DNA from: a candidate division WOR-3 bacterium
GTDB lineage: Bacteria > Hydrothermota > Hydrothermia > LBFQ01
NCBI GenBank assembly: GCA_027050205.1
Contig: JALUCS010000007.1
Coordinates: forward strand, 458-63,702
Length of the DNA stretch: 63,245 nt
Direction: 5' to 3'
Made by a program: the position numbers and the translations under genes. A model generated the notes under the pieces. It was not told where the DNA came from. It did no database searches and saw only the letters and a list, made by a program, of their open reading frames with translations. Below, piece by piece: positions 1 to 63,245 of the stretch (the stretch's first letter is position 1; each line of letters starts with the position of its first letter).

Positions 1-671
1 AACGGGCTGGCGGACGGCGTATGAAGAGAGGTACCAAATCTACCTTGTGGAATTTGAACGCGGTAGAACGTAATAGGGTTAAGCGGGCGGGTAGAAATGT
101 CCCAAATCTACCTTGTGGAATTTGAACACGACTATGAGGTGGAGGTCATAACGGACCTCCGCAGTCCCAAATCTACCTTGTGGAATTTGAACCGGGGAAT
201 TGGGGGAAGTAGCGGCGTAGTTCCCCTATGGTCCCAAATCTACCTTGTGGAATTTGAACATACTCCGAGCTACTCGTCGAACCCTCCGTATTATGTGTCC
301 CAAATCTACCTTGTGGAATTTGAACCCACACGAACGGGCTGGCGGACGGCGTATGAAGAGAGGTACCAAATCTACCTTGTGGAATTTGAACGCGGTAGAA
401 CGTAATAGGGTTAAGCGGGCGGGTAGAAATGTCCCAAATCTACCTTGTGGAATTTGAACCGGGGCGAGACAGCCGGGACGGAGAAATGGGGGTTGAGTCC
501 GAAATCTACCTTGTGGAATTTGAACTCGTCTTAGGTGTGGGTGGTGATGGACAGTTCCTGTAGTCCGAAATCTACCTTGTGGAATCTAAACCAAGTGTGT
601 TGTCTTTCTAAAGTACGAAATTTGAACGTTTCTTCATTACATTTCCCATATCTACCCTGTGAAACTTGACA
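1..671 (+). CRISPR. CRISPR array (trailer end), consensus repeat GTCCCAAATCTACCTTGTGGAATTTGAAC (29 bp)
   Basis: Repeats at 31, 99, 164, 231, 297, 363, 431, 497 and 563 (the last degenerate), plus a decayed copy at 643-671. Spacers are 36-39 bp. Degeneration towards the right implies the leader lies left of the window. No cas genes in the window. Confidence 0.97.
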
Positions 672-792
672 CTTTCAGTTTCAGATAGCCATTAAACAGA
701 AAATTTGACACTTTAAGGCTTCTAAACTAATACACAAACTTTCTTACAAACTCCCCGTACGATCTCCTACCGTCCTTGGAACCGTGGCCTCC

Positions 793-1905
793 CTATAGGA
801 CCTCCTCCAAAGGCGTGTACTCCAGTCCGAAGGCCTCGGCTACCGCTTTGTGCGTTACTTTACCGAAGACCAGATTTACGCCCCTCGCCAGAGCCTTATC
901 CTGTCTTACAGCCTCCTTCCATCCGAGGTCGGCTAGCTTTATGACGTAGGAGAGGGTGGAGTTGGTAAGGGCGAAGGTGCTGGTACGGGGTACGGCTCCG
1001 GGCATGTTGGCCACGCAGTAATGCACCACCCCCTCGGCTACGAAAACGGGGTTGTCGTGGGTGGTGGGCCTTGAGAACTCGGATATACCGCCTTGGTCTA
1101 TGGAGACGTCTACCAAGACCGCCCCCTCCTTCATACCGGCGAGGATGTCCTTGGTCAGGAGTTTGGGGGCGCGGGCGCCGGGACGCAGGACGGCCCCTAT
1201 TACGAGGTCGGCGTTCTTTACGGCCTCCCGGAGGGTGTATTCGGTGGAGAAGAGGGTCTTGACGTTGGCGGGTATTATCTCCTCCGCCAGGCGCATCTTC
1301 TGGACGTTTATGTCCATTAAGGTCACGTCCGCACCCATACCGGCGGCCACCATCGTGGCGCTCATACCCACAGACCCCGCCCCTATCACCACCACCTTGG
1401 CCGGCGGGACACCGGGAACACCTCCGAGGAGAACTCCCAGGCCTCCGAAGGGCTTCTCAAGGTACTTGGCACCCTCCTGTGGGGCCATCTTGCCGGCTAT
1501 CTCGCTCATGGGGGCCAGGAGGGGGAGGAAGCCGTCGTCCGTCTCCACCGTCTCGTAGGCTATGCCCACGATCTTCCTCTCCATCAACGCCCTCGTGAGG
1601 TTCTCGTCGGCGGCGAGGTGCAGGTAGGTGAATAGGACCTGCCCTTCACGAAGGAGGGGGAACTCCTTCGGCTGCGGCTCCTTAACCTTCACTATCATCT
1701 CCGCCCTCTCATACACTTCCTCAAGGCTATCCACCAGCTCCGCCCCCGCTCCGGCGTAATCCTCATCCGTAAGACCGGCGCCGAGACCGGCCGTCCTCTG
1801 CACTATCACCTTATGGCCACGACGGGTCAGCTCCCGGACCCCGGCCGGTGTCATGGCAACCCTGTACTCTTCCTTCTTTATCTCTTTCGGAACGCCTATT
1901 ACCAT
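793..1905 (-). CDS. ald: Alanine dehydrogenase
   Basis: [15 protein letters not shown] start, [26 protein letters not shown] and [15 protein letters not shown] motifs. Confidence 0.97.
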
Positions 1906-1944
1906 AGGACTCCATTCTAAAGGTGGGGGAGCCTCGCCGTCCCT

Positions 1945-4062
1945 TTACCTGACGATAACTTTTAAGGTTTTACCGGCGCTCCGGACGAAGTACACACCGG
2001 CCGGTAGTTTCAGCGGCACCCTGACCCACCCTACGGACACACCGAGTTCCCTACGCATGACCAACCTTCCGGAGGGGTCGTAGACCTTTAGGGTTAGAGG
2101 CGTAGGAGAAGGGACCTTTACAACCACCACCCCGTCCTCGTAGGACAGGCTGGCCTCCCCTCTCTCCTCCCTCTCGTCGTATCCCACCGGACAGTTTAGG
2201 GTGGTGTCCCTCTGGTAGAGGATGGCGTCGGCTATCACCACGCTGCCGTCGGGGGCATCGTCGTACATCACTACGGCGAAGGTGTCGGTGCATACCGTGT
2301 CAAGGAAGATCCAACCTGTATCCGAGGACGAAGAGTACTGGCTGATGTATGAGTCCTTCCACGCTCCACCCTCGTAAATCCTGTAATGGACGGAGGTACT
2401 ACGGTTGGAGCCTCGCCTAACCCACGCATAGACCCTGTACCCGGAGTAGCATCCGAGAGCCGCCGTCCAGACGGAAGAGTCGGGGGAACCTCCGACGTCG
2501 GCGTACCGGTAATCCCCGTTAAAGCCGCTGTAGGAGCTTAGGGTCCAAGTACCGAAGCCCGACCATCCGGCGTCGCCGTCGTCTATGATCTTGTCGCCAC
2601 ATAGGGCGCTACCCCTCCAAGACCATCTGATGGCGTCAAAGGCTATCCTGTCTCCGCTCGTCGTGGAAGAGTCAAGAAGAATTACGTAGCCGGAGGAACC
2701 GGCGTCAAAGTTGTAGGTGCCGAGGCTTACCCACTCGGAGGAGTAGTTGCCCTGGTCTATCCAGACGGTATCCGTCCCGTCCGAATGATGGATAACGTAA
2801 GGCACGTACGCATCGTACGCCGTATCTGCCGGGATGTAGGCGAAGACCTCGTAAGGGCCAGTGTAGGGGAGGTTGGGGGTCCACTTCGCCCAATTGGCCA
2901 CCCCACCCCAGGACCCCGTACGCCAGAGATGTCCGTAGGGGCCGTAGCCGTCAGCCGAGTCGTAGTACCAGTACTGGCTGGGTCCGTACTTCCGGAAGCC
3001 GGTACTCAACTCGTCCACGAGTGTGTCGGCGGAGGGCAGCCCCCTGACGAGGGTTATGTAGTATGCCCAATCCCAGTAGGGGCCGGGGTCGGTGTGAGAG
3101 GAGCCCGGAACCTCCACGTGGCCTATGATGTTCGTCCTGTCCTTGGGGAAACCGAAGGTGTTGGAGGCCATACGGGTGATATAGGCCGACTTACGGTAAA
3201 GGGTGTCGGTGTACCAACCGTTCTCGTCTATGTAGCCCTCATGCTCTATGCCGATTGAATGGGTATTGTAGGTCCAGTTCCCGGCGTGCCAGGCTATGTC
3301 CTTATGGCACACCATCTGGGTGGCCTCACCAAGGGGGGCGCCGTCCGAAGGGTTGTACTCCGAGTTCACCACGTAGTGGGCGGAGACGTTGGCGGAGGAG
3401 TTCTGAAACCAAGATATGGCCCCGTAGTAGGTCCCTTGGGTAGTGTGGATTATGACGTAATCTATGGAGTAGTCGGAGGGCCTGTTGGCCGAGGTATAGT
3501 TGGAGGGGTCTGCTGCAGCCCACCTCTCCACCAGCGGGAACTCCGGCCCCGGAGGGCAGGACTGGAGGCCAACATCAGACTCTTCCATCAGGTACTTCGG
3601 TACCTCAACTTCGGGATGGGGAGGAACGCCGAGAATCGGGAACTTAAGGCCTGTCTTATACAACAGGAGTACGTCCCTCGCAAACATCTTCTCGGCCCCC
3701 GGTGGGGCGTACATCTGGAGAGCGCAGGCGAGGTCCCCCCCGCACCTCTCAAGGTAGGACTTCAAAAGGAGGGCACCGGCAAGGATACCCGCCCTATCGT
3801 TCCCCACCATATCCTCCCTGGGGATCCCCGAAACCTTTTCCGCCTCCGCTACCTTGAATATACCCATAACCCCGTACTGGGGGAGGGCCTCGGCGTCGGG
3901 ACGGGGCCTGGCCCTGTGGAAACGGGTTAGCCGGTAGGAGATGACCTTGAGTAGTCGGGCGTCTATGCCCGTTCTCCTCTCGGCCTCAAGGAAGTACGTG
4001 TGCAACCTCTCCAACCTCTCCACCTCAACCCGTGAAGGTCCGCTCAAAAGAAAAAGCAGCAT
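1945..4062 (-). CDS. Secreted N-acetylmuramoyl-L-alanine amidase (Amidase_2) with accessory beta-sandwich domains and T9SS-like C-terminal domain
   Basis: IIHTT, SAHY, AWHAG, SIGIEHEG and HTDPG motifs; tail VYDPSGRLV..LPAGVYFV..KVIVR. Start moved to ATG 4062 (TATAAT 9 nt upstream; avoids overlap with nuoN). Confidence 0.85.
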   Translation of the reverse strand: MLLFLLSGPSRVEVERLERLHTYFLEAERRTGIDARLLKVISYRLTRFHRARPRPDAEALPQYGVMGIFKVAEAEKVSGIPREDMVGNDRAGILAGALLLKSYLERCGGDLACALQMYAPPGAEKMFARDVLLLYKTGLKFPILGVPPHPEVEVPKYLMEESDVGLQSCPPGPEFPLVERWAAADPSNYTSANRPSDYSIDYVIIHTTQGTYYGAISWFQNSSANVSAHYVVNSEYNPSDGAPLGEATQMVCHKDIAWHAGNWTYNTHSIGIEHEGYIDENGWYTDTLYRKSAYITRMASNTFGFPKDRTNIIGHVEVPGSSHTDPGPYWDWAYYITLVRGLPSADTLVDELSTGFRKYGPSQYWYYDSADGYGPYGHLWRTGSWGGVANWAKWTPNLPYTGPYEVFAYIPADTAYDAYVPYVIHHSDGTDTVWIDQGNYSSEWVSLGTYNFDAGSSGYVILLDSSTTSGDRIAFDAIRWSWRGSALCGDKIIDDGDAGWSGFGTWTLSSYSGFNGDYRYADVGGSPDSSVWTAALGCYSGYRVYAWVRRGSNRSTSVHYRIYEGGAWKDSYISQYSSSSDTGWIFLDTVCTDTFAVVMYDDAPDGSVVIADAILYQRDTTLNCPVGYDEREERGEASLSYEDGVVVVKVPSPTPLTLKVYDPSGRLVMRRELGVSVGWVRVPLKLPAGVYFVRSAGKTLKVIVR

Positions 4063-4162
4063 AACGATGCCATTATAAGGTCGCCCCATCCCCTGTGGTC
4101 GTGGGCTTCTGTGTCGTTTTTCGCCCTTTCCCTCCCCCTCTTCCAGACTATAATGCCCACCT

Positions 4163-5566
4163 ATGGAGCTGGCAAAGAGCCTTTCTCTCATCGTCCCGGA
4201 ACTTACGGTCTCCATCGGGGTAATCCTGGTGCTTCTGTTGGACGTGGTAATACGAAAAGAAAAGTGGATAGTCGGGTTTCTCTCCCTCTCCTTCATTCTG
4301 GGGGCGGGGGTTCTGGCCTACCTAAGGGTAGGGGTGTCCGGTGAGGCCTTCGGTATGCTCCTCGTATCCCCCCTCTCGCGGGCCTTTGACCTGGCCATTC
4401 TCCTTGGGGCAGCCCTTACGACCCTCATAGCTTGGGAGAAGAAGGGGGAACATCACTTCCTCGTCCTATCCGCCGTCTTGGGGGCTATGGTGTTGGTGAA
4501 GTCCGTCCACTTCATTTCCTTCCTCCTCGCCCTTGAGCTTTTCTCGTTTGCAATAATAGGACAGATAGCCCTCACCGACGAGAGGTTAGGGGTGGAGGCG
4601 GCGATGAAGTTCTTCGTCCTATCGGTCCTGGCCTCCACCTTCATCGTTATGGGGGCTGCCTTCCTTTATGCCATATACGGCTCCTTCTACTTCCCCGTGG
4701 CCTACCTTAGCGACATATTTGAGCTTAAGTCCCTTAGCAACTCCCTCCTCTTCATCCTCGCCTTCGTCCTCATCATCACTGGCATGGGCTTCAAACTCTC
4801 CGCCGTACCCTTCCACTTCTGGACCCCGGAGGTCTTCCGCGGCGCCCACTCCGCCGTAGCCGGCTTCATAGCGACGGTTTCCAAGGCCTCCGCCTTCGGG
4901 TTTCTGGTCAACCTACTCTTCATAACCTTCGGCAGGCAGAGCGCCCTGTGGGGGGACCTCCTGATGTGGCTCGGCGCCATCACTATGATAGTGGGTAACC
5001 TCGCCGCCCTCGGTGAGAGGGACATAAAGCGGATGTTGGGGTACTCCACCATAGCCCACGCCGGATACATCCTCCTCGCCTTCGGTGTAGGCACCAACGA
5101 GAGCGTAGGGGCGGCCATCTTCTACCTCATCATATACACCATAATGACCCTCGGAGCTTTCGCCGTGGTGCATTCGGTAGGTGAGGGCAGGAGCGACCTC
5201 AACTACTACCGGGGCCTCCTGAAGACCAACCCCTTCCAGACGGTTATGCTAACGGTCTTCCTCGTTTCTTTGGCGGGGATACCTCCGACGGCCGGCTTCG
5301 CCGGTAAGTTCTACCTCTTCTCCTCCGTCCTCAAGGCCGGTGAGGTTGGCTTCGTGGTGTGGGCGTTGATAAACGGCGTAATCTCGGCCTTCTACTACAT
5401 GAGGCCGGTCTTCTACGCCCTCGGCTTTGAGCCGGAGACCGTCTTTGAGGCCAAACTGCGTCCGGCCCTCTTCCTCGTCCTCATCGTCAGCCTGATAGGG
5501 GTCTTCTACTTCGGCCTCGCACCGAGCGGTCTCTTGGAGTTCGCCCAAGCGGTCGTTTCACCGTAA
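4163..5566 (+). CDS. nuoN: NADH-quinone oxidoreductase subunit N
   Basis: Multi-TM protein; EAAMKFF, FKLSAVPFHFWTPEV, KRMLGYSTIAHAGY and SLAGIPPTAGFAGK motifs. Confidence 0.93.
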   Translation: MELAKSLSLIVPELTVSIGVILVLLLDVVIRKEKWIVGFLSLSFILGAGVLAYLRVGVSGEAFGMLLVSPLSRAFDLAILLGAALTTLIAWEKKGEHHFLVLSAVLGAMVLVKSVHFISFLLALELFSFAIIGQIALTDERLGVEAAMKFFVLSVLASTFIVMGAAFLYAIYGSFYFPVAYLSDIFELKSLSNSLLFILAFVLIITGMGFKLSAVPFHFWTPEVFRGAHSAVAGFIATVSKASAFGFLVNLLFITFGRQSALWGDLLMWLGAITMIVGNLAALGERDIKRMLGYSTIAHAGYILLAFGVGTNESVGAAIFYLIIYTIMTLGAFAVVHSVGEGRSDLNYYRGLLKTNPFQTVMLTVFLVSLAGIPPTAGFAGKFYLFSSVLKAGEVGFVVWALINGVISAFYYMRPVFYALGFEPETVFEAKLRPALFLVLIVSLIGVFYFGLAPSGLLEFAQAVVSP

Positions 5567-6246
5567 TGTGGCCCTTCAAAGGTAAGGGGACCTGGCTCCT
5601 CTACGACCCCGACCGCCTCTCACCGAAGGCCTTCTTGGCTCGCTACCGGGACCTCGCCGGAAAGGTGGACGTCAAGGCCGTTCTGGTTGGCACGAGCTTC
5701 CTTGAGGGAGACATATGTAGGTCGGTTGAAGAGCTGAAAGAAGGGTTGGACGTTCCGCTCCTCCTCTTCCCCGGCTCCCACTACCAACTCTGTCCCCACT
5801 ACGACTACGTCCTCTTCCTGTCCCTACTCTCCGGGCGTAATCCGGAGTACCTCATAGGGGAACAGGTCAAGGCCGCACCTACCATCAAACGCCTTGGGTT
5901 GAAGGTGATACCGACGGCCTACCTCCTCATAGACGGCGGCACCTACACGGCTACGGAGTTCGTCAGCAACACCAAGCCGATACCGAGGGAGAAGACCGAA
6001 CTCATCCTCGCCCACGCCCTTGCGGCCAAATACCTCGGTTTCACGGCCGTATATCTGGAAGCGGGGTCGGGGGCCATCCTTAGCGTACCCCTAAAGGCCG
6101 TTGAGGTGGTAAAGCGGGAGGTAGGCCTACCTCTCATCGTAGGTGGGGGGATACGCTCCAAGGAGGAGGTTGAGGAGTACCTCAACAGGGGAGCGGACGT
6201 CGTAGTCATAGGGACGGCCGTTGAGGACGGAGACCTGTCCCTATGA
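5566..6246 (+). CDS. Geranylgeranylglyceryl phosphate synthase family (GGGPS/PcrB, group II-like)
   Basis: LYDPD, LFPGS, SLLSGRNPEYLIGEQV, YLEAGSGA, VGGGIRS and VVIGT motifs. Confidence 0.9.
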   Translation: MWPFKGKGTWLLYDPDRLSPKAFLARYRDLAGKVDVKAVLVGTSFLEGDICRSVEELKEGLDVPLLLFPGSHYQLCPHYDYVLFLSLLSGRNPEYLIGEQVKAAPTIKRLGLKVIPTAYLLIDGGTYTATEFVSNTKPIPREKTELILAHALAAKYLGFTAVYLEAGSGAILSVPLKAVEVVKREVGLPLIVGGGIRSKEEVEEYLNRGADVVVIGTAVEDGDLSL

Positions 6247-7026
6247 TCAGCCGAGGAGTACGTCCAGAAGGAGCATTATTACGGCCCCGATCATAACTCC
6301 CCACGTGGCTACCCTCTCGTGTCCCTTGGCGTGGGTCTCCGGTATTATCTCGTCGCTGACGACGTAGAGCATAGCCCCGGCGGCGAAGCCCATGGCGTAG
6401 GGGAGGATGGGCTTCATGTAATAGACCGCAATCGCCCCCAAGAGGGCGAGGGGTATCTCCACCAGGCCCGACCTTATGCCCGTATAGGCGGCGTAGAAGG
6501 TACTTCCCAGACCGGCCGACATAGCAGCGAGGGAGACGGCGAGTCCCTCCGGAATGTTCTGGAAACCTATAGCCAGCATAACCTGAACGGCATCCTTGTA
6601 ATGGCCGGAACCGAAGGACACGCCTACGGCGAGACCCTCCGGCATGTTGTGCAGGGTTATCGCTATTATGAAGAGCCAAACCCCCTTTATCCGCCTCGCC
6701 CACTCCGCATCCACCTCCCCCTCCCTGATGGGGCCGTTGTTTCCGATGGGTAAGTGTTCGTGGGGGATGTAGTGGTCCGCAAGGTCCATAACCAAGGCCC
6801 CAAGCAGTATTCCCACCACGACCGGGAGGACACCCCCGTACTCAATGCCGGGCAGTATCAGGCTCGTGAAACTGGCCGTTATCATAACCCCGGCGGAGAA
6901 ACCGAGGGCGCCGTCCATCATCCTCTGGGAGGGATTCCGCCAGACGAGGACCAACAACGCACCCAACAGGTTTAGAAAGGAGGTAAAGGTACCTCCCAAC
7001 AGTGCCAGAAGTACGGGATTGTTCAT
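6247..7026 (-). CDS. ZIP family (GufA/ZupT) metal transporter
   Basis: AITLHNMPEGLAVG, QNIPEG and FAAGAMLYVV..EIIPE motifs. Confidence 0.93.
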   Translation of the reverse strand: MNNPVLLALLGGTFTSFLNLLGALLVLVWRNPSQRMMDGALGFSAGVMITASFTSLILPGIEYGGVLPVVVGILLGALVMDLADHYIPHEHLPIGNNGPIREGEVDAEWARRIKGVWLFIIAITLHNMPEGLAVGVSFGSGHYKDAVQVMLAIGFQNIPEGLAVSLAAMSAGLGSTFYAAYTGIRSGLVEIPLALLGAIAVYYMKPILPYAMGFAAGAMLYVVSDEIIPETHAKGHERVATWGVMIGAVIMLLLDVLLG

Positions 7027-7133
7027 AGGCTATTCTAAAGACGAACTGCAACGGAGGTCTATCGCCGTCGGTCTTCGGTGATGATGAATCGTCCTTTTGC
7101 GGTGTGATTCAAAATATTGCAGTAGGTCCAAAG

Positions 7134-7358
7134 GTATTGCACCGATGGGGTGAGGATCGTTCCGCAGTCCTATCAAACGGGGCAGTGAAATTTTAAAGAT
7201 GGACTTCAATTTACGAAAGTGAGCCTTTATGTTTCCTAAATAGGGACTAGCAGTTTCCTAAAGGGTAAGTTTCATATTTTGAAAGTGCGTTCGTCTTCCG
7301 TCAAACGCCGAATGGAACCCCAGACAACGGATAGGGATCCCTCTACCGGCTCAATACC
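7134..7358. repeat. Dispersed intergenic repeat, copy A
   Basis: Aligns by eye over ~210 bp with 15814-16023 (shared CCGATGGGGTGAG, GTGAAATTTTAAAG, TTTACGAAAGT, CCTTTATGTTTC, AAATAGGGA, ATCCCTCTACCGG). Confidence 0.85.
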
Positions 7359-7675
7359 GGAATCTAAGAGTTCCTTCCTCCTCCGCTCTTCGTTGAAGAA
7401 TTTGGCATTACGCCGATAGGGATCCGTCCCGTCCGTACCTTTCTGGTCTTTGGAAGTTTGGAACCGGGCTTCGGGAAGTACGACTGGTAGAAATCGGCAA
7501 TCCCGGTGAAGGCTGTATCACTCTTTTCCGAGTGCCGTCCCTTCCAAGGGTGTTGAAGGTGAGCGGTTTTGTAAAATAGGAGACCAGATTTTCCGAAGTC
7601 GGATTTGTAAGAACGGATCCGGAGGCGACCCCCTCCACTCTACGAATGGGGCCAACGTTCCACCCGAATAAAAAA

Positions 7676-7748
7676 TGGGGCCGGCAGGACTCGAACCTGC
7701 AACCCACGGATTATGAGTCCGCTGCTCTACCTATTGAGCTACGGCCCC
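7676..7748 (-). tRNA. tRNA with CAT anticodon (probably Ile2; elongator Met not excluded)
   Basis: GGGGCCG/CGGCCCC acceptor stem, TAGCTCAA D-arm, GCGGA-CTCATAA-TCCGT anticodon arm, GGTTCGAGTCC T-arm; CCA not encoded. Confidence 0.93.
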
Positions 7749-7789
7749 TTGAGGTGTATATTATATAGTGGAAGGGTGGGCCGTGTGGG

Positions 7790-8080
7790 TCACTTCTGAC
7801 GCCTCCGGGGTGCGAGGAGGCCAACGAGCTTGCTGACGACCGTCAGGAGGGAGAAGCCCTGTACCATCCTCTCAAGGGGCGTTAGGGTGCCTTCCAACCT
7901 CTCCGTCAGGCGGTTTATCCGCTTGAAGGTCTCCTCGGCGTCGTCTGCTATCCTCTCCATGGACAGTAGCATCCTGTCAAGGGTGAAGGAGATGCGTATC
8001 ACCAAGTACCAGACCGCACCTGCTATCGCTATCAGGGAAACGGAGGCGGAGATCATCAAAATCGCCGTCAGAATCTCCAT
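7790..8080 (-). CDS. Small membrane-anchored coiled-coil protein (DUF948-like)
   Basis: N-terminal TM helix followed by a helical region; ATG 8080 lies 8 nt after TAGAAT. Confidence 0.6.
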   Translation of the reverse strand: MEILTAILMISASVSLIAIAGAVWYLVIRISFTLDRMLLSMERIADDAEETFKRINRLTERLEGTLTPLERMVQGFSLLTVVSKLVGLLAPRRRQK

Positions 8081-8091
8081 ATTTGGCAATT

Positions 8092-9213
8092 CTACGGCTG
8101 CTCTTCCATCTCAAGTAGCCTCTCGTAGAGTTTCCTCTGCTCCTTACTCAACTTCGTGGGTACCTTTATGCGGGCCTTGACGAGGAGGTCCCCACCCTTG
8201 CCGCCCTTGGGGTCGGGTATCCCCCTGCCCTTGAGGCGGGCGAAGACCTCACCGTACTGGACCCCCTGCGGTACCTTCACCTTCACCCTCTCCCCCCGCG
8301 GGTCCGTTATCTCCACCTCGCCGCCCAAGACGGCCCTCGCCGGACTCAAATCCACCGTGAGGACTACGTCCCTCCCCTTCCTCTCGTACCGCGGGTCCGG
8401 TCTCTCCTTGACGTGTAGGACCAGCCTCCCGGTGCCGCCCCTCCCGACGTGGCCGGCGTTCCGGTATATGACCTTCTGTCCGGGCAGGACCCCGGCCGGT
8501 ATCGTGACCTCCCTCTCCACCTCCTCAACCTCGTAGCCGGAGCCTCCGCAGACCGGGCAGGTCTCCCCGCTTATCCCCGTCCCTCCGCAGTTCGGACAGG
8601 GCCTCTCAACCACCATCACGCCGAAGAAGCTCCTCCGGTGCTGCCTCACCCTGCCGGTACCACCGCACACCTGACAGGTCCTGGGGTTGAGTATCCCCTC
8701 CCCTCCGCACCTGTGGCACCGTACCTTCCTGCGGTACCTCACCCGGCGGGTGGTACCCATCACCATCTCCGGTACGGACAGCTCCACCTCAAGGTGTATG
8801 TCCAAGTCCTCCGGTCTCTCCCTCCGCTCCCTCCCTCTCCTCCTCCTGCCGAACACGTTCTCAAAGAAGTCTCCGAAGCCGAAGTCCCCGAAACCAAAGC
8901 CCTCGCCGAAGACGTTGCGGAGGATTTCCTCCAGGTCCATGTGCATAAAATCGTAGGCCGCCCCACCGCCCGGCACACCCCCCTCCGGGTCCATCCCCAT
9001 ATCGTAGAGCCTCCTCTTTTCGGGGTCGGATAGGACGGAGTAGGCTTCGCTTATCTCCTTGAACTTCCTCTCGGCCTCCTCCTTCTTCTCCGGAGGGACC
9101 CTGTCGGGGTGCCACTTCATCGCCAACTTGGCAAAGGCGGCGTCTATCTGCTCCTTGGTGGCGTTCCGGGGGACACCTAAGATCTCGTAGTAGTCCTTCT
9201 TCGTACCTCTCAC
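8092..9213 (-). CDS. dnaJ: Chaperone DnaJ
   Basis: J-domain (DYYEILGV, HPD), G/F region, four CxxCxGxG repeats, C-terminal GDLLV. Confidence 0.93.
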   Translation of the reverse strand: MRGTKKDYYEILGVPRNATKEQIDAAFAKLAMKWHPDRVPPEKKEEAERKFKEISEAYSVLSDPEKRRLYDMGMDPEGGVPGGGAAYDFMHMDLEEILRNVFGEGFGFGDFGFGDFFENVFGRRRRGRERRERPEDLDIHLEVELSVPEMVMGTTRRVRYRRKVRCHRCGGEGILNPRTCQVCGGTGRVRQHRRSFFGVMVVERPCPNCGGTGISGETCPVCGGSGYEVEEVEREVTIPAGVLPGQKVIYRNAGHVGRGGTGRLVLHVKERPDPRYERKGRDVVLTVDLSPARAVLGGEVEITDPRGERVKVKVPQGVQYGEVFARLKGRGIPDPKGGKGGDLLVKARIKVPTKLSKEQRKLYERLLEMEEQP

Positions 9214-9271
9214 GGGTGCGAATTTTAAAGTCGTATATTAAGCCCCCGTTTCGGCGGTAAAATTCCCGCCT

Positions 9272-10423
9272 ATGTTCTACACGAGCGTCTATATGAGCCT
9301 GCAACCCGACGACAGGGCGGATAGGCCACCCCGCTACCTGATCCGGATAAAGGATCTGATAAAGCGGTACAGGGAGTTCTTGAAGGAGAAGGGGGTGGAC
9401 CCCAAGCACCTGGAGAGCGTCTTTGAGGATTTCAGGAAGATAGAGGAGTTCTTTGAGGATCCCAAGAACCTTGAGAGCGACGAGGGGATCCCCGTCGGTG
9501 GGGTAGCCATCTTCTCCAAGAGCGATGAAGACTACTTTGAGGTGGTGAAGCTCGCCTACGTCTTGAGGAACGAGTTGGTGGTGGATATACATCCCTACAA
9601 GTTGGGGGTGTATGCCGTTGAGAGCGACTTCGGTAAGAACCTCGTCGCCAACGTCAGTAAGAGGGCCATAGACGTCTATATGGTGGATGCGAGGTCCATC
9701 CGCCACATCGTTGATAAGCTGGATATAGAGGAGGTGGCGGAGAAGCCGGGGGTCTTCAAGACCTCCGTCGCCGATATGCCCGTCTTTCGTACCCTCCGGG
9801 CCAAGAACGTTGAGGCCCTCAAGGCGGAGGAGGCCAACAGGGTGGCGAAGGCCGTCGCCGACTACCTCTTCCAGCTCTACAAGAAGGAGCCTTACGACAA
9901 CCTCTTCCTCTCCTCCCCCAACGAGAAGATGGTCCCCCTGATCCTTGAGAAGTTGCACACCTACGTAAGGAGGACCTTCAGGGCGGAGCTGCAGCTCTCC
10001 TGGCCCACCAACAAGAACGAGGTGTATAGGGCGGTGATAGATAAGACCAGAGAGCTGGATGTAGAGGACGAAAAGAACCTCCTGAAGCGGTTCAACGAGG
10101 CCCTCGGTCTGGAGATGGCCGTCAGGGGTCTAAGGCCCGCCGTCCTCCTCGCCCTTATGGGCAACGTGGATACCCTGATAGTGGACCCCGACTTCTCCCG
10201 CGAGGGGTTCATATGCCACCCCTCCGGCTACTTCTCCTTTGAGGGCGAATGCCCGGCCGATACGGACGTTGTTGTACCCACGCCCGACATAACCGACAAG
10301 CTGGTAGAGGAGGTCCTGCGGATGGGCGGCAGGGTTGAGGTCGCCAACACCGACGGGCTGCGGGATGCCATAGACCGCAGCGTAGGGGCGATAATGCGCT
10401 GGAAGATGGAGGTACAGGTGTAG
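9272..10423 (+). CDS. aRF1/eRF1/Pelota-like bacterial protein (baeRF1 family), no GGQ motif
   Basis: GVAIFS segment; L7Ae-like C-terminal domain ([38 protein letters not shown]). Confidence 0.72.
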
Positions 10424-10427
10424 GGCC

Positions 10428-11498
10428 GTGAGGAAGCAGTACGAGGAGGTCCTTGAGAGGTTCTCGGAGCTGGAGAGGAAGATAGCCTATCCGCAGAACT
10501 ATACCCACGAGGAATTTCAAAAACTCCTGAACGAGTACAAGGGCCTGAAGAGGGCGGCCGAGCTGATAAGGAGGTTGAAGGAGGTTGAAGGGGACATAGA
10601 GGCCATAAGGGAGCTACTATCCGAGGAGAGGGACCCGGAGTTGGAGGCGGAGATGGAGAGTCTTCAGGAGGAGGCAGAGAGACTGGACGAGAGGATCTTC
10701 TACGCCCTCATACCGAGGGATCCAAGGGACGAGGGGAACGCCATCCTTGAGATAAGGGCGGGGGTAGGCGGAGAGGAGGCCGCCCTCTTCGCCGGGGATC
10801 TGGCCAAGATGTACATCCGCTTCGCCGAGAGGAAGGGGTGGAAGGTCTCAATAACGGACTTCACGGAGAGCGACCTCGGCGGCTACAAGGAGATAACCCT
10901 CCTGATTGAGGGGAAGGGGGCCTACGGCCTACTGAAGTTTGAGGGAGGGGTCCACCGCGTCCAGCGGGTGCCGATAACGGAGACCTCCGGCAGGATTCAC
11001 ACCTCCGCAGCCTCCGTGGTGGTACTTCCGGAGTACGAGGACGTTGAGGTGGAAATAAGGCCGGAGGACCTGAAGATAGATACCTTCCGGTCGGGGGGTG
11101 CCGGTGGCCAGCACGTGAATAAGACGGAATCGGCCGTACGCATCACCCACATACCGACGGGCATAGTGGTCACGGTGCAGGACGAGAGGTCCCAGCACCA
11201 GAACAGGGCCAAGGCCTTGAGGATCCTGAAGGCGAGGCTGCGGGAGTACTACGAGAGCCAGAAGGAGGCGGAGTTGAGGCAGCTCCGGAAGGTCTACGTA
11301 GGCTCCGGGGACCGTTCGGAGAAGATAAGGACCTACAACTTCCCCCAGAACAGGGTGACGGACCACCGCATAAACTTCACCATATACAACCTTGAGGGGG
11401 TACTCAACGGGGAGCTGGACCCCATAATTGAGGCCCTCTTAGAGGCCGACCTTAAGGCGAGGGCGAAGGAGATGGGTATCGCCAAGGAGACCTCCTGA
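10428..11498 (+). CDS. prfA: Peptide chain release factor 1
   Basis: [27 protein letters not shown] (PxT), [11 protein letters not shown] and [16 protein letters not shown] motifs. Confidence 0.97.
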
Positions 11499-11547
11499 AG
11501 GGTGGGGTTAAGCGGTGGCCTTTCACCGTTAGAATCAGCACTCGCAT

Positions 11548-13041
11548 ATGGTTTGGAAGGTGGGTATTTTGTCCGTTTATACGGTCCTCCTGCTCTTCTT
11601 CGGTCTGGTGTCCTTGAGGTACCTGTTCCACATCCTGGCCTTTTTCTTCCTGCGCCGTAAGTGGAGCCTCAAGCGGCCGGAGTTGAGGAGGTACCCTAAG
11701 GTTTGCGTTCAACTTCCCGTCTATAACGAGCCTTTCGTCGTTGAGAGGGTTATAAGGGCGGCAGCCCGGTTGAAGTGGCCGAGGGGCAAACTGGAGATAC
11801 AGGTCCTGGACGATTCCAACGACGAGACGCCGGCGGTGGTTGCAAAGGTGGTGGAGGAGCTGAAGAGTGAAGGTATAAACATCCTCCACGTTAGGCGTGG
11901 GAATCGGAAGGGGTTCAAGGCCGGGGCGTTGGCCTACGGTATGGAGTTGAGCGATGCCGAGTACTTCGCCATATTTGACGCCGACTTCGTTCCACCGGAG
12001 GACTTCCTCCTCCGAACCGTCCCCTTCCTTGAGGCTAACCCCCGTCTGGCCGGTGTCCAGACCCGCTGGGGGTTCCTCAACGAGGACGCCAGCCTCCTCA
12101 CCAAGGCCCAGGCCTTTATGCTGAACCTCCACTTCGTCGTTGAGCAGTTCGTCCGCAGTCGCCTTGGCCTCTGGATGACCTTCAACGGTACAGCCGGGGT
12201 CCTGAAGAGGTCGGCCGTGGAGTGGGCCGGGGGTTGGCAGACGGAGACCCTCACCGAGGACTCCGACCTCTCCATAAGGTTATACGACAGGGGGTACAGG
12301 ATCCTATACCTGCCCGACGTGGTTGTCCCCTCCGAGCTGCCCGACTCCGTCCTCGCCTTCAAGGCCCAACAGAAGAGGTGGGCCAAGGGCGGGGCGCAGG
12401 TCCTCCGGAAGCACTGGCGGAAGCTCCTCTCCCCCGAATGGCCTATGGGCTGGAAGATGGAGGTCCTCATGCAGACCTTCGGAAACGTCGGATATCCCCT
12501 CGGCCTCCTACTTATGCTCCTCCTTCCTCCCGTCCTCCACATCAAGTTCGCTGGCGACTACCCCCGCCTCTTCCTCCTCATGGGCATCTGGGCGGTACTT
12601 ACCATAGCCGTCGTCTGGCTGGCCTTCGCCGTAGCCCACGCCTTCGCCCGCAGGGACTGGAGGGCGCTCCTGATGGTCCCCCTCGGAATGGCCGTAGTGG
12701 GAGGCCTAGCCCTCAACAACACCAACGCCGTCCTTGAGGGCCTCTTTGGGGATAGGGGGGTCTTTGAAAGGACGCCAAAGGCGGGGGAGAGGGGTACCAT
12801 AACCGTCCGTGGCATAAGCAAGAGCCTCCTCGTCTCCAAACTGGAGGTGGCCTTCTCCGCTTACCTCCTCGCCCTCGTACTCTTGAGCGCCGTCACCTTC
12901 CAGCTCGTCCTCGGCCTGGCGTTGGCCACCACCTCCTTCGGCCTGATGTGGCTGGGGACCTCCTCCGTCATAAGGATAGAGGAAGAGGTGCCGGAGAGCG
13001 TCTGGGATTGGGAAGTGGAAGAGGTACGGGAGGCGGCTTAA
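11548..13041 (+). CDS. Processive GT2 glycosyltransferase (cellulose/mannan synthase-like)
   Basis: QLPVYNE, DDS, FKAGAL, FDADF, TED and QQKRW motifs; C-terminal TM helices. Confidence 0.9.
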   Translation: MVWKVGILSVYTVLLLFFGLVSLRYLFHILAFFFLRRKWSLKRPELRRYPKVCVQLPVYNEPFVVERVIRAAARLKWPRGKLEIQVLDDSNDETPAVVAKVVEELKSEGINILHVRRGNRKGFKAGALAYGMELSDAEYFAIFDADFVPPEDFLLRTVPFLEANPRLAGVQTRWGFLNEDASLLTKAQAFMLNLHFVVEQFVRSRLGLWMTFNGTAGVLKRSAVEWAGGWQTETLTEDSDLSIRLYDRGYRILYLPDVVVPSELPDSVLAFKAQQKRWAKGGAQVLRKHWRKLLSPEWPMGWKMEVLMQTFGNVGYPLGLLLMLLLPPVLHIKFAGDYPRLFLLMGIWAVLTIAVVWLAFAVAHAFARRDWRALLMVPLGMAVVGGLALNNTNAVLEGLFGDRGVFERTPKAGERGTITVRGISKSLLVSKLEVAFSAYLLALVLLSAVTFQLVLGLALATTSFGLMWLGTSSVIRIEEEVPESVWDWEVEEVREAA

Positions 13042-13064
13042 CCTCCTCCGTATAATCCCCTTAT

Positions 13065-14639
13065 ATGCTCTGGATCGTACTCGCGGCGGATACCGTAAAG
13101 GTTTTTTCAGCGTATGAACCTTCCCCACCGAGGGAGTATATCCCCCTGACGGTGGAGGAGTTGAGGGAGTTCACCCGCATAAACCGCTTTGAGCGGGCTA
13201 TGAGGGGAAAAACGGATGGAGGGAGTGGGAACGCCCCCACCTTCCTACCTTACCCTTCGGACACCCTCCTGAACGACTTTGAGACCATAGACTACACGGG
13301 GTGGATCCCACCCGACCCCCAGATGGCCGCCGGCTCCACCCATGTCGGGGTGGTGGTGAATACCAGCATAGCCTTCTACCGGAAGACGGACGGCTCCGAG
13401 GCGTACTTCAACACCCTAAGGGGCTTCTTCTCATCTGTGATACCCTCCGGTGGTTTGGCCTTTGACCCCAAGATAGCCTACGACATCCTCGCCGGACGTT
13501 GGCTCGTCCTCGCCCTGTACTACAACTACTCCTCCGACGCCTCCTACTACCTCCTCGCCGTATCCGAGACGGACGACCCCCTCGGAGGTTGGTACTTCTA
13601 CCGCTTAAACGCCAAGTACGACGATAACACCTACACCAACAACTGGGCGGACTACCCTTCCCTGGGCTTCAACGACAGGTGGATAGTACTATCATCGCAG
13701 CAGGTTGGCTCCGGCTATTACCCCAAGGTGAGGGTCCTGAACAAGGACAGCGCCTACAACGGTACCCTTAGCGGATGGACGGAGGACTTCGTAGATAGCG
13801 AGCTGGGCTGCATATACAACTGGCCGAGGATTTCCCGGTCAACCTACGACTACTCCGGGGACGTCTACGTGGTGTCCTACCGCTACCTATACAAGATCTA
13901 CGGCCCTACGAATAACCCCCAGCTTTCCCCCTGCATCACCCTCCCCCTCTCCTCCTACGGCTACCCTCCGGACGCCCCGCAGGGTGGTGGATACGACGAC
14001 CTTGAGGCCGTCCCCGCCACCTTTCAGGTGTATTACCTCAACGGCAAGTTATACTACACCTTCCACGAGGAGCATCCCCTAAACTCCTACTTAGTCGCCG
14101 GCAGGCTCGTCATCTTAGACACCGCTGGCAGCGTCCTTGAGGATATAGACTTGTACGAGAACGGCCTCTCGTGGTTGTACCCGGCCGTCTCCGTCTCCCC
14201 CAAGGGGTTGGCCGTCAGCTTCACGAGGGTGGGGACGGTTTCCGGCCAGTACCCCTCCGCCGCCTATATAGCCCGCGCCTCCTACGATACGGCCTTCTCC
14301 CCCGTAAGGGTGTATAGGGCAGGCCTCTCGTGGTACTACAACGACCACGGCTCCGGCAGGAACAGGTGGGGGGATTACTTCGGGGGGGGACCCGACCCCG
14401 TAGACTCCACCCTATGGGTCATAGCCGAGCTGCCCAAGGCCGGGAGCGACTCTTTATGGACGACCTGGGTCGCCAACGTTGGCTTCGGCTCCCCGCCCCT
14501 TGAGGTCGTTGAAGTGGGGGACGTCAAAGGTGCCTCGGCCGTATATACGGTGGATGGTAGGCGGGCCGATAGGGTACGGAGGGGCAGGATATACTTCCTC
14601 CTCAAAGGCGGGAAGGTGCGGAAGGTCTTAGTGCGTTAG
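13065..14639 (+). CDS. Secreted protein of unknown function with T9SS-like tail
   Basis: PPDP..AAG, DP+++YD, DYP.LG and RWGDY motifs; tail VYTVDGRR..GRIYFL..KVLVR. Confidence 0.75.
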   Translation: MLWIVLAADTVKVFSAYEPSPPREYIPLTVEELREFTRINRFERAMRGKTDGGSGNAPTFLPYPSDTLLNDFETIDYTGWIPPDPQMAAGSTHVGVVVNTSIAFYRKTDGSEAYFNTLRGFFSSVIPSGGLAFDPKIAYDILAGRWLVLALYYNYSSDASYYLLAVSETDDPLGGWYFYRLNAKYDDNTYTNNWADYPSLGFNDRWIVLSSQQVGSGYYPKVRVLNKDSAYNGTLSGWTEDFVDSELGCIYNWPRISRSTYDYSGDVYVVSYRYLYKIYGPTNNPQLSPCITLPLSSYGYPPDAPQGGGYDDLEAVPATFQVYYLNGKLYYTFHEEHPLNSYLVAGRLVILDTAGSVLEDIDLYENGLSWLYPAVSVSPKGLAVSFTRVGTVSGQYPSAAYIARASYDTAFSPVRVYRAGLSWYYNDHGSGRNRWGDYFGGGPDPVDSTLWVIAELPKAGSDSLWTTWVANVGFGSPPLEVVEVGDVKGASAVYTVDGRRADRVRRGRIYFLLKGGKVRKVLVR

Positions 14640-15634
14640 TAGGGAGGGGTTCGGAAGAGCAGGGCCTCAAGGAGGGGGAAGGCGTAGTGGCCGGCTCCGA
14701 GGGGGCCAAGGACGGAGGAGAGCATAAGGACGAGGCCCAGCCTACCCACCTTTGGGGGGACGTTCCGGTACGCCATAGTTAGGAGGAGGACGATAACGAG
14801 TATAGAGACCCAGCGAGGGTAGTCGTAGCCGACGGCGAAGAGGAGGAGGCCGGAGAAGGGGGAGAGCCTGACGGGGAGGGGGAGGGACGGGGTGGAGCGG
14901 AGGTATAGGACAGCGTAGCCTAAAAGGAGGAGAAGGGGCAGGAGGAAGTCCCACGGTCGCCTTGGGAACTCCGAGAGGACGTAAGACAGGTTGGTTTTGA
15001 GGACGTCCGAAACCCCAAGGGAGAGGACCTCGTAGGCACCGGGGACGGCTCCCTCCGGTACCGTAGAGGGCGGCCCCTTCCCCCATACGAGGAGGGCGAG
15101 GAGGACACCCAAACCGACCGTGGCCGTTAGGAGGGCCAGGAACCGGTCCTCCTCCCACAGGGCGGCCACCACTACGGGGAGGGCGTACAGGACGTAGGCC
15201 TCGTGCGTAAGCACCCCCAGGGCCGTAAGGACGGGGATGGGCCAGTACGGACCCCTCCGCCTGATGAGGAGTAGGGAGGTGGCCAGAAGGAGGAGGTTGA
15301 AGTGGTCGTACCTCCCCACGTCAAACCCCATATGTAGGGCGGTGGCGGGGGACAGGAGGAAGAGGAGGTAGAGCCGTACATCCTCCGTAAGAAACGTGAA
15401 GGTCAGGGCGAGGAGGAGGGAGGCGGTGAAGGTACCCCAGAAGGCGAAGAGTTTTAGCTCCCCGAAGGGTAGGGCGAGGGTGCCGACGAGTCCCCGCCTT
15501 ACGAAGCCGTAGGTGTAGTTGAGGTGGTAGTAAGAGGCCACCCAATCGCTCACTGCACGGCCGAGGGAGCCGAAGTAGAGGACGGGGACGAGGAAGAGCA
15601 GGGCGAAGGCGAAGAGAAAGAGGATGCGACGCAA
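14636..15634 (-). CDS. Polytopic membrane protein (possibly GT-C-like)
   Basis: About 9-10 hydrophobic segments; GFVRRGLVG and THE motifs; TAAAAT 6 nt before TTG. Confidence 0.6.
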   Translation of the reverse strand: MRRILFLFAFALLFLVPVLYFGSLGRAVSDWVASYYHLNYTYGFVRRGLVGTLALPFGELKLFAFWGTFTASLLLALTFTFLTEDVRLYLLFLLSPATALHMGFDVGRYDHFNLLLLATSLLLIRRRGPYWPIPVLTALGVLTHEAYVLYALPVVVAALWEEDRFLALLTATVGLGVLLALLVWGKGPPSTVPEGAVPGAYEVLSLGVSDVLKTNLSYVLSEFPRRPWDFLLPLLLLLGYAVLYLRSTPSLPLPVRLSPFSGLLLFAVGYDYPRWVSILVIVLLLTMAYRNVPPKVGRLGLVLMLSSVLGPLGAGHYAFPLLEALLFRTPPY

Positions 15635-15813
15635 GATGGTATTTTAACGAGGACTCCTTATGTTTCTCTGTTGCCCAACGTCAAGGAATTCGTGGTACTT
15701 TGGCAACTTTTCCGGAGGTAGGTTCCCCACTGTAAGACTGTCGCACTTTTCAACGTATTTCTGTAAAAGTGAGACACCTTTGTGCCGTCCTCCGCCGGTG
15801 CGACCGGTACGGA

Positions 15814-16023
15814 GTATTACGCCGATGGGGTGAGCGCTCCGTAGTCTCGTCAAACTGGACGGTGAAATTTTAAAGGTAAGCTTTCAGTTTACGAAAGTAA
15901 CCCTTTATGTTTCTTAAATAGGGATTAGCGATTTCCTAAAGGACAAGTTTCGGATTTTGAAAATACGTTAGCCTTCCATCCGACGGCGAAGGAACCTAGG
16001 TATCCCTCTACCGGTTCAATACC
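15814..16023. repeat. Dispersed intergenic repeat, copy B
   Basis: Homologous to 7134-7358. Confidence 0.85.
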
Positions 16024-16092
16024 CTGTTTTTGAAAGGCTCCCACCACATCCGAACGGACAGCCGACCCGCCTACTCCTGTACCAGAACGTGA

Positions 16093-17223
<1,131 letters not shown>

Positions 17224-17429
17224 GGTTTCTTGCAGTTGAGGTGAAGAAGTATCTTTCAGGGATAAACGGCGTTTAGACGGTCCCTCAATCGTACAACCGA
17301 AAGATTCCAAGGGGAAAAGTTCGGAGGCTCACTCACCTTTCTACCTTCAAGGGCGGAAATTTCGCCCCACACCCCACCTTAAGTGCTTAAATTATTAGGG
17401 TTCAAAAAAAAATCAATTTTATTTGATGA

Positions 17430-17486
17430 TGACACGGGTTGACATCAAGTGTGCGACGGCAATATTCTTTTCTCTCCAAAAGGAGG
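17430..17486 (+). promoter_or_regulatory. Promoter and RBS of the Cys-peptide operon
   Basis: TTGACA 17439-17444, 18-bp spacer, TATTCT 17463-17468; TGACA direct repeat at 17430 and 17440; A/T tract upstream; AAGGAGG before ATG 17494. Confidence 0.6.
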
Positions 17487-17493
17487 TAGAATT

Positions 17494-17697
17494 ATGAGAA
17501 AGGTCGCCCTCATCTTAGCAACGGCTTACGTGATTCTCGGGACGGCGTTCGCTCTCTACCCCAAGAGGGTGGAGGCGAGGAAGAAGATCATCTTCGCTTC
17601 CGGTATCTCTATCAACGATGTTGTCTGCCGCTGTCCGAGCAGCGCTGCTTCGTGCTACTGCGCCTTCCTGGTAGATGATGGCAGCTCTTCGCAGTAA
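17494..17697 (+). CDS. Secreted Cys-rich peptide 1 (CRCPSSAASCYC)
   Basis: Strong SD; signal peptide ending VEA; CxCPx5CxC motif. Confidence 0.85.
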   Translation: MRKVALILATAYVILGTAFALYPKRVEARKKIIFASGISINDVVCRCPSSAASCYCAFLVDDGSSSQ

Positions 17698-17718
17698 AGG
17701 AAAGGGAGGTATAAGGCT

Positions 17719-17949
17719 ATGAAGCGGCTGATAGGCGCTCTCGTGATCCTCGCCTACGTGGTTGTAGGGCTGTACGTGGCCCTAAGGCCCGCGACCGTTA
17801 CCGCTAAGGGGCCATCTCCGGCAGATATATATCCCGGCAGCAAAGTGGTGATAGATGGGGGTACGTCAATACTCAAAGAGTCCGGAAGTGGCCCCTGGAT
17901 ATGCGCGTGTCCTGACAGCCACCGCACCTGCTACTGCCAGGTAGACTAA
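17719..17949 (+). CDS. Secreted Cys-rich peptide 2 (CACPDSHRTCYC)
   Basis: GGGAGGT SD; signal peptide ending VTA; same motif. Confidence 0.85.
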   Translation: MKRLIGALVILAYVVVGLYVALRPATVTAKGPSPADIYPGSKVVIDGGTSILKESGSGPWICACPDSHRTCYCQVD

Positions 17950-17967
17950 CACCCTTAAAATACGACC

Positions 17968-18705
17968 ATGTTAATCGTCGCCCTGGCTCCAAGTTACGAC
18001 CTCTTTCACTGCACCTATGGAGACAAGACCTACGCCCTCGTAGGGGGGAGGATAGTTTCGGGAGGGGACACCGTAAGGCTCTCCCCTCCCCCTCCCTCCG
18101 GTAAGTACAACTTCTTAGTCGGGTGCAACGACGGTTTCTTCGTAGTGGAGTGGTACAGGAGGAGGGTGCGGTACTATGACCCAGACGGAAATCTCAAGGT
18201 GAAATTCCTCATAAGGGCCGACCATACCCAGCCCCTCCAGGTCTTCAGGTACGGCGACCGGATAATAATGAACGCCTCCTCTCCGAGACGTCTTAGAGGA
18301 GCCAGAACCCTCAACTACGGCTACTACATCCAGATATACGATCTGAACGGGGTCTATGACACCTCCGCCTTCCCCATGCCCAGAGAGGTGGACAGGCTCG
18401 GATACAACGACACCTACACCTTCATGTACCTCAAGGGGGACACCGTCTATTACGCCTTCCACTTCTACCCCTGCGTATTCAAGTTGGACGCGAGGACCTT
18501 CAAGGTAGTGGGTAAGTCCTGCGGCCTCTTTCCCATGCCCAAACCCGGCCGTATCACCTACGAGAGGTACGGTAAGGATAGCGTCCCCCGGTGGCCGGAG
18601 TATCCGGACACCCTGCCCTCAATAGTCGCTCTGTACGATAGGGCGGGGAGGATGTACGTAAAGGTGTCTGATGGGAGAGAGGTTAAAGAACTTCCCCTTC
18701 GTTAG
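17968..18705 (+). CDS. Exported beta-rich protein, possibly a partial beta-propeller
   Basis: Blade-like units YYDPDGNLK, IYDLNGVY, KLDARTFKVV; short hydrophobic N-terminus. Confidence 0.55.
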   Translation: MLIVALAPSYDLFHCTYGDKTYALVGGRIVSGGDTVRLSPPPPSGKYNFLVGCNDGFFVVEWYRRRVRYYDPDGNLKVKFLIRADHTQPLQVFRYGDRIIMNASSPRRLRGARTLNYGYYIQIYDLNGVYDTSAFPMPREVDRLGYNDTYTFMYLKGDTVYYAFHFYPCVFKLDARTFKVVGKSCGLFPMPKPGRITYERYGKDSVPRWPEYPDTLPSIVALYDRAGRMYVKVSDGREVKELPLR

Positions 18706-19159
18706 CGTCCTCCTCTTCCTATTCTCCGCCTTCCTTTTGTGGAGGGTCAGCGTCCTCAAGGAGTACGAGGCCTTCGCCATGGACATCCTCCACAGGGTAC
18801 CCGCCCCCCTCGTCCTCTCCTCCGTAGGCAGGGGGACCCACATCGTCTACGTGCAACCTCCTACGGCCTGTATAGTGGCACCCGAAGAGTGGCGGAAACT
18901 CACCTCTCACCCGGCTACGGTCCTCGTTCTCCCTCACGGGGACGCCGAAGAGAGCCGGAAGTGGCTCAAGAGTATGAGGTACAGGGGGAAGGTCGTATTG
19001 GACACGGGGGAGGTCTTCCTGAAGCTCTTTAAGGTCTTCGGCGTCAAGCAGCCACCCCTGAAGCTGGTCGTTAAGGACGGGAGGATTGTATTCTACGAGG
19101 CCGGCCCCTCCGACGGCTCGGCCGTTTTGCGGGCTTATCATTTCTACTCAGGGAGGTAA
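18671..19159 (+). CDS. Membrane-anchored thioredoxin-fold-like protein with a single Cys
   Basis: N-terminal TM; YVQPPTACIVAPEEW; VVLDTG..FGVKQPPLKLVVKDGRIVF resembles a TlpA/AhpC C-terminus. Confidence 0.5.
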   Translation: MGERLKNFPFVSVLLFLFSAFLLWRVSVLKEYEAFAMDILHRVPAPLVLSSVGRGTHIVYVQPPTACIVAPEEWRKLTSHPATVLVLPHGDAEESRKWLKSMRYRGKVVLDTGEVFLKLFKVFGVKQPPLKLVVKDGRIVFYEAGPSDGSAVLRAYHFYSGR

Positions 19160-19161
19160 GT

Positions 19162-21270
19162 ATGGTAATTTTGTATGCACTTACTGGATTCACGGATAGC
19201 GTTTTTACGCTCCCTAAGTTGAGGGACGTGGAGATAGACGGAGAGCTTGAGAGCGTCTGGGACTCCGCCCTAACCTTCAAGGACTTCCGGCAGCAGTACC
19301 CAACACTTGACGGGGACGTACCCTATCCCACGACCGCCAAGGTCTTCTATACGGACAAAGCCATATACGTCGCCTTCGTATGCGAGGGCAGAAAGCCCGT
19401 CCTCCAGAGGGGCAAGCGCGGTTCCCTATCTCCCGACGAGGTCTCCTTCACCCTTGACCCCTACGACGCCACAGGCAAGAGGTACTACGGATTCTTCGCC
19501 GACCCCTTCGGGAACAGGGGAGACGTTGAGGTGAACTCCGGTATGTTCAATTCACAGTGGGACACGGAGTGGGAGGCGGCCGGTAAGATAACGGATAACG
19601 GCTACATCGTTGAGATGAGGATCCCCTTCAAAGCCTTCCGGTACCGGAGGGGGAACGTATGGGGGATGGCCTTCGGCAGGGGGACGGCCGACGGATACAG
19701 TTTCCGGATACCTCTTAACCGCAAGGGGATCTTCCCCGATATGCTGAAGGTAAGGCTCTCCCCTCCCCTCTCGTGGGCCTTGACCCTCATGCCCTACATC
19801 ACCTACCGGAAAGACTCGCTCTACAACCTCTGGATAGGGGAGTACGAGAGGTACGAAAGGGCCTACGGCGGCGGGGACGTAAGGCTAACCCTTGAGGATA
19901 ACTTCGCCCACCTGACCGTAAAGCCCGACTTCTCCAACGTTGAGTCCGACCCCTACTACATAAACGTCGGCCGCTACCGGTACTTCCTCCAGGAACGGAG
20001 GCCCTTCTTCACCCACGATATGGACCTCTTCCAGCCCAACTTCAACGCCTTCCTCCCCTACACCATGCTTCTATACACCCGCAATATCGGAATGGACGAT
20101 TACGGGAACGAGCTCCCCATAACCTTCGGCCTGAAGGGGGGGCTGTCGCTGTTCGGGACGAACGTTGCCCTACTTACGGTGAGGACGGACTCCGGCCAGA
20201 TGTGGAACGCCCTCCGCACCAACTACCGGGGGAAGAACATCGCCGTTGGAACCTTCCTCGCCAGATACACCGGTACCTATCCGTACCCCGACTTCAACAA
20301 CCCCGGCAGTTTCATAGCCATCAGGGATACTAATGTCCTCGCGGATGTGGATGTGACCTTCAACTACGGCTACTTCCAGGGCGGGTTCGTCGCGATGCAC
20401 GCGGACTACTACGACGATCTCGGCGGTTGGCGGAGCGGGTGGACCAGGGCCTTCGGTTTCGGGTACGAGTCCCAGGAGTGGAATGTTGGTTTCTCCTACA
20501 GCGAGATAGACTCCCTCTTCTACGCCGAGAGGATAACCTACATGCCCGCCGCCGGTTCAAAATACGCCGGATTCACCATCCACAAGACCTTCTTCAACCT
20601 GGGGAAGTTGAACTACCTCGGTGTTGGGACGGAGTTTAGTGTGACCAGGGATGCCGGTGAGCCTCTCTCCAAGTTCGTCAGCCCGTCTCTGGGCCTCTCC
20701 TTCGGGCGGGGACACAGCATCTACCTCTCGTCGGACCTGGGGGACGCCTACAGTTACGACCCCTTCCGCGACACGTTGGTGCATTACTTCTCAAGGGATT
20801 TCAGGCTGTCCTCCTACTTCAACGTCAGGGCCAACTACCTCGGTATGTGGTTCTCCACCGGAAACCTGTACAACTACGCCACGGGGCAGCTCGGAGACTA
20901 CTCCACGCTTAACCTGAACCTCCCGTGGAGGTTCTCGGAGTTCTTCAGGACTTCTGATGCCGTAAGGGTGTGGCTCTACCCCGGAATGGACCCCACCTAC
21001 TCCAACATCCTCCGCCTCACCTTCTCCCTCGGAAACCTCGCCACCGTCCGCACCGGCTGGGAGAAGAACGTCCGCAAAGGTGAGAGGGGTCTCGTCGGTC
21101 TATACGATCGCGTCTGGGTCTTCCTATCCTTTGAAAAAGGTCTTACCGGCTTATACGTCTCCTTCAATACTAAGCTCAATCCCACCGACACCCTCAACAT
21201 CAACCCCTTCAAGTACGAGAGGGCGGACTACATCTTCGGTGTCAAGTTCAAGGGGTACCTTAGACTATGA
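19162..21270 (+). CDS. CBM9-like domain fused to DUF5916-type beta-barrel
   Basis: IDGELESVW, AIYVAF, WDTEW, GYIVEMRIPF; TVKPDFSNVESD, ERRPFF and YTRNIG motifs. Confidence 0.8.
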   Translation: MVILYALTGFTDSVFTLPKLRDVEIDGELESVWDSALTFKDFRQQYPTLDGDVPYPTTAKVFYTDKAIYVAFVCEGRKPVLQRGKRGSLSPDEVSFTLDPYDATGKRYYGFFADPFGNRGDVEVNSGMFNSQWDTEWEAAGKITDNGYIVEMRIPFKAFRYRRGNVWGMAFGRGTADGYSFRIPLNRKGIFPDMLKVRLSPPLSWALTLMPYITYRKDSLYNLWIGEYERYERAYGGGDVRLTLEDNFAHLTVKPDFSNVESDPYYINVGRYRYFLQERRPFFTHDMDLFQPNFNAFLPYTMLLYTRNIGMDDYGNELPITFGLKGGLSLFGTNVALLTVRTDSGQMWNALRTNYRGKNIAVGTFLARYTGTYPYPDFNNPGSFIAIRDTNVLADVDVTFNYGYFQGGFVAMHADYYDDLGGWRSGWTRAFGFGYESQEWNVGFSYSEIDSLFYAERITYMPAAGSKYAGFTIHKTFFNLGKLNYLGVGTEFSVTRDAGEPLSKFVSPSLGLSFGRGHSIYLSSDLGDAYSYDPFRDTLVHYFSRDFRLSSYFNVRANYLGMWFSTGNLYNYATGQLGDYSTLNLNLPWRFSEFFRTSDAVRVWLYPGMDPTYSNILRLTFSLGNLATVRTGWEKNVRKGERGLVGLYDRVWVFLSFEKGLTGLYVSFNTKLNPTDTLNINPFKYERADYIFGVKFKGYLRL

Positions 21271-21482
21271 CGAGGTTCCTCTTTGCTCTCGGTTTCGGGG
21301 CGCTGTTGGTTGCGGGTAGCCCACCGGCGGAGGCGAAGAGGGGGAGGGATATGGACCTCGGAATGAAGGTGAAGGTCCAGGTGGGCGATAGCACCTTAAT
21401 GCTGTGCCGCTGTCCGACGAACTACGGCAACTGCTTCTGCACGCCGAAGGGGATGATAGACGAGAGGGACGTAGGGAGGTAG
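21267..21482 (+). CDS. Secreted Cys-rich peptide 3 (CRCPTNYGNCFC)
   Basis: ATGA-coupled to the upstream gene; signal peptide ending AEA; same motif. Confidence 0.82.
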   Translation: MTRFLFALGFGALLVAGSPPAEAKRGRDMDLGMKVKVQVGDSTLMLCRCPTNYGNCFCTPKGMIDERDVGR

Positions 21483-21541
21483 GTTAGGGCCTCTGTCGGG
21501 GCAACAGGGGGCGTCTTTATCCCATCCGCCCTACGTCCCTC
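21464..21541. terminator. Long hairpin between convergent genes
   Basis: GAGGGACGTAGGG (21464-21476) pairs with CCCTACGTCCCTC (21529-21541) and encloses an inner imperfect stem. Confidence 0.5.
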
Positions 21542-21561
21542 CCCTATGGACGTCTGTTATC

Positions 21562-23763
21562 TCACTTCAGGAGGAACTTCTGCTCCTCCTCGCTCTCAAG
21601 CTCCTCAATCTCCTTTACCTTCGTCCTCTTGAAGTTCCGGCTGTAGGAGTAGGAGAGGGAGAGGGTTATGACAGGTTTGGCGTATTGGGTTGTGGCGTGG
21701 CGGTAGAAGTTCTCGCCCGTTACGGTCAGGTCCTCCTTAAAGAGGGGGACGGGGTCGGTGATGCCGGCGTACACGTTAAAGCCCCTAATGCTGAAGTTGG
21801 CGCCTATGTCCAGATAGTGGTACGGGGCCACGCTCCCCCACACCAACCTGTAGGCTCCGGAGTATCCGTATCGCACCTGAAGTTGGACCGAACTTAGGTT
21901 TAGGCTCAAGACGGCGTAGGCCGACAGGTAATCGGAGGATACGTCCTCGTACTCGTACCGCATGGGCGATACGCCCCCCATAACGCCGACGAAACCCATA
22001 AGGAAGGCCTGAAGGGAAAGGTCAATGCCGTACTTCCTGCCGTAGCCCTTTGAGGATACGAAACGGTAGAGCGTTACGTCGTAGCCCTCAAACTTGCTCT
22101 CCCTGACGTCCTGTACGTTTTCGGTTGCGTCGTAGTACGCCTCGGCCGACAGGGATACGGGACCAAAGGCCCTCATCGCCCCAAGTTGTGCCTTGTAGTA
22201 GTACTCCGGGAGGAGGTTGGGATTGCCGAGCTGAACCAGATAGGTGGTCTGGACGACGTACATCGGGTAGATCATATAGTAGGGTGGCCTCCATATCCTC
22301 CGGCTAAAGGCCGCGTATATCTGACTTCCGGCAAAGCTTGTACTGACATTAAGGGATGGGAAGAGGTCTAGGCGGTTGATCTTGATGGTGTTCATAGAGC
22401 GGTCGGTGTACTCCGCCCTCAAGCCGAGACTGTAGTTGAAGCGGCCCACCTCGGAGGTGTAGAGCAGAAAGGCCGAGTGTATGTCCCTCCTGTATTTCAG
22501 GGTTTGGGGTGGTATGTCGGGGTAGGATATGCTCCCCAGAGCCTTCGTCGTGTCCAATCTGGATCCCCTTGACGGGTAGACTTTGATACCTAACTTCAGG
22601 TTCTTCAAGGAGTACTTGAGGGACAGGTACCCCCGGTAGGACTCCTCGTATCCTACCGTCTTTATGCCATAACCCGTGGTGGTATCCACCAAGTAGCTAA
22701 TGGAGCGGGGATAGTAGGAGGCGTATATCTCAAGGTTCAGCAGGCCGGACAGGACGTTCCTGGTGTGGGTAAAGGAGAGGAAACCCCTCGGTTTCCTTTC
22801 AAGCGAATGCTCGTAGAAGTTGCCTTCGTTTATCCCCTCCCTAACGGTCGGGATCGTTACGCCGTACTCGTTGAAAGCCCCACCCACCTCCAATTGGGTG
22901 GCCTCGGTCTGAAAGCCTGCGGATAGCCTTAAGATCCTACTGCACTGGTCCCAGATGCCCCTCACCTTCAGGGTGTCCCCTTCGTACACCATCACCTCTT
23001 CCCGTTTGAACTTCGTGCTGTTCTTTTGGGCGGAGAACTTTACGAAGTAGGAGACCTTATCAAGCGATAGGTAGGCGGCTAAGTTCCCCTTCAGGGTGCC
23101 GTGGTTGTTGCCCGTCACATCCGCCGAGAGACTGTAGCCACTGCTCCTGCGTTTCTTTAGGACTACGTTTATTATGGCATTACCCTCGGCGTCGTACTCG
23201 GCGGAGGGGTTGGTTATCACCTCTATCCGCTCTATCTGCGAGGCCGGTATGTCCTTCAGGGACAGGTTCGTAGGATGCCCATCAACGAAGAGGATGTAGT
23301 TGGAGCTTCCCCTTATCTTTACGTTCCCCTGCATGTCCACATCAACACCGGGGACGCTTCTAAGGACGTCCGAGGCGCTACCTCCACGACTGACTATATC
23401 CGCCGAAGGGGTTATAACCTTACGGTCCACCTCGTACCTCACCTTGGAGGGCGTAGCCTCAACGACGACCTCCTCCGTCCTTATGGGCTGTGGGGAGAGG
23501 GCTATCGTACCGATGTTGGTATCCCTCTCTATCTCAACCGGACCGACGAAGGTCTTCCTGTAGCCTATGAAGTCTGCGGAGATGAGGTATCTGCCAGCTT
23601 TGACGTTTTTGAGGACGAAGACCCCCTTCTCGTCCGTGTATGTGCCGGTCAGTTTGGACGTATCCTTTGGGTTGTGGAGGATTACGACGGCGTAGGCCAT
23701 AGGCCTGCCGCTTTCGGAGTCAATCACGCGTCCTGAAACGGTCAGAGCCATTACGATTAGCAT
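21562..23763 (-). CDS. TonB-dependent receptor / outer-membrane beta-barrel
   Basis: N-terminal carboxypeptidase-regulatory-like domain (SGRVID, TDEKGVF, FIGY); plug LRSVPGV..IRG..IERIEVITNPSAEYDAEG; GLRAEY, GNPNLLPE; AAGGAGG SD. Confidence 0.9.
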   Translation of the reverse strand: MLIVMALTVSGRVIDSESGRPMAYAVVILHNPKDTSKLTGTYTDEKGVFVLKNVKAGRYLISADFIGYRKTFVGPVEIERDTNIGTIALSPQPIRTEEVVVEATPSKVRYEVDRKVITPSADIVSRGGSASDVLRSVPGVDVDMQGNVKIRGSSNYILFVDGHPTNLSLKDIPASQIERIEVITNPSAEYDAEGNAIINVVLKKRRSSGYSLSADVTGNNHGTLKGNLAAYLSLDKVSYFVKFSAQKNSTKFKREEVMVYEGDTLKVRGIWDQCSRILRLSAGFQTEATQLEVGGAFNEYGVTIPTVREGINEGNFYEHSLERKPRGFLSFTHTRNVLSGLLNLEIYASYYPRSISYLVDTTTGYGIKTVGYEESYRGYLSLKYSLKNLKLGIKVYPSRGSRLDTTKALGSISYPDIPPQTLKYRRDIHSAFLLYTSEVGRFNYSLGLRAEYTDRSMNTIKINRLDLFPSLNVSTSFAGSQIYAAFSRRIWRPPYYMIYPMYVVQTTYLVQLGNPNLLPEYYYKAQLGAMRAFGPVSLSAEAYYDATENVQDVRESKFEGYDVTLYRFVSSKGYGRKYGIDLSLQAFLMGFVGVMGGVSPMRYEYEDVSSDYLSAYAVLSLNLSSVQLQVRYGYSGAYRLVWGSVAPYHYLDIGANFSIRGFNVYAGITDPVPLFKEDLTVTGENFYRHATTQYAKPVITLSLSYSYSRNFKRTKVKEIEELESEEEQKFLLK

Positions 23764-23867
23764 CTCCTACCTCCTTTAGTACGGCGGGGAGTTTATGGGG
23801 GACGGTACAGGGCCATCAGGCCTTTCGCCAAGGAGGTGGCGAACGTTTTGGTGCCAAAGTGCAGATT

Positions 23868-25025
23868 TTAGGTATGTATTCTTCTTTTGATAATATTTTC
23901 CCATTCAACGAGATGCTCCCTCTTTATGTCAGACGATTTCCGAAACTCATCCTTTAAATTTTCCGTATAACGGTCCAGAAATTCCCTAAGGTCCGGTACT
24001 ATCCTTAAATAGTACTTCAGGGATGTGAATATCCCGTTCGGTATGATCTCAACGCCGTACTTCACCTTTATGTCCCTTATGGCGTTTAACAGTTCATCGT
24101 AGTCGCCTCGGAAGTTGGGCTCCGCCGTGGTGAGGATGTAGTACTTCCTTACGGATGTACCCTTGACCTTGTTTAGAACGTCCTCTATCATCATTTTGTC
24201 AATAGGGATGTTATGCTTTACCTCCACTATTTCAAAGGGTGTTCCGTCCGAATTGTAGATCTCTATGTCTCCAAATCCCCTGTACCTGTCCGAAGCTGTA
24301 TGAGTTCTTAAGGGTTTTAAGATTTTATCCTCGTATATTTTTACATTTTCCTCAAAAATTTGATATATTGTATATATGGCAACTACCGGCAGGCGGGATG
24401 ACCTTCTCGTGGAAAAGTGCTCTCTAAGCATCCCGATCACTTCCTCTATGGTAAGTATGGCTTTCCTATCCCCCACTTTCACCTGTGCTACCAGCTCGTT
24501 TTCCCGCTCGTACTTCTCAAAGAGGAGGTATAGGAGGGTGAACAGATAGGCGTACGGATCGGCCCCGTTCTCCTCAACGTCATTTAAGATTGATAGAAAG
24601 GCCCTCTTAACCGCGCTGTTCCTTATCTTCCCCGGAAAGTCCATAGTAAAGGGATGGGGTTGCTCAATGGATCTGGTGAGCCAACCGCTCTCCTTCGGTG
24701 CAAACCTAATGAAATGTTCCTTCAACCACGGAGTTACGACGTTCGTGTCCAGACTCCGCCCTGAATACCCCCCTTCAAACTCCTCACGGTGCAATCTAAC
24801 GTCCTGTTCTGGCGATACTATCTTTTTAAGCAGGGAGGTTATCGCGACCGCCACGACTGACTTCTGGTTCTCTACGTTGGCTATCAGGGTTCTGGCCCAC
24901 CCCCTCTGCTCACCGGAAAGTTTCCCCATAAGCCCCTCGTCCCCTCGCTTCCGACTTTCCTTAACCTCCCGAAATATCCTATCCAACACCTCCCGGTACC
25001 TTTCCCACTCCCTCATACGAACCAC
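23868..25025 (-). CDS. Putative type II restriction endonuclease (PD-(D/E)xK)
   Basis: GDIEI...EIVEVKH catalytic-type motif; overlaps the MTase gene; visibly more AT-rich than its neighbours. Confidence 0.75.
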   Translation of the reverse strand: MVRMREWERYREVLDRIFREVKESRKRGDEGLMGKLSGEQRGWARTLIANVENQKSVVAVAITSLLKKIVSPEQDVRLHREEFEGGYSGRSLDTNVVTPWLKEHFIRFAPKESGWLTRSIEQPHPFTMDFPGKIRNSAVKRAFLSILNDVEENGADPYAYLFTLLYLLFEKYERENELVAQVKVGDRKAILTIEEVIGMLREHFSTRRSSRLPVVAIYTIYQIFEENVKIYEDKILKPLRTHTASDRYRGFGDIEIYNSDGTPFEIVEVKHNIPIDKMMIEDVLNKVKGTSVRKYYILTTAEPNFRGDYDELLNAIRDIKVKYGVEIIPNGIFTSLKYYLRIVPDLREFLDRYTENLKDEFRKSSDIKREHLVEWENIIKRRIHT

Positions 25026-26035
25026 TCCAGCGTACGTTGAGGTTTTACCTCTGCTATCCTTCTTCGGGCGTACTCGCAGTACTTTGGGTTTATCTCTATG
25101 CCGATGAAGTGCCTTCCCATTCTCTTCGCTACCACGCCCGTCGTGCCGGACCCCATGAAGGGGTCCAAAACCACGTCCCCCTCCTTGGTGAGGAGTTTCA
25201 GGAACTCCTGAACGATGTATTCGGGATACACCGCCGGGTGGATGTTCCCCTTTATAGTCTCCACGGGAGATTCAATTACGTCCCTTTTGATAGATCGCCC
25301 GTATATCCTTATGATGGTGAAACCGTCCCGTTCTATGTGTATCTTCCTACCACCTTCCTGCCCACCGTAAGGCATGGCATGTACTCCCCTTATCTTCATC
25401 CTGAAACCCTCAATTCGCCCCTCCTTAACCTCCCGTATTACCTCCATCAGCTCCCGCTTCGCCCGGCTCTTCTGCTCCGGTGTTAGATCCGACATTTCTA
25501 TAAGTTCAAAGTACCTCTTACCCAGATTGTTCCCCCTTTTTCTCTTCGTCCTCCTCAAAAAATCAACGTGGTTCAGGAAGGCGTCCCTGTTGAAATAGTA
25601 ATCGCCGGACTTTACAAAGATGAAGAAGGGTTCCGTAGCCGGTACGAGTTTCTTCCTGTCCTGCTTGGGAACAGGGTTGGGTTTTACCCAGGTCACCTCG
25701 TTTATTAGCTTTACCCCTGTCCTCTTCATCGCCTCTATAGCAAACCGATAAGGCACCAGTAGAAGGCTCCCCTCCTCGTACTTATCGCCCAAGTTGAAAA
25801 CTATACTCCCTGTGTCCTTCACAACCCGAACGCACTCTCTGAATATAACCATCAAATTGTCAATGTACTCCTCAACCGTTCGCTCGTTTCCTATTCCCCC
25901 CGCTCCGTAATCCCTCTGCCTGTAGTACGGGGGACTCGTTATTACAAGGTCTACGCTGTTGGATGGAAGGCGTCTCAAAACCTTCGCCGCATCACCGCAT
26001 ATAACTTTATCCAGAAATCCTTCCAACTCCCCCAT
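25013..26035 (-). CDS. Beta-class amino DNA methyltransferase (probably N4-cytosine)
   Basis: VITSPPY motif IV near the N-terminus, HPAVYP, and DPFMGSGTT motif I near the C-terminus. Confidence 0.93.
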   Translation of the reverse strand: MGELEGFLDKVICGDAAKVLRRLPSNSVDLVITSPPYYRQRDYGAGGIGNERTVEEYIDNLMVIFRECVRVVKDTGSIVFNLGDKYEEGSLLLVPYRFAIEAMKRTGVKLINEVTWVKPNPVPKQDRKKLVPATEPFFIFVKSGDYYFNRDAFLNHVDFLRRTKRKRGNNLGKRYFELIEMSDLTPEQKSRAKRELMEVIREVKEGRIEGFRMKIRGVHAMPYGGQEGGRKIHIERDGFTIIRIYGRSIKRDVIESPVETIKGNIHPAVYPEYIVQEFLKLLTKEGDVVLDPFMGSGTTGVVAKRMGRHFIGIEINPKYCEYARRRIAEVKPQRTLEWFV

Positions 26036-26148
26036 CGGCGTCCATTATACGGACGACCACCTCTATAAGCAGGAGGGCGACCATAAAGACCACAGGAGAC
26101 TCTACTGACATCGTTATACCTTTTCTAAGTTATAATACTCCCCGCCTT

Positions 26149-27315
26149 ATGATCCGCAGAATGTTAGGGGACGACCCCCTCCTCCTCTCTGTGGCCGACG
26201 AGTACTTCACAGGCAACCCCTACGGGGCCGTGAAGAAGGCGGAGAAAATATTCTTGGAGCGGCAGGACAGGTACTCCCTGACCCTCTTAGGCCTGACGAA
26301 ACCCTTCAACTTCTTCCCATCCCCGAAGGAGGCCCGGAGGCTGATCGTAATTTCAAGGGTCTTGGGGGTTAAGCTGTCCAGCCTGATGCTGAAGATTGCC
26401 GCACAGTCGGACGAGAGGGCGTTATCACTTGATTGGAAAGGGAAGGATGCGCTGGATTATCTGCGGGAAAATACGTTCTTTGACGATATAGAGGACGAGC
26501 GGGACGAGATGACCCTGTACACCTCCTTCAACTACGTCTATTCCATCAACCTAATGCCACCACCGGGGGAGTACAGGAACGCCTACGACTGTGGAAAACT
26601 TTACCACAGGACGCTTCTACTCATGTACCGCATAGGTGTGGGCCTCCTTCAGGAGGCTGTGGAGTTGGAGAAGGCCATAAAGGCTTTTGAGAGGGTGGGG
26701 GTCTACTTTGACGTCCTCCCCATTATAGTCTATTCCCTCGCTACCGGGGACGACTCCTACCTCTACAGGGCGAGGATATTCTACTCCCTCCTCGGAAACC
26801 GGGCGCTGAAGGCCCTCCTTGAGGGGGTAATATTCTTCCTGAATGGGGAGGAGTTTGAGACCTACGGCTCCCCCGTCCTTGAGCAGCTCAAGGACCCCGC
26901 GAAGGTGCATTACCCCGTTCTATCCCTTCCCATCCGCTTCGCCCGTACTATGATGGAGGGGAAGTTCTTCGTCTCCTTCGCCGGCGATGGGGGTATATAC
27001 CACAACTGGAAGAGGGTGAGGATTCCGAGATACGAATCGTCCTTCAAGGTGTTAGCATACTTCAAGGTGGGGTCCCACTTCTTCGGGGATGGCAGGAGGT
27101 TCGCCCTTGAGAACGCCCCTATCCTGTTTCCCAAGAGTCCCAACCCGAAAAAGACCACGTACGACTACCTCTCCCGCTTGGGCCAGCTACTTTACGCCCC
27201 TTCGGACCTCCTCCATTCCGTCAAGTACGGGACCTTCCTGTCCCGGAGGCATAAAGCGTGGGCCGTGAGGTTGAGGGAGGTACTCGCGTTTGATAAATTC
27301 ACGGTTCGGCCGTAA
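26149..27315 (+). CDS. Helical-repeat protein with putative C-terminal SARP/OmpR-like winged-helix domain
   Basis: FVSFAGDGGIY..VRIPR..FKVLAYF..LFPKS..KKTTYDYLSRL resembles the SARP wHTH pattern. Confidence 0.5.
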   Translation: MIRRMLGDDPLLLSVADEYFTGNPYGAVKKAEKIFLERQDRYSLTLLGLTKPFNFFPSPKEARRLIVISRVLGVKLSSLMLKIAAQSDERALSLDWKGKDALDYLRENTFFDDIEDERDEMTLYTSFNYVYSINLMPPPGEYRNAYDCGKLYHRTLLLMYRIGVGLLQEAVELEKAIKAFERVGVYFDVLPIIVYSLATGDDSYLYRARIFYSLLGNRALKALLEGVIFFLNGEEFETYGSPVLEQLKDPAKVHYPVLSLPIRFARTMMEGKFFVSFAGDGGIYHNWKRVRIPRYESSFKVLAYFKVGSHFFGDGRRFALENAPILFPKSPNPKKTTYDYLSRLGQLLYAPSDLLHSVKYGTFLSRRHKAWAVRLREVLAFDKFTVRP

Positions 27316-27670
27316 AATACTTATAAAGACGAGAACTTGCCGGCATCAGATCATTCTGGGGGATTCCGCTGATGGAATGGCGATTGCTCTACAGTCTCAT
27401 CAAGCGGGAAAATGCTACGCATTTTTGATATTTTTTTTGTGAATTGTTTCAATATCTTGCTCTATTTTTACTCATAACCTAAAAATATTGAAGTATTGTT
27501 AAAAACCATATTGAGCCACGTTCCATACAAACTCGGACAGTGGATAGGTACCTCTCTACCGGACATAAAAAATGATTTGGTTGTTGAAATAACCTTGTAT
27601 GCCACAATACGGAGAGATACGGTTTGTAAATTGAACCTACTGCTCCGGAGCATAATTGAGGGTCCTAATT

Positions 27671-28165
27671 TCACCTCAAAAACCTCATTATCGCAACGAT
27701 AACGCTTATTATCGCTATAGTCTGGGAGACCAAAAATATGAACATCCACTTGATGATGTCGGCTTTTAACCTTCCCATCTGCTCGTACATCTCGGAGCGG
27801 AGTATTTCTATCTTCTCTGCCATCTCGGCCCGTAGTTTCCCTATTTCATCGTGCATCTCGGAACGGAGGTTTTCTATCTTCTCTGTCATCTCGGAACGGA
27901 GCTTACCTATCTCGTCGTGCATCTCCGAGCGGAGGCCCTCAATCTTCTCATCCACTTCGGCGCTGTGCTGGGCAAAGAGCTTGTACATCTCGGAGCGGAG
28001 TTTCCCTATCTCCTCCGCCAGTCTTCGGGCGAACCTCTCCTCAAGGAGGCGGAAGAGGTAGTCCCTCGTCCTCTCCCTCTCCTCCTCAAGCACCTCAAAC
28101 AGGGCATTAACCCCGTCTTCACCGAGCTTTTCCCTTAGGGTGTTTAAAGCAGCGAGCCTACCCAT
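27671..28165 (-). CDS. DUF1640/CCDC90-like coiled-coil protein with C-terminal TM
   Basis: LREKLGEDG head, 11-aa repeats containing LRSEM, KADIIKWMFIF then a TM helix. Confidence 0.8.
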   Translation of the reverse strand: MGRLAALNTLREKLGEDGVNALFEVLEEERERTRDYLFRLLEERFARRLAEEIGKLRSEMYKLFAQHSAEVDEKIEGLRSEMHDEIGKLRSEMTEKIENLRSEMHDEIGKLRAEMAEKIEILRSEMYEQMGRLKADIIKWMFIFLVSQTIAIISVIVAIMRFLR

Positions 28166-28402
28166 TCCAACGTCTATTATAAGGGGGGAAAGGCGGCTAA
28201 AAGCCCTACTTCAAGCTCTATACCTCGGATTTTAAAATTTTGAAGATAGGTCTTAATTTTCCATAAATTGGGATTAGTAGCTCTTAGAACTAAAATGCAA
28301 TTTTTGGTAGGTGGGTGAAACGTCAAGCAGTCCCCCGCCCGTTTTCCGATACCAGCAACCTCCGTACCTGCTCCGTAGGTCCCACCTTAGAATACGTGTC
28401 GT

Positions 28403-29497
28403 ATGGAATCCCTCAAGAGCCTTCTGAAGAAGCTCATCCAGTTTGAGAGCGTAGCCGAAAGGCCGGACCAGCTGATAGCCGTCATAAACTACGCCGAAAA
28501 GTACCTGGAGCATCCCAACCTCCGTATAGACCGCTTTATGAAGGGGGAGAAACCCTCCCTGATAGTTAGCTTTAAGAGGAGCAACAAGGAGAGGCACTTT
28601 AAGGTCCTCTTCGCGGGCCATCTGGACGTCGTCCCCGCCCGTAGGGAGCAGTTCGTGGCACGGGAGGAGGGGGACAGGATATACGGACGGGGAGCCTTGG
28701 ATATGAAGGGACCCTGCGCCGTTATGATGCAGCTCTTCAAGGACCTCGCCGAGGAGGGAGCGGAGCCGGACATAGCCTTAATGCTAACTACGGACGAGGA
28801 GATAGGGAGCCAGAACGGTGTCAGGTATCTCCTTGAGGATGAGGGGTTCTCCTCCGACTTCGCCGTCATCCCCGACTCCGGGGAGGGCTTCCGTGTGATA
28901 ACGGAGGAGAAAGGGGCCCTCCACTTCCGCGTAACCTTCAAAGGGAGGCCTGCCCACGGCTCCATGCCCTGGTTGGGGGAGAGCGCGCTGGAGAAGGCCT
29001 TGGCCTTCTACGAGGACGTTAAGTCCGCCCTCCTCTACGACTCCGATGACCCCGAACACTGGCACAACACCCTAACCCTCGGAAAGTTGGTGGGAGGGCG
29101 TAAGGTAAACCAGGTTCCCCCCGAAGCCGAAATGGAGCTGGACTTCCGTTTCGTCCCGCCCTTCACCCTTGAGGAGGCCAAGGGACTCGTGTCCTACATA
29201 GCGAAGAAGTACAAGGCGGAGGTGGAGTTCCTCTCCGAAGGGCAGCCCTTCTCCACGGATCTGGAGCATCCCCTGTCTAGGCTCTTCATAGAGAGCGTCA
29301 GGGAGGTTTTGGGAGAGGTAAAGTTCGGGAAGACCCACGGCGCCACGGACGGTAGGTTCTTCGCAGCGAGGGGGATCCCCGTGGTGATGATATACCCGGA
29401 GGGTGGAGACATCCACGGGGATAACGAGTGGGTTAGCGTCCCCTCCTTGGAGACCCTGTACCGGATATTCAAGACCTTCGTAGGGAAATTGGGATAG
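28403..29497 (+). CDS. M20 family metallopeptidase/deacylase (DapE/ArgE-like)
   Basis: GHLDVVP, GRGALDMKG, DEEIG, GRPAHGS, ATDGRF and HGDNE motifs. Confidence 0.92.
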   Translation: MESLKSLLKKLIQFESVAERPDQLIAVINYAEKYLEHPNLRIDRFMKGEKPSLIVSFKRSNKERHFKVLFAGHLDVVPARREQFVAREEGDRIYGRGALDMKGPCAVMMQLFKDLAEEGAEPDIALMLTTDEEIGSQNGVRYLLEDEGFSSDFAVIPDSGEGFRVITEEKGALHFRVTFKGRPAHGSMPWLGESALEKALAFYEDVKSALLYDSDDPEHWHNTLTLGKLVGGRKVNQVPPEAEMELDFRFVPPFTLEEAKGLVSYIAKKYKAEVEFLSEGQPFSTDLEHPLSRLFIESVREVLGEVKFGKTHGATDGRFFAARGIPVVMIYPEGGDIHGDNEWVSVPSLETLYRIFKTFVGKLG

Positions 29498-29541
29498 CCA
29501 CCCCAGGATAGGGACGCTATCCCCTTAGAATCCCAACCCGT

Positions 29542-30255
29542 ATGGACGTTAAGTACAGGCGTATCCTCCTTAAGGTTAGCGGGGAGATCTTGGCCGGTGC
29601 CAAGGGGTTCGGGATAGACGCCCCCGTTCTTGATACGCTCTCGGACGAGATACTGGAGGTGTACGGTATGGGGGTGGAGGTCTCCCTCGTCGTAGGCGGT
29701 GGGAACATACTGCGGGGTACCCAGAGCGAGACCCTCGGAATAGATAGGGTGACGGGCGACTACATGGGTATGCTCGCCACTGTCCTGAACGCCCTCGCCC
29801 TCCAGAGTATCCTTGAGAAGAAGGGGGCGCAGACGAGGGTGATGTCGGCCATAGAGGTTTCACGGGTCGCCGAACCCTACATAAGGAGGAGGGCCATAAG
29901 GCACCTTGAAAAGGGGAGGATAGTCATATTCGCCGGTGGTACGGGGAACCCCTTCTTTTCTACGGATTCCGCCGCCGCCTTGAGGGCTTCGGAGATCGGG
30001 GCGGATGCCATCCTGAAAGGCACGAAGGTGGATGGGGTATATACGGACGACCCCGTCAAAAACCCACGGGCCAAGAAGCTCCGCAGGCTATCCTATACGG
30101 ACTTTCTGGTTAGGGACCTGAAGGTTTTGGACGCCTCGGCCGTGGATATAGCGAGGCAGTCGGGCATACCCATCGTCGTCTTCAACCTAACCAAGAGGGG
30201 GGAACTGAAACGGGTCGTCCTCGGTGAGGATGTGGGAACGGTGATACACTACTGA
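29542..30255 (+). CDS. pyrH: UMP kinase
   Basis: RILLKVSGE, VGGGN, DYMGMLAT and GTGNPFFSTDSAAALRA motifs. Confidence 0.97.
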   Translation: MDVKYRRILLKVSGEILAGAKGFGIDAPVLDTLSDEILEVYGMGVEVSLVVGGGNILRGTQSETLGIDRVTGDYMGMLATVLNALALQSILEKKGAQTRVMSAIEVSRVAEPYIRRRAIRHLEKGRIVIFAGGTGNPFFSTDSAAALRASEIGADAILKGTKVDGVYTDDPVKNPRAKKLRRLSYTDFLVRDLKVLDASAVDIARQSGIPIVVFNLTKRGELKRVVLGEDVGTVIHY

Positions 30256-30259
30256 CGCC

Positions 30260-31279
30260 TCAACCCGTCGTACGACCGTCCCGTGAAGCCACTCCGTACT
30301 CCCTCCCCCTCCAGACCACCTTCCCCCTCCTGTACCACCTCCAGGAGACGTACAGGGTCATCAGGAATAGGACGGAGCCGACGGTGGAGTGTACGAGGGT
30401 GTATAGGCGGGAGTGGGTGCGGAAGCGGTAGGCGAAGTAGAGGTTGGCGAGCAGAAAGACGCCCATGGCCGTCCCGTAATCTCCGTAGGCGGCGAGGCCG
30501 AAGGTGAAGGCCCATCCGGCCAGACTCTCAAAGAGGAGCATAAGGCCGTACCAGAGGCCCAACCTGGCTCTACCCTTCAGGAGGGGGACGAGGTTCTTCG
30601 CCCATCCCCTGACCATGTCCTCAAGAGAGGAGTACATGCGGGCCTTTACGCCGTACTTCCTGCCGTGCAAAAAGAGGAGCCTGTACCCCATCCGTTTCAC
30701 CCTCTCCGCCAGCCTGACGTCCTCTAAGATGTCGTACATAACGGCCTCGTGGGTGCCTGCGGCCTCGTAGGCCTCCCGCCTTATCAGGATGAACTGGCCG
30801 TTGGCCGCCGCTATCGGTGAGTCGGGGTCGCTCACCTTCTCAAGGGGGTAGAGGTAGCCGAGGAGTTTGAAGATGGCGGGCTGGAGGGCGGCCTCCCACG
30901 GGGAGCCGTAGACCTGTTCCGGGCTTACGGAGAGCATATCTACCTCCCGGAACCTCCGCAGCAACCTCTTCAGGCTGTAGGGGGAGAGTCTTACGTCTGC
31001 GTCCATAAAGAGCAGCGTATCCCCCCGACTCTCCCTGTACCCCCTCACAAGGGCGTAGCTCTTCCCTACGGCGCCCTCCGGCCTCTCCCCGTCCCCTATC
31101 CTCACGACTCTGGCAAACCCAAGCCTCCCAACGATGGAGGGGGTGGAGTCGTAGGAGGCGTCGTCCACGACGATTATCTCCCAGTCCTCATCCGTGTTCT
31201 CAAGGGCCTCCTTCAGGGAGAGGAGGCAGTCTTCGGCGTTCTCCTCCTCGTTCCGCATAGGGACTATCGCCGATATCAT
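30260..31279 (-). CDS. GT2 glycosyltransferase (CrtQ/HpnB-like)
   Basis: VPMRNEE, VDDAS, GK..AL, MDAD, ANGQFIL, EDV.LA and RMY motifs; C-terminal TM helices, VWRGR. Confidence 0.85.
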   Translation of the reverse strand: MISAIVPMRNEEENAEDCLLSLKEALENTDEDWEIIVVDDASYDSTPSIVGRLGFARVVRIGDGERPEGAVGKSYALVRGYRESRGDTLLFMDADVRLSPYSLKRLLRRFREVDMLSVSPEQVYGSPWEAALQPAIFKLLGYLYPLEKVSDPDSPIAAANGQFILIRREAYEAAGTHEAVMYDILEDVRLAERVKRMGYRLLFLHGRKYGVKARMYSSLEDMVRGWAKNLVPLLKGRARLGLWYGLMLLFESLAGWAFTFGLAAYGDYGTAMGVFLLANLYFAYRFRTHSRLYTLVHSTVGSVLFLMTLYVSWRWYRRGKVVWRGREYGVASRDGRTTG

Positions 31280-32808
31280 ACCACGGACACCACCCAGTAG
31301 TCCCCTACGTTCTGCCTGTACTGTATCGCCTCGGCCACGTGATGTACCTCTATCCTGTCCGTCCCCTCAAGGTCGGCGATGGTGCGGGAGAGTTTCAGGA
31401 TCCGGGTTATGCCGCGGGCGGATATCCCCATCCGGGTGGCCGCCTGCTTCAGGAGAGCCTCGGCGCTCTCATCCAACCTGCAGTACCTCTCAAGGAGGGA
31501 GGGGGTCATCTGACTGTTGGCGTATATGCCCGGATACTCCCTGAAACGGTGGAGCTGCCTTTCCCTCGCCTCCTGGACCCTCTCCCTTATCTTCCGGGAA
31601 GGTTCGGACCTCGCACCCCTGAACTCCTCGTACTCCAGCGGTTGGACGCTGACGAAGATGTCTATCCTGTCAAGGAGGGGGCCGGATATCTTCCCCTGAT
31701 ACCTCTTTATGGCGGAGAGGGTGCAGGTGCATGCGTGCCTCTTGTCCCCGTAGTGGCCACAGGGACAGGGGTTCATTGCAGCGACCAACATAAAACGGGC
31801 GGGGAAGGTGGCCGTACCTCTGGCCCTGCTTATCCGGACGATACCGTCCTCTAAAGGCTGTCTAAGGGCCTCCAGGGCCTGCCTGTTGAACTCCGGAAGC
31901 TCGTCCAGGAAGAGGACGCCGTTGTGGGCGAGGGAGACCTCACCGGGCCGCGGGATGCTCCCCCCTCCGATGAGGGCGACGTCCGAAACCGTATGGTGGG
32001 GCGCCCTGAAAGGCCTGGTCCTTATCAGGCCGATACCGGAAGGTAGGAGGCCGGCCACGGAGTATATCTTGGTGGTCTCAACCGCCTCCTCCTCCGTCAT
32101 AGGGGGTAGGATGGTGGGGATGCGACGGGCGAGCATCGTCTTGCCGGAGCCGGGGGGACCCACCATGAGCATGTTGTGGGACCCGGCCGCCGCCACCTCC
32201 GCCGCCCTCTTGGCGTAGTCCATCCCCTTTATGTCGGCCATATCAACGTCGTAGATGGGTTCCCCGTCCCCCGGCGAGTACTCCGCCCTCTTCAGGGACA
32301 GGTTCCCCGTTATGAAATCCACCGCCTCCTTCAGGGAGGAGACCCCGTACACCTCCGCATCCCTGATAACCGCCCCCTCGTACGCGTTCTCGGAGGGTAC
32401 TATCAGCTTCAGCCCCTCCCTGGCCGATAGGATAGCCGCCGGCAGGACACCCGAAACCCTCCTCAACGTCCCGTCAAGGGCCAGTTCCCCCAAGAGCATG
32501 TAATTCAGCAGGTTCTCCGCCGGTACGTATCCGAAGGCTGCAAGGACGCTCAAGGCTATGGGCAGGTCCAGCATCGCCCCCTCCTTCTTGACGTCCGCCG
32601 GGGCGAGATTCACCCTGACCCTTCCGGGAGGGAAGGGAAAACCGGAGTTCTTTATGGCAGAGTGTATCCTCTCCTTACTCTCCTTGACTTCGGCATCCGG
32701 CAACCCCACTATGACGAACTTGGGTATCCCCTTGGCGTAGTCCACCTCCACCTCAACCTTTATCCCCTCAATTCCCCAATGTATGGCCGAGTACGTCTTA
32801 GCATACAC
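31276..32808 (-). CDS. comM: YifB/ComM Mg-chelatase-like AAA ATPase
   Basis: VNLAPADVKKEG, GPPGSGKT, RAPHHT, LAHNGVLFLDELPEF, NPCPCG and SGPLLDRID motifs. Confidence 0.93.
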   Translation of the reverse strand: MYAKTYSAIHWGIEGIKVEVEVDYAKGIPKFVIVGLPDAEVKESKERIHSAIKNSGFPFPPGRVRVNLAPADVKKEGAMLDLPIALSVLAAFGYVPAENLLNYMLLGELALDGTLRRVSGVLPAAILSAREGLKLIVPSENAYEGAVIRDAEVYGVSSLKEAVDFITGNLSLKRAEYSPGDGEPIYDVDMADIKGMDYAKRAAEVAAAGSHNMLMVGPPGSGKTMLARRIPTILPPMTEEEAVETTKIYSVAGLLPSGIGLIRTRPFRAPHHTVSDVALIGGGSIPRPGEVSLAHNGVLFLDELPEFNRQALEALRQPLEDGIVRISRARGTATFPARFMLVAAMNPCPCGHYGDKRHACTCTLSAIKRYQGKISGPLLDRIDIFVSVQPLEYEEFRGARSEPSRKIRERVQEARERQLHRFREYPGIYANSQMTPSLLERYCRLDESAEALLKQAATRMGISARGITRILKLSRTIADLEGTDRIEVHHVAEAIQYRQNVGDYWVVSVV

Positions 32809-32859
32809 GAGCGTATTTTAGGGAGGAAAGGGTTGCCGTTGTAGTCCGACCGTATGACG

Positions 32860-33115
32860 GTGTCGGTGGGGTTGATAAACGTGGTGATTACCCCGCAGTC
32901 CTATCAAACGGGTAAAACCCTACGAACTTCTCCTACCGTAGGGTCGCGTCCGAGTCATCCGGTTCTCAGTAGGGATTAGGAGTCGGCGATCTCCGTTTGA
33001 AACCCGTTCCAGAAGGGGATGAAGTTGAACACGATGTCGTTCAAAATCTTGCAACGGAGTCTGAAGTGCGACCATCAGCTTATTGAAATCCGACTTTCGG
33101 TTTTTGAAGGTAATA
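32860..33115. repeat. Fragments of the dispersed intergenic repeat
   Basis: CCGCAGTCCTATCAAACGGG at 32893-32912 is identical to 7162-7181; TTCAAAATCTTGCA near 33040. Confidence 0.55.
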
Positions 33116-33179
33116 GAGCATCGGTTAGAACGCCCTCCTATCGGCGTAATACCAGCATTTCCCCCGTAAAATAGTGGCG

Positions 33180-33656
33180 GTGATCTCCATCATATACCCT
33201 CGTGATGATTTTGTGGCGGCGGACATCGCTCTGAAGGTGGGTATGGACGTAGAAAAGCCCGAAGTGTATCCCGTCCCCAAGTATCCGGGGAGGAACGATA
33301 ACCTCGTATTCCAGAAACTCCGCAGGTCGGAGGCCATCGTATTCATAATGACGGATCCCAACGTTCCACTGGACGAGGACACCTTAAGGGAGATCAAATT
33401 CGCCATCTCTAACGGTAAGCCCCTGTACGCGATACTACCGGAGGGGGCGTCCTTTCCCGTAGACTACGCTAAGATCAACGTTCAAACCATCGTTAACTTC
33501 ATCACTTATCGGGATACGGATGACCTCGCCGACAGGATATACAGGGAAATATCCCGGATGCGTGAGAGAAGGGAAAACGAGAACCTCGCCCTGGTCCTTA
33601 CTATGATAATCGTAATCCTGATGGCCCTGATAACCATTTACACCGCACAGGAGTGA
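33180..33656 (+). CDS. TIR-like/flavodoxin-fold protein with C-terminal TM helix
   Basis: ISIIYPRDD, LRRSEAIVFI and TLREIKFAISNGKPLYAI match the TIR pattern with a conserved Glu; TM LALVLTMIIVILMALITI; GTG 7 nt after TAAAAT. Confidence 0.6.
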   Translation: MISIIYPRDDFVAADIALKVGMDVEKPEVYPVPKYPGRNDNLVFQKLRRSEAIVFIMTDPNVPLDEDTLREIKFAISNGKPLYAILPEGASFPVDYAKINVQTIVNFITYRDTDDLADRIYREISRMRERRENENLALVLTMIIVILMALITIYTAQE

Positions 33657-34180
33657 GAAGGTGCGTCCTTCTGTTGGATAACGACGTTCTGGTCTATCTT
33701 TTCAACCTCTTCCGGAGGGTGGGCAGGGAGGATAGCCGTAAGGTCCTGATGGAGCTAGTGCGTTTTACGGGGGCGAGGTGGGTATGGATACCAAGGACCG
33801 TCCAGAGGGAGTTCCTGAACGTCAGCAGAGGCTACCACCGCAGGGAGACTTTCCTTCAGTTTCTGGAGAAGGTCTTTCTAAATAGGGGTTTAGATTTCCG
33901 TATATGCCCGGTGTACGACGCCCGCCGTATAGAGGAGGTTATGCACACGTACGAGGTTGATAGGGGAGAGGCCGACGCCTTAAACCAGATGCTAACCCTT
34001 GGGAAATTCCCGGAGGTGGAACGCAAACTCATCTACTACAGGGCTAACTACTGCTTCATAACTAACGACAGGGACGTCCTTGGGGTGAAGCTCCGTCAGG
34101 GGAGGGTGCGTATCCTACCCTATAAGGAGTTTGCCTTGTTGGTTCTGGAGAACAGGGGGATGAGGATGTTAGGGCTGTGA
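33653..34180 (+). CDS. PIN-domain protein
   Basis: LLDNDVL, IPRTVQREF, DRGEADAL and FITNDR carry the PIN acidic residues; GTGA overlap with the upstream gene. Confidence 0.8.
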   Translation: MRRCVLLLDNDVLVYLFNLFRRVGREDSRKVLMELVRFTGARWVWIPRTVQREFLNVSRGYHRRETFLQFLEKVFLNRGLDFRICPVYDARRIEEVMHTYEVDRGEADALNQMLTLGKFPEVERKLIYYRANYCFITNDRDVLGVKLRQGRVRILPYKEFALLVLENRGMRMLGL

Positions 34181-34299
34181 TTGGCTTGTTATCCCCCAGG
34201 TACGATGCGGTTTCCGAGCAATTCCTTGCAGGTGCCAAACTGTATCTCGTACCTTCTGAACCCCCGTTTCAACCTCCCGAAGGTGAGCCGCAGCCTACC

Positions 34300-34725
34300 A
34301 TTCAAAATCTCGCAGTGCGACTTTCAGTTTATTGAAGCGTGGGTTTCAGCTCCTTAAAGCCTGATTTTCAGTTTTTGAACGGAACGGGTCTTTGCATCCC
34401 TCTGATACAACCGCAAACTTAACAATTTCGCTCCCTGTTTAAGGGAACTTTTGGTATATTTACAACTAATTTTTGTATGATTTCAATTTCTTCCTCACAA
34501 AAACAATGAAATTGTGAAGTGTAAGGATGCGTCCCGGAACTTGCGGGGTCGTAATCGGGTGTAATATTGAATCTAATGGGGAACTACCACAAATTACGGA
34601 TTCTAGGCCGTTTTATAGGAGTTAAAATTTCGCAATTCAGATTTGAAGAATCTTAAAGTACGAATTACGATTTTCTAAAACGAGACTTCCAATTTTTTAA
34701 AGTTAGACCCACAGTTCTTGAAAGG
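34300..34725. repeat. AT-rich region with ~21-bp periodic blocks related to the dispersed repeat
   Basis: TTCAAAATCTCGCAGTGCG followed by TTTCAG at ~21-bp spacing; a second block at 34620-34725. Confidence 0.5.
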
Positions 34726-34854
34726 GGTGATCCTCAACGTAGGCGTCAGGCGAATCCTCCGTGTGGATCTTCCCTTGGGTGGGCCATCAAAGTCTTTCAA
34801 CGGCATTTCGGCGAAGGTCCCCCTTTTCCTACATCTCCCGCTTAAAATCCCCCT

Positions 34855-36648
34855 ATGTTCGTCATCCTATCCTACGTCCATTTTAACGCTGGAGTAGTAG
34901 CCCGCGACGGCGAGACCTTGAGGGTGTACGTATGGCTTCCGGACAGCATTGCATCTCCCGTCCCCGTGGTCCTCATTAGGACACCCTACGACACCCTTGG
35001 CCTTGGGGCTACGGCCGCCGACTACCTAACCGGCCTCGGCTACGCGTACGTCGTCAGCACCTTCAGGGGGTACTGGGGCAGCACCGGGACGAGGCTTCCC
35101 TTCCTCGCCGACGGCTGGGGGGACCTCCAGGACGGGTACGACGTCGCTACGTGGATAAACTCCCAGCCTTGGGCCAACGGACAGATATGCATGGCCGGAG
35201 GTTCCGCCCTCGGCTTCGCCCAGTACTTCCTCGCCGGTACGGGCTTCCCCCTCACTTGCATCACCCCCTCCGTGGCCGGCATAAACCTCTACGATGAGGT
35301 CTTCCCCGGTGGGGTCTTCCGGAAGTTCATAGCAGAGTACTGGCTGACGGGGGTAGGGGCCACCCACCTGTTGGATACGATTGAGAGGTACTACCTCTAC
35401 TCCGACACCACTCCCTGGTACGGTGTCAACGGCTACGAGAGGCTCTCCTACTACTCCGAGCCGGCCCTACACTTCACCGGGTGGTTTGACGCCTTCACCG
35501 AGGGGGCCATCGGCGCCTTCCAGAGGCTCCAGTACGAAGGGGGGAGCGGTGCGGCCGGGCATCAGTACATCGTTATAGGCCCCTGGATGCACGACCTCCA
35601 GTACCGCACCGTTGGAGACCTGACCTTCCCCCCGAACGCCCTGGACATATCCGCCATAACTTACGGCCTCTACTGGATCCTCTACCACACCCGAGGTGAG
35701 GGATGGGACTGGGATACGATGCCTAAGGTGACCTTCTACCTTATGGGGGACGTAAGCGTCCCGGATACCCACCTCTTCAACCGCTGGGTGAAGACGGACA
35801 CCTTCCCACCGAGGGGAGGAACCCCCTACTCCCTCTACCTCCACCCCGACGGCAGTCTGTCGCCTACCCCGCCGTCTCCCGCAACCTTGACCTACACCTA
35901 CGACCCCGACGACCCCGTCCCCGCCATCGGTGGGTTTGACTACATAGGTGGCTCCATAAGGGACTCCATCCTCTTCGGGCCGAGGGACCTCACCCCGTGG
36001 GACAGCCGGGGGGACGTCCTGTCCTTCACTACGGACACCTTGGACAGGCCCATAGCCATCGTCGGTAAGGCCGAGGCGGAGCTTTACGTCTCTTCCGACA
36101 GGTACGATACGGACTTTATGGTCTTCCTCGCCGACGTCTATCCCGACGGTAGGGCCATACTCATCACCGAGGGGGTCCTGAAGATGCGGAACCGGAACGG
36201 TACGGACAGGGAGGACCTGATGGTACCCGGAGACACCTACCGGATAGTGATACCCCTGCGGAACACCGCCTACGTCTTCAACACCGGCCACCGGATAAGG
36301 CTCTACCTGACCTCCTCCAAGTTCCCATCTTACGAGCCTAACCCCAACACGGGCGCCCCCTTCCAGATAGACGACCCCGTCCGCCTCGTGGCCCACAACA
36401 GCGTCCATCTCGGAGGCTCCCGCCTGATACTTCCCTACTACGACCCCCACTCCCTCCTCGCTGGTGAGAGGGCGGAGGTAAAGGTCCCGACCTCCTGTAG
36501 GGTGGAGGACCGGAGGGTGGTGTGCGGTGGGGAGGTGCCGGCCTACGTCTACGATGCCGCCGGTAGGAGGGTGCCGAACGGGAAACTGCACCCAGGGGCT
36601 TACTTCACCAGAGTGGCCGGTAGGTGGAGGAAGGTCCTGGTCCGTTAG
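34855..36648 (+). CDS. CocE/NonD family serine hydrolase with T9SS-like tail
   Basis: RTPY, RG..GS.G, DGYD, GGSALG, GWFD, IGPWMH and DTDF motifs; tail VYDAAGRR..PGAYF..KVLVR. Confidence 0.9.
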   Translation: MFVILSYVHFNAGVVARDGETLRVYVWLPDSIASPVPVVLIRTPYDTLGLGATAADYLTGLGYAYVVSTFRGYWGSTGTRLPFLADGWGDLQDGYDVATWINSQPWANGQICMAGGSALGFAQYFLAGTGFPLTCITPSVAGINLYDEVFPGGVFRKFIAEYWLTGVGATHLLDTIERYYLYSDTTPWYGVNGYERLSYYSEPALHFTGWFDAFTEGAIGAFQRLQYEGGSGAAGHQYIVIGPWMHDLQYRTVGDLTFPPNALDISAITYGLYWILYHTRGEGWDWDTMPKVTFYLMGDVSVPDTHLFNRWVKTDTFPPRGGTPYSLYLHPDGSLSPTPPSPATLTYTYDPDDPVPAIGGFDYIGGSIRDSILFGPRDLTPWDSRGDVLSFTTDTLDRPIAIVGKAEAELYVSSDRYDTDFMVFLADVYPDGRAILITEGVLKMRNRNGTDREDLMVPGDTYRIVIPLRNTAYVFNTGHRIRLYLTSSKFPSYEPNPNTGAPFQIDDPVRLVAHNSVHLGGSRLILPYYDPHSLLAGERAEVKVPTSCRVEDRRVVCGGEVPAYVYDAAGRRVPNGKLHPGAYFTRVAGRWRKVLVR

Positions 36649-37490
36649 AGCATAACGGAGACCACCACCAAGGCGTAGAGGAAACCGCTGAAGAGGATAA
36701 GGGGGTCGCTCAAGAGGTCGTCCGAAGGCTCCCCCCGCTTCAGGTTGTGGGTGATGTGGTAGTACCGGAAGAGGCCAAAGACAACGATGGGGACGGTGAA
36801 GACCATACCCTCCCTCGCCCCCTCAAGGGTGTAGATGGTATAGACGACGAGGGTCAGGGTGGCGGAGATGTTCATCAGCTGGTCAAGGTAATAGACGGAG
36901 TAGTGGCGGAGGACCTTGCGGTGGGCCTTCCCGCCGTCGCCGAGGAGGAGTAGCTCGTACCTCCTCTTCCCTATGGCGAGGAAGAGGGCGAGGAAGAAGA
37001 CCGTCAGAAATAGGTACTCGGAGACGGGTACGTCTATGGCGACGGCGCCGGCATACACCCGCAGGACGAAGCCGAAGGCTATGGAGAAGACGTCAAAGAG
37101 CTGGTAGTTCTTGAGGTAGAGGGTGTATAGGAGGTTGTTTAAGGCGTAGGTCAGGAGGACCAGAAGGAAGGTCCAACCGAGGGGGTAGCCGGCCGCGAGG
37201 GAGAGGAGGAAGAGGAGGATGCCGAGGAGGGCGGCGGAGGGGACGGGGACCTCCCCCGAAGGGAGGGGACGCTTCCGCTTTACGGGGTGGAGCCTGTCCC
37301 TCTCAAGGTCCCTGATGTCGTTGAAGACGTATATGGCCGAGGAGAGGAGGGAGAAGGACAGGAAGGCGAGGAGGACGGAAGGGGCGTTCCGGGCCATCCA
37401 GTCAAAGGAGGGGGCGGCGAAGAGGAGGGGGACGAAGACCAGGAGGTTCTTGACCCACTGGCGGGGGCGGAGGAGCCTTATATAGGCCAC
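36645..37490 (-). CDS. UbiA-family prenyltransferase (decaprenyl-phosphate phosphoribosyltransferase-like)
   Basis: RPRQWVKN, NDIRDLERDRLHPVKRKRP, GFVLRV and GKRRYE motifs. Confidence 0.88.
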   Translation of the reverse strand: MAYIRLLRPRQWVKNLLVFVPLLFAAPSFDWMARNAPSVLLAFLSFSLLSSAIYVFNDIRDLERDRLHPVKRKRPLPSGEVPVPSAALLGILLFLLSLAAGYPLGWTFLLVLLTYALNNLLYTLYLKNYQLFDVFSIAFGFVLRVYAGAVAIDVPVSEYLFLTVFFLALFLAIGKRRYELLLLGDGGKAHRKVLRHYSVYYLDQLMNISATLTLVVYTIYTLEGAREGMVFTVPIVVFGLFRYYHITHNLKRGEPSDDLLSDPLILFSGFLYALVVVSVML

Positions 37491-37500
37491 GGTTTTGACT

Positions 37501-38331
37501 TCAAACCTGCACGCCGAGGTCCGCCATCGCCCTACGGTATAGGTCCTCGGTCAGGACCTTGCTGTGCCACTCGTAGCGGTTCTCCATAAAGGAGACCCCT
37601 TTACCCTTCACCGTCTTTGCTACGATGAGCTGGGGCCTCCCCTTTACACCCTTCGCCCAGTTGAAGGCCTCGTAGAGCTGGAGGAAGTCGTGGCCGTCCT
37701 CAACGACGTAGGTCTCCCACTTGAAGGCCTTGAACTTCCCCTCTATGGGGGTGGGGTCGTTTATCCTGTGGACGTCTCCCTCTATCTGAAGACCGTTGTA
37801 GTCAAGGACGAAGGTCAGGTTGTCTAACCCCTTGTTCCCGGCCGTCTCAACGGCCTCCCAGGTCTGCCCCTCCTGAAGCTCGGCGTCGCTTATGAGGGCA
37901 TACACCCTCGCCCCCTTCCCCCACATCTTAAGGCCCAGGGCCATACCGACCGCTACGGACGTTCCCTGGGACAGGGAGCCGGTTGAGGTCTCGGCGAGGG
38001 GGGTCTTCCTGCGGGAGGGATGCCCCTGGAGGGTGCCGTCCACCCTACGGAACTTCCAGAGCTCCTCCCTGTCTATCCATCCGAGGAGGGACCAGATGGA
38101 GTATAGGGTGGCGCAGGCGTGTCCCTTGGAGAGGACGAACCTGTCCCTGTCCTCGTAGAAGGGGTCATCCCTCCGGATGTTCATGACCTTGAAGAAGAGG
38201 GTGAGGCCTATCTCCACCCACGAGAGCGCTCCCCCCTGGTGGCCCGACTGGGCGCGGTAGGTCATCTCTATTATGTCCCGCCTCACCTGAAGGGCCTTCT
38301 CTTTGAGTTCCCGAATCTCCTCCGGTGTCAT
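37501..38331 (-). CDS. Transketolase N-terminal subunit
   Basis: SGHQGG, DRFVLSKGHA, LQGHP, TGSL, DAELQEG and KGKGVSFME..WH motifs. Confidence 0.93.
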   Translation of the reverse strand: MTPEEIRELKEKALQVRRDIIEMTYRAQSGHQGGALSWVEIGLTLFFKVMNIRRDDPFYEDRDRFVLSKGHACATLYSIWSLLGWIDREELWKFRRVDGTLQGHPSRRKTPLAETSTGSLSQGTSVAVGMALGLKMWGKGARVYALISDAELQEGQTWEAVETAGNKGLDNLTFVLDYNGLQIEGDVHRINDPTPIEGKFKAFKWETYVVEDGHDFLQLYEAFNWAKGVKGRPQLIVAKTVKGKGVSFMENRYEWHSKVLTEDLYRRAMADLGVQV

Positions 38332-38378
38332 CTGTCTATTCTACGGGGGATACGGCACCGCCCTTATAATATGATCCT

Positions 38379-38774
38379 ATGGCATCCGGTGTCAGTATAG
38401 AGGATCAACTACGTTCCCAAGTTTCCCGGATGATGAAGGAAATAGAGGATGCAGAAGCCGTCCTCTTTGCGACGAAGGAAGGTCTCCCTTTGGTCTTTGA
38501 GGCCCGTTTCAATCCGGATATCGTGGATAGGCTGGCCGCCCTATCGGCCATGCTCTTCGCTGTATCCCGTAGGACGTCCGACATCGTCAAGATGGGCAAT
38601 ATGAACTATATGGAGGTGGCCTTGGACCTCGGACGACTCTTTTTGAACAGGGTCAACAACGAGATCTTCCTCGTTGCTTTAACTACCCCGGAGACCAACG
38701 TGGGACTTGTGCGCCTCCTGATGAAGGAGGTATCGGACAAGGCGCGTAGGTACCTTGAGAAGAGCATAACCTGA
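38379..38774 (+). CDS. Roadblock/LC7 (MglB-like) protein
   Basis: AVLFATKEGL, DRLAALSA and NVGLVRL motifs. Confidence 0.85.
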   Translation: MASGVSIEDQLRSQVSRMMKEIEDAEAVLFATKEGLPLVFEARFNPDIVDRLAALSAMLFAVSRRTSDIVKMGNMNYMEVALDLGRLFLNRVNNEIFLVALTTPETNVGLVRLLMKEVSDKARRYLEKSIT

Positions 38775-38787
38775 AGGAGGGGAAGAG

Positions 38788-39291
38788 ATGACTTACGAGA
38801 AGACGCTACGGGAACTTAAGAGGGTCTTAGGCGATGTCAAGAGGCCCAAGGAGCTGGACAGGTACACCGAGGAGCTCCTAAGGTTCAGGGACGAGGTGGT
38901 GGAGGAGGTCCTGTCCAGGCTGAACCTTCCGGACGACAAGAAGACCTACGCGGGGGAGGTGTTAAAGGAGTTCTACACATCCCTCATATCCGGTGGTGTG
39001 GAGAACTTCTGGAAGGGTAGGTACGAAGGTAGCTACGAAAACGTGAGGAGGGACATATCGGCCGAGGTTTTCATATTCATAGCTTCGGAGTTCGTCTCCA
39101 CCCTAACCCGAAAGGTGTTGGATGTTGTAAGTAAAGAGGACGCGAAGAAACTTATCCCTTACCTGACGAGCGCCGCAGTCAGCGGTTTGGCCTTCGTCGT
39201 ATCGGCTCGCCAGGATATGGAGTACGACTTCCTCGGCATCACGTCGGAGTTAATGGACCGTATCCGTAAGTTGGGGGCCAACAGAGGATAG
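38788..39291 (+). CDS. All-helical protein, possibly protoglobin-like
   Basis: AAGGAGG SD; helical pattern; C-terminal GITSELMDR; follows the roadblock gene. Confidence 0.45.
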   Translation: MTYEKTLRELKRVLGDVKRPKELDRYTEELLRFRDEVVEEVLSRLNLPDDKKTYAGEVLKEFYTSLISGGVENFWKGRYEGSYENVRRDISAEVFIFIASEFVSTLTRKVLDVVSKEDAKKLIPYLTSAAVSGLAFVVSARQDMEYDFLGITSELMDRIRKLGANRG

Positions 39292-40182
39292 GAGAGCCAG
39301 GAGGATCCACCAGATCAAACCCGGCACCATCACGAGGGGGCCGTAGAGGAGGTAGAGGTGGGCCAAGCCTACGGAGACGAGGTTGATGAGCATTACGGCG
39401 GTGAGTCCCCACCGGTCCCCAAAGCGGGAGTAGAGGACGTGGTGGATGTGTTCCCTGTCGGCCTGGAAGATGCTCTGTCCCCTCCTTAGGCGGCGTAGGA
39501 CGGTGGTGAGGGTATCCACCAAGGGGAAACTAAGGGCGAGGAGGCGGGCCTCAAGGGGGATGTGGGGGAGGAGAAGGAAGGCCGAGGTTATGAGCATTCC
39601 GAGGACGTAGGAGCCGGTGTCCCCCATTATCAGGCGGGCGGGTGGGGTGTTCCAGACGAGGAGGCCAACGCTTATGGCGGCGACGTGGAGATACATCACC
39701 TCCCCCGTCAGGATGTAGAGGTAGGAGAGGAGTATTGCAGCCGTCATCAGTAGGACGCCGTCCTTACCGTCTATAACGTTGAAGGCGTTCACGAAACCTA
39801 CGAAGAAGAGGGTCCAGAAGATCTCGTTCAGGACGGGTACGTAGACCTCGTAGGTTGCCACCCTGATAGGCAAAACCCACCCCAGACTCCACAGGATGAG
39901 GAGGGCGGATACGAGGGTAAAGGCCGCCTTTACGTATCCAGAGACTCCCCGGTAATCGTCCAGTATTCCCACAGCCCCCAAGAGGGCCACTACACCGGCC
40001 AGGGTGGTGGATACGGCCGTGGGCATTCGCAGGAGGTACCACAGTATGACGGGCAGGAGGACCATACCCCCGCCCCTTATCTTCTTGGGATTCACCCGGT
40101 CCCGGAATATCCCCAACCCCTCCATTACCTTCCAGTACAGGTACCCTCCAAAGATACCTACGGCGACGTAGAGGAAGAGCAT
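39250..40182 (-). CDS. MraY/WecA/TagO-family phosphosugar transferase
   Basis: GILDD, NAFNVIDGKDG, MGDTGS and DREHIHH motifs. Confidence 0.9.
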   Translation of the reverse strand: MLFLYVAVGIFGGYLYWKVMEGLGIFRDRVNPKKIRGGGMVLLPVILWYLLRMPTAVSTTLAGVVALLGAVGILDDYRGVSGYVKAAFTLVSALLILWSLGWVLPIRVATYEVYVPVLNEIFWTLFFVGFVNAFNVIDGKDGVLLMTAAILLSYLYILTGEVMYLHVAAISVGLLVWNTPPARLIMGDTGSYVLGMLITSAFLLLPHIPLEARLLALSFPLVDTLTTVLRRLRRGQSIFQADREHIHHVLYSRFGDRWGLTAVMLINLVSVGLAHLYLLYGPLVMVPGLIWWILLALLSSVGPQLTDTVH

Positions 40183-40185
40183 ACT

Positions 40186-42318
40186 TCAGCTGCCGGGGAG
40201 TATCTCGTCTACCAAGGTAAGGGCTTCCTTGAGGAGGGCAAGCCTCCTCTTGCGGTTCTCCTCGTTCTCCACCATAACGGGGACGTACGTAAAGAACTCG
40301 TCCAGGGCCTCGTAGAGGGACAGTAGAGCCTTCAGGTAGGCTTCGTAGGTGCGGAGGATAACGTCGGGGGACTGTTTCAGGACGTCTATATCCCTAACCT
40401 CCCTAAGCGGCCCCTCCTCTATGGCCGTAAGGACACCCTTTAGCCTCTCCTCGTACTCCCTCGCCTTCTCCGGCTCCTCCTCCTTCAAGAGCCTTTTGGC
40501 CTCGCTCCCGACTATGCGACGGAGCCTCTTCACTATGGTGGCGAACTTCTCCCTATTCTCCCCTACCACCACCCTCTCGTAGGCCCTCGCCTTTATGGCG
40601 GAGAGGAAGACGTTCTCGCCGTCGTAGGTCAGGAGGACGTTGGAGGGGTCCTCCGGGTAGTACCCGTAGGAGAAGGTCTCCTGTATCCACGTCAGGGCGT
40701 TGGGGAGGGTGTCCCGGACGAGTCCATCCCAGACATCCCGCCTGTGGGGGTAGGTCTCCGTAAGGGCGTAGAAGTCCCGGAGGGCGTACCTTCCGAACTC
40801 GTACCCGGCCCCCCCGTGGAGGAGAAGGGCGAGGAATCGGCGTACGTTGGTCCTTATGCCGAGGGGATCCTTTGAGGAGGTCCAGCGGTAGTCTATCTTC
40901 AGGAGGCCGTCGACCGTGTTGAGGGCGTCGGCTATGGCCACGGCCGTCCCCTCCAAGGTCTTTGGAAACCTCTTACCCTTCGGTAGCCTCGCCTCGTAGA
41001 TGCCCACGGCGTACCTCTCCGCCCTCTCCGGGTCCCCCCACTCCTCCGTCAGCTTGTCGCGGGCGTAGTAGTAGCCTATCTTCCCCTCTAACTTGGTGAA
41101 CTCCTTCCCGTCCCGGATCATAGAGGTGGCCGTGTCAAAGAGGTAGTGGGTGGCGACGAAGTCCAAGATCTCCGGATTTATCCCTTCGGGTTTGGGCATC
41201 CTCCGGGCCATCTCCCTGACCCTCTCCATCCTATCGTAGAGGGAGCCGAGGCCCTTTATCCACGTGACGTTCTTTAGGTTGGCGACGTAGTAGGACAGGG
41301 GACGCTTGAGGTCCTCCGTCTTGTAGAAGAGGGCGTCGTCCAACCTCGCCTTCAGGACACTCTCGTACCCCTTCCGGTGGGTCTCCAGGCCCTTCGGATT
41401 GTTTGAGAAGGCGACGAAGCCGGGTTTGAGCTGGCCATCCTCAAGGTGGGGGACGTACCTCTGATGGGCTACCATGGCCGCCATTATGACCTCCGGGTAG
41501 AGGGATTTCAGGAAGGCCTCGTCGTATTTGCCGTATACTGCGTACCCCTTCTCAACGAGGCCCGTTATCTCGTAAAGTAGAGTTTCAACGTCCGTCTCGT
41601 ACTCCGAGTAGGCCTCCCTGTCCAGTTTGAAGAACCTCTCCGTCTCCTCCCTTATCCGTTGGAGCCTCTTATGGAAGTCCGGTATCACCCCGGCCTCCTC
41701 CAGTACCTCCTCGTAGGCCTCCGCCTCCGGCAGGTCTATCGCCCTCCTTACGGGAAGGCGTCCGGTGTAGGTCCTCCTCCCGGCCTTCAGCCTCCCAAGG
41801 CTTACGGGCAGCACCTCGTCCCCGTACAGGACCACCAGCCACCTTATTGGCCTTATGAAGGTGAGGCCGGAGTCGTCCCACCTCATCCTCTTGGGGAGCG
41901 GCACCGTCCTGACGTACTCCTCCAGCAGTCCCTTCAGTACGTCCTTGAGATGCTCACCCCCGCTCTTCACCTTTACGGCGACGTACTTCCCCTTCCCCCT
42001 CTCAACTACGTACGCGTCTTCGGGCCTCGCCCCTACGCTCTCGGCAAACTTTACGAGGGCGACCGTGGGTCTGCCCTCTAAGTCGTAGGCCACCTTGACG
42101 GGAGGCCCCACCTTCTCCACCTCAACGGTCGCACTTACGGGGGAGACCTCAAGGAGGGCCGACAGTCGGCTCGGCGTGGCGAAGTACCTGCCGTTGCCCA
42201 CCGCGAACCCCTTGGCCTTTAAATTATCCCTCAAAAAGTTCAGGAGATAGGCGGCTGCCCCTTCCTGAACGAAAGCCGGTATCTCTTCGCATCCCAATTC
42301 TACCAAAAGCCGTCTCAC
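40186..42318 (-). CDS. glyS: Glycine-tRNA ligase beta subunit
   Basis: ELGCEEIP, TPSRL, GPP, MRW..FIRPIRW, HQRY, ARLDDA.F, EFTKLEG and SKDPLG motifs. Confidence 0.93.
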   Translation of the reverse strand: MRRLLVELGCEEIPAFVQEGAAAYLLNFLRDNLKAKGFAVGNGRYFATPSRLSALLEVSPVSATVEVEKVGPPVKVAYDLEGRPTVALVKFAESVGARPEDAYVVERGKGKYVAVKVKSGGEHLKDVLKGLLEEYVRTVPLPKRMRWDDSGLTFIRPIRWLVVLYGDEVLPVSLGRLKAGRRTYTGRLPVRRAIDLPEAEAYEEVLEEAGVIPDFHKRLQRIREETERFFKLDREAYSEYETDVETLLYEITGLVEKGYAVYGKYDEAFLKSLYPEVIMAAMVAHQRYVPHLEDGQLKPGFVAFSNNPKGLETHRKGYESVLKARLDDALFYKTEDLKRPLSYYVANLKNVTWIKGLGSLYDRMERVREMARRMPKPEGINPEILDFVATHYLFDTATSMIRDGKEFTKLEGKIGYYYARDKLTEEWGDPERAERYAVGIYEARLPKGKRFPKTLEGTAVAIADALNTVDGLLKIDYRWTSSKDPLGIRTNVRRFLALLLHGGAGYEFGRYALRDFYALTETYPHRRDVWDGLVRDTLPNALTWIQETFSYGYYPEDPSNVLLTYDGENVFLSAIKARAYERVVVGENREKFATIVKRLRRIVGSEAKRLLKEEEPEKAREYEERLKGVLTAIEEGPLREVRDIDVLKQSPDVILRTYEAYLKALLSLYEALDEFFTYVPVMVENEENRKRRLALLKEALTLVDEILPGS

Positions 42319-42391
42319 GAGTGGGGATTTTACACCCGTCCCGTATCCGCCCCACGCCCCCTTTGGGCGTTCCCCAGTATAATAGCCGCTT

Positions 42392-42658
42392 ATGGCGAAG
42401 AAGCTCTCCGTGTTGAGGACGCAGAGAAGGCAGGAGCGCAGGCGTTTGAGGAACCTCCGTTGGAAGAACCTCTACCGCGCCCTCCGTAAGAGGTTCAGGA
42501 AGGCAACGACGGTTGAGGAGAAGGAGAGGCTCCTCCGGGAGCTGTACTCCACCCTTGACAAGATGGCCCAGAGGAGGATATTCCATCCCAACAAGGCGGC
42601 CCGTCTGAAGTCCAAGTTTACCCGCTACTTCAGGGAGTTCGCCCAGACGCAGGGCTAA
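42392..42658 (+). CDS. rpsT: 30S ribosomal protein S20
   Basis: RRLRN and LDKMA..IFHPNKAARLKS motifs; basic 88-aa protein. Confidence 0.9.
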   Translation: MAKKLSVLRTQRRQERRRLRNLRWKNLYRALRKRFRKATTVEEKERLLRELYSTLDKMAQRRIFHPNKAARLKSKFTRYFREFAQTQG

Positions 42659-43023
42659 TGCAGGAGTTCTTGGACTACATCCTGGATCATTACAGGCGGC
42701 CAAGGCGCCGGGGTGAGATTGAGGGGGCAGACGTCGTCCTGAAGGGAGGGAACCCCGGCTGCGGAGACGTGGTGATAATTTACCTCAAACGGGAGGAGGA
42801 CGGGAGGCTCCGGGTGTCCTTTACGGGGGAGGGCTGTACGGTCAGCCAGGCCTGCGCCTCCATCGTCTGCGAGGCGGCGGACGGGAAGACCCCCCAGGAG
42901 ATCCTCTCCCTGGACCACACCTTCCTTGAGGAGAGGGTGGGACCGGACATAATGCGGAGCCGGTTCAAGTGCGCCACCCTCGCCCTGGACACACTCAAGG
43001 CCGCCGTTAGGAGCCTCCAGTGA
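42658..43023 (+). CDS. SufU/IscU-like Fe-S scaffold protein
   Basis: ILDHY..P, NPGCGD, GCTVSQA and RFKCATL motifs. Confidence 0.9.
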   Translation: MQEFLDYILDHYRRPRRRGEIEGADVVLKGGNPGCGDVVIIYLKREEDGRLRVSFTGEGCTVSQACASIVCEAADGKTPQEILSLDHTFLEERVGPDIMRSRFKCATLALDTLKAAVRSLQ

Positions 43024-43754
43024 AGCGTTTCCTACTCTTGGTTCCCCTCCTACTCGTAGCAGGGTGTGGAGGTGGGAAGAAGGACACCGTGATCCTCTCC
43101 AACGTACCCCTATACTCCTTGGCTCTTGACCTGTGCGACTCCTGCGATTACTACGTCGTCGTCAGGGGCGCTGGCCACATGCACACCTACGAGCCTACCC
43201 CCAAGGATCAGGTGATGGCCACCTCCTCCTGCGCCTTCTTGAGGGTCAAGGGATTGGACGAGTGGGCGAAGGGATGGAAAGGCACCGTAATCTCCCTACC
43301 CGACCCCCACTTCTGGCTCTACCGGGAGGGGGTGGAGGCTGTGGCCGACAGTCTGGACGCCGCCCTAAGGAGGTGTCAGGCCGGGAGGTACGACACGGCC
43401 GCCCTCGGAAGGTTCAAGGGGGAGGTCAGGTCCCTCTTCTCTCCCGGTCTGAAGGGGAGGGTATGCGCCTCCTCCTTCGCCGTAAGACGTCTCCTGACGA
43501 GCCTCGGCTTGGAGGTCCCGTGCGTCCTTCAGAGTGAGGAGTTTCGGGAACCCTCTCCGGTGGAGGTGAGGGAGTTCCTCCGGGCGGCCGAGGAGGTGGG
43601 GGTGGTGGTTAAGGACACGGCCGACGTACTCCCCAGACTGCCGGAGGGGGTGAAGGTGATAACCCTCAACGTCCATCCTAAGTACGGGGAGAGGTACTCC
43701 GATTTTCTTAAAAGAAACGTCTCCCGGTTGAAATCTGGCCTATCCGGGCTTTAG
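43020..43754 (+). CDS. ZnuA-like metal-binding lipoprotein
   Basis: Lipobox VAGC; HTYEPTP, DPHFW and EPSP motifs. Confidence 0.8.
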   Translation: MKRFLLLVPLLLVAGCGGGKKDTVILSNVPLYSLALDLCDSCDYYVVVRGAGHMHTYEPTPKDQVMATSSCAFLRVKGLDEWAKGWKGTVISLPDPHFWLYREGVEAVADSLDAALRRCQAGRYDTAALGRFKGEVRSLFSPGLKGRVCASSFAVRRLLTSLGLEVPCVLQSEEFREPSPVEVREFLRAAEEVGVVVKDTADVLPRLPEGVKVITLNVHPKYGERYSDFLKRNVSRLKSGLSGL

Positions 43755-43766
43755 AATCTTAACTCT

Positions 43767-44258
43767 ATGCTCAACGTGGTGCTGTTTGCGTCGGGGGTTT
43801 TGAGTTCCCTACTTCTCCTCCTAACGCTGTTTGACATCATAGACCTTGACCTGGACGTACCGGGACTATCACTCCGGGGTATATCCCTGTTTATCTCCGT
43901 CTTCAGCTTCGGCTCGCTCTTCTTCCGTTCGGTGATGGGTGGAGGTTTCCTATCTCTAGCCCTCGGCTTCTTCCTCGGCATCCTCGCCTTCGGCCTTACC
44001 TTCCTCTTTGAGATGGCTATAGCGAAGTTCTTCAAGGGAGGGGATGTCGTATCCGACGAGGACTACATCGGCGAGGTAATGGAGGTCTATCTGACGATCC
44101 CGAAGGGCGGTAAGGGAAGGATAATGGGGAACGTAAGGGGTATGTACGTTGAGAGGGACGCCGTATCCACGGCCAACAGGGACCTCAAGCCGGGTGAGAG
44201 GGTCGTCGTGGTGGGGTTCAAGGACGGGTACCTATGGGTTGAACCTTTGGAAGACTAA
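43767..44258 (+). CDS. NfeD-like membrane protein
   Basis: Three TM helices plus C-terminal OB fold (VYLTIP..G.G, GERVVV..L.VEP); precedes flotillin. Confidence 0.85.
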   Translation: MLNVVLFASGVLSSLLLLLTLFDIIDLDLDVPGLSLRGISLFISVFSFGSLFFRSVMGGGFLSLALGFFLGILAFGLTFLFEMAIAKFFKGGDVVSDEDYIGEVMEVYLTIPKGGKGRIMGNVRGMYVERDAVSTANRDLKPGERVVVVGFKDGYLWVEPLED

Positions 44259-44273
44259 AAGGAGGTAGAGAGT

Positions 44274-45641
44274 ATGCAGGGAACGGAGATGGTATTCGGA
44301 AGCTCGCTCTTCGTCATAGCAGCGGTCATCTTCGTCCTTCTTGTAGTGATAGCGAAGTCCTACAAGAAGGTGCCGCCCAACAAGGTGATGGTCATATACG
44401 GTGTGGGGGCGGGCGGTAAGAAGAAGATCGCCAAGATAGTCACTGGGGGAGGGGCTTGGGTGATACCTTTCCTCCAGAGCGCCAAGTTCCTGGACCTAAG
44501 CCCCATAACCATAGACATAGACCTCAAGGACGCCCTCTCCAAGCAGAACATCCGCATAAACGTGCCTTCAACCTTCACCGTAGCCATATCCCCGGAGGAG
44601 GGGGTGGTTGAGAACGCCGCCCAGAGGCTCCTCGGCCTAACCCGTAAGCAGATAGAGGACCTCGCCAAGGACATAATCTACGGCCAGATGAGGGTCGTCA
44701 TAGCGAGCATGCCCATAGAGACCATAATATCCGACAGGGAGACCTTCGTGGAGAAGGTGACGGAAGGGGTTGAGACGGAGCTACGGAAGGTCGGTCTGAA
44801 GCTGATAAACGTCAACGTCAAGGACATCATAGACTCCTCCGGATACATAGACGCCCTCGGTAAGGAGGCGGCGGCCAAGGCCATAAACGAGGCCAAGGTG
44901 AAGGTGGCCATACACGAGCGGGACGGGGAGATAGGGAAGGCCGAGGCCGAGAAGGAGATGAGGATAAAGGTGGCCGAAGCCAACGCCACGGCGGTTGAAG
45001 GGGAGACGGAGGCCCAGATACGTATAGCCTTTGCGGAGGCCCACAAGCGGGAGAAGGAGGCGGAGGCCCAGAGGCAGGCCATAACGGCGGAGAAGGTCCA
45101 GATGGCCAAGGCCCTTGAGGAGGCGTACGAGGCGGAGAAGTTGGCGGAGCTGAAGAGGGCGGAGAAGGAGAAGGCCAAACTTCAGGCCGACGTCATAGTC
45201 AAGGCGGAGGTTGAAAAGCAGGAGAAGGAGATAAGGGCGGACGCCGAAGCCGAAGTCTTGAGGAGGAAGGCGAAGGGAGAGGCCGACGCCACACTTATGA
45301 AGTACGAGGCCGAGGCCGAAGGTATAAAGAAGGTCCTCGTCAGTAAGGCCGAGGGCTACAAGGAGCTGTTCGCCTCTACCGGAGATCCCAACGCCGTCGT
45401 CCTGTTGTATATCGCCGAGAACCTACCCGACCTCGTGGACAAGCAGGTGGAGGCCATCAAGAACCTCAAGATAGACAAGGTCGTCGTCTGGGATAGCGGA
45501 GGCTCAACGGCCAGGTTCGTTTCGGGACTCGTAGGGGCCTTACCACCCCTCAAGGACCTGCTTGAGAGCGCCGGGATGAACCTCGCAGACCTCGTCAGGA
45601 AGGAGGGGGCAACCGACCAGCACCAGGAGGACCAAGGTTAG
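44274..45641 (+). CDS. Flotillin/SPFH protein
   Basis: YKKVPPNK, GGGAWVIP, GLKLINVNV.DI and EA-rich coiled coil. Confidence 0.92.
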   Translation: MQGTEMVFGSSLFVIAAVIFVLLVVIAKSYKKVPPNKVMVIYGVGAGGKKKIAKIVTGGGAWVIPFLQSAKFLDLSPITIDIDLKDALSKQNIRINVPSTFTVAISPEEGVVENAAQRLLGLTRKQIEDLAKDIIYGQMRVVIASMPIETIISDRETFVEKVTEGVETELRKVGLKLINVNVKDIIDSSGYIDALGKEAAAKAINEAKVKVAIHERDGEIGKAEAEKEMRIKVAEANATAVEGETEAQIRIAFAEAHKREKEAEAQRQAITAEKVQMAKALEEAYEAEKLAELKRAEKEKAKLQADVIVKAEVEKQEKEIRADAEAEVLRRKAKGEADATLMKYEAEAEGIKKVLVSKAEGYKELFASTGDPNAVVLLYIAENLPDLVDKQVEAIKNLKIDKVVVWDSGGSTARFVSGLVGALPPLKDLLESAGMNLADLVRKEGATDQHQEDQG

Positions 45642-46570
45642 GCCTTGAGGGTGTCGTCGCCGCCCTCCCCTGTGGGTATCATCACGACCTTTAGGAGGGA
45701 GCGGAGATCCGGGTCCACCTTCTTGAACCGCTCCTCTAGGCCGAACGGGTCTCCCTTGAGGTACTTGGACCTCAAGGACAGGTATTGGAGGAGTTTAACG
45801 TAGAGGATGGACAGGTCTCCGCCCTCCTGTTCCTCCTCCAGCCAGTCCAACAGGGCGTTGGTCTCCTCCACCCAGTCCACCTCTTCGGGCAGTACCTTCC
45901 CCGCCTTTACCTCGTAGGCGAGTCGCATCAGGATGGTGTCCAACGCCATAAGGAGCCTACCCAAGAGGACCTCAAACTCGCTCCCCTCCCTCGTCCGCAA
46001 CGCAAGGCCGTACCTTACGGCGTACTTGAAGGCCCGGTCGGAGGATACGACGGTGTTGATGTAGGAGGCGGCCTCCAGGAGTAGGACGGCGGTCATCTCC
46101 TCCTCGTCCACCCTCTCGGTGAGGTCGTTCACCTCGTCTATGTAGGGTCTTAACTCCTTTATTCGGTTCTCCACGAACAGGGTGGCGACGAGGAGGGATA
46201 GAACGGCTACGTAGGGTTCCTCGTACCCGCTGCGTTTGGCTACCTTGAGGACCTTCTTCATATCCCTTGAAAATCCCAGGTACAGCCCGTTATCCCAGAG
46301 GGTGACGATCCGCAGTATTTCGGCTATAACCGATAGGACGTCCAACCGGGATAGAATCTCCGGGTCGTCGGACCTCTTCTTAAGCTTGGCTATCCTATCC
46401 TTCGCTCTACCCAACACCTCCGTGACTTCCTCCCATCCCTTCCCCTTCAGGATGAGGTTCTGGGCATAGGCGAGGTCCTCCAAGACCTCGTCCAACTCAT
46501 CGTCCTCCAGCCCCACCGCCAGAATGAGGAGGGATACGTAAAGGGAGACCAACTTGTAGAAGTCCTTCAT
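45638..46570 (-). CDS. Hypothetical helical protein
   Basis: Genome-typical codon usage; ATG 46570 lies 8 nt after TAGAAT. Confidence 0.65.
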   Translation of the reverse strand: MKDFYKLVSLYVSLLILAVGLEDDELDEVLEDLAYAQNLILKGKGWEEVTEVLGRAKDRIAKLKKRSDDPEILSRLDVLSVIAEILRIVTLWDNGLYLGFSRDMKKVLKVAKRSGYEEPYVAVLSLLVATLFVENRIKELRPYIDEVNDLTERVDEEEMTAVLLLEAASYINTVVSSDRAFKYAVRYGLALRTREGSEFEVLLGRLLMALDTILMRLAYEVKAGKVLPEEVDWVEETNALLDWLEEEQEGGDLSILYVKLLQYLSLRSKYLKGDPFGLEERFKKVDPDLRSLLKVVMIPTGEGGDDTLKA

Positions 46571-46870
46571 CACGATTGATTCTAAGGAGGTAGATACACC
46601 CGCGACGCCCCTTTCAAGGTCGGGGGGGCCTAAGATGAGGGGCCGCAAAGGTGTCCGGACGAACCCGACGGGCGTACGGATGGATCATGCCTGTCGGTGC
46701 AGTTTTGCGTGAATAGAACGAAGTATTCGGTAATATTTTGCTAATTTGTTGTTAAAAATATGCATTTATTCTGAAATTAATACAGAATTTTGTGATTTAC
46801 TTAGGAAACATTAGCATATAGCAGAAATCCTCTGCAAACGACATCCCTACTGCTCTATAATTGCCATACC

Positions 46871-48172
46871 ATGTTGATTTGGCTAACAGGTTGGGTAGTG
46901 CAGCCAGTTATAAACGACACCGTCTATGTGGGGGACACCTGCCCCGGTACGGCGGTGGATACGGCTCTCCTCGGTATATCCTCATACACCTGTGCCGACG
47001 TTATGTTTGCCTTTGACCTTACCGGTTCAATGGGGGACGAGCTAAGCGACGCCCAGGCCAACGCTAACGCCATAATGGACTCCCTTATGTCCTCCATCGC
47101 CGATATACGTTTCGGGGTAGCCTCCCATATGGACTACAACGGCTCGTATAACCACTGTGGCTACTCTAACACCTACGGTAGCGGTGGGGATTACCCCTAC
47201 AGGCTGAACCTCCCCCTCACCTACGATACGGCCACCGTACGGGCTACGATCAACTCCCTTTCCCTCGGAAACGGTGAGGACGGACCGGAGAGCTACGCCC
47301 GTCTCCTGTACGAGATGGTCTACGACACGGCCATACACTGGAGGGTGGAGTGCGCCCGATTCGTGGTGTTCTGGTTAGACAACGTACCCCACGCCTGCGA
47401 CCTCAACGACGGCAGTAGGCCGGTCTCCTACAACACTGGGGCGGATCCGGGTAGGGACGGTGTAGCCGGCACCTCCGACGACATATACTGGTACCCCCTG
47501 ATGAGGACCCTAAGGACGTCCGGTATCAAACCCATAATCCTCTACTCTGTGGAGGACGACGGTTGGGGGCCGGAGGCCCTGTCTATGTCGGATTGGGAGT
47601 ACTGGATGGGGGACACCCTCGCCAACGGGATAGTGGCCGAGCTGGGGGACAACGTCGCCCACCAGATAGACTCTATAGTTAATAGCACCGCCCTCGTTAT
47701 AGACTCCCTATGGCCTATGGTGAGGGAGACGGCCTACAGGCCTTGGGTCGTATTCACCCCTCCCTACTACACCGGCATAACCCTTACACCTCCAGAGGAC
47801 ACCTTCTCCTTCGGCATAAACTTCACCGTACCCGCGACGGCTACGCCCGGCCTCCACACCTTCCACATAGACTACTACCGAGACGCCATAAGGGTGGATA
47901 CGCAGTTGGTGAACCTGTGGGTGTACGACTGTTCGGCCTCTTGGGACGATCCGACGGCGGTAGCAGAGAGGAGGGAGAGGTCGCTGTACGTAGCCGGGAC
48001 CGTCTTGAACGTACCGGAGGGGTACGAGGTGGTGTTCTACTCTGCTGACGGTAAGAGGCTGCTTAAGTTGAGGAGGGGTAAGTACGACCTACGGAGGTAC
48101 CTCCGTCCCGGAGTTTATCTTGGGATAGCAGAGGGTGAGAAGGTGTTGAGGTTCAAGGTGGTGATACGGTAG
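46871..48172 (+). CDS. Secreted vWA-domain protein with T9SS-like tail
   Basis: MIDAS DLTGSM, GNGEDGPES and WR....R motifs; tail YSADGK..PGVY..KVVIR. Confidence 0.85.
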   Translation: MLIWLTGWVVQPVINDTVYVGDTCPGTAVDTALLGISSYTCADVMFAFDLTGSMGDELSDAQANANAIMDSLMSSIADIRFGVASHMDYNGSYNHCGYSNTYGSGGDYPYRLNLPLTYDTATVRATINSLSLGNGEDGPESYARLLYEMVYDTAIHWRVECARFVVFWLDNVPHACDLNDGSRPVSYNTGADPGRDGVAGTSDDIYWYPLMRTLRTSGIKPIILYSVEDDGWGPEALSMSDWEYWMGDTLANGIVAELGDNVAHQIDSIVNSTALVIDSLWPMVRETAYRPWVVFTPPYYTGITLTPPEDTFSFGINFTVPATATPGLHTFHIDYYRDAIRVDTQLVNLWVYDCSASWDDPTAVAERRERSLYVAGTVLNVPEGYEVVFYSADGKRLLKLRRGKYDLRRYLRPGVYLGIAEGEKVLRFKVVIR

Positions 48173-48187
48173 GGGTAGTAAAACGGT

Positions 48188-48216
48188 AAAACAAAGGGGG
48201 GGGCTTCAAGCCCCCC
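48188..48216 (-). terminator. Intrinsic terminator
   Basis: GGGGGGCT-TCA-AGCCCCCC stem with an A-rich left flank (U-tract on the minus strand). Confidence 0.65.
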
Positions 48217-48240
48217 GGCACTCTATCAATTACGGAAGGG

Positions 48241-48475
48241 GGATTACACTGATAGGATGAGGGTTGTTCCGCAGCCTCATCAAATGTGGAAGTGGAATTT
48301 TAAGGATACGCATTTCTTGACGGACGTTGATGCGAAATTTCCCATATCGCTGAAAATTGGCTATTCCGTTCAAAGTTCGTTAATGTAGATTACAAGATCT
48401 TAAAGTTCAATTTATGATTTATTGAAGAGTAGGTTTCAGTTTCTTAAAGTCTCACTTTAAGTTTTTAAAGGTGCG
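48241..48475. repeat. Dispersed intergenic repeat, diverged copy C
   Basis: 48241-48305 aligns with 7134-7200 (GTTCCGCAG.C..ATCAAA..AGTG.AATTTTAA); periodic block at 48390-48475. Confidence 0.6.
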
Positions 48476-48579
48476 TAAAGGGTTAATGGGGCATGATCAA
48501 CCTCGGCTCTGACCGTAGATTTCAGAACCCAAAGAATTTTTGTCAATGGCAGATTTTCATCTATCGGTGTAATAGGGAT

Positions 48580-49581
48580 CTAATCCCACAGCGTCCATAC
48601 CACCCCCACCCTGAAACCGTTGGCGTAGGTGCCGAGGTCGTAGAAGGCGTAAAGGGTAAGGTCGGAGTAGAAGGTGAGGGATAGACCGGCGGAGTACCAC
48701 CCTACGAGGGAGGTTTCGTAGGCTGCGAAGGAAGGCTCAAAGAGGACGATGTCCCTTATGGCGAACGGCAGGAGTACCCCCTCAACCCTGTAGGCGTACG
48801 CCGTATCGCTCCTGATACTCCCAGCAGCCTTTAGACGGAGCAGTTTTGTCTCTAAGTTGAAGTATCCCTGAAGCTCGTAGCCGGAGTGTCCCAGCCACTC
48901 CCCCGCAACCACCGCAACCCCCACGATGGGCATCCCTACCGCCACCCTCCCCACGTTCAACCTCCGGCTCCTCGTGTACTCCAACTCGGCCGTCAGGCCA
49001 CTTAGGTAGCTCAATCGGAGCATTAAGCCGTCCCCAACGACGGCGAAGGCGTCGTAGTTGGCCCCCGTCGTACCCAGGCCTATCCCCAAGAGGGTGTCCC
49101 TCCCGGCGTACCCTATGCCCCTTAGGTAGTGGTGGATGCCGAGTTGGAAACCGGCGGACGGTCCCCCTTCGGCCCATCCGAGGGTCGTAGATAGGGACCT
49201 CCAAGATAGGGATAGGAACGCCCCCTCACCGGCGAAAGGGTACTCGCTACCCCGGTAGAGGTACCCCCCGAACCCCCTCCACCTACCGTAGACCCCGAAG
49301 GCGTAATCCTCCGTAAGGCCGTTTCGCCGGGTGAAGGCCTCTCCGACGAGGTTAGGGGAGGCGAACCGTACCCCCACCTTCTGGTAGTTCAGGTTGGAAC
49401 CTACGGGGAGGAGCTTGTGGGTATATACGTCCGTCCTTACCCTCTTGGAGTAGTTGGGGAGGTTCACGAAGTCCTCAAGGAGGAGGTAGGCCGCATCGGA
49501 GTAGAAGGTGTAGGAGTAGACCTCACAGTTGGACGCACCGAAGTAGGGATGGACGGGGTTGCATATGGGGAGGAAAAGCAC
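48580..49581 (-). CDS. Hypothetical outer-membrane beta-barrel protein
   Basis: Alternating aromatic/Gly strands; GTG 6 nt after TAGAAT. Confidence 0.6.
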   Translation of the reverse strand: MLFLPICNPVHPYFGASNCEVYSYTFYSDAAYLLLEDFVNLPNYSKRVRTDVYTHKLLPVGSNLNYQKVGVRFASPNLVGEAFTRRNGLTEDYAFGVYGRWRGFGGYLYRGSEYPFAGEGAFLSLSWRSLSTTLGWAEGGPSAGFQLGIHHYLRGIGYAGRDTLLGIGLGTTGANYDAFAVVGDGLMLRLSYLSGLTAELEYTRSRRLNVGRVAVGMPIVGVAVVAGEWLGHSGYELQGYFNLETKLLRLKAAGSIRSDTAYAYRVEGVLLPFAIRDIVLFEPSFAAYETSLVGWYSAGLSLTFYSDLTLYAFYDLGTYANGFRVGVVWTLWD

Positions 49582-49590
49582 GGGGATATT

Positions 49591-50178
49591 CTACGGAAGT
49601 TTCTCCCACACTATGGAGACGGTACCCCCCAACGTCTCCCCCATTAAGGGGGACCACAGAAAGCCGTTGCCCCGATAGAAGAGGAAGGGGGAGAACTCAA
49701 GGAGGAGGTTCCCCCCTACGCCCAACCCCCTCCATAGACGGTAGTATATCCCGCCCAGGCCCTTAACGGTCAGGCCGTAGCCTAACATACTCTCGGCTAT
49801 ATCGCCAGCGAAGTCGGGGGAGTCGCGGAAACCGGAGACCCTCAAGGCTATGGCTACGGACAGGTGGGCTACGAAGCGGCCGCCCATCGGGTACCTCCAC
49901 CTCCGGCCGAGGGCGAGGTCTACCGCCCACGTACGGTTTCCCCCGTCTATCTCCAAACCTCCGGACGTCCTCCAGACCCTCACCACCTCCCCCTCCCTGT
50001 AGTCCATCACGAAGAGCCACTTACCTTTCGGGGAAATCCGGAGGCCCACGGGATGGAAGTTCCCCCTCCCCCAGGCGTACTCCCCTCCGAGGGAGTAGGA
50101 CCTGCCACCGTACCGGTAGAGGACACCGGCGTAGGAGTAGGAGGAGGTGCCGAAGAAGACGTTGACCCAGACGGGCAT
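49591..50178 (-). CDS. Hypothetical beta-strand-rich protein
   Basis: Amphipathic strands; TATAAT upstream. Confidence 0.5.
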   Translation of the reverse strand: MPVWVNVFFGTSSYSYAGVLYRYGGRSYSLGGEYAWGRGNFHPVGLRISPKGKWLFVMDYREGEVVRVWRTSGGLEIDGGNRTWAVDLALGRRWRYPMGGRFVAHLSVAIALRVSGFRDSPDFAGDIAESMLGYGLTVKGLGGIYYRLWRGLGVGGNLLLEFSPFLFYRGNGFLWSPLMGETLGGTVSIVWEKLP

Positions 50179-50181
50179 ACC

Positions 50182-50532
50182 TTAAGCCGGTATTATATCC
50201 CTTAACGCCCTCCACCACCAGTGGTCGTAGCGTGCGACCTCGTTGGAGAGGCTCTCCATCTCCTCCTTGAGGAACCTCTTACCCTCCTCACCGAGGGTCT
50301 TCAGAAAGGCCGTAAAATCCCTCCGGAACTCCTCCATAAGGCTGTGGGTATAGGTCTCCCGACGTTCAAACCTCTCGGAAAGGTCCAGAAGGAGGGTGCA
50401 TAGGCTGTCGTACACCCCGACCTTGATGCAGTATAGGAGAGTCAGGATCCTCCAGTCCATCCGCGAACCTCTTCCCTCCTTTAGGGCCTTCGCCTCCGCT
50501 TCAAGCCTCCTCATCACTTCACTGAAAAGCAT
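50182..50532 (-). CDS. Hypothetical protein
   Basis: TAAAAT 9 nt before ATG; typical codon usage. Confidence 0.55.
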   Translation of the reverse strand: MLFSEVMRRLEAEAKALKEGRGSRMDWRILTLLYCIKVGVYDSLCTLLLDLSERFERRETYTHSLMEEFRRDFTAFLKTLGEEGKRFLKEEMESLSNEVARYDHWWWRALRDIIPA

Positions 50533-50591
50533 AACACCTCTATTTTACAGCCGGGCGGCTCCTTCTGCAACCGGTTTATAATATTCAGGCT

Positions 50592-51266
50592 ATGATGGTG
50601 CTGATGGCATACTCTCTTGCCGGTAAGATGTGGGCGTCCCTTGAGACGCGCACGTACGAGTTCCCGCCCCTGTACTACATTTACGGGGAGCAGAAGGTCG
50701 TCGCCTACGGCGCGAGGGTGAACCTCGGCTACCACCTCGGTGAGGGTCTCGGTCTCTACCTTGCCCTCGGAATGGGGTACAGTAAGGACCACCCCACGAT
50801 CATCAGCTGGTACGAAGGGGGCTACTACACCGAGTACGAGAGGATAGACTTCGTTTATACCTACTTCCCCGTTGAGGTAGGCTTGGGCGTGTCCTTCGTT
50901 CCCTTCCGCGGGGAGAAGGGTCTCCTTAGGATCGGCCCGGAGTTCAGGTTCATATACCTCAACAGCAAAATGAACATGAGGGATAGCACCTGGACGCACT
51001 ACACGGATATAGATACGACGACCGTTTCGGTCAGCGATACCACGTACTTCATAAAGGCTAACGCCATCGCCGTCCCCCTCCGCATCTCTGGCGAGTACTT
51101 CATAACCGACAACGTCTCCCTCGGCTTGGACTATGGCATCTACCTCCTAAGCTTGAGCCACTCCAGTATCACCTTGGAAGGCTCCCCGGATACTACCCTC
51201 AACAGCTCCCTGGGCATCTTCAGACTGGCGGAGAGGTTGAACTTTAAGGCCACCTTTTACTTCTAA
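50592..51266 (+). CDS. Small outer-membrane beta-barrel protein
   Basis: Amphipathic strands, GEYFITDNVSLG, terminal FKATFYF beta-signal. Confidence 0.75.
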   Translation: MMVLMAYSLAGKMWASLETRTYEFPPLYYIYGEQKVVAYGARVNLGYHLGEGLGLYLALGMGYSKDHPTIISWYEGGYYTEYERIDFVYTYFPVEVGLGVSFVPFRGEKGLLRIGPEFRFIYLNSKMNMRDSTWTHYTDIDTTTVSVSDTTYFIKANAIAVPLRISGEYFITDNVSLGLDYGIYLLSLSHSSITLEGSPDTTLNSSLGIFRLAERLNFKATFYF

Positions 51267-51292
51267 GGCCCGCCGTAGAATAGACGGCGTTA

Positions 51293-52285
51293 ATGGACCT
51301 CCTCCTCGTTTCAGGGGGGACAGGGGGGCATGTCTCCCCCGCCCTTTCCGTTCTGGACGTGGCTTTGGAACGGGGTATTGATGCGCACCTCATTTTGGGA
51401 GGTTTGAAGGTCCAGATGGGTGTGGATAGGGCCACCTACGTATATTCGGCTGCCGAACTTAGGCCAAGGGGAGCGTTGGGGACGCTTAGGGGCATACTAC
51501 AGACCTTCCCCCTCGTTTGGAAGGCCCGAACGCTCCTCGCCTTTGGGGGTTATCCGGTCTTCCCCCCCCTCTTCAACGCCCTACTTCTCCGCAAAAGGTA
51601 CTACCTCTTTGAAGGGGATGCTATGCCCGGAAGGGCCAACCGGTTCTTTGAACCCTTTGCTACGGAGGTCCTGTGTGCCTTTCGGAACTCCGTTCGGTTC
51701 TACCGCAGGGGGGTGTTCGTCGGCATTCCTATAAGGAGGGGCCTGTACCCCTTACCCAAAGAGGTGGCGAGGGAGAGGTTGGGAATATCTACGGATCTGC
51801 CCGTAGTCGGTATAATGGGTGGGAGTCAAGGCTCCGTCTTTCTAAATACCCTCGCCAAGAGCTTAGCCAACACCCGGAGGTACTACGTCCTAGCCCTCGT
51901 AGGCAAGAGGGGGGAGGCGGAGGAGGGGAGCAACTACCGTTTCATCCCCTTCCTCAAGGATATGGGGGCCTTCTACTCGGCCCTTGATGTAATAATAAGC
52001 CGGGCGGGGATGAGTAGCATAGGGGAGATAGCCCACTTCGGGGTTCCACCGCTCTTCATCCCATACCCCTATGCGGGGGGGCATCAGATACACAACGCCT
52101 TAGACGTGGTCAGCTTCGGCGCTGGGGAGATGCTCCTTCAAGAGGAGGTGTCGCTGGAGAAGGTAGAGGAGAAACTGCGCCACCTCATAACTAAATCACG
52201 GGTCTATAGAAACAGACTCTCCCACTACTTCGTCCCCGGTGCGGCGGACAGGATACTGGAGAGGGTGATGTTGAGCCTCGGATAG
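51293..52285 (+). CDS. murG: MurG glycosyltransferase
   Basis: GGTGGH..P, FGGY, PGRAN, GIPIR, GGSQG, SRAG and PYPYA..HQ..NA motifs. Confidence 0.92.
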   Translation: MDLLLVSGGTGGHVSPALSVLDVALERGIDAHLILGGLKVQMGVDRATYVYSAAELRPRGALGTLRGILQTFPLVWKARTLLAFGGYPVFPPLFNALLLRKRYYLFEGDAMPGRANRFFEPFATEVLCAFRNSVRFYRRGVFVGIPIRRGLYPLPKEVARERLGISTDLPVVGIMGGSQGSVFLNTLAKSLANTRRYYVLALVGKRGEAEEGSNYRFIPFLKDMGAFYSALDVIISRAGMSSIGEIAHFGVPPLFIPYPYAGGHQIHNALDVVSFGAGEMLLQEEVSLEKVEEKLRHLITKSRVYRNRLSHYFVPGAADRILERVMLSLG

Positions 52286-52354
52286 ATTTTTTCAATCCGA
52301 TTCTGGGGGCAAACGGTACTCGTCCATATAATAGACATCTAAGGAGGTCTTGAG

Positions 52355-53059
52355 ATGAGGAAACGGGCGGTTTTCATCTTAGGTCTGATTCTGTTTGCCG
52401 CAGGCACAGGATGCAAAAAGGACACCTCACCTCCCACGATGGGGGTAAGCCTTAGCACCTCCAACGACGGTACGACGATAAACCTCCTTATATCCTACCC
52501 ACTCTCTGACACCCTCGGCATCCTATGTGGAGATGGGACCCCTCTGGATACCGTTGTAGTAGGCGGAGCGGATACGGTGATTTATACCCTTGACAGTACG
52601 TTTCTGAAGGTATGCGAGGAACATAAACTTCTGAAGATAGCCATATACCCCGGAACATTTATGTTGGTATCGCTTGAGAACGTTCCCATAGGTACAAAGG
52701 GCGATACGATAACCATAAACGGCAGGGATACCGTAATCCTACGGGGAGATACTTCAGGCTACGAGGTGATCTCCAGCAGGTACGTGAAGTTAGCGGAGTA
52801 TGCCGGAGGACTTTACGCCCCCCTTCCCCCCTCCTCCTACGGTGATACGGTTTCTGCTGACTCCAGCGATACTCTGGTCGTGTGGATAGACTACGACCAC
52901 GATGGTGTCTCTGGCTACGACGGGGATGACATCTTCGGCGTTCTGATAATCGGACCGGATGGGAAGGAACTGCGGGTACTTGCGATAACCGGTAGGGATA
53001 CCTTCACCGGGTACCGGGGCCTTGACCTGTGCTTTAAGTGTATGGAGGGCAAAAGATGA
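52355..53059 (+). CDS. Lipoprotein, paralog A
   Basis: SD; lipobox-like GTGC; YAGGLYAPLPP; DYDHDG. Confidence 0.75.
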   Translation: MRKRAVFILGLILFAAGTGCKKDTSPPTMGVSLSTSNDGTTINLLISYPLSDTLGILCGDGTPLDTVVVGGADTVIYTLDSTFLKVCEEHKLLKIAIYPGTFMLVSLENVPIGTKGDTITINGRDTVILRGDTSGYEVISSRYVKLAEYAGGLYAPLPPSSYGDTVSADSSDTLVVWIDYDHDGVSGYDGDDIFGVLIIGPDGKELRVLAITGRDTFTGYRGLDLCFKCMEGKR

Positions 53060-54015
53060 TGGTACTCTTACTTGCAGATCTCGGCTGGGGTGGATACACG
53101 CCGGGTGCAACCCGGTGGTACTTCGTGGAACAAGATGAAGCCTACGCCCAGGAGACCGTCCTTACCGTAGGTCCTTGGGACGGTACGGGAAGCCGTTGCT
53201 CCTTCTCAACACCCGTAGACAGGGCTGACTTCTACATTCACTCCTTCTCTTACGACCCCTACACCGACACAGCCTATGCGTACTACGACGGTACGTATCT
53301 GGTTGACTTCGTAAACGCTTACCACAGTTTCTACTTCTCCGAATCCGGGATGAGGGTACTGAAGTTTCCCCTTATTGTGGGGGATACGTGGCAAACGGTA
53401 GATACGTGCAAGTACGCCCTTGGGGTTAAAAGGTCACTTGGGTATGACGAGAACTGGGATGGGATAGAGGACAGCCTGTACTACGACACCTCCTACGCCG
53501 TGTTGGTTCATTACTCTGGGGATACTGCCGAAGTGCATATAAACCCCTTTAAGGTGATACTCTACTACACAGGAGTGTGGTCGGATACGGGTGGGTACCT
53601 TGGGTGTTGCACCGAGTATATGTACTATCACTATATCCGCCTGAAGTATGTCGGCGATTTGGGTATGATTCTCTTTAGTGTGGATAGCATCATTTTTTAT
53701 ATAAGATATGCTCTTGTAGACACTACTACGGTACCGTGGGATACTATACCCTTACCACCGATGCGATATTCAACCTATACTAACTTCAACGTATGGACCT
53801 ACACCACCACCTCCGTTTCGGAGACCAGACCCCGCATAACCTTCACGCCTTACCGCCTCAACGGGCGGAGGCTGACGGCGTTGGAGGACCTGGCTCTTTA
53901 CTCGTACGACGGGAGGCTGGTAGGGGAGGTACGAAAGGGCAGTACCGTCTCCTTGAGGCCCGGACTGTACTTCGTAAGGAGCAGGGGTAGAACGGGTAAG
54001 ATAGTGGTGCGGTAG
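53056..54015 (+). CDS. Secreted protein with T9SS-like tail, paralog A
   Basis: ATGA-coupled; LKFPLIVGDTW; tail YSYDGRLV..PGLYFV..KIVVR. Confidence 0.8.
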   Translation: MMVLLLADLGWGGYTPGATRWYFVEQDEAYAQETVLTVGPWDGTGSRCSFSTPVDRADFYIHSFSYDPYTDTAYAYYDGTYLVDFVNAYHSFYFSESGMRVLKFPLIVGDTWQTVDTCKYALGVKRSLGYDENWDGIEDSLYYDTSYAVLVHYSGDTAEVHINPFKVILYYTGVWSDTGGYLGCCTEYMYYHYIRLKYVGDLGMILFSVDSIIFYIRYALVDTTTVPWDTIPLPPMRYSTYTNFNVWTYTTTSVSETRPRITFTPYRLNGRRLTALEDLALYSYDGRLVGEVRKGSTVSLRPGLYFVRSRGRTGKIVVR

Positions 54016-54021
54016 GGGGAG

Positions 54022-54051
54022 TTGACAAGGAGGCCTTTTCGCGTGTATAAT
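54022..54051 (+). promoter_or_regulatory. Consensus sigma70-type promoter
   Basis: TTGACA 54022-54027, 18-bp spacer, TATAAT 54046-54051. Confidence 0.8.
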
Positions 54052-54108
54052 ACTCTCTTATGATGCTTAAGAGGAATCTTCAGGCATTCTTCAACGGTAT
54101 CCTGAAAG

Positions 54109-56250
54109 GTGGTGAAAGGGAGAAGGGTCTTTCTTCCTTCTTCCTTCTTCCTTCTTCCTTCTTCCTTTGCTGTAGTGCTTGTCCTTGCTGGGACGCCCCT
54201 TAGGGCAGATGTCATAATGGTGGAGTTACCTCCGGATATAAAGACGGTTGAGCAGCTCCAATCGGCCCGTGTGGATAGTATCGTGGATAGTGTCATAAGG
54301 AACGTACCTGACGGCGTGGAGGATGTAGCTATCCTCTTCACCCGCAATGGTAGGGTTCTAACACCGGAGGACTTCGGAATACACGAAGACTTTAGTAGAT
54401 TTCCGGCACGTGATATAGAACCTGAAAGGGGAGATGGGTGGACAGATACAGAGTGGAATCAAGTTTTGCACGTCTGGAATCTCGCTTACCCTCGTTTAAA
54501 GAGAATATACGGCTGGCCATATTGTAAGTGTGGAGGATTTTTGTGCAGAGGGGTGCATAAGGTTAAAATAACGAAGGATTCTTCAATGGAACCAAAGGGG
54601 TTATTTATTCCAAGACCAACCTGTTGGATTAACTCGGAGATAAAGTTGAAAGGATGGGAGAGCATGTACGGTAGAAGGTGGGGACCTGTTCTGATCCATG
54701 AGATGGCCCACGCTTTCAGAAACTATAGGGTTCTTCCTTATAGTCAATTTGAGGAGGGGCATGCAGAATTTGCCAAGGAGGAGGTATCCACTCTTATATA
54801 CGACGAAACCGGAGAGTTTCATGATTACCCTTACCTTTATCACGATGTAGGCCCTTATTTACACGGATACTACATTCTCTTTCAGCAGTGGAATACGGAT
54901 TTTATCGGACTACCTTACAACGATTTTTCCGTGAACAGCGGATTGTCTGCATATAGGTACAAAATAGCGGGTTTTAGTTGGTGGAAGCTGTGGTTCAGGG
55001 TTCCAAGTTATTTTGTACAATTTAACTCTTGGCTGTTTTCTAGAGATTATATTTTGCCTCCCAGCTATGATGAATCAAAAAATAAAACACGAGAGATAGT
55101 TGGAAGCACGAGATTAGAAGATAACCTTCCTTTTAATGAGTGGTGGACAAGGCAGTACGCTTTAAGGAGTACGTATTTTTCTTATTATGATGATATATGT
55201 ATGGCGTTTACTTTGGGACTCCTAGCTATTCCAGACTATAAGTCTGATACAGCACTGAGATTAAGAATACGTGTCTTTTCATACTGGAGGTATAATAATG
55301 GGTATATGTATGAAGAACGTCCAATTCCTGGACGTAATATAAGAGTAAAAGTATGGGATGTTTATGGAAATAAAGTGAAAGATACTACATTACCAACTCA
55401 TAATATAGAGCATAACTTTTTAGTACATTCGTTATCTAGAGGTGTTTATAAAGTTGAAGCATATATTGAGAGAGAATACAATTTCTCAACGTGTCGACAT
55501 TTGATACAAGAAAGGGTAGTCCCAGTTGTTAACGCACCCTTGAGTAACCTTACCCGTATAAATCCTGATTTGAGCTTTGTAGCCCTCGTATTTAATACGT
55601 CAAGCTCCACTTTACATGTTACCCCTCCGGGGATTGATGTCCCGACTGTAGATGGAATGATATTTTTTGGATCAACAATAAAGAGAGGTAGATGGCAAAT
55701 CTATGACAATGTTCACAATGATAGATATAGCTTAATAATCAAGGATGAGGCACCATATATTGTTTATCCAGGAGGATGGTCAAAGGTTCCTCCCCCAAGG
55801 CCAAAGGATTTAAGCATAAGATCAATTGACACTATGCATAAAAGAGTTACAATTGTATGGGATAATGTTGATGATATTGATTTATATTACTACAAGTGGA
55901 AATGGACGTTATTTGCCACATCTATAAGTGATAGTGGAATTACAACCACGAATAGTGTAACGCTAACTCTGGGATGCGGTACGTACAGCATAGTAGTAAG
56001 CGCGTACGATAGGGATGGGAATGAAAGTCCTGTATCCGAACCTATTTTCGTAAGGTTCTGCGGAGGTGATGACCGGGACGATGACCCTTATCTATCGTCC
56101 AAGTCCGATAGGAACCACGGGCAGATCACAGTGTATGATGTAAACGGTAGAATAGTGTATAAAGGTGATAATATGGATGAGGCCAGATTAAAACGGGGAA
56201 TCTATTTCATAAGGCAAGGCAACCGTTTAACAAAGGAGGTTATAAAATGA
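54109..56250 (+). CDS. Secreted zinc metalloprotease (HExxH..E) with FN3-like domain and T9SS-like tail; start uncertain
   Basis: VLIHEMAHAF..FEEGHAEF; VSAYDRDGNES..S; tail VYDVNGRIV..GIYFI; AT-rich core. Confidence 0.8.
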   Translation: MVKGRRVFLPSSFFLLPSSFAVVLVLAGTPLRADVIMVELPPDIKTVEQLQSARVDSIVDSVIRNVPDGVEDVAILFTRNGRVLTPEDFGIHEDFSRFPARDIEPERGDGWTDTEWNQVLHVWNLAYPRLKRIYGWPYCKCGGFLCRGVHKVKITKDSSMEPKGLFIPRPTCWINSEIKLKGWESMYGRRWGPVLIHEMAHAFRNYRVLPYSQFEEGHAEFAKEEVSTLIYDETGEFHDYPYLYHDVGPYLHGYYILFQQWNTDFIGLPYNDFSVNSGLSAYRYKIAGFSWWKLWFRVPSYFVQFNSWLFSRDYILPPSYDESKNKTREIVGSTRLEDNLPFNEWWTRQYALRSTYFSYYDDICMAFTLGLLAIPDYKSDTALRLRIRVFSYWRYNNGYMYEERPIPGRNIRVKVWDVYGNKVKDTTLPTHNIEHNFLVHSLSRGVYKVEAYIEREYNFSTCRHLIQERVVPVVNAPLSNLTRINPDLSFVALVFNTSSSTLHVTPPGIDVPTVDGMIFFGSTIKRGRWQIYDNVHNDRYSLIIKDEAPYIVYPGGWSKVPPPRPKDLSIRSIDTMHKRVTIVWDNVDDIDLYYYKWKWTLFATSISDSGITTTNSVTLTLGCGTYSIVVSAYDRDGNESPVSEPIFVRFCGGDDRDDDPYLSSKSDRNHGQITVYDVNGRIVYKGDNMDEARLKRGIYFIRQGNRLTKEVIK
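54131..54167 (+). repeat. Simple sequence repeat (TTCTTCC)x5
   Basis: Five perfect heptamers at 54131-54165 followed by TT, in the signal-peptide coding region. Confidence 0.95.
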
Positions 56251-57023
56251 AAAACGTAATCTTCGCCTCCGTACTCCTCGCAGCCATAACCCTATCGGGG
56301 TGCAACAGGAGCAAAGGCACCTCCATTATACTTTTTGACATAGAGGAGGTAAAGGCTGTAAACCAGGGTACGGCCCTGAAGATCGTAGCCTACAAGCATT
56401 ACGACGATATGGGGGTGATTATCCGATGCGAAGATTTTTCCTGTATAGGAGAACCCATATACGAAAGCGACAACGGTAAAGTCTCCCTGTACATAGATAC
56501 CACAATCTACCATAGCTGTCCCGGATGGTACAAAGTTTATGTATGTCTCGTAAATTCCTCACCCTGTGTAAGCTGCATAGAGGGCGAGATAATCCTAATC
56601 ACGTTATTTGACACCCTTCACATAACGGACAGCCTTCGGGATACCCTTTACTGTAAAAACGATTCCTACTTCTATTACGAGGACATCACGACCTGTAAGT
56701 TCCAGAAAGACGACGGGTTCGTACCGGTTGCCCTCATAAACTCCTCCGGAGACAGCATATACGTAAGGGGAACGGGTAAGATGTTCTTTCTACCCTATAC
56801 CGGAGGGCATCTGGCCCCATTACCTCCCGACGGTTACGTCCCCTCCTACACCTTATCCGTATCCGGTAGGGATACAGTAGTATTCTGGTACGACAGGGAC
56901 GGGAACCACGCCTATTCCGAGGGCGATGCCTTCGGTACCCTCCTGTCTACGGGGACAGCCCTAAGCGTGGTTTATACCAGAAGTACCGGGTTCAGGGGTA
57001 TAACAACGAGCATGGGCAAATGA
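56247..57023 (+). CDS. Lipoprotein, diverged paralog B
   Basis: Lipobox LSGC; YTGGHLAPLPP; WYDRDGN. Confidence 0.78.
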   Translation: MKNVIFASVLLAAITLSGCNRSKGTSIILFDIEEVKAVNQGTALKIVAYKHYDDMGVIIRCEDFSCIGEPIYESDNGKVSLYIDTTIYHSCPGWYKVYVCLVNSSPCVSCIEGEIILITLFDTLHITDSLRDTLYCKNDSYFYYEDITTCKFQKDDGFVPVALINSSGDSIYVRGTGKMFFLPYTGGHLAPLPPDGYVPSYTLSVSGRDTVVFWYDRDGNHAYSEGDAFGTLLSTGTALSVVYTRSTGFRGITTSMGK

Positions 57024-57026
57024 AAA

Positions 57027-57722
57027 ATGAAAAGGTTATCTATCTTTTTTCTCATCGCAGCATCCCTCCTAACGGGCTGCGTTATCGTGGATCCTCCGGC
57101 TATTGTAGCCTTAGATGACTACCAGGTAAAGGACAACGGCAAAGTTATAGAACTGACCCTCAGCGTATCATCGGACACCAGGTATGTGATCTTTTACTGC
57201 TCTGGACGAACGCCCTTTGATACCCTCTCGGTAGAAGGGAACGTACCCGAAGACGGTAGGATAATCTACGACATAGACAGCACTTTCCTTTTCGCCTGCA
57301 AGCATCACGATGAAATACGTATCGGGACGGAGGAGGGTGTGGAAGCAGCGCTCTACCTGGGCTACAGCGTTGTGAGCAACTCCTCTCACCTTGTCCTCTA
57401 CGGTAAAGACACCCTCTTTTTCAGTGGAGACACCGTAAGGACGAGCGAGTACATAAAGGTACAGAAGTACTCCGGTGGTCTGTACGCTCCTCTACCTCCG
57501 GAAGGGTACGACACCCTCCTTATCGCTGGCTCTCACGACACTCTAATCGTATGGCAGGATTACGACCACGACGGTGTCTCTGGCTACGACGGGGATGATA
57601 TCTTCTGGGTTGTCCTGGTGGGAAGCGATGGGGCGAGGGCCATAACCCTCAACCGAAGGGACAACCTCACCGGGTACCGCGGTCTTGACCTGTGCTTTAA
57701 GTGTATGGAGGGCAAAAGATGA
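57027..57722 (+). CDS. Lipoprotein, paralog C
   Basis: Lipobox LTGC; YSGGLYAPLPP; C-terminus identical to paralog A. Confidence 0.8.
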   Translation: MKRLSIFFLIAASLLTGCVIVDPPAIVALDDYQVKDNGKVIELTLSVSSDTRYVIFYCSGRTPFDTLSVEGNVPEDGRIIYDIDSTFLFACKHHDEIRIGTEEGVEAALYLGYSVVSNSSHLVLYGKDTLFFSGDTVRTSEYIKVQKYSGGLYAPLPPEGYDTLLIAGSHDTLIVWQDYDHDGVSGYDGDDIFWVVLVGSDGARAITLNRRDNLTGYRGLDLCFKCMEGKR

Positions 57723-58687
57723 TGGTACTCTTACTTGCAGATCTCGGCTGGGGCGGATACGTGCCGGGTGCAACCCGGTGGTACCTGATCCACGAGGAAG
57801 ACCTGGACCCCTACTACGCCTTTGATACGGTCGTTGGACTCTCAACGTGGGACGGTACGGGAAGTCGTTGCTCCTTCTCAACACCCGTAGAAAGGGCGGA
57901 TTACATAATACACACCTACTCCTACGACCCGGAGGTGGATACGGGCTTCGCGTACTACGACGGGACCTATCTCGTTGACCTCGCGAACGAATGGCTCTTT
58001 GACGTCCCCGGCCTTACCGGGATAAGAACCCTAAAGTTCCCCCTGACGGTGGGGGACAGCTGGCAGGCTACGGACACGTGTATATACCCCCTGAACACAC
58101 GCATACCCACGGGGAGCGACGAGGACTGGGATGGTATAGTGGACAGCGTGTACTTCTCCCCTTCGTACGCCACGCTGGCCTATTACTCCGGAGATACGGC
58201 AGAAGTATTCGTAAGCCCGTACATCTTAACCATAGCCTATACCGGCACCTCCCCCGATACCGGAAGTACCTTCATTTGCTGCACGGAACTTAGCGGGCAT
58301 CTCTACCTCCGTATCAGGTACGTAAGATCTCTGGGCTTGGTGCGCTACAGCATAGATACCCTCATATTCTACCAGACCTACGCCATAGTGGATACTTCAA
58401 CCACACCGTGGGATACGACGTACGTCCCCCCTTCACGTATTGACACTTACTACGACTATATGACCTGGACCTACACCACCACCTCCGTTTCGGAGGCCAG
58501 ACCCCGCATAACCTTTACGCCTTACCGCCTCAACGGGCGGAGGCTGACGGCGTTGGAGGACCTGGCTCTTTACTCGTACGACGGGAGGCTGGTAGGGGAG
58601 GTACGAAAGGGCAATACCGTCTCCCTGAGGCCCGGCCTGTACTTCGTAAGGAGCAGGGGTAGAACGGGTAAGATAGTGGTGCGGTAG
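57719..58687 (+). CDS. Secreted protein with T9SS-like tail, paralog B
   Basis: Near-identical ends to 53056-54015 with a diverged middle. Confidence 0.8.
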   Translation: MMVLLLADLGWGGYVPGATRWYLIHEEDLDPYYAFDTVVGLSTWDGTGSRCSFSTPVERADYIIHTYSYDPEVDTGFAYYDGTYLVDLANEWLFDVPGLTGIRTLKFPLTVGDSWQATDTCIYPLNTRIPTGSDEDWDGIVDSVYFSPSYATLAYYSGDTAEVFVSPYILTIAYTGTSPDTGSTFICCTELSGHLYLRIRYVRSLGLVRYSIDTLIFYQTYAIVDTSTTPWDTTYVPPSRIDTYYDYMTWTYTTTSVSEARPRITFTPYRLNGRRLTALEDLALYSYDGRLVGEVRKGNTVSLRPGLYFVRSRGRTGKIVVR

Positions 58688-58717
58688 GGGGACGTCCCTC
58701 CCGTGTAGAATCTTCGG

Positions 58718-60706
58718 ATGATCATGGCAGCTATTGGTGTATCTAAGCCGGCCGACCCCTTCGCCTGGCTCAAGGACACGACGAGGAAGGACCCGAAGGT
58801 CATAGCCTTCCTTAAAGAGGAGAACGAGAGGACGGAGAGGTTCCTCGCCGATACGAAGAAACTTCAGGAGAAACTCTTAAAGGAGTTCAAGAGCCGGATA
58901 CAGGGGACCTACGAGACCTACCCCGTCCGCATAGGGGATTACCTCTATTACCGCAGGTACGAAGACGGCAAGGACTTCCCCGTAGTCCTTAGGAAGAGAT
59001 CCCCAAGGGCCAGGCCGGAGGTCATCCTTGACTGGAACGCCCTCGCTAAGGGTCACGAGTTCTTCTACCCCGGAGGGTGGGAGGTGAGCAGGGACGGCAG
59101 GTACCTCGCCTTCTCATACGATATCTCCGGAGGGGAGAAGTTCGCCCTATATATCAAAGACCTCCGTACGGGTGAAATAATAGACAGCATACCGAGGGTC
59201 TCGTGGGGGGACTTCCTGTGGACGAGGGACAACAGGCTGATATACGTCGTGGAGACCGAGGAGACGAAACGACCCTACAGGGTACTCATCCACACCCTCG
59301 GTGAGGAGGTCAGCAGAGATGAGGAACTCTTCAGAGACGACAGCGAATCCTACTTCGTTGGCATATACTCCTCCCTTGACGGGTACGTCTTCGCCACGTC
59401 CGGGAACACCGAGAGCAACATAACCGCCCTAATATACCCCTACAGGAAGGACTTCCATCCGAGGAAGAAGGGGGTGAAGTACTGGGTCTACCACGGGGAC
59501 GGGAAGTTCTACGTCCTCACGAACGAGGACGCCCCCAACTACAGGGTCCTTGAGATGGACGAAAAGACAGGTGAGGAGAGGGTCATCATCCCGGAGGAGG
59601 AGGACGTCCCGATTGAGGACATAACCGTCTTCAAGGACTTCATAGCCCTTGAGGAGAGGTATCAGGGCCTTACGGCCATAAGGATATACGACAGGAAGAC
59701 CGGCAGGACCCACCGGGTGAAATTCAAAGAGGCCGCCTATACGGTTAGCCTCTCCGGAAACTACGAGTACGAGACGGACAGCATCCGCATACACTACACC
59801 TCCCCCACGACTCCGGGCAGCATATACTTCTACAACGTAAAGACGGGGAAACTCCGCAAACGCTGGCAGGAGCCTGTACCCAACTACGACCCCAGGAAGT
59901 ACCGGGTGGTCAGACTCTGGGCGCGCAGCTACGACGGCGTAAAGTTCCCCATAACCCTCGTATATCGCAAAGATAAGTTCAAGAGAAACCGGAAGCACCC
60001 GGTCTATCTGACGGGCTACGGGGCCTACGGCTCACCCTTTGACCCCTCCTTCAACCGCTACGTCATCTCCCTCCTTGACAGGGGCTTCGCCTACGCCATA
60101 GCGCACATAAGGGGCGGGGGGGAGTTCGGCGAGAGGTGGCATAGGGAGGGGAAGTTCCTGAAGAAGAAGAACAGCATATACGACTTCGTTGAGTCGGCGG
60201 AGTACCTAATAATAGACGGCTGGACGGACAGGGGAAAGATCGCCATAACCGGGGGCAGCGCCGGCGGGATAATAGTGGGAGGGGCGTTGAACCTGAAGCC
60301 CTACCTCTTCGGGGCGGCCGTGGCTGTCGTGCCTTTCGTGGACGTCCTGAACACCATGCTGGACCCCAACCTCCCCCTGACGGTGCCGGAGTACGACGAG
60401 TGGGGGAACCCCAACGACCCCAAGTTCTACGAGTACATAAAGTCCTACTCCCCCTACGACAACGTAAAGCCCGACAGCTTTCCCCCCGTTTTGGCCACGG
60501 CGGGCCTTTATGACCCCCGCGTGGGCTACTGGGAGCCGGCTAAGTGGGTCCTGAAACTGCGCGAGAACAACCTCGCCAACACCCCCATACTCCTCTGGAC
60601 GGACCTTGAGGCGGGCCACCTCGGAAGGGCGGGACGCTACCAGTACATGAAAGAGGTGGCCATGCGGTACGCCTTCATCCTCAAGGTCCTGAAGGGAAGG
60701 AGGTGA
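58718..60706 (+). CDS. ptrB: Oligopeptidase B (S9A)
   Basis: DPFAWL, GYGAYG, HIRGGGE, GGSAGG, VPFVD, EWGNP, DPRV.YWEPAKW and AGH motifs. Confidence 0.93.
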   Translation: MIMAAIGVSKPADPFAWLKDTTRKDPKVIAFLKEENERTERFLADTKKLQEKLLKEFKSRIQGTYETYPVRIGDYLYYRRYEDGKDFPVVLRKRSPRARPEVILDWNALAKGHEFFYPGGWEVSRDGRYLAFSYDISGGEKFALYIKDLRTGEIIDSIPRVSWGDFLWTRDNRLIYVVETEETKRPYRVLIHTLGEEVSRDEELFRDDSESYFVGIYSSLDGYVFATSGNTESNITALIYPYRKDFHPRKKGVKYWVYHGDGKFYVLTNEDAPNYRVLEMDEKTGEERVIIPEEEDVPIEDITVFKDFIALEERYQGLTAIRIYDRKTGRTHRVKFKEAAYTVSLSGNYEYETDSIRIHYTSPTTPGSIYFYNVKTGKLRKRWQEPVPNYDPRKYRVVRLWARSYDGVKFPITLVYRKDKFKRNRKHPVYLTGYGAYGSPFDPSFNRYVISLLDRGFAYAIAHIRGGGEFGERWHREGKFLKKKNSIYDFVESAEYLIIDGWTDRGKIAITGGSAGGIIVGGALNLKPYLFGAAVAVVPFVDVLNTMLDPNLPLTVPEYDEWGNPNDPKFYEYIKSYSPYDNVKPDSFPPVLATAGLYDPRVGYWEPAKWVLKLRENNLANTPILLWTDLEAGHLGRAGRYQYMKEVAMRYAFILKVLKGRR

Positions 60707-60708
60707 GT

Positions 60709-61053
60709 ATGCCCTACAGGGTCAAGGTGGTGCGGGAGTTCTCCGCGGCCCACTTCCTGAAGAGGTACAAGGGCAAGGCGGAGCCTCTCCACGGCCACAA
60801 CTACAGGGTGGAGGTTATACTGGAGGGGGACCTGAACGAGGAGGGCTATCTGGCGGACTTCCTTGAGGTAAACGCCTACCTCAAGAGCATACTCCCGGAG
60901 CATAGGAACCTCAACGAGGTCATAGGGGGGAACTCAACGACGGAGAGGCTCGCCAAGTGGATCTACGACAGGATGAAGGAGAGGTTCCCGCAGGTTAAAG
61001 AGGTCTGGGTCTGGGAGACCGGACGCTTCGCCGCCTCCTACTACGAGGAATGA
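60709..61053 (+). CDS. 6-pyruvoyl tetrahydropterin synthase/QueD family protein
   Basis: FSAAH, LHGHNY, LNE, STTE and VWET motifs; GGAGG SD before ATG 60709. Confidence 0.9.
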   Translation: MPYRVKVVREFSAAHFLKRYKGKAEPLHGHNYRVEVILEGDLNEEGYLADFLEVNAYLKSILPEHRNLNEVIGGNSTTERLAKWIYDRMKERFPQVKEVWVWETGRFAASYYEE

Positions 61054-61445
61054 GGGTCCTGGCCATAGACTACGGTAAGAGGAGGGTAGGCCTGGCGATA
61101 AGCGACCCGTCCCGTACCTTCGCCTTCCCGTTGGAGACGGTGGACCGTAGGAGGAGGGACCTCAAGGAGAGGCTTAAGGAGATATACCGGGAGAGACCCT
61201 TCTCCACCGTCGTTATAGGGAGGCCGCCGAGGGAGGAGTTGGTGCCGGAGGTTGAGGCCCTAAGTAGGTGGTTAAGGGAGGCCTTCGGTTGTGAGGTCGT
61301 CTTCTGGGACGAGCATTACACGTCGGCCGAGGCGGAGCGACTTCTAAAGGAAAGCGGGAAGCGGTTGAGTAAGGAGAACAAGCACCTGATAGACGCCCTC
61401 GCCGCCTACATAATCCTCGCCGAGTACCTCGGCATACCGTACTGA
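61050..61445 (+). CDS. ruvX: Pre-16S rRNA nuclease YqgF/RuvX
   Basis: LAIDYGKRRVGLAISD, WDEHYTS and DALAAYIIL motifs. Confidence 0.92.
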   Translation: MRVLAIDYGKRRVGLAISDPSRTFAFPLETVDRRRRDLKERLKEIYRERPFSTVVIGRPPREELVPEVEALSRWLREAFGCEVVFWDEHYTSAEAERLLKESGKRLSKENKHLIDALAAYIILAEYLGIPY

Positions 61446-61466
61446 ACGGCCTTAAAATGCACCTCG

Positions 61467-62111
61467 GTGTTGCTACCGTTGTTGGGATGGCAAATTAGGG
61501 GATTTATCAGGATCCCCTTCCTTGAGTGTGTGCCGACGGCGAGGTGCGACCCCCTCCGGCCGAAGGTCAAACCCCCCAAACCCGGTGAGTGGTGGGTGGA
61601 CGCCAGGAACGTCCATCCTGATACCGCACCGCCCGACCTTCCACCCCTCAAGGGGTGCGAGAGGGTAGTCGGGAAGGCGAGGACCTTCATCGTGGATACG
61701 ATCTGGATAGACAGCGGCATCTACTACCTCCCCCCGTTCTCCATCACCAACCACCTTGACTCCGCCCAATACTACGGAAGCGAAGGGGTAAGGTTCTACG
61801 TAAGGACGGAGGGGTTAGTGGCGTTGAAGTTCGGCGTCTGGCTTGATAGCACCTTCTACGTTCTTCCCCCGGAGTACGAGAACGGGTACCTGTACGGCGA
61901 GGGCCTGAACCTGATAAACATAAACTTCCGCAGGGATCTCATCCCCGGCGATTGGTGGCCTCCACGTCTCGGACCGGTGGGACCGAACGGGGGGCAAAAG
62001 CGCACAAAACCCAAAAGGCCGAAGAGGCTCTTCGTGAATTTGCGGGTGCAGATGACCCACTACGAGGGAAAACCCCTTAAGGTGGAGGTGTCGGGGTTGT
62101 GCCTCTACTGA
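61467..62111 (+). CDS. Hypothetical, probably exported protein
   Basis: GTG 8 nt after TAAAAT; short hydrophobic N-terminus. Confidence 0.55.
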   Translation: MLLPLLGWQIRGFIRIPFLECVPTARCDPLRPKVKPPKPGEWWVDARNVHPDTAPPDLPPLKGCERVVGKARTFIVDTIWIDSGIYYLPPFSITNHLDSAQYYGSEGVRFYVRTEGLVALKFGVWLDSTFYVLPPEYENGYLYGEGLNLININFRRDLIPGDWWPPRLGPVGPNGGQKRTKPKRPKRLFVNLRVQMTHYEGKPLKVEVSGLCLY

Positions 62112-62118
62112 CCGCCCT

Positions 62119-62928
62119 TCAATCCAGCTCTATGAGGTACTCCCGCTTGCAGAACATACACCGGGCGACCACCTTACCCTCCCGCTTCTCCTCCTCCGTC
62201 AGCTCCTCCCTCATCATAACGACCAACCGCTTCACCTCCTCGTAGGAACACCAGCACTCGTACCTGTAATCCAAGACCTCCGCCACCTCTCCCTTCCCTC
62301 CGGTCAGGTGGGAGAAGAGGTCCTCTACGCTCTTCTCTTTTAAGAATCCGCTCACGGACAGGCCCCTTATCCTCTCCTCCGCCTCTGCTATCTCCTCCTC
62401 CGTAGCGTCCGGCAGAACCTCCAGGATGAAGCCCCCGGCGGACAGGACCTCCCCGTACTCACCCACCAGGACACCCACACCTACCGCCGTCCTCCTCTGC
62501 TCCGACTGGTAGAAGAAGTGCGCTATATCCTCCCCCACCTCCCCGCTCACTATGGGGACCTCGCTCACGTACCCGTCCCTTATCACCCGTAGGACGCCCT
62601 TGCCAACGATGGAGGAGACGGCCAACTTCCCCCCTACCGGTTTGGCGTGGGCCTCCGGGTTCTTGACGTACCCCCGTACCCTCGTCCCCTTAACCTGGGC
62701 GACGGCATGCTCCGCGGGGCCGTCCATTATCATCTCAAAGGTTATGAGCTTCGGCCTCGTCCCTCTATAGACCAGGCTATACAAGGCCGCCCCCGTCAGG
62801 AGACGACCGAGGAGGGCCGTAGCCGTGGGAGAAGTCCCGTGTATCCTCCGGGCTTCGGAGACGATGTCCTTACTCTCAAGGACGCCTACGACTACGTTCC
62901 CATAACGCCCGAGTATCGCCCTACCCAC
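62119..62928 (-). CDS. hslO: Hsp33 redox chaperone
   Basis: ARRIH..SPTA...LGR, VRGYV.NP, SGEVGED, QSEQ, AGGF, CWC and CMFC motifs; GTG 62928 lies 7 nt after TACAAT. Confidence 0.92.
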   Translation of the reverse strand: MGRAILGRYGNVVVGVLESKDIVSEARRIHGTSPTATALLGRLLTGAALYSLVYRGTRPKLITFEMIMDGPAEHAVAQVKGTRVRGYVKNPEAHAKPVGGKLAVSSIVGKGVLRVIRDGYVSEVPIVSGEVGEDIAHFFYQSEQRRTAVGVGVLVGEYGEVLSAGGFILEVLPDATEEEIAEAEERIRGLSVSGFLKEKSVEDLFSHLTGGKGEVAEVLDYRYECWCSYEEVKRLVVMMREELTEEEKREGKVVARCMFCKREYLIELD

Positions 62929-63245
62929 GGTTGAGATTGTAGGGGCGAGCAACGTCAGGCGTCGGTGAAGGTCGGATTTCAACGAATTGATTCCCGCACC
63001 CCTTCAGGATTCTTGACCGCACTGCGAAATTTTAATCCATAGGGAAGACCTAAGCCCGATTACGCCTCTGTAAGTTCGGAGCAATTTGTCTATATCCTTC
63101 ATAATTTCTCAATTTTTCTGCTGTGTCCAATAATACTTTAGTAGGCGTATCATCCTTTTGACATTTTTCTGAATGGGTAATGGAATTATGCGGCCAACAT
63201 CAAGGCAGAAATGTACAACTTAAACATTATCTCCCGTTTTATGTT

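Follow-up and report, generated by a model that had tools for sequence, protein, structure and literature searches.

The locus examined here raises the question of why three small, predicted exported proteins, each with four cysteines, are encoded together with a propeller, a thioredoxin-like protein and an outer-membrane barrel. It lies in a window (the whole stretch of DNA analysed) of 63,245 nucleotides from a candidate division WOR-3 bacterium, the genome of which comprises 2,052,029 bases and is 93.5% complete. The operon is conserved and consists of the three small four-cysteine proteins with export-type leaders, the propeller, the thioredoxin-like membrane protein and the barrel (Table 1). 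The propeller–Trx–barrel–pepC block is kept in 5 of the 6 other genomes of the genus, and the cargo of the first gene slot varies from strain to strain. Tentatively, with a probability of about 0.45, we read the operon as a dedicated envelope module that would fold and hand on small exported disulfide-stapled proteins. The literature searched contained no description of such a peptide–propeller–thioredoxin trio.

Table 1. Features of the operon and its neighbourhood, in positions of the window
Feature	Position	Strand	Basis or remark
Sigma-70-like promoter candidate, TTGACA, 16 or 18 nt, AATATT or TATTCT	17439..17468	+	10/12 consensus match
Shared leader of pepA (codons 1-28, ending VEA)	17494..17577	+	swappable cargo slot begins where the leader ends
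pepA, four-Cys mini-protein of 67 aa (39 aa in the predicted mature form)	17494..17697	+	ORF and motif; homologues
pepB, four-Cys mini-protein of 76 aa (47 aa in the predicted mature form)	17719..17949	+	ORF and motif; X5 contig
Beta-propeller protein, 245 aa, shortened member of a DUF5128/DUF4221-like group	17968..18705	+	AF2 model, fold matches, profile link
Membrane-anchored thioredoxin-like protein, 162 aa, single Cys	18671..19159	+	alignment with CxxC homologues; family profile
DUF5916 outer-membrane protein, N-terminal CBM9-like domain and barrel of ~24 strands	19162..21270	+	Pfam; AF2
pepC, 71-aa four-Cys mini-protein, coupled to barrel gene, conserved member	21267..21482	+	orthologues in 5 relatives
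TonB-dependent-receptor-like gene (PF14905, Plug, CarboxypepD_reg)	21562..23763	-	neighbour, outside operon unit

The three peptide ORFs with export-type leaders, which an earlier note had proposed from the DNA letters, were borne out. The pattern C.CP.{5}C[YF]C occurs exactly three times in six frames of the genome, in the elements CRCPSSAASCYC of pepA, CACPDSHRTCYC of pepB and CRCPTNYGNCFC of pepC, and the looser C.C.{6}C.C added one further match. Read by eye, the predicted leaders have a basic N-end, a hydrophobic core and an AxA-type site. Database homologues of pepA were found at 94% and 84% identity, and pepC is 68-92% identical in five relatives. A chance motif or spurious ORFs were thus ruled out by the uniqueness of the motif, the database homologues and the conservation of pepC. 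The SD sites named in the earlier note were also present (AGGAGG at 17481 before pepA, GGGAGG at 17704 before pepB). The barrel gene likewise has a strong SD, and by a crude count GGAGG or AGGAG precedes 149 of 760 long ATG ORFs genome-wide. The claimed TTGACA promoter was found and its TTGACA is retained in the relative G002. However, the TTGACA at 17439 is weak on its own, because the scan yielded 6 sites versus 2.8 ± 1.8 in shuffled sequences.

By sequence comparison, the peptides belong to an unnamed and uncatalogued family built of a leader, a Gly and CxC-x6-CxC. As the earlier note had supposed, no characterised family could be assigned: the 48 aligned members matched no peptide family in Pfam or NCBIfam, bacteriocin families included, none matched DUF2282 or another bufferin family catalogued there, and NVEALA (PF14055) gave no match at E 0.05. 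The PDB held no sequence match to the family, and the Atlas matches for the peptides were all below 0.9. In these 48 members the four Cys are invariant and one Gly nearly so, the invariance being partly due to the hand-picking of the rows; the alignment leaves out G233 and G099, which have variant Cys spacing, and the long forms. The loops differ in all 48, so that the family offers a natural library of hairpin mini-protein scaffolds. The strict pattern C.CP.{5}C[YF]C did not hold as a family signature, fitting only 19 of the 48.

The full HMM search gave 37 matches, from which 4 long repetitive false positives were dropped. Of 272 genomes from the phylum, 14 contained the family, as did 8 of 151 Aminicenantes-class genomes. 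The peptide profiles found nothing in samples of 151 Bacteroidales-order and 86 Krumholzibacteria-phylum genomes, and one weak match, outside the family, in a sample of 151 Ignavibacteria-class genomes. A DNA scan of a contig collection with one codon variant of CxCPx5CYC gave 120 matches from 9 of 64 parts, 19 of them in an ATG ORF and none in a small ORF with a leader; its sensitivity was low, as even the wider form of the strict motif covers just 19 of the 48 members. Applied to viral contigs, this pattern gave 91 loci, 19 of them in ATG ORFs, and a crude leader filter let through one, which looks spurious. A word-indexed protein search reached close relatives only.

Elsewhere the peptides recur with the same neighbours: of 24 peptide loci, 22 have a scoring propeller, 16 a Trx-like gene and 9 the barrel. 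The G252 locus was picked up by two profiles on separate occasions, that of the peptide (E 1.4e-9) and that of the propeller (E 1.4e-23), and is independent of training, as are G095, G101, G105 and the eight Aminicenantes-class genomes, in which four neighbours scored above the Pfam DUF5128 cut-off.

A feature absent from the earlier note is that pepA and pepB occupy a slot behind a shared leader. Comparison of sequences indicates that they are strain-variable cargo, in contrast to the fixed pepC. The sequence of G002 follows that of the window as far as the leader end (83% aa identity across 30 residues), beyond which comes a different Cys-rich protein of 195 aa. Both G002 and G005 have Cys-rich cargo in the slot, with 11 Cys and a T9SS-type tail that scores 24.7 and 22.9 bits, respectively (cut-off 23). 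The first slot appears dispensable, because in G001 and G006 the leader is part of the propeller gene and the slot of G004 is empty; both G001 and G006 lie at the base of the genus in the propeller tree, which is compatible with either a fused or a split ancestral form. Runs labelled hydrothermal vent metagenome contain the stretch, and in run X5 one contig joins 17578 to 17938 and another spans pepA-pepB (17549-17973), so two slot forms occur in one vent sample. The locus thus illustrates how cargo can be exchanged at the end of a predicted signal peptide. It is conceivable, if rather unlikely, that the operon is a so far undescribed route for both secreting and displaying disulfide mini-proteins, in which the hairpin would be a docking tag for the propeller-Trx pair, the DUF5916 barrel an outer-membrane translocon, and recombination at the signal-peptidase site would swap cargo behind one promoter and leader, so that strains of one vent community would export different products.

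The strain-variable cargo and the two slot forms in one sample, together with the small, predicted disulfide-rich secreted products and their pairing with the propeller, would also suit bacteriocin-like toxins with the propeller as immunity protein. We give little credence to this reading: the mature peptides lack a strong positive charge (net ~ +1, -1 and +3, counted from sequence), no member matched a bacteriocin family, and selection on pepC is purifying rather than diversifying, the dN/dS of its core being 0.03-0.15 where dS exceeded 0.6 (9 of 15 pairs).

The constancy of pepC bears on a different explanation, in which the peptides are not released but belong, as structural or regulatory subunits, to an envelope complex of propeller, Trx protein and barrel, where they could form a lid, supply a missing blade or plug the barrel. 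The ATGA coupling of pepC to the CBM9/barrel gene, pointed out earlier, was confirmed, the overlap of barrel stop and pepC start being retained in 6 of 6 genomes. Peptide and propeller numbers in Aminicenantes-class loci are often 2:2, once in the order peptide-propeller-peptide-propeller; the propeller of the window has only about five blades by count; and longer proteins (120-220 aa; G095, G101, G168, G169) also begin with the motif, as a docking module would. However, full-length propellers of 330-344 aa are still accompanied by one or two peptides in G040, G080 and G252, and in each of the five relatives with the operon pepA and pepB have given way to other cargo or are absent, which makes a subunit role for the peptides doubtful.

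The propeller-like protein of the earlier note was corroborated by its AF2 model (pLDDT 82, ~21 strands), the best structural match of which was the Bacteroides DUF4221 protein BVU_1028 (3s9j; Z 14.1, rmsd 3.6, 219 aligned). The protein itself has no Pfam match; its homologues match DUF5128, and its profile is linked to a DUF5128-positive homologue (hhalign 86%, E 5e-6). It is 74-91% identical within the genus. Of the claim of a membrane-anchored, one-Cys Trx-like protein, the single Cys stood: C67 occupies the first CxxC position (TACIV in the window), and all 6 genus members have one Cys. The fold of this 162-aa protein, which has no Pfam match, was inferred from homologues, and its link to the CxxC forms is weak (hhalign E 0.0035, probability 9%). 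The homologues of G040, G080, G082, G233, G252 and G258 have CxxC, as DCxxC or SCASC. The family profile matches StoA (3erw, best E 2.8e-7) and ResA structures. A likeness to StoA/ResA/TlpA proteins would consist of this match, the predicted membrane anchor and a Pro at the putative cis-Pro position (Pro129, invariant in 17 aligned rows), whereas the genus of the window keeps the first Cys only. Such a one-cysteine thioredoxin is suited to trapping experiments.

Propeller and Trx are fused, in this order, in G168, G169, G103 and G070, and propeller-Trx units without any such peptide occur in G028, G075 and G256-G258. A metagenome scan with the G040-type propeller gave one locus, with frame breaks, in which the peptide was not seen. 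A Trx domain working with a propeller is familiar from NHLRC2, which occurs in animals and some bacteria, and from SOQ1 of the plant thylakoid lumen. NHLRC2 is described as a TlpA/ResA-like Trx domain with a beta-propeller, the cleft between them being proposed to bind a ligand, and seven bacterial homologues are reported to have no conserved gene neighbours (PMC6107167); SOQ1 is reported to be membrane-anchored and redox active (10.1101/2024.11.01.621559). Our operon differs in having separate genes (propeller, then Trx) or propeller-Trx fusions instead of Trx then NHL, TACIV in the window and no CC(I/V)NC (CCINC) motif, and a DUF5128/DUF4221-type propeller encoded in an operon with peptides; it would be a bacterial operon-level counterpart to the NHLRC2/SOQ1 pair. 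In Bacteroidota, uncharacterised NVEALA (PF14055)/DUF5128/DUF4221 loci combine a Cys peptide that is small and secreted with a six-bladed propeller and a Trx-fold protein. Our locus resembles them in pairing Cys peptides with a propeller, here of about five blades, and a Trx-like protein, and in the structural match to BVU_1028; unlike those loci, it has a DUF5916 barrel, its peptides do not match NVEALA, and its peptide family was not found in the Bacteroidales sample.

With regard to the state of the cysteines, 79 of 114 Cys-containing, CTD-bearing (likely secreted) proteins have an even Cys count (69%), as against 49 ± 4.5% in shuffles and 40% in likely cytoplasmic proteins, a test that relied on crude ORF calling and on a tail profile built in-house. 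This bias favours disulfides over metal binding and fits the stapling proposed earlier. The genome has a DsbA-like and a DsbD/CcdA-like gene, and DsbB and VKOR were not found in its 93.5% complete assembly; the organism nevertheless appears to make disulfides in exported proteins. In sublancin-type operons, a disulfide-bonded exported peptide with a double-glycine leader is encoded with dedicated thiol-disulfide oxidoreductases and a peptidase-ABC exporter. Our locus resembles them in encoding a predicted exported disulfide peptide with a putative membrane thioredoxin-like folding factor, but it has a Sec-type AxA leader, five genes without a peptidase-ABC exporter or glycosyltransferase, and additionally the propeller and outer-membrane barrel.

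The four invariant Cys in two CxC pairs and the occurrence in vent metagenomes could instead point to unmodified Cys4 chelators of Cu or Zn, serving capture or detoxification with uptake via the barrel or the TonB receptor, and the top Atlas match of pepC was a DUF2282 cluster (0.80, a lead only). Bufferins, which are MNIO-modified RiPP metallophores, are likewise small precursors with conserved Cys; they have a Sec signal peptide, which the leaders here resemble by eye, and their metal binding requires thiooxazoles (PMC11626156). Here the Cys spacing and the neighbours (propeller, Trx, barrel) differ and the genome has no match to MNIO (DUF692, PF05114; control positive in Caulobacter), so bufferin membership fails. 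No YcaO was found in the genome, and its eight radical SAM genes over the cut-off all lie outside the contig of the operon, which extends the absence of these enzymes noted earlier for the window; a bufferin, rSAM or YcaO RiPP identity was therefore rejected for the window. No His is conserved in the family (17 of 48 members have one near the motif), and no metal-transport or metal-regulator genes were recognised in the loci read. The metal-capture analogy of the earlier note was thus not upheld, and we regard chelation as improbable.

Nor could the TonB receptor be retained as part of the system: its orthologues (84-94%) lie on contigs other than the operon's in G002, G004 and G006, behind an ABC-type gene, and the genes after pepC differ from those of the window in G001, G002, G004 and G005. 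The barrel protein matched PF19313 (35.4 bits, cut-off 22.6) and PF06452 (34.9 bits, cut-off 23.4), and its AF2 model (pLDDT 87) folds as a barrel. Structural matches reached Z 17-18 for the CBM9 domain and Z 15-17 for the barrel, which had no close relative among them. Its close paralogues lie directly behind an ABC exporter, and ten distant barrel loci contained neither peptide nor propeller. The searched papers give no function for DUF5128/DUF4221-type propellers or DUF5916 barrels, for which the operon provides small, synthesizable candidate ligands.

In the envelope module that we prefer, the leaders would take PepA, PepB and PepC through Sec and be cut after the AxA site, and the four Cys would form two cross-strand disulfides, by which a CxC-x6-CxC hairpin is closed on a strand that starts with Gly. 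These disulfides may be held or reshuffled by the ResA/StoA-type protein in the membrane, which has a single Cys in this genus; the propeller may bind the hairpin and act with the Trx protein as one unit, and the barrel may release or display the product. In this scheme PepC is the constant partner, either subunit or substrate, whereas the first slot would supply strain-specific products for recognition or competition between strains. The invariant Cys with variable loops, the propeller in 22 of 24 loci, the propeller-Trx fusions, the CxxC homologues, the even-Cys bias, the Cys-rich slot cargo and the barrel paralogues behind an ABC exporter are consistent with this module, whereas the weak Trx link, the failure to find DsbB and VKOR, the peptide-free propeller-Trx units, the barrel in 9 of 24 loci and the dispensable slot count against it.

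The peptides might alternatively be signals that the propeller receives, in the periplasm or at the surface, and passes on to a sigma-54 or ECF response. The high variability of the loops would agree with this, and sigma-54 activators adjoin the operon in G080 and G299 (Pfam) and, by sequence inspection, are also present in G233 and G073, with -24/-12-like TGGC elements seen by eye before the peptides in G080 and G233. However, no regulator adjoins the operon of the window, its promoter candidate is sigma-70-like and its five genes have no recognised cytoplasmic output domain, which makes signalling distinctly unlikely. As a separate observation, only in G080 is the barrel followed by an rSAM/SPASM gene.

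The three short ORFs reported in the earlier note, with their leaders and motifs, were all found at the positions assigned to them. When all six frames of the 2.05-Mb genome were scanned, the pattern C.CP.{5}C[YF]C had exactly three matches, all inside one 4-kb stretch of the window, and the looser C.C.{6}C.C added a single match in an unrelated long protein. The product of pepC was 68-92% identical in five relatives of the same genus, and the dN/dS of its mature core ranged from 0.03 to 0.15 among those pairs (9 of 15) whose dS exceeded 0.6; over the whole gene it was 0.17-0.28, close pairs being noisy and reaching 0.54. The ATGA overlap between the barrel gene and pepC was kept in all six genomes, and database homologues of pepA showed 94% and 84% identity. 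One NCBI record of a pepC orthologue bears the label Thermotogae, which is at odds with a WOR-3 origin. Judged by their sequences, pepA, pepB and pepC are real genes, which we infer to be translated. The operon type is real, conserved and undescribed: no description of it was found in the literature searched, mostly open papers and main texts. Upstream of tgt lie a GT2 glycosyltransferase (11548-13041) and, within 11548-15634, also an unknown protein of 524 aa and a membrane protein of 332 aa that matches AZOBR_p60025 weakly (E 0.001).

Genes of the operon and its surroundings, in window positions unless a contig is named (G, genome; C, contig)
Feature	Position	Remark
tgt		first in the gene order
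promoter		candidate, between tgt and pepA
pepA	17494-17697	67-aa four-Cys mini-protein
pepB	17719-17949	76-aa four-Cys mini-protein
propeller	17968-18705
Trx-like	18671-19159
barrel	19162-21270	DUF5916 + CBM9
pepC	21267-21482	71-aa four-Cys mini-protein
TonB-receptor-like gene	21562-23763	converging on the operon
barrel paralogues	G000:C73:19298-21358 (locus L024)	also G001:C58, G002:C62, G003:C31, G009:C43

The propeller-Trx-barrel-pepC unit was present in five of the six other genomes of the genus (split over two contigs in G002) and had no match in G003; pepA and pepB were absent from all five relatives holding it. In G002 the promoter region was kept, as was the pepA leader as far as the VEA site, after which came a different protein of 195 aa with 11 Cys and a T9SS-type tail; in G005 a similar leader was followed by a related cargo of 190 aa. 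The slot was empty in G004, and in G001 and G006 a leader of the pepA kind was carried by the propeller itself. In addition, one contig of metagenome run X5, from a study other than the window's possible source study, covered pepA-pepB (17549-17973), and in a second, 17578, the first base past the leader, was connected to 17938 across unknown letters; with a likeness threshold of 80 and a shorter side of 30 letters, this joint is modest evidence. Because the forms in these relatives and the X5 contigs differ, the slot is, on this reading of the sequences, polymorphic, and its left edge coincides with the predicted signal-peptidase site. The window thus adds the split between a fixed peptide, pepC, and a swappable peptide slot. 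A toxin-immunity pair would be another way to read such a locus, and we consider it improbable. In genome G073, contig C119 (L149) breaks off within a pepA-like leader that follows a sigma-54 activator, and contig C300 (L065) starts within a window-type propeller; the two may be one locus.

The C.CP.{5}C[YF]C motif proved too narrow as a family signature, fitting just 19 of the 48 aligned short members, whose consensus is a leader, Gly and CxC-x6-CxC. The middle spacing was 6 in 43 members, 7 in 3 and 5 in 2, Pro followed the second Cys in 31, and all 48 loops differed. These members matched no relevant family in Pfam, NCBIfam or PDB. A full HMM search gave 37 matches at E <= 0.001, 33 of them member-like (26 new) and 4 long repeats. 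With iterated profiles the peptide was detected in 14/272 genomes of the phylum, the window's own included, and in 8/151 genomes of the class around an Aminicenantes record; profile searches did not find it in 151 Bacteroidales or 86 Krumholzibacteria-phylum genomes, and 151 Ignavibacteria-class genomes gave one weak non-family match. This family and its range are a second addition. Longer forms of 120-220 aa bear the motif once or twice. In those at L070 (G169, 5793-8373), L143 (G168), L409-L411 and L151, each Cys hairpin, of which there are one or two, leads into a YVGED-type extension, and propeller-Trx fusions lie alongside; in G169 an arsenate-reductase-like domain is also fused.

The earlier note proposed looking for such peptides elsewhere beside similar neighbours, and they were found: among 24 peptide loci with context in 22 genomes, a propeller accompanied 22, a Trx-like gene 16 and a barrel 9, in a sample where contig ends truncate several loci, the profiles were trained on many of the rows, and related genomes do not count as independent. 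The loci of G252, G095, G101, G105 and the Aminicenantes class are independent of profile training. At the two propeller misses, the neighbour in G101 did score with an earlier profile, and G392 has a 351-aa gene directly downstream. Only at locus L144 (G080:C7, 3012-9786) was a possible maturase seen: there a radical SAM/SPASM gene, and with it an ABC permease, comes after a sigma-54 activator and the peptide, propeller, Trx and barrel genes.

The TonB receptor, previously counted in the cluster, is ruled out as an operon member, since its orthologues in G004, G002 and G006 (94%, 93% and 84% identity) lie on other contigs behind an ABC-type gene and different genes follow pepC in four relatives. 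That the peptides are signals, with the propeller as their receptor, seems to us unlikely. Two genes lie directly upstream of the TonB receptor (23868-26035, minus strand): one encodes a DNA methyltransferase (PF01555, E 2e-53), the other a probable restriction endonuclease of 385 aa with a weak SacI-like match.

For the 245-aa propeller, the model (pLDDT 82) shows some five blades. Compared with 48,161 representative structures, it came closest to a Bacteroides DUF4221 protein (3s9j; Z 14.1, rmsd 3.6, 219 aligned), with which NHL domains tie within 1 Z, and the protein's homologues match DUF5128. The 162-aa Trx-like protein has an invariant Pro and one Cys, at its homologues' first CxxC position; the family profile matches StoA and ResA, the direct link of the window-type protein to that family being weak. 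Four genomes encode propeller and Trx as a fusion. The barrel is predicted with about 24 strands and a CBM9-like N-domain, and the solved structures compared included no close relative. Its family is common (30/41 genomes) and, in 10 distant loci read, mostly without peptides; close paralogues come after an ABC exporter. Those 64-76% identical immediately follow an ABC exporter of 558 aa and have no propeller or peptide with them. The peptides might instead be a subunit or plug, to which we grant a limited chance.

Sublancin-type peptide operons include a dedicated oxidoreductase. The window operon resembles them in its proposed working, but membership fails. The Trx and propeller likewise recall the Trx-propeller pair of NHLRC2/SOQ1 (PMC6107167; 10.1101/2024.11.01.621559), and on the available portions of these sources membership fails again. 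It also fails for bufferins, on the available part of PMC11626156, and this analogy was dropped because MNIO was not found in the genome; the TonB receptor and the bufferins are thus removed from the picture. As for the suggested likeness to NVEALA-type clusters, the combination of peptide, propeller and Trx stands and NVEALA membership does not. The same mostly open, main-text literature yielded nothing on NVEALA, DUF5916 or cysteine-rich peptides of WOR-3, nor on such an operon for DUF5128, DUF4221, DUF4934 or BF3164.

The reported lack of radical SAM, MNIO and YcaO enzymes in the window was confirmed: the genome's 8 radical SAM genes all lie on other contigs, and MNIO and YcaO were not found genome-wide. 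Of 121 proteins with a T9SS-like C-terminal tail, 114 contain Cys, and 79 of these (69%) have an even number, a proportion reached in 0/2000 shuffles (49 ± 4.5%) and compared with 125/315 (40%) in likely cytoplasmic proteins. The genome has DsbA-like and DsbD/CcdA-like genes; neither DsbB nor VKOR was found there despite this bias. Given the missing MNIO and YcaO, the even-Cys bias and the Dsb genes, we infer disulfide stapling in preference to a Cys4 metal site, and we see little chance that the peptides are metal chelators.

We favour, at a probability of about 0.45, a dedicated folding and export module for disulfide mini-proteins, with predicted binding by the propeller. The peptides would leave via Sec export, two disulfides would close a hairpin, the one-Cys Trx protein would proofread them, the propeller would recognise the peptide and the barrel would release or display the product; pepC would be fixed and the first slot would hold strain-specific products.

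PorV (PF19572) was not found in the genome despite the 121 T9SS-like tails. Among the likely secreted proteins, most have a hydrophobic leader that is very short and without Lys/Arg (e.g., at 17968, 19162 and 23763), and positions 2-6 are free of K/R in 64/77 of the tail-bearing proteins that begin with Met (crude starts); pepA, pepB and pepC, unlike these, have classical long leaders. On contig C117 of the window's own genome (G000), a 206-aa protein (15021-15641, minus strand) carries 8 clustered Cys that end in CxC-x6-CxC and then a T9SS-like tail, with no adjoining propeller gene. A 158-aa ORF on the same contig (12128-12604, minus strand), inside apparent 23S rRNA sequence, has what we take to be a LAGLIDADG-like motif and is possibly an intron-borne homing endonuclease.
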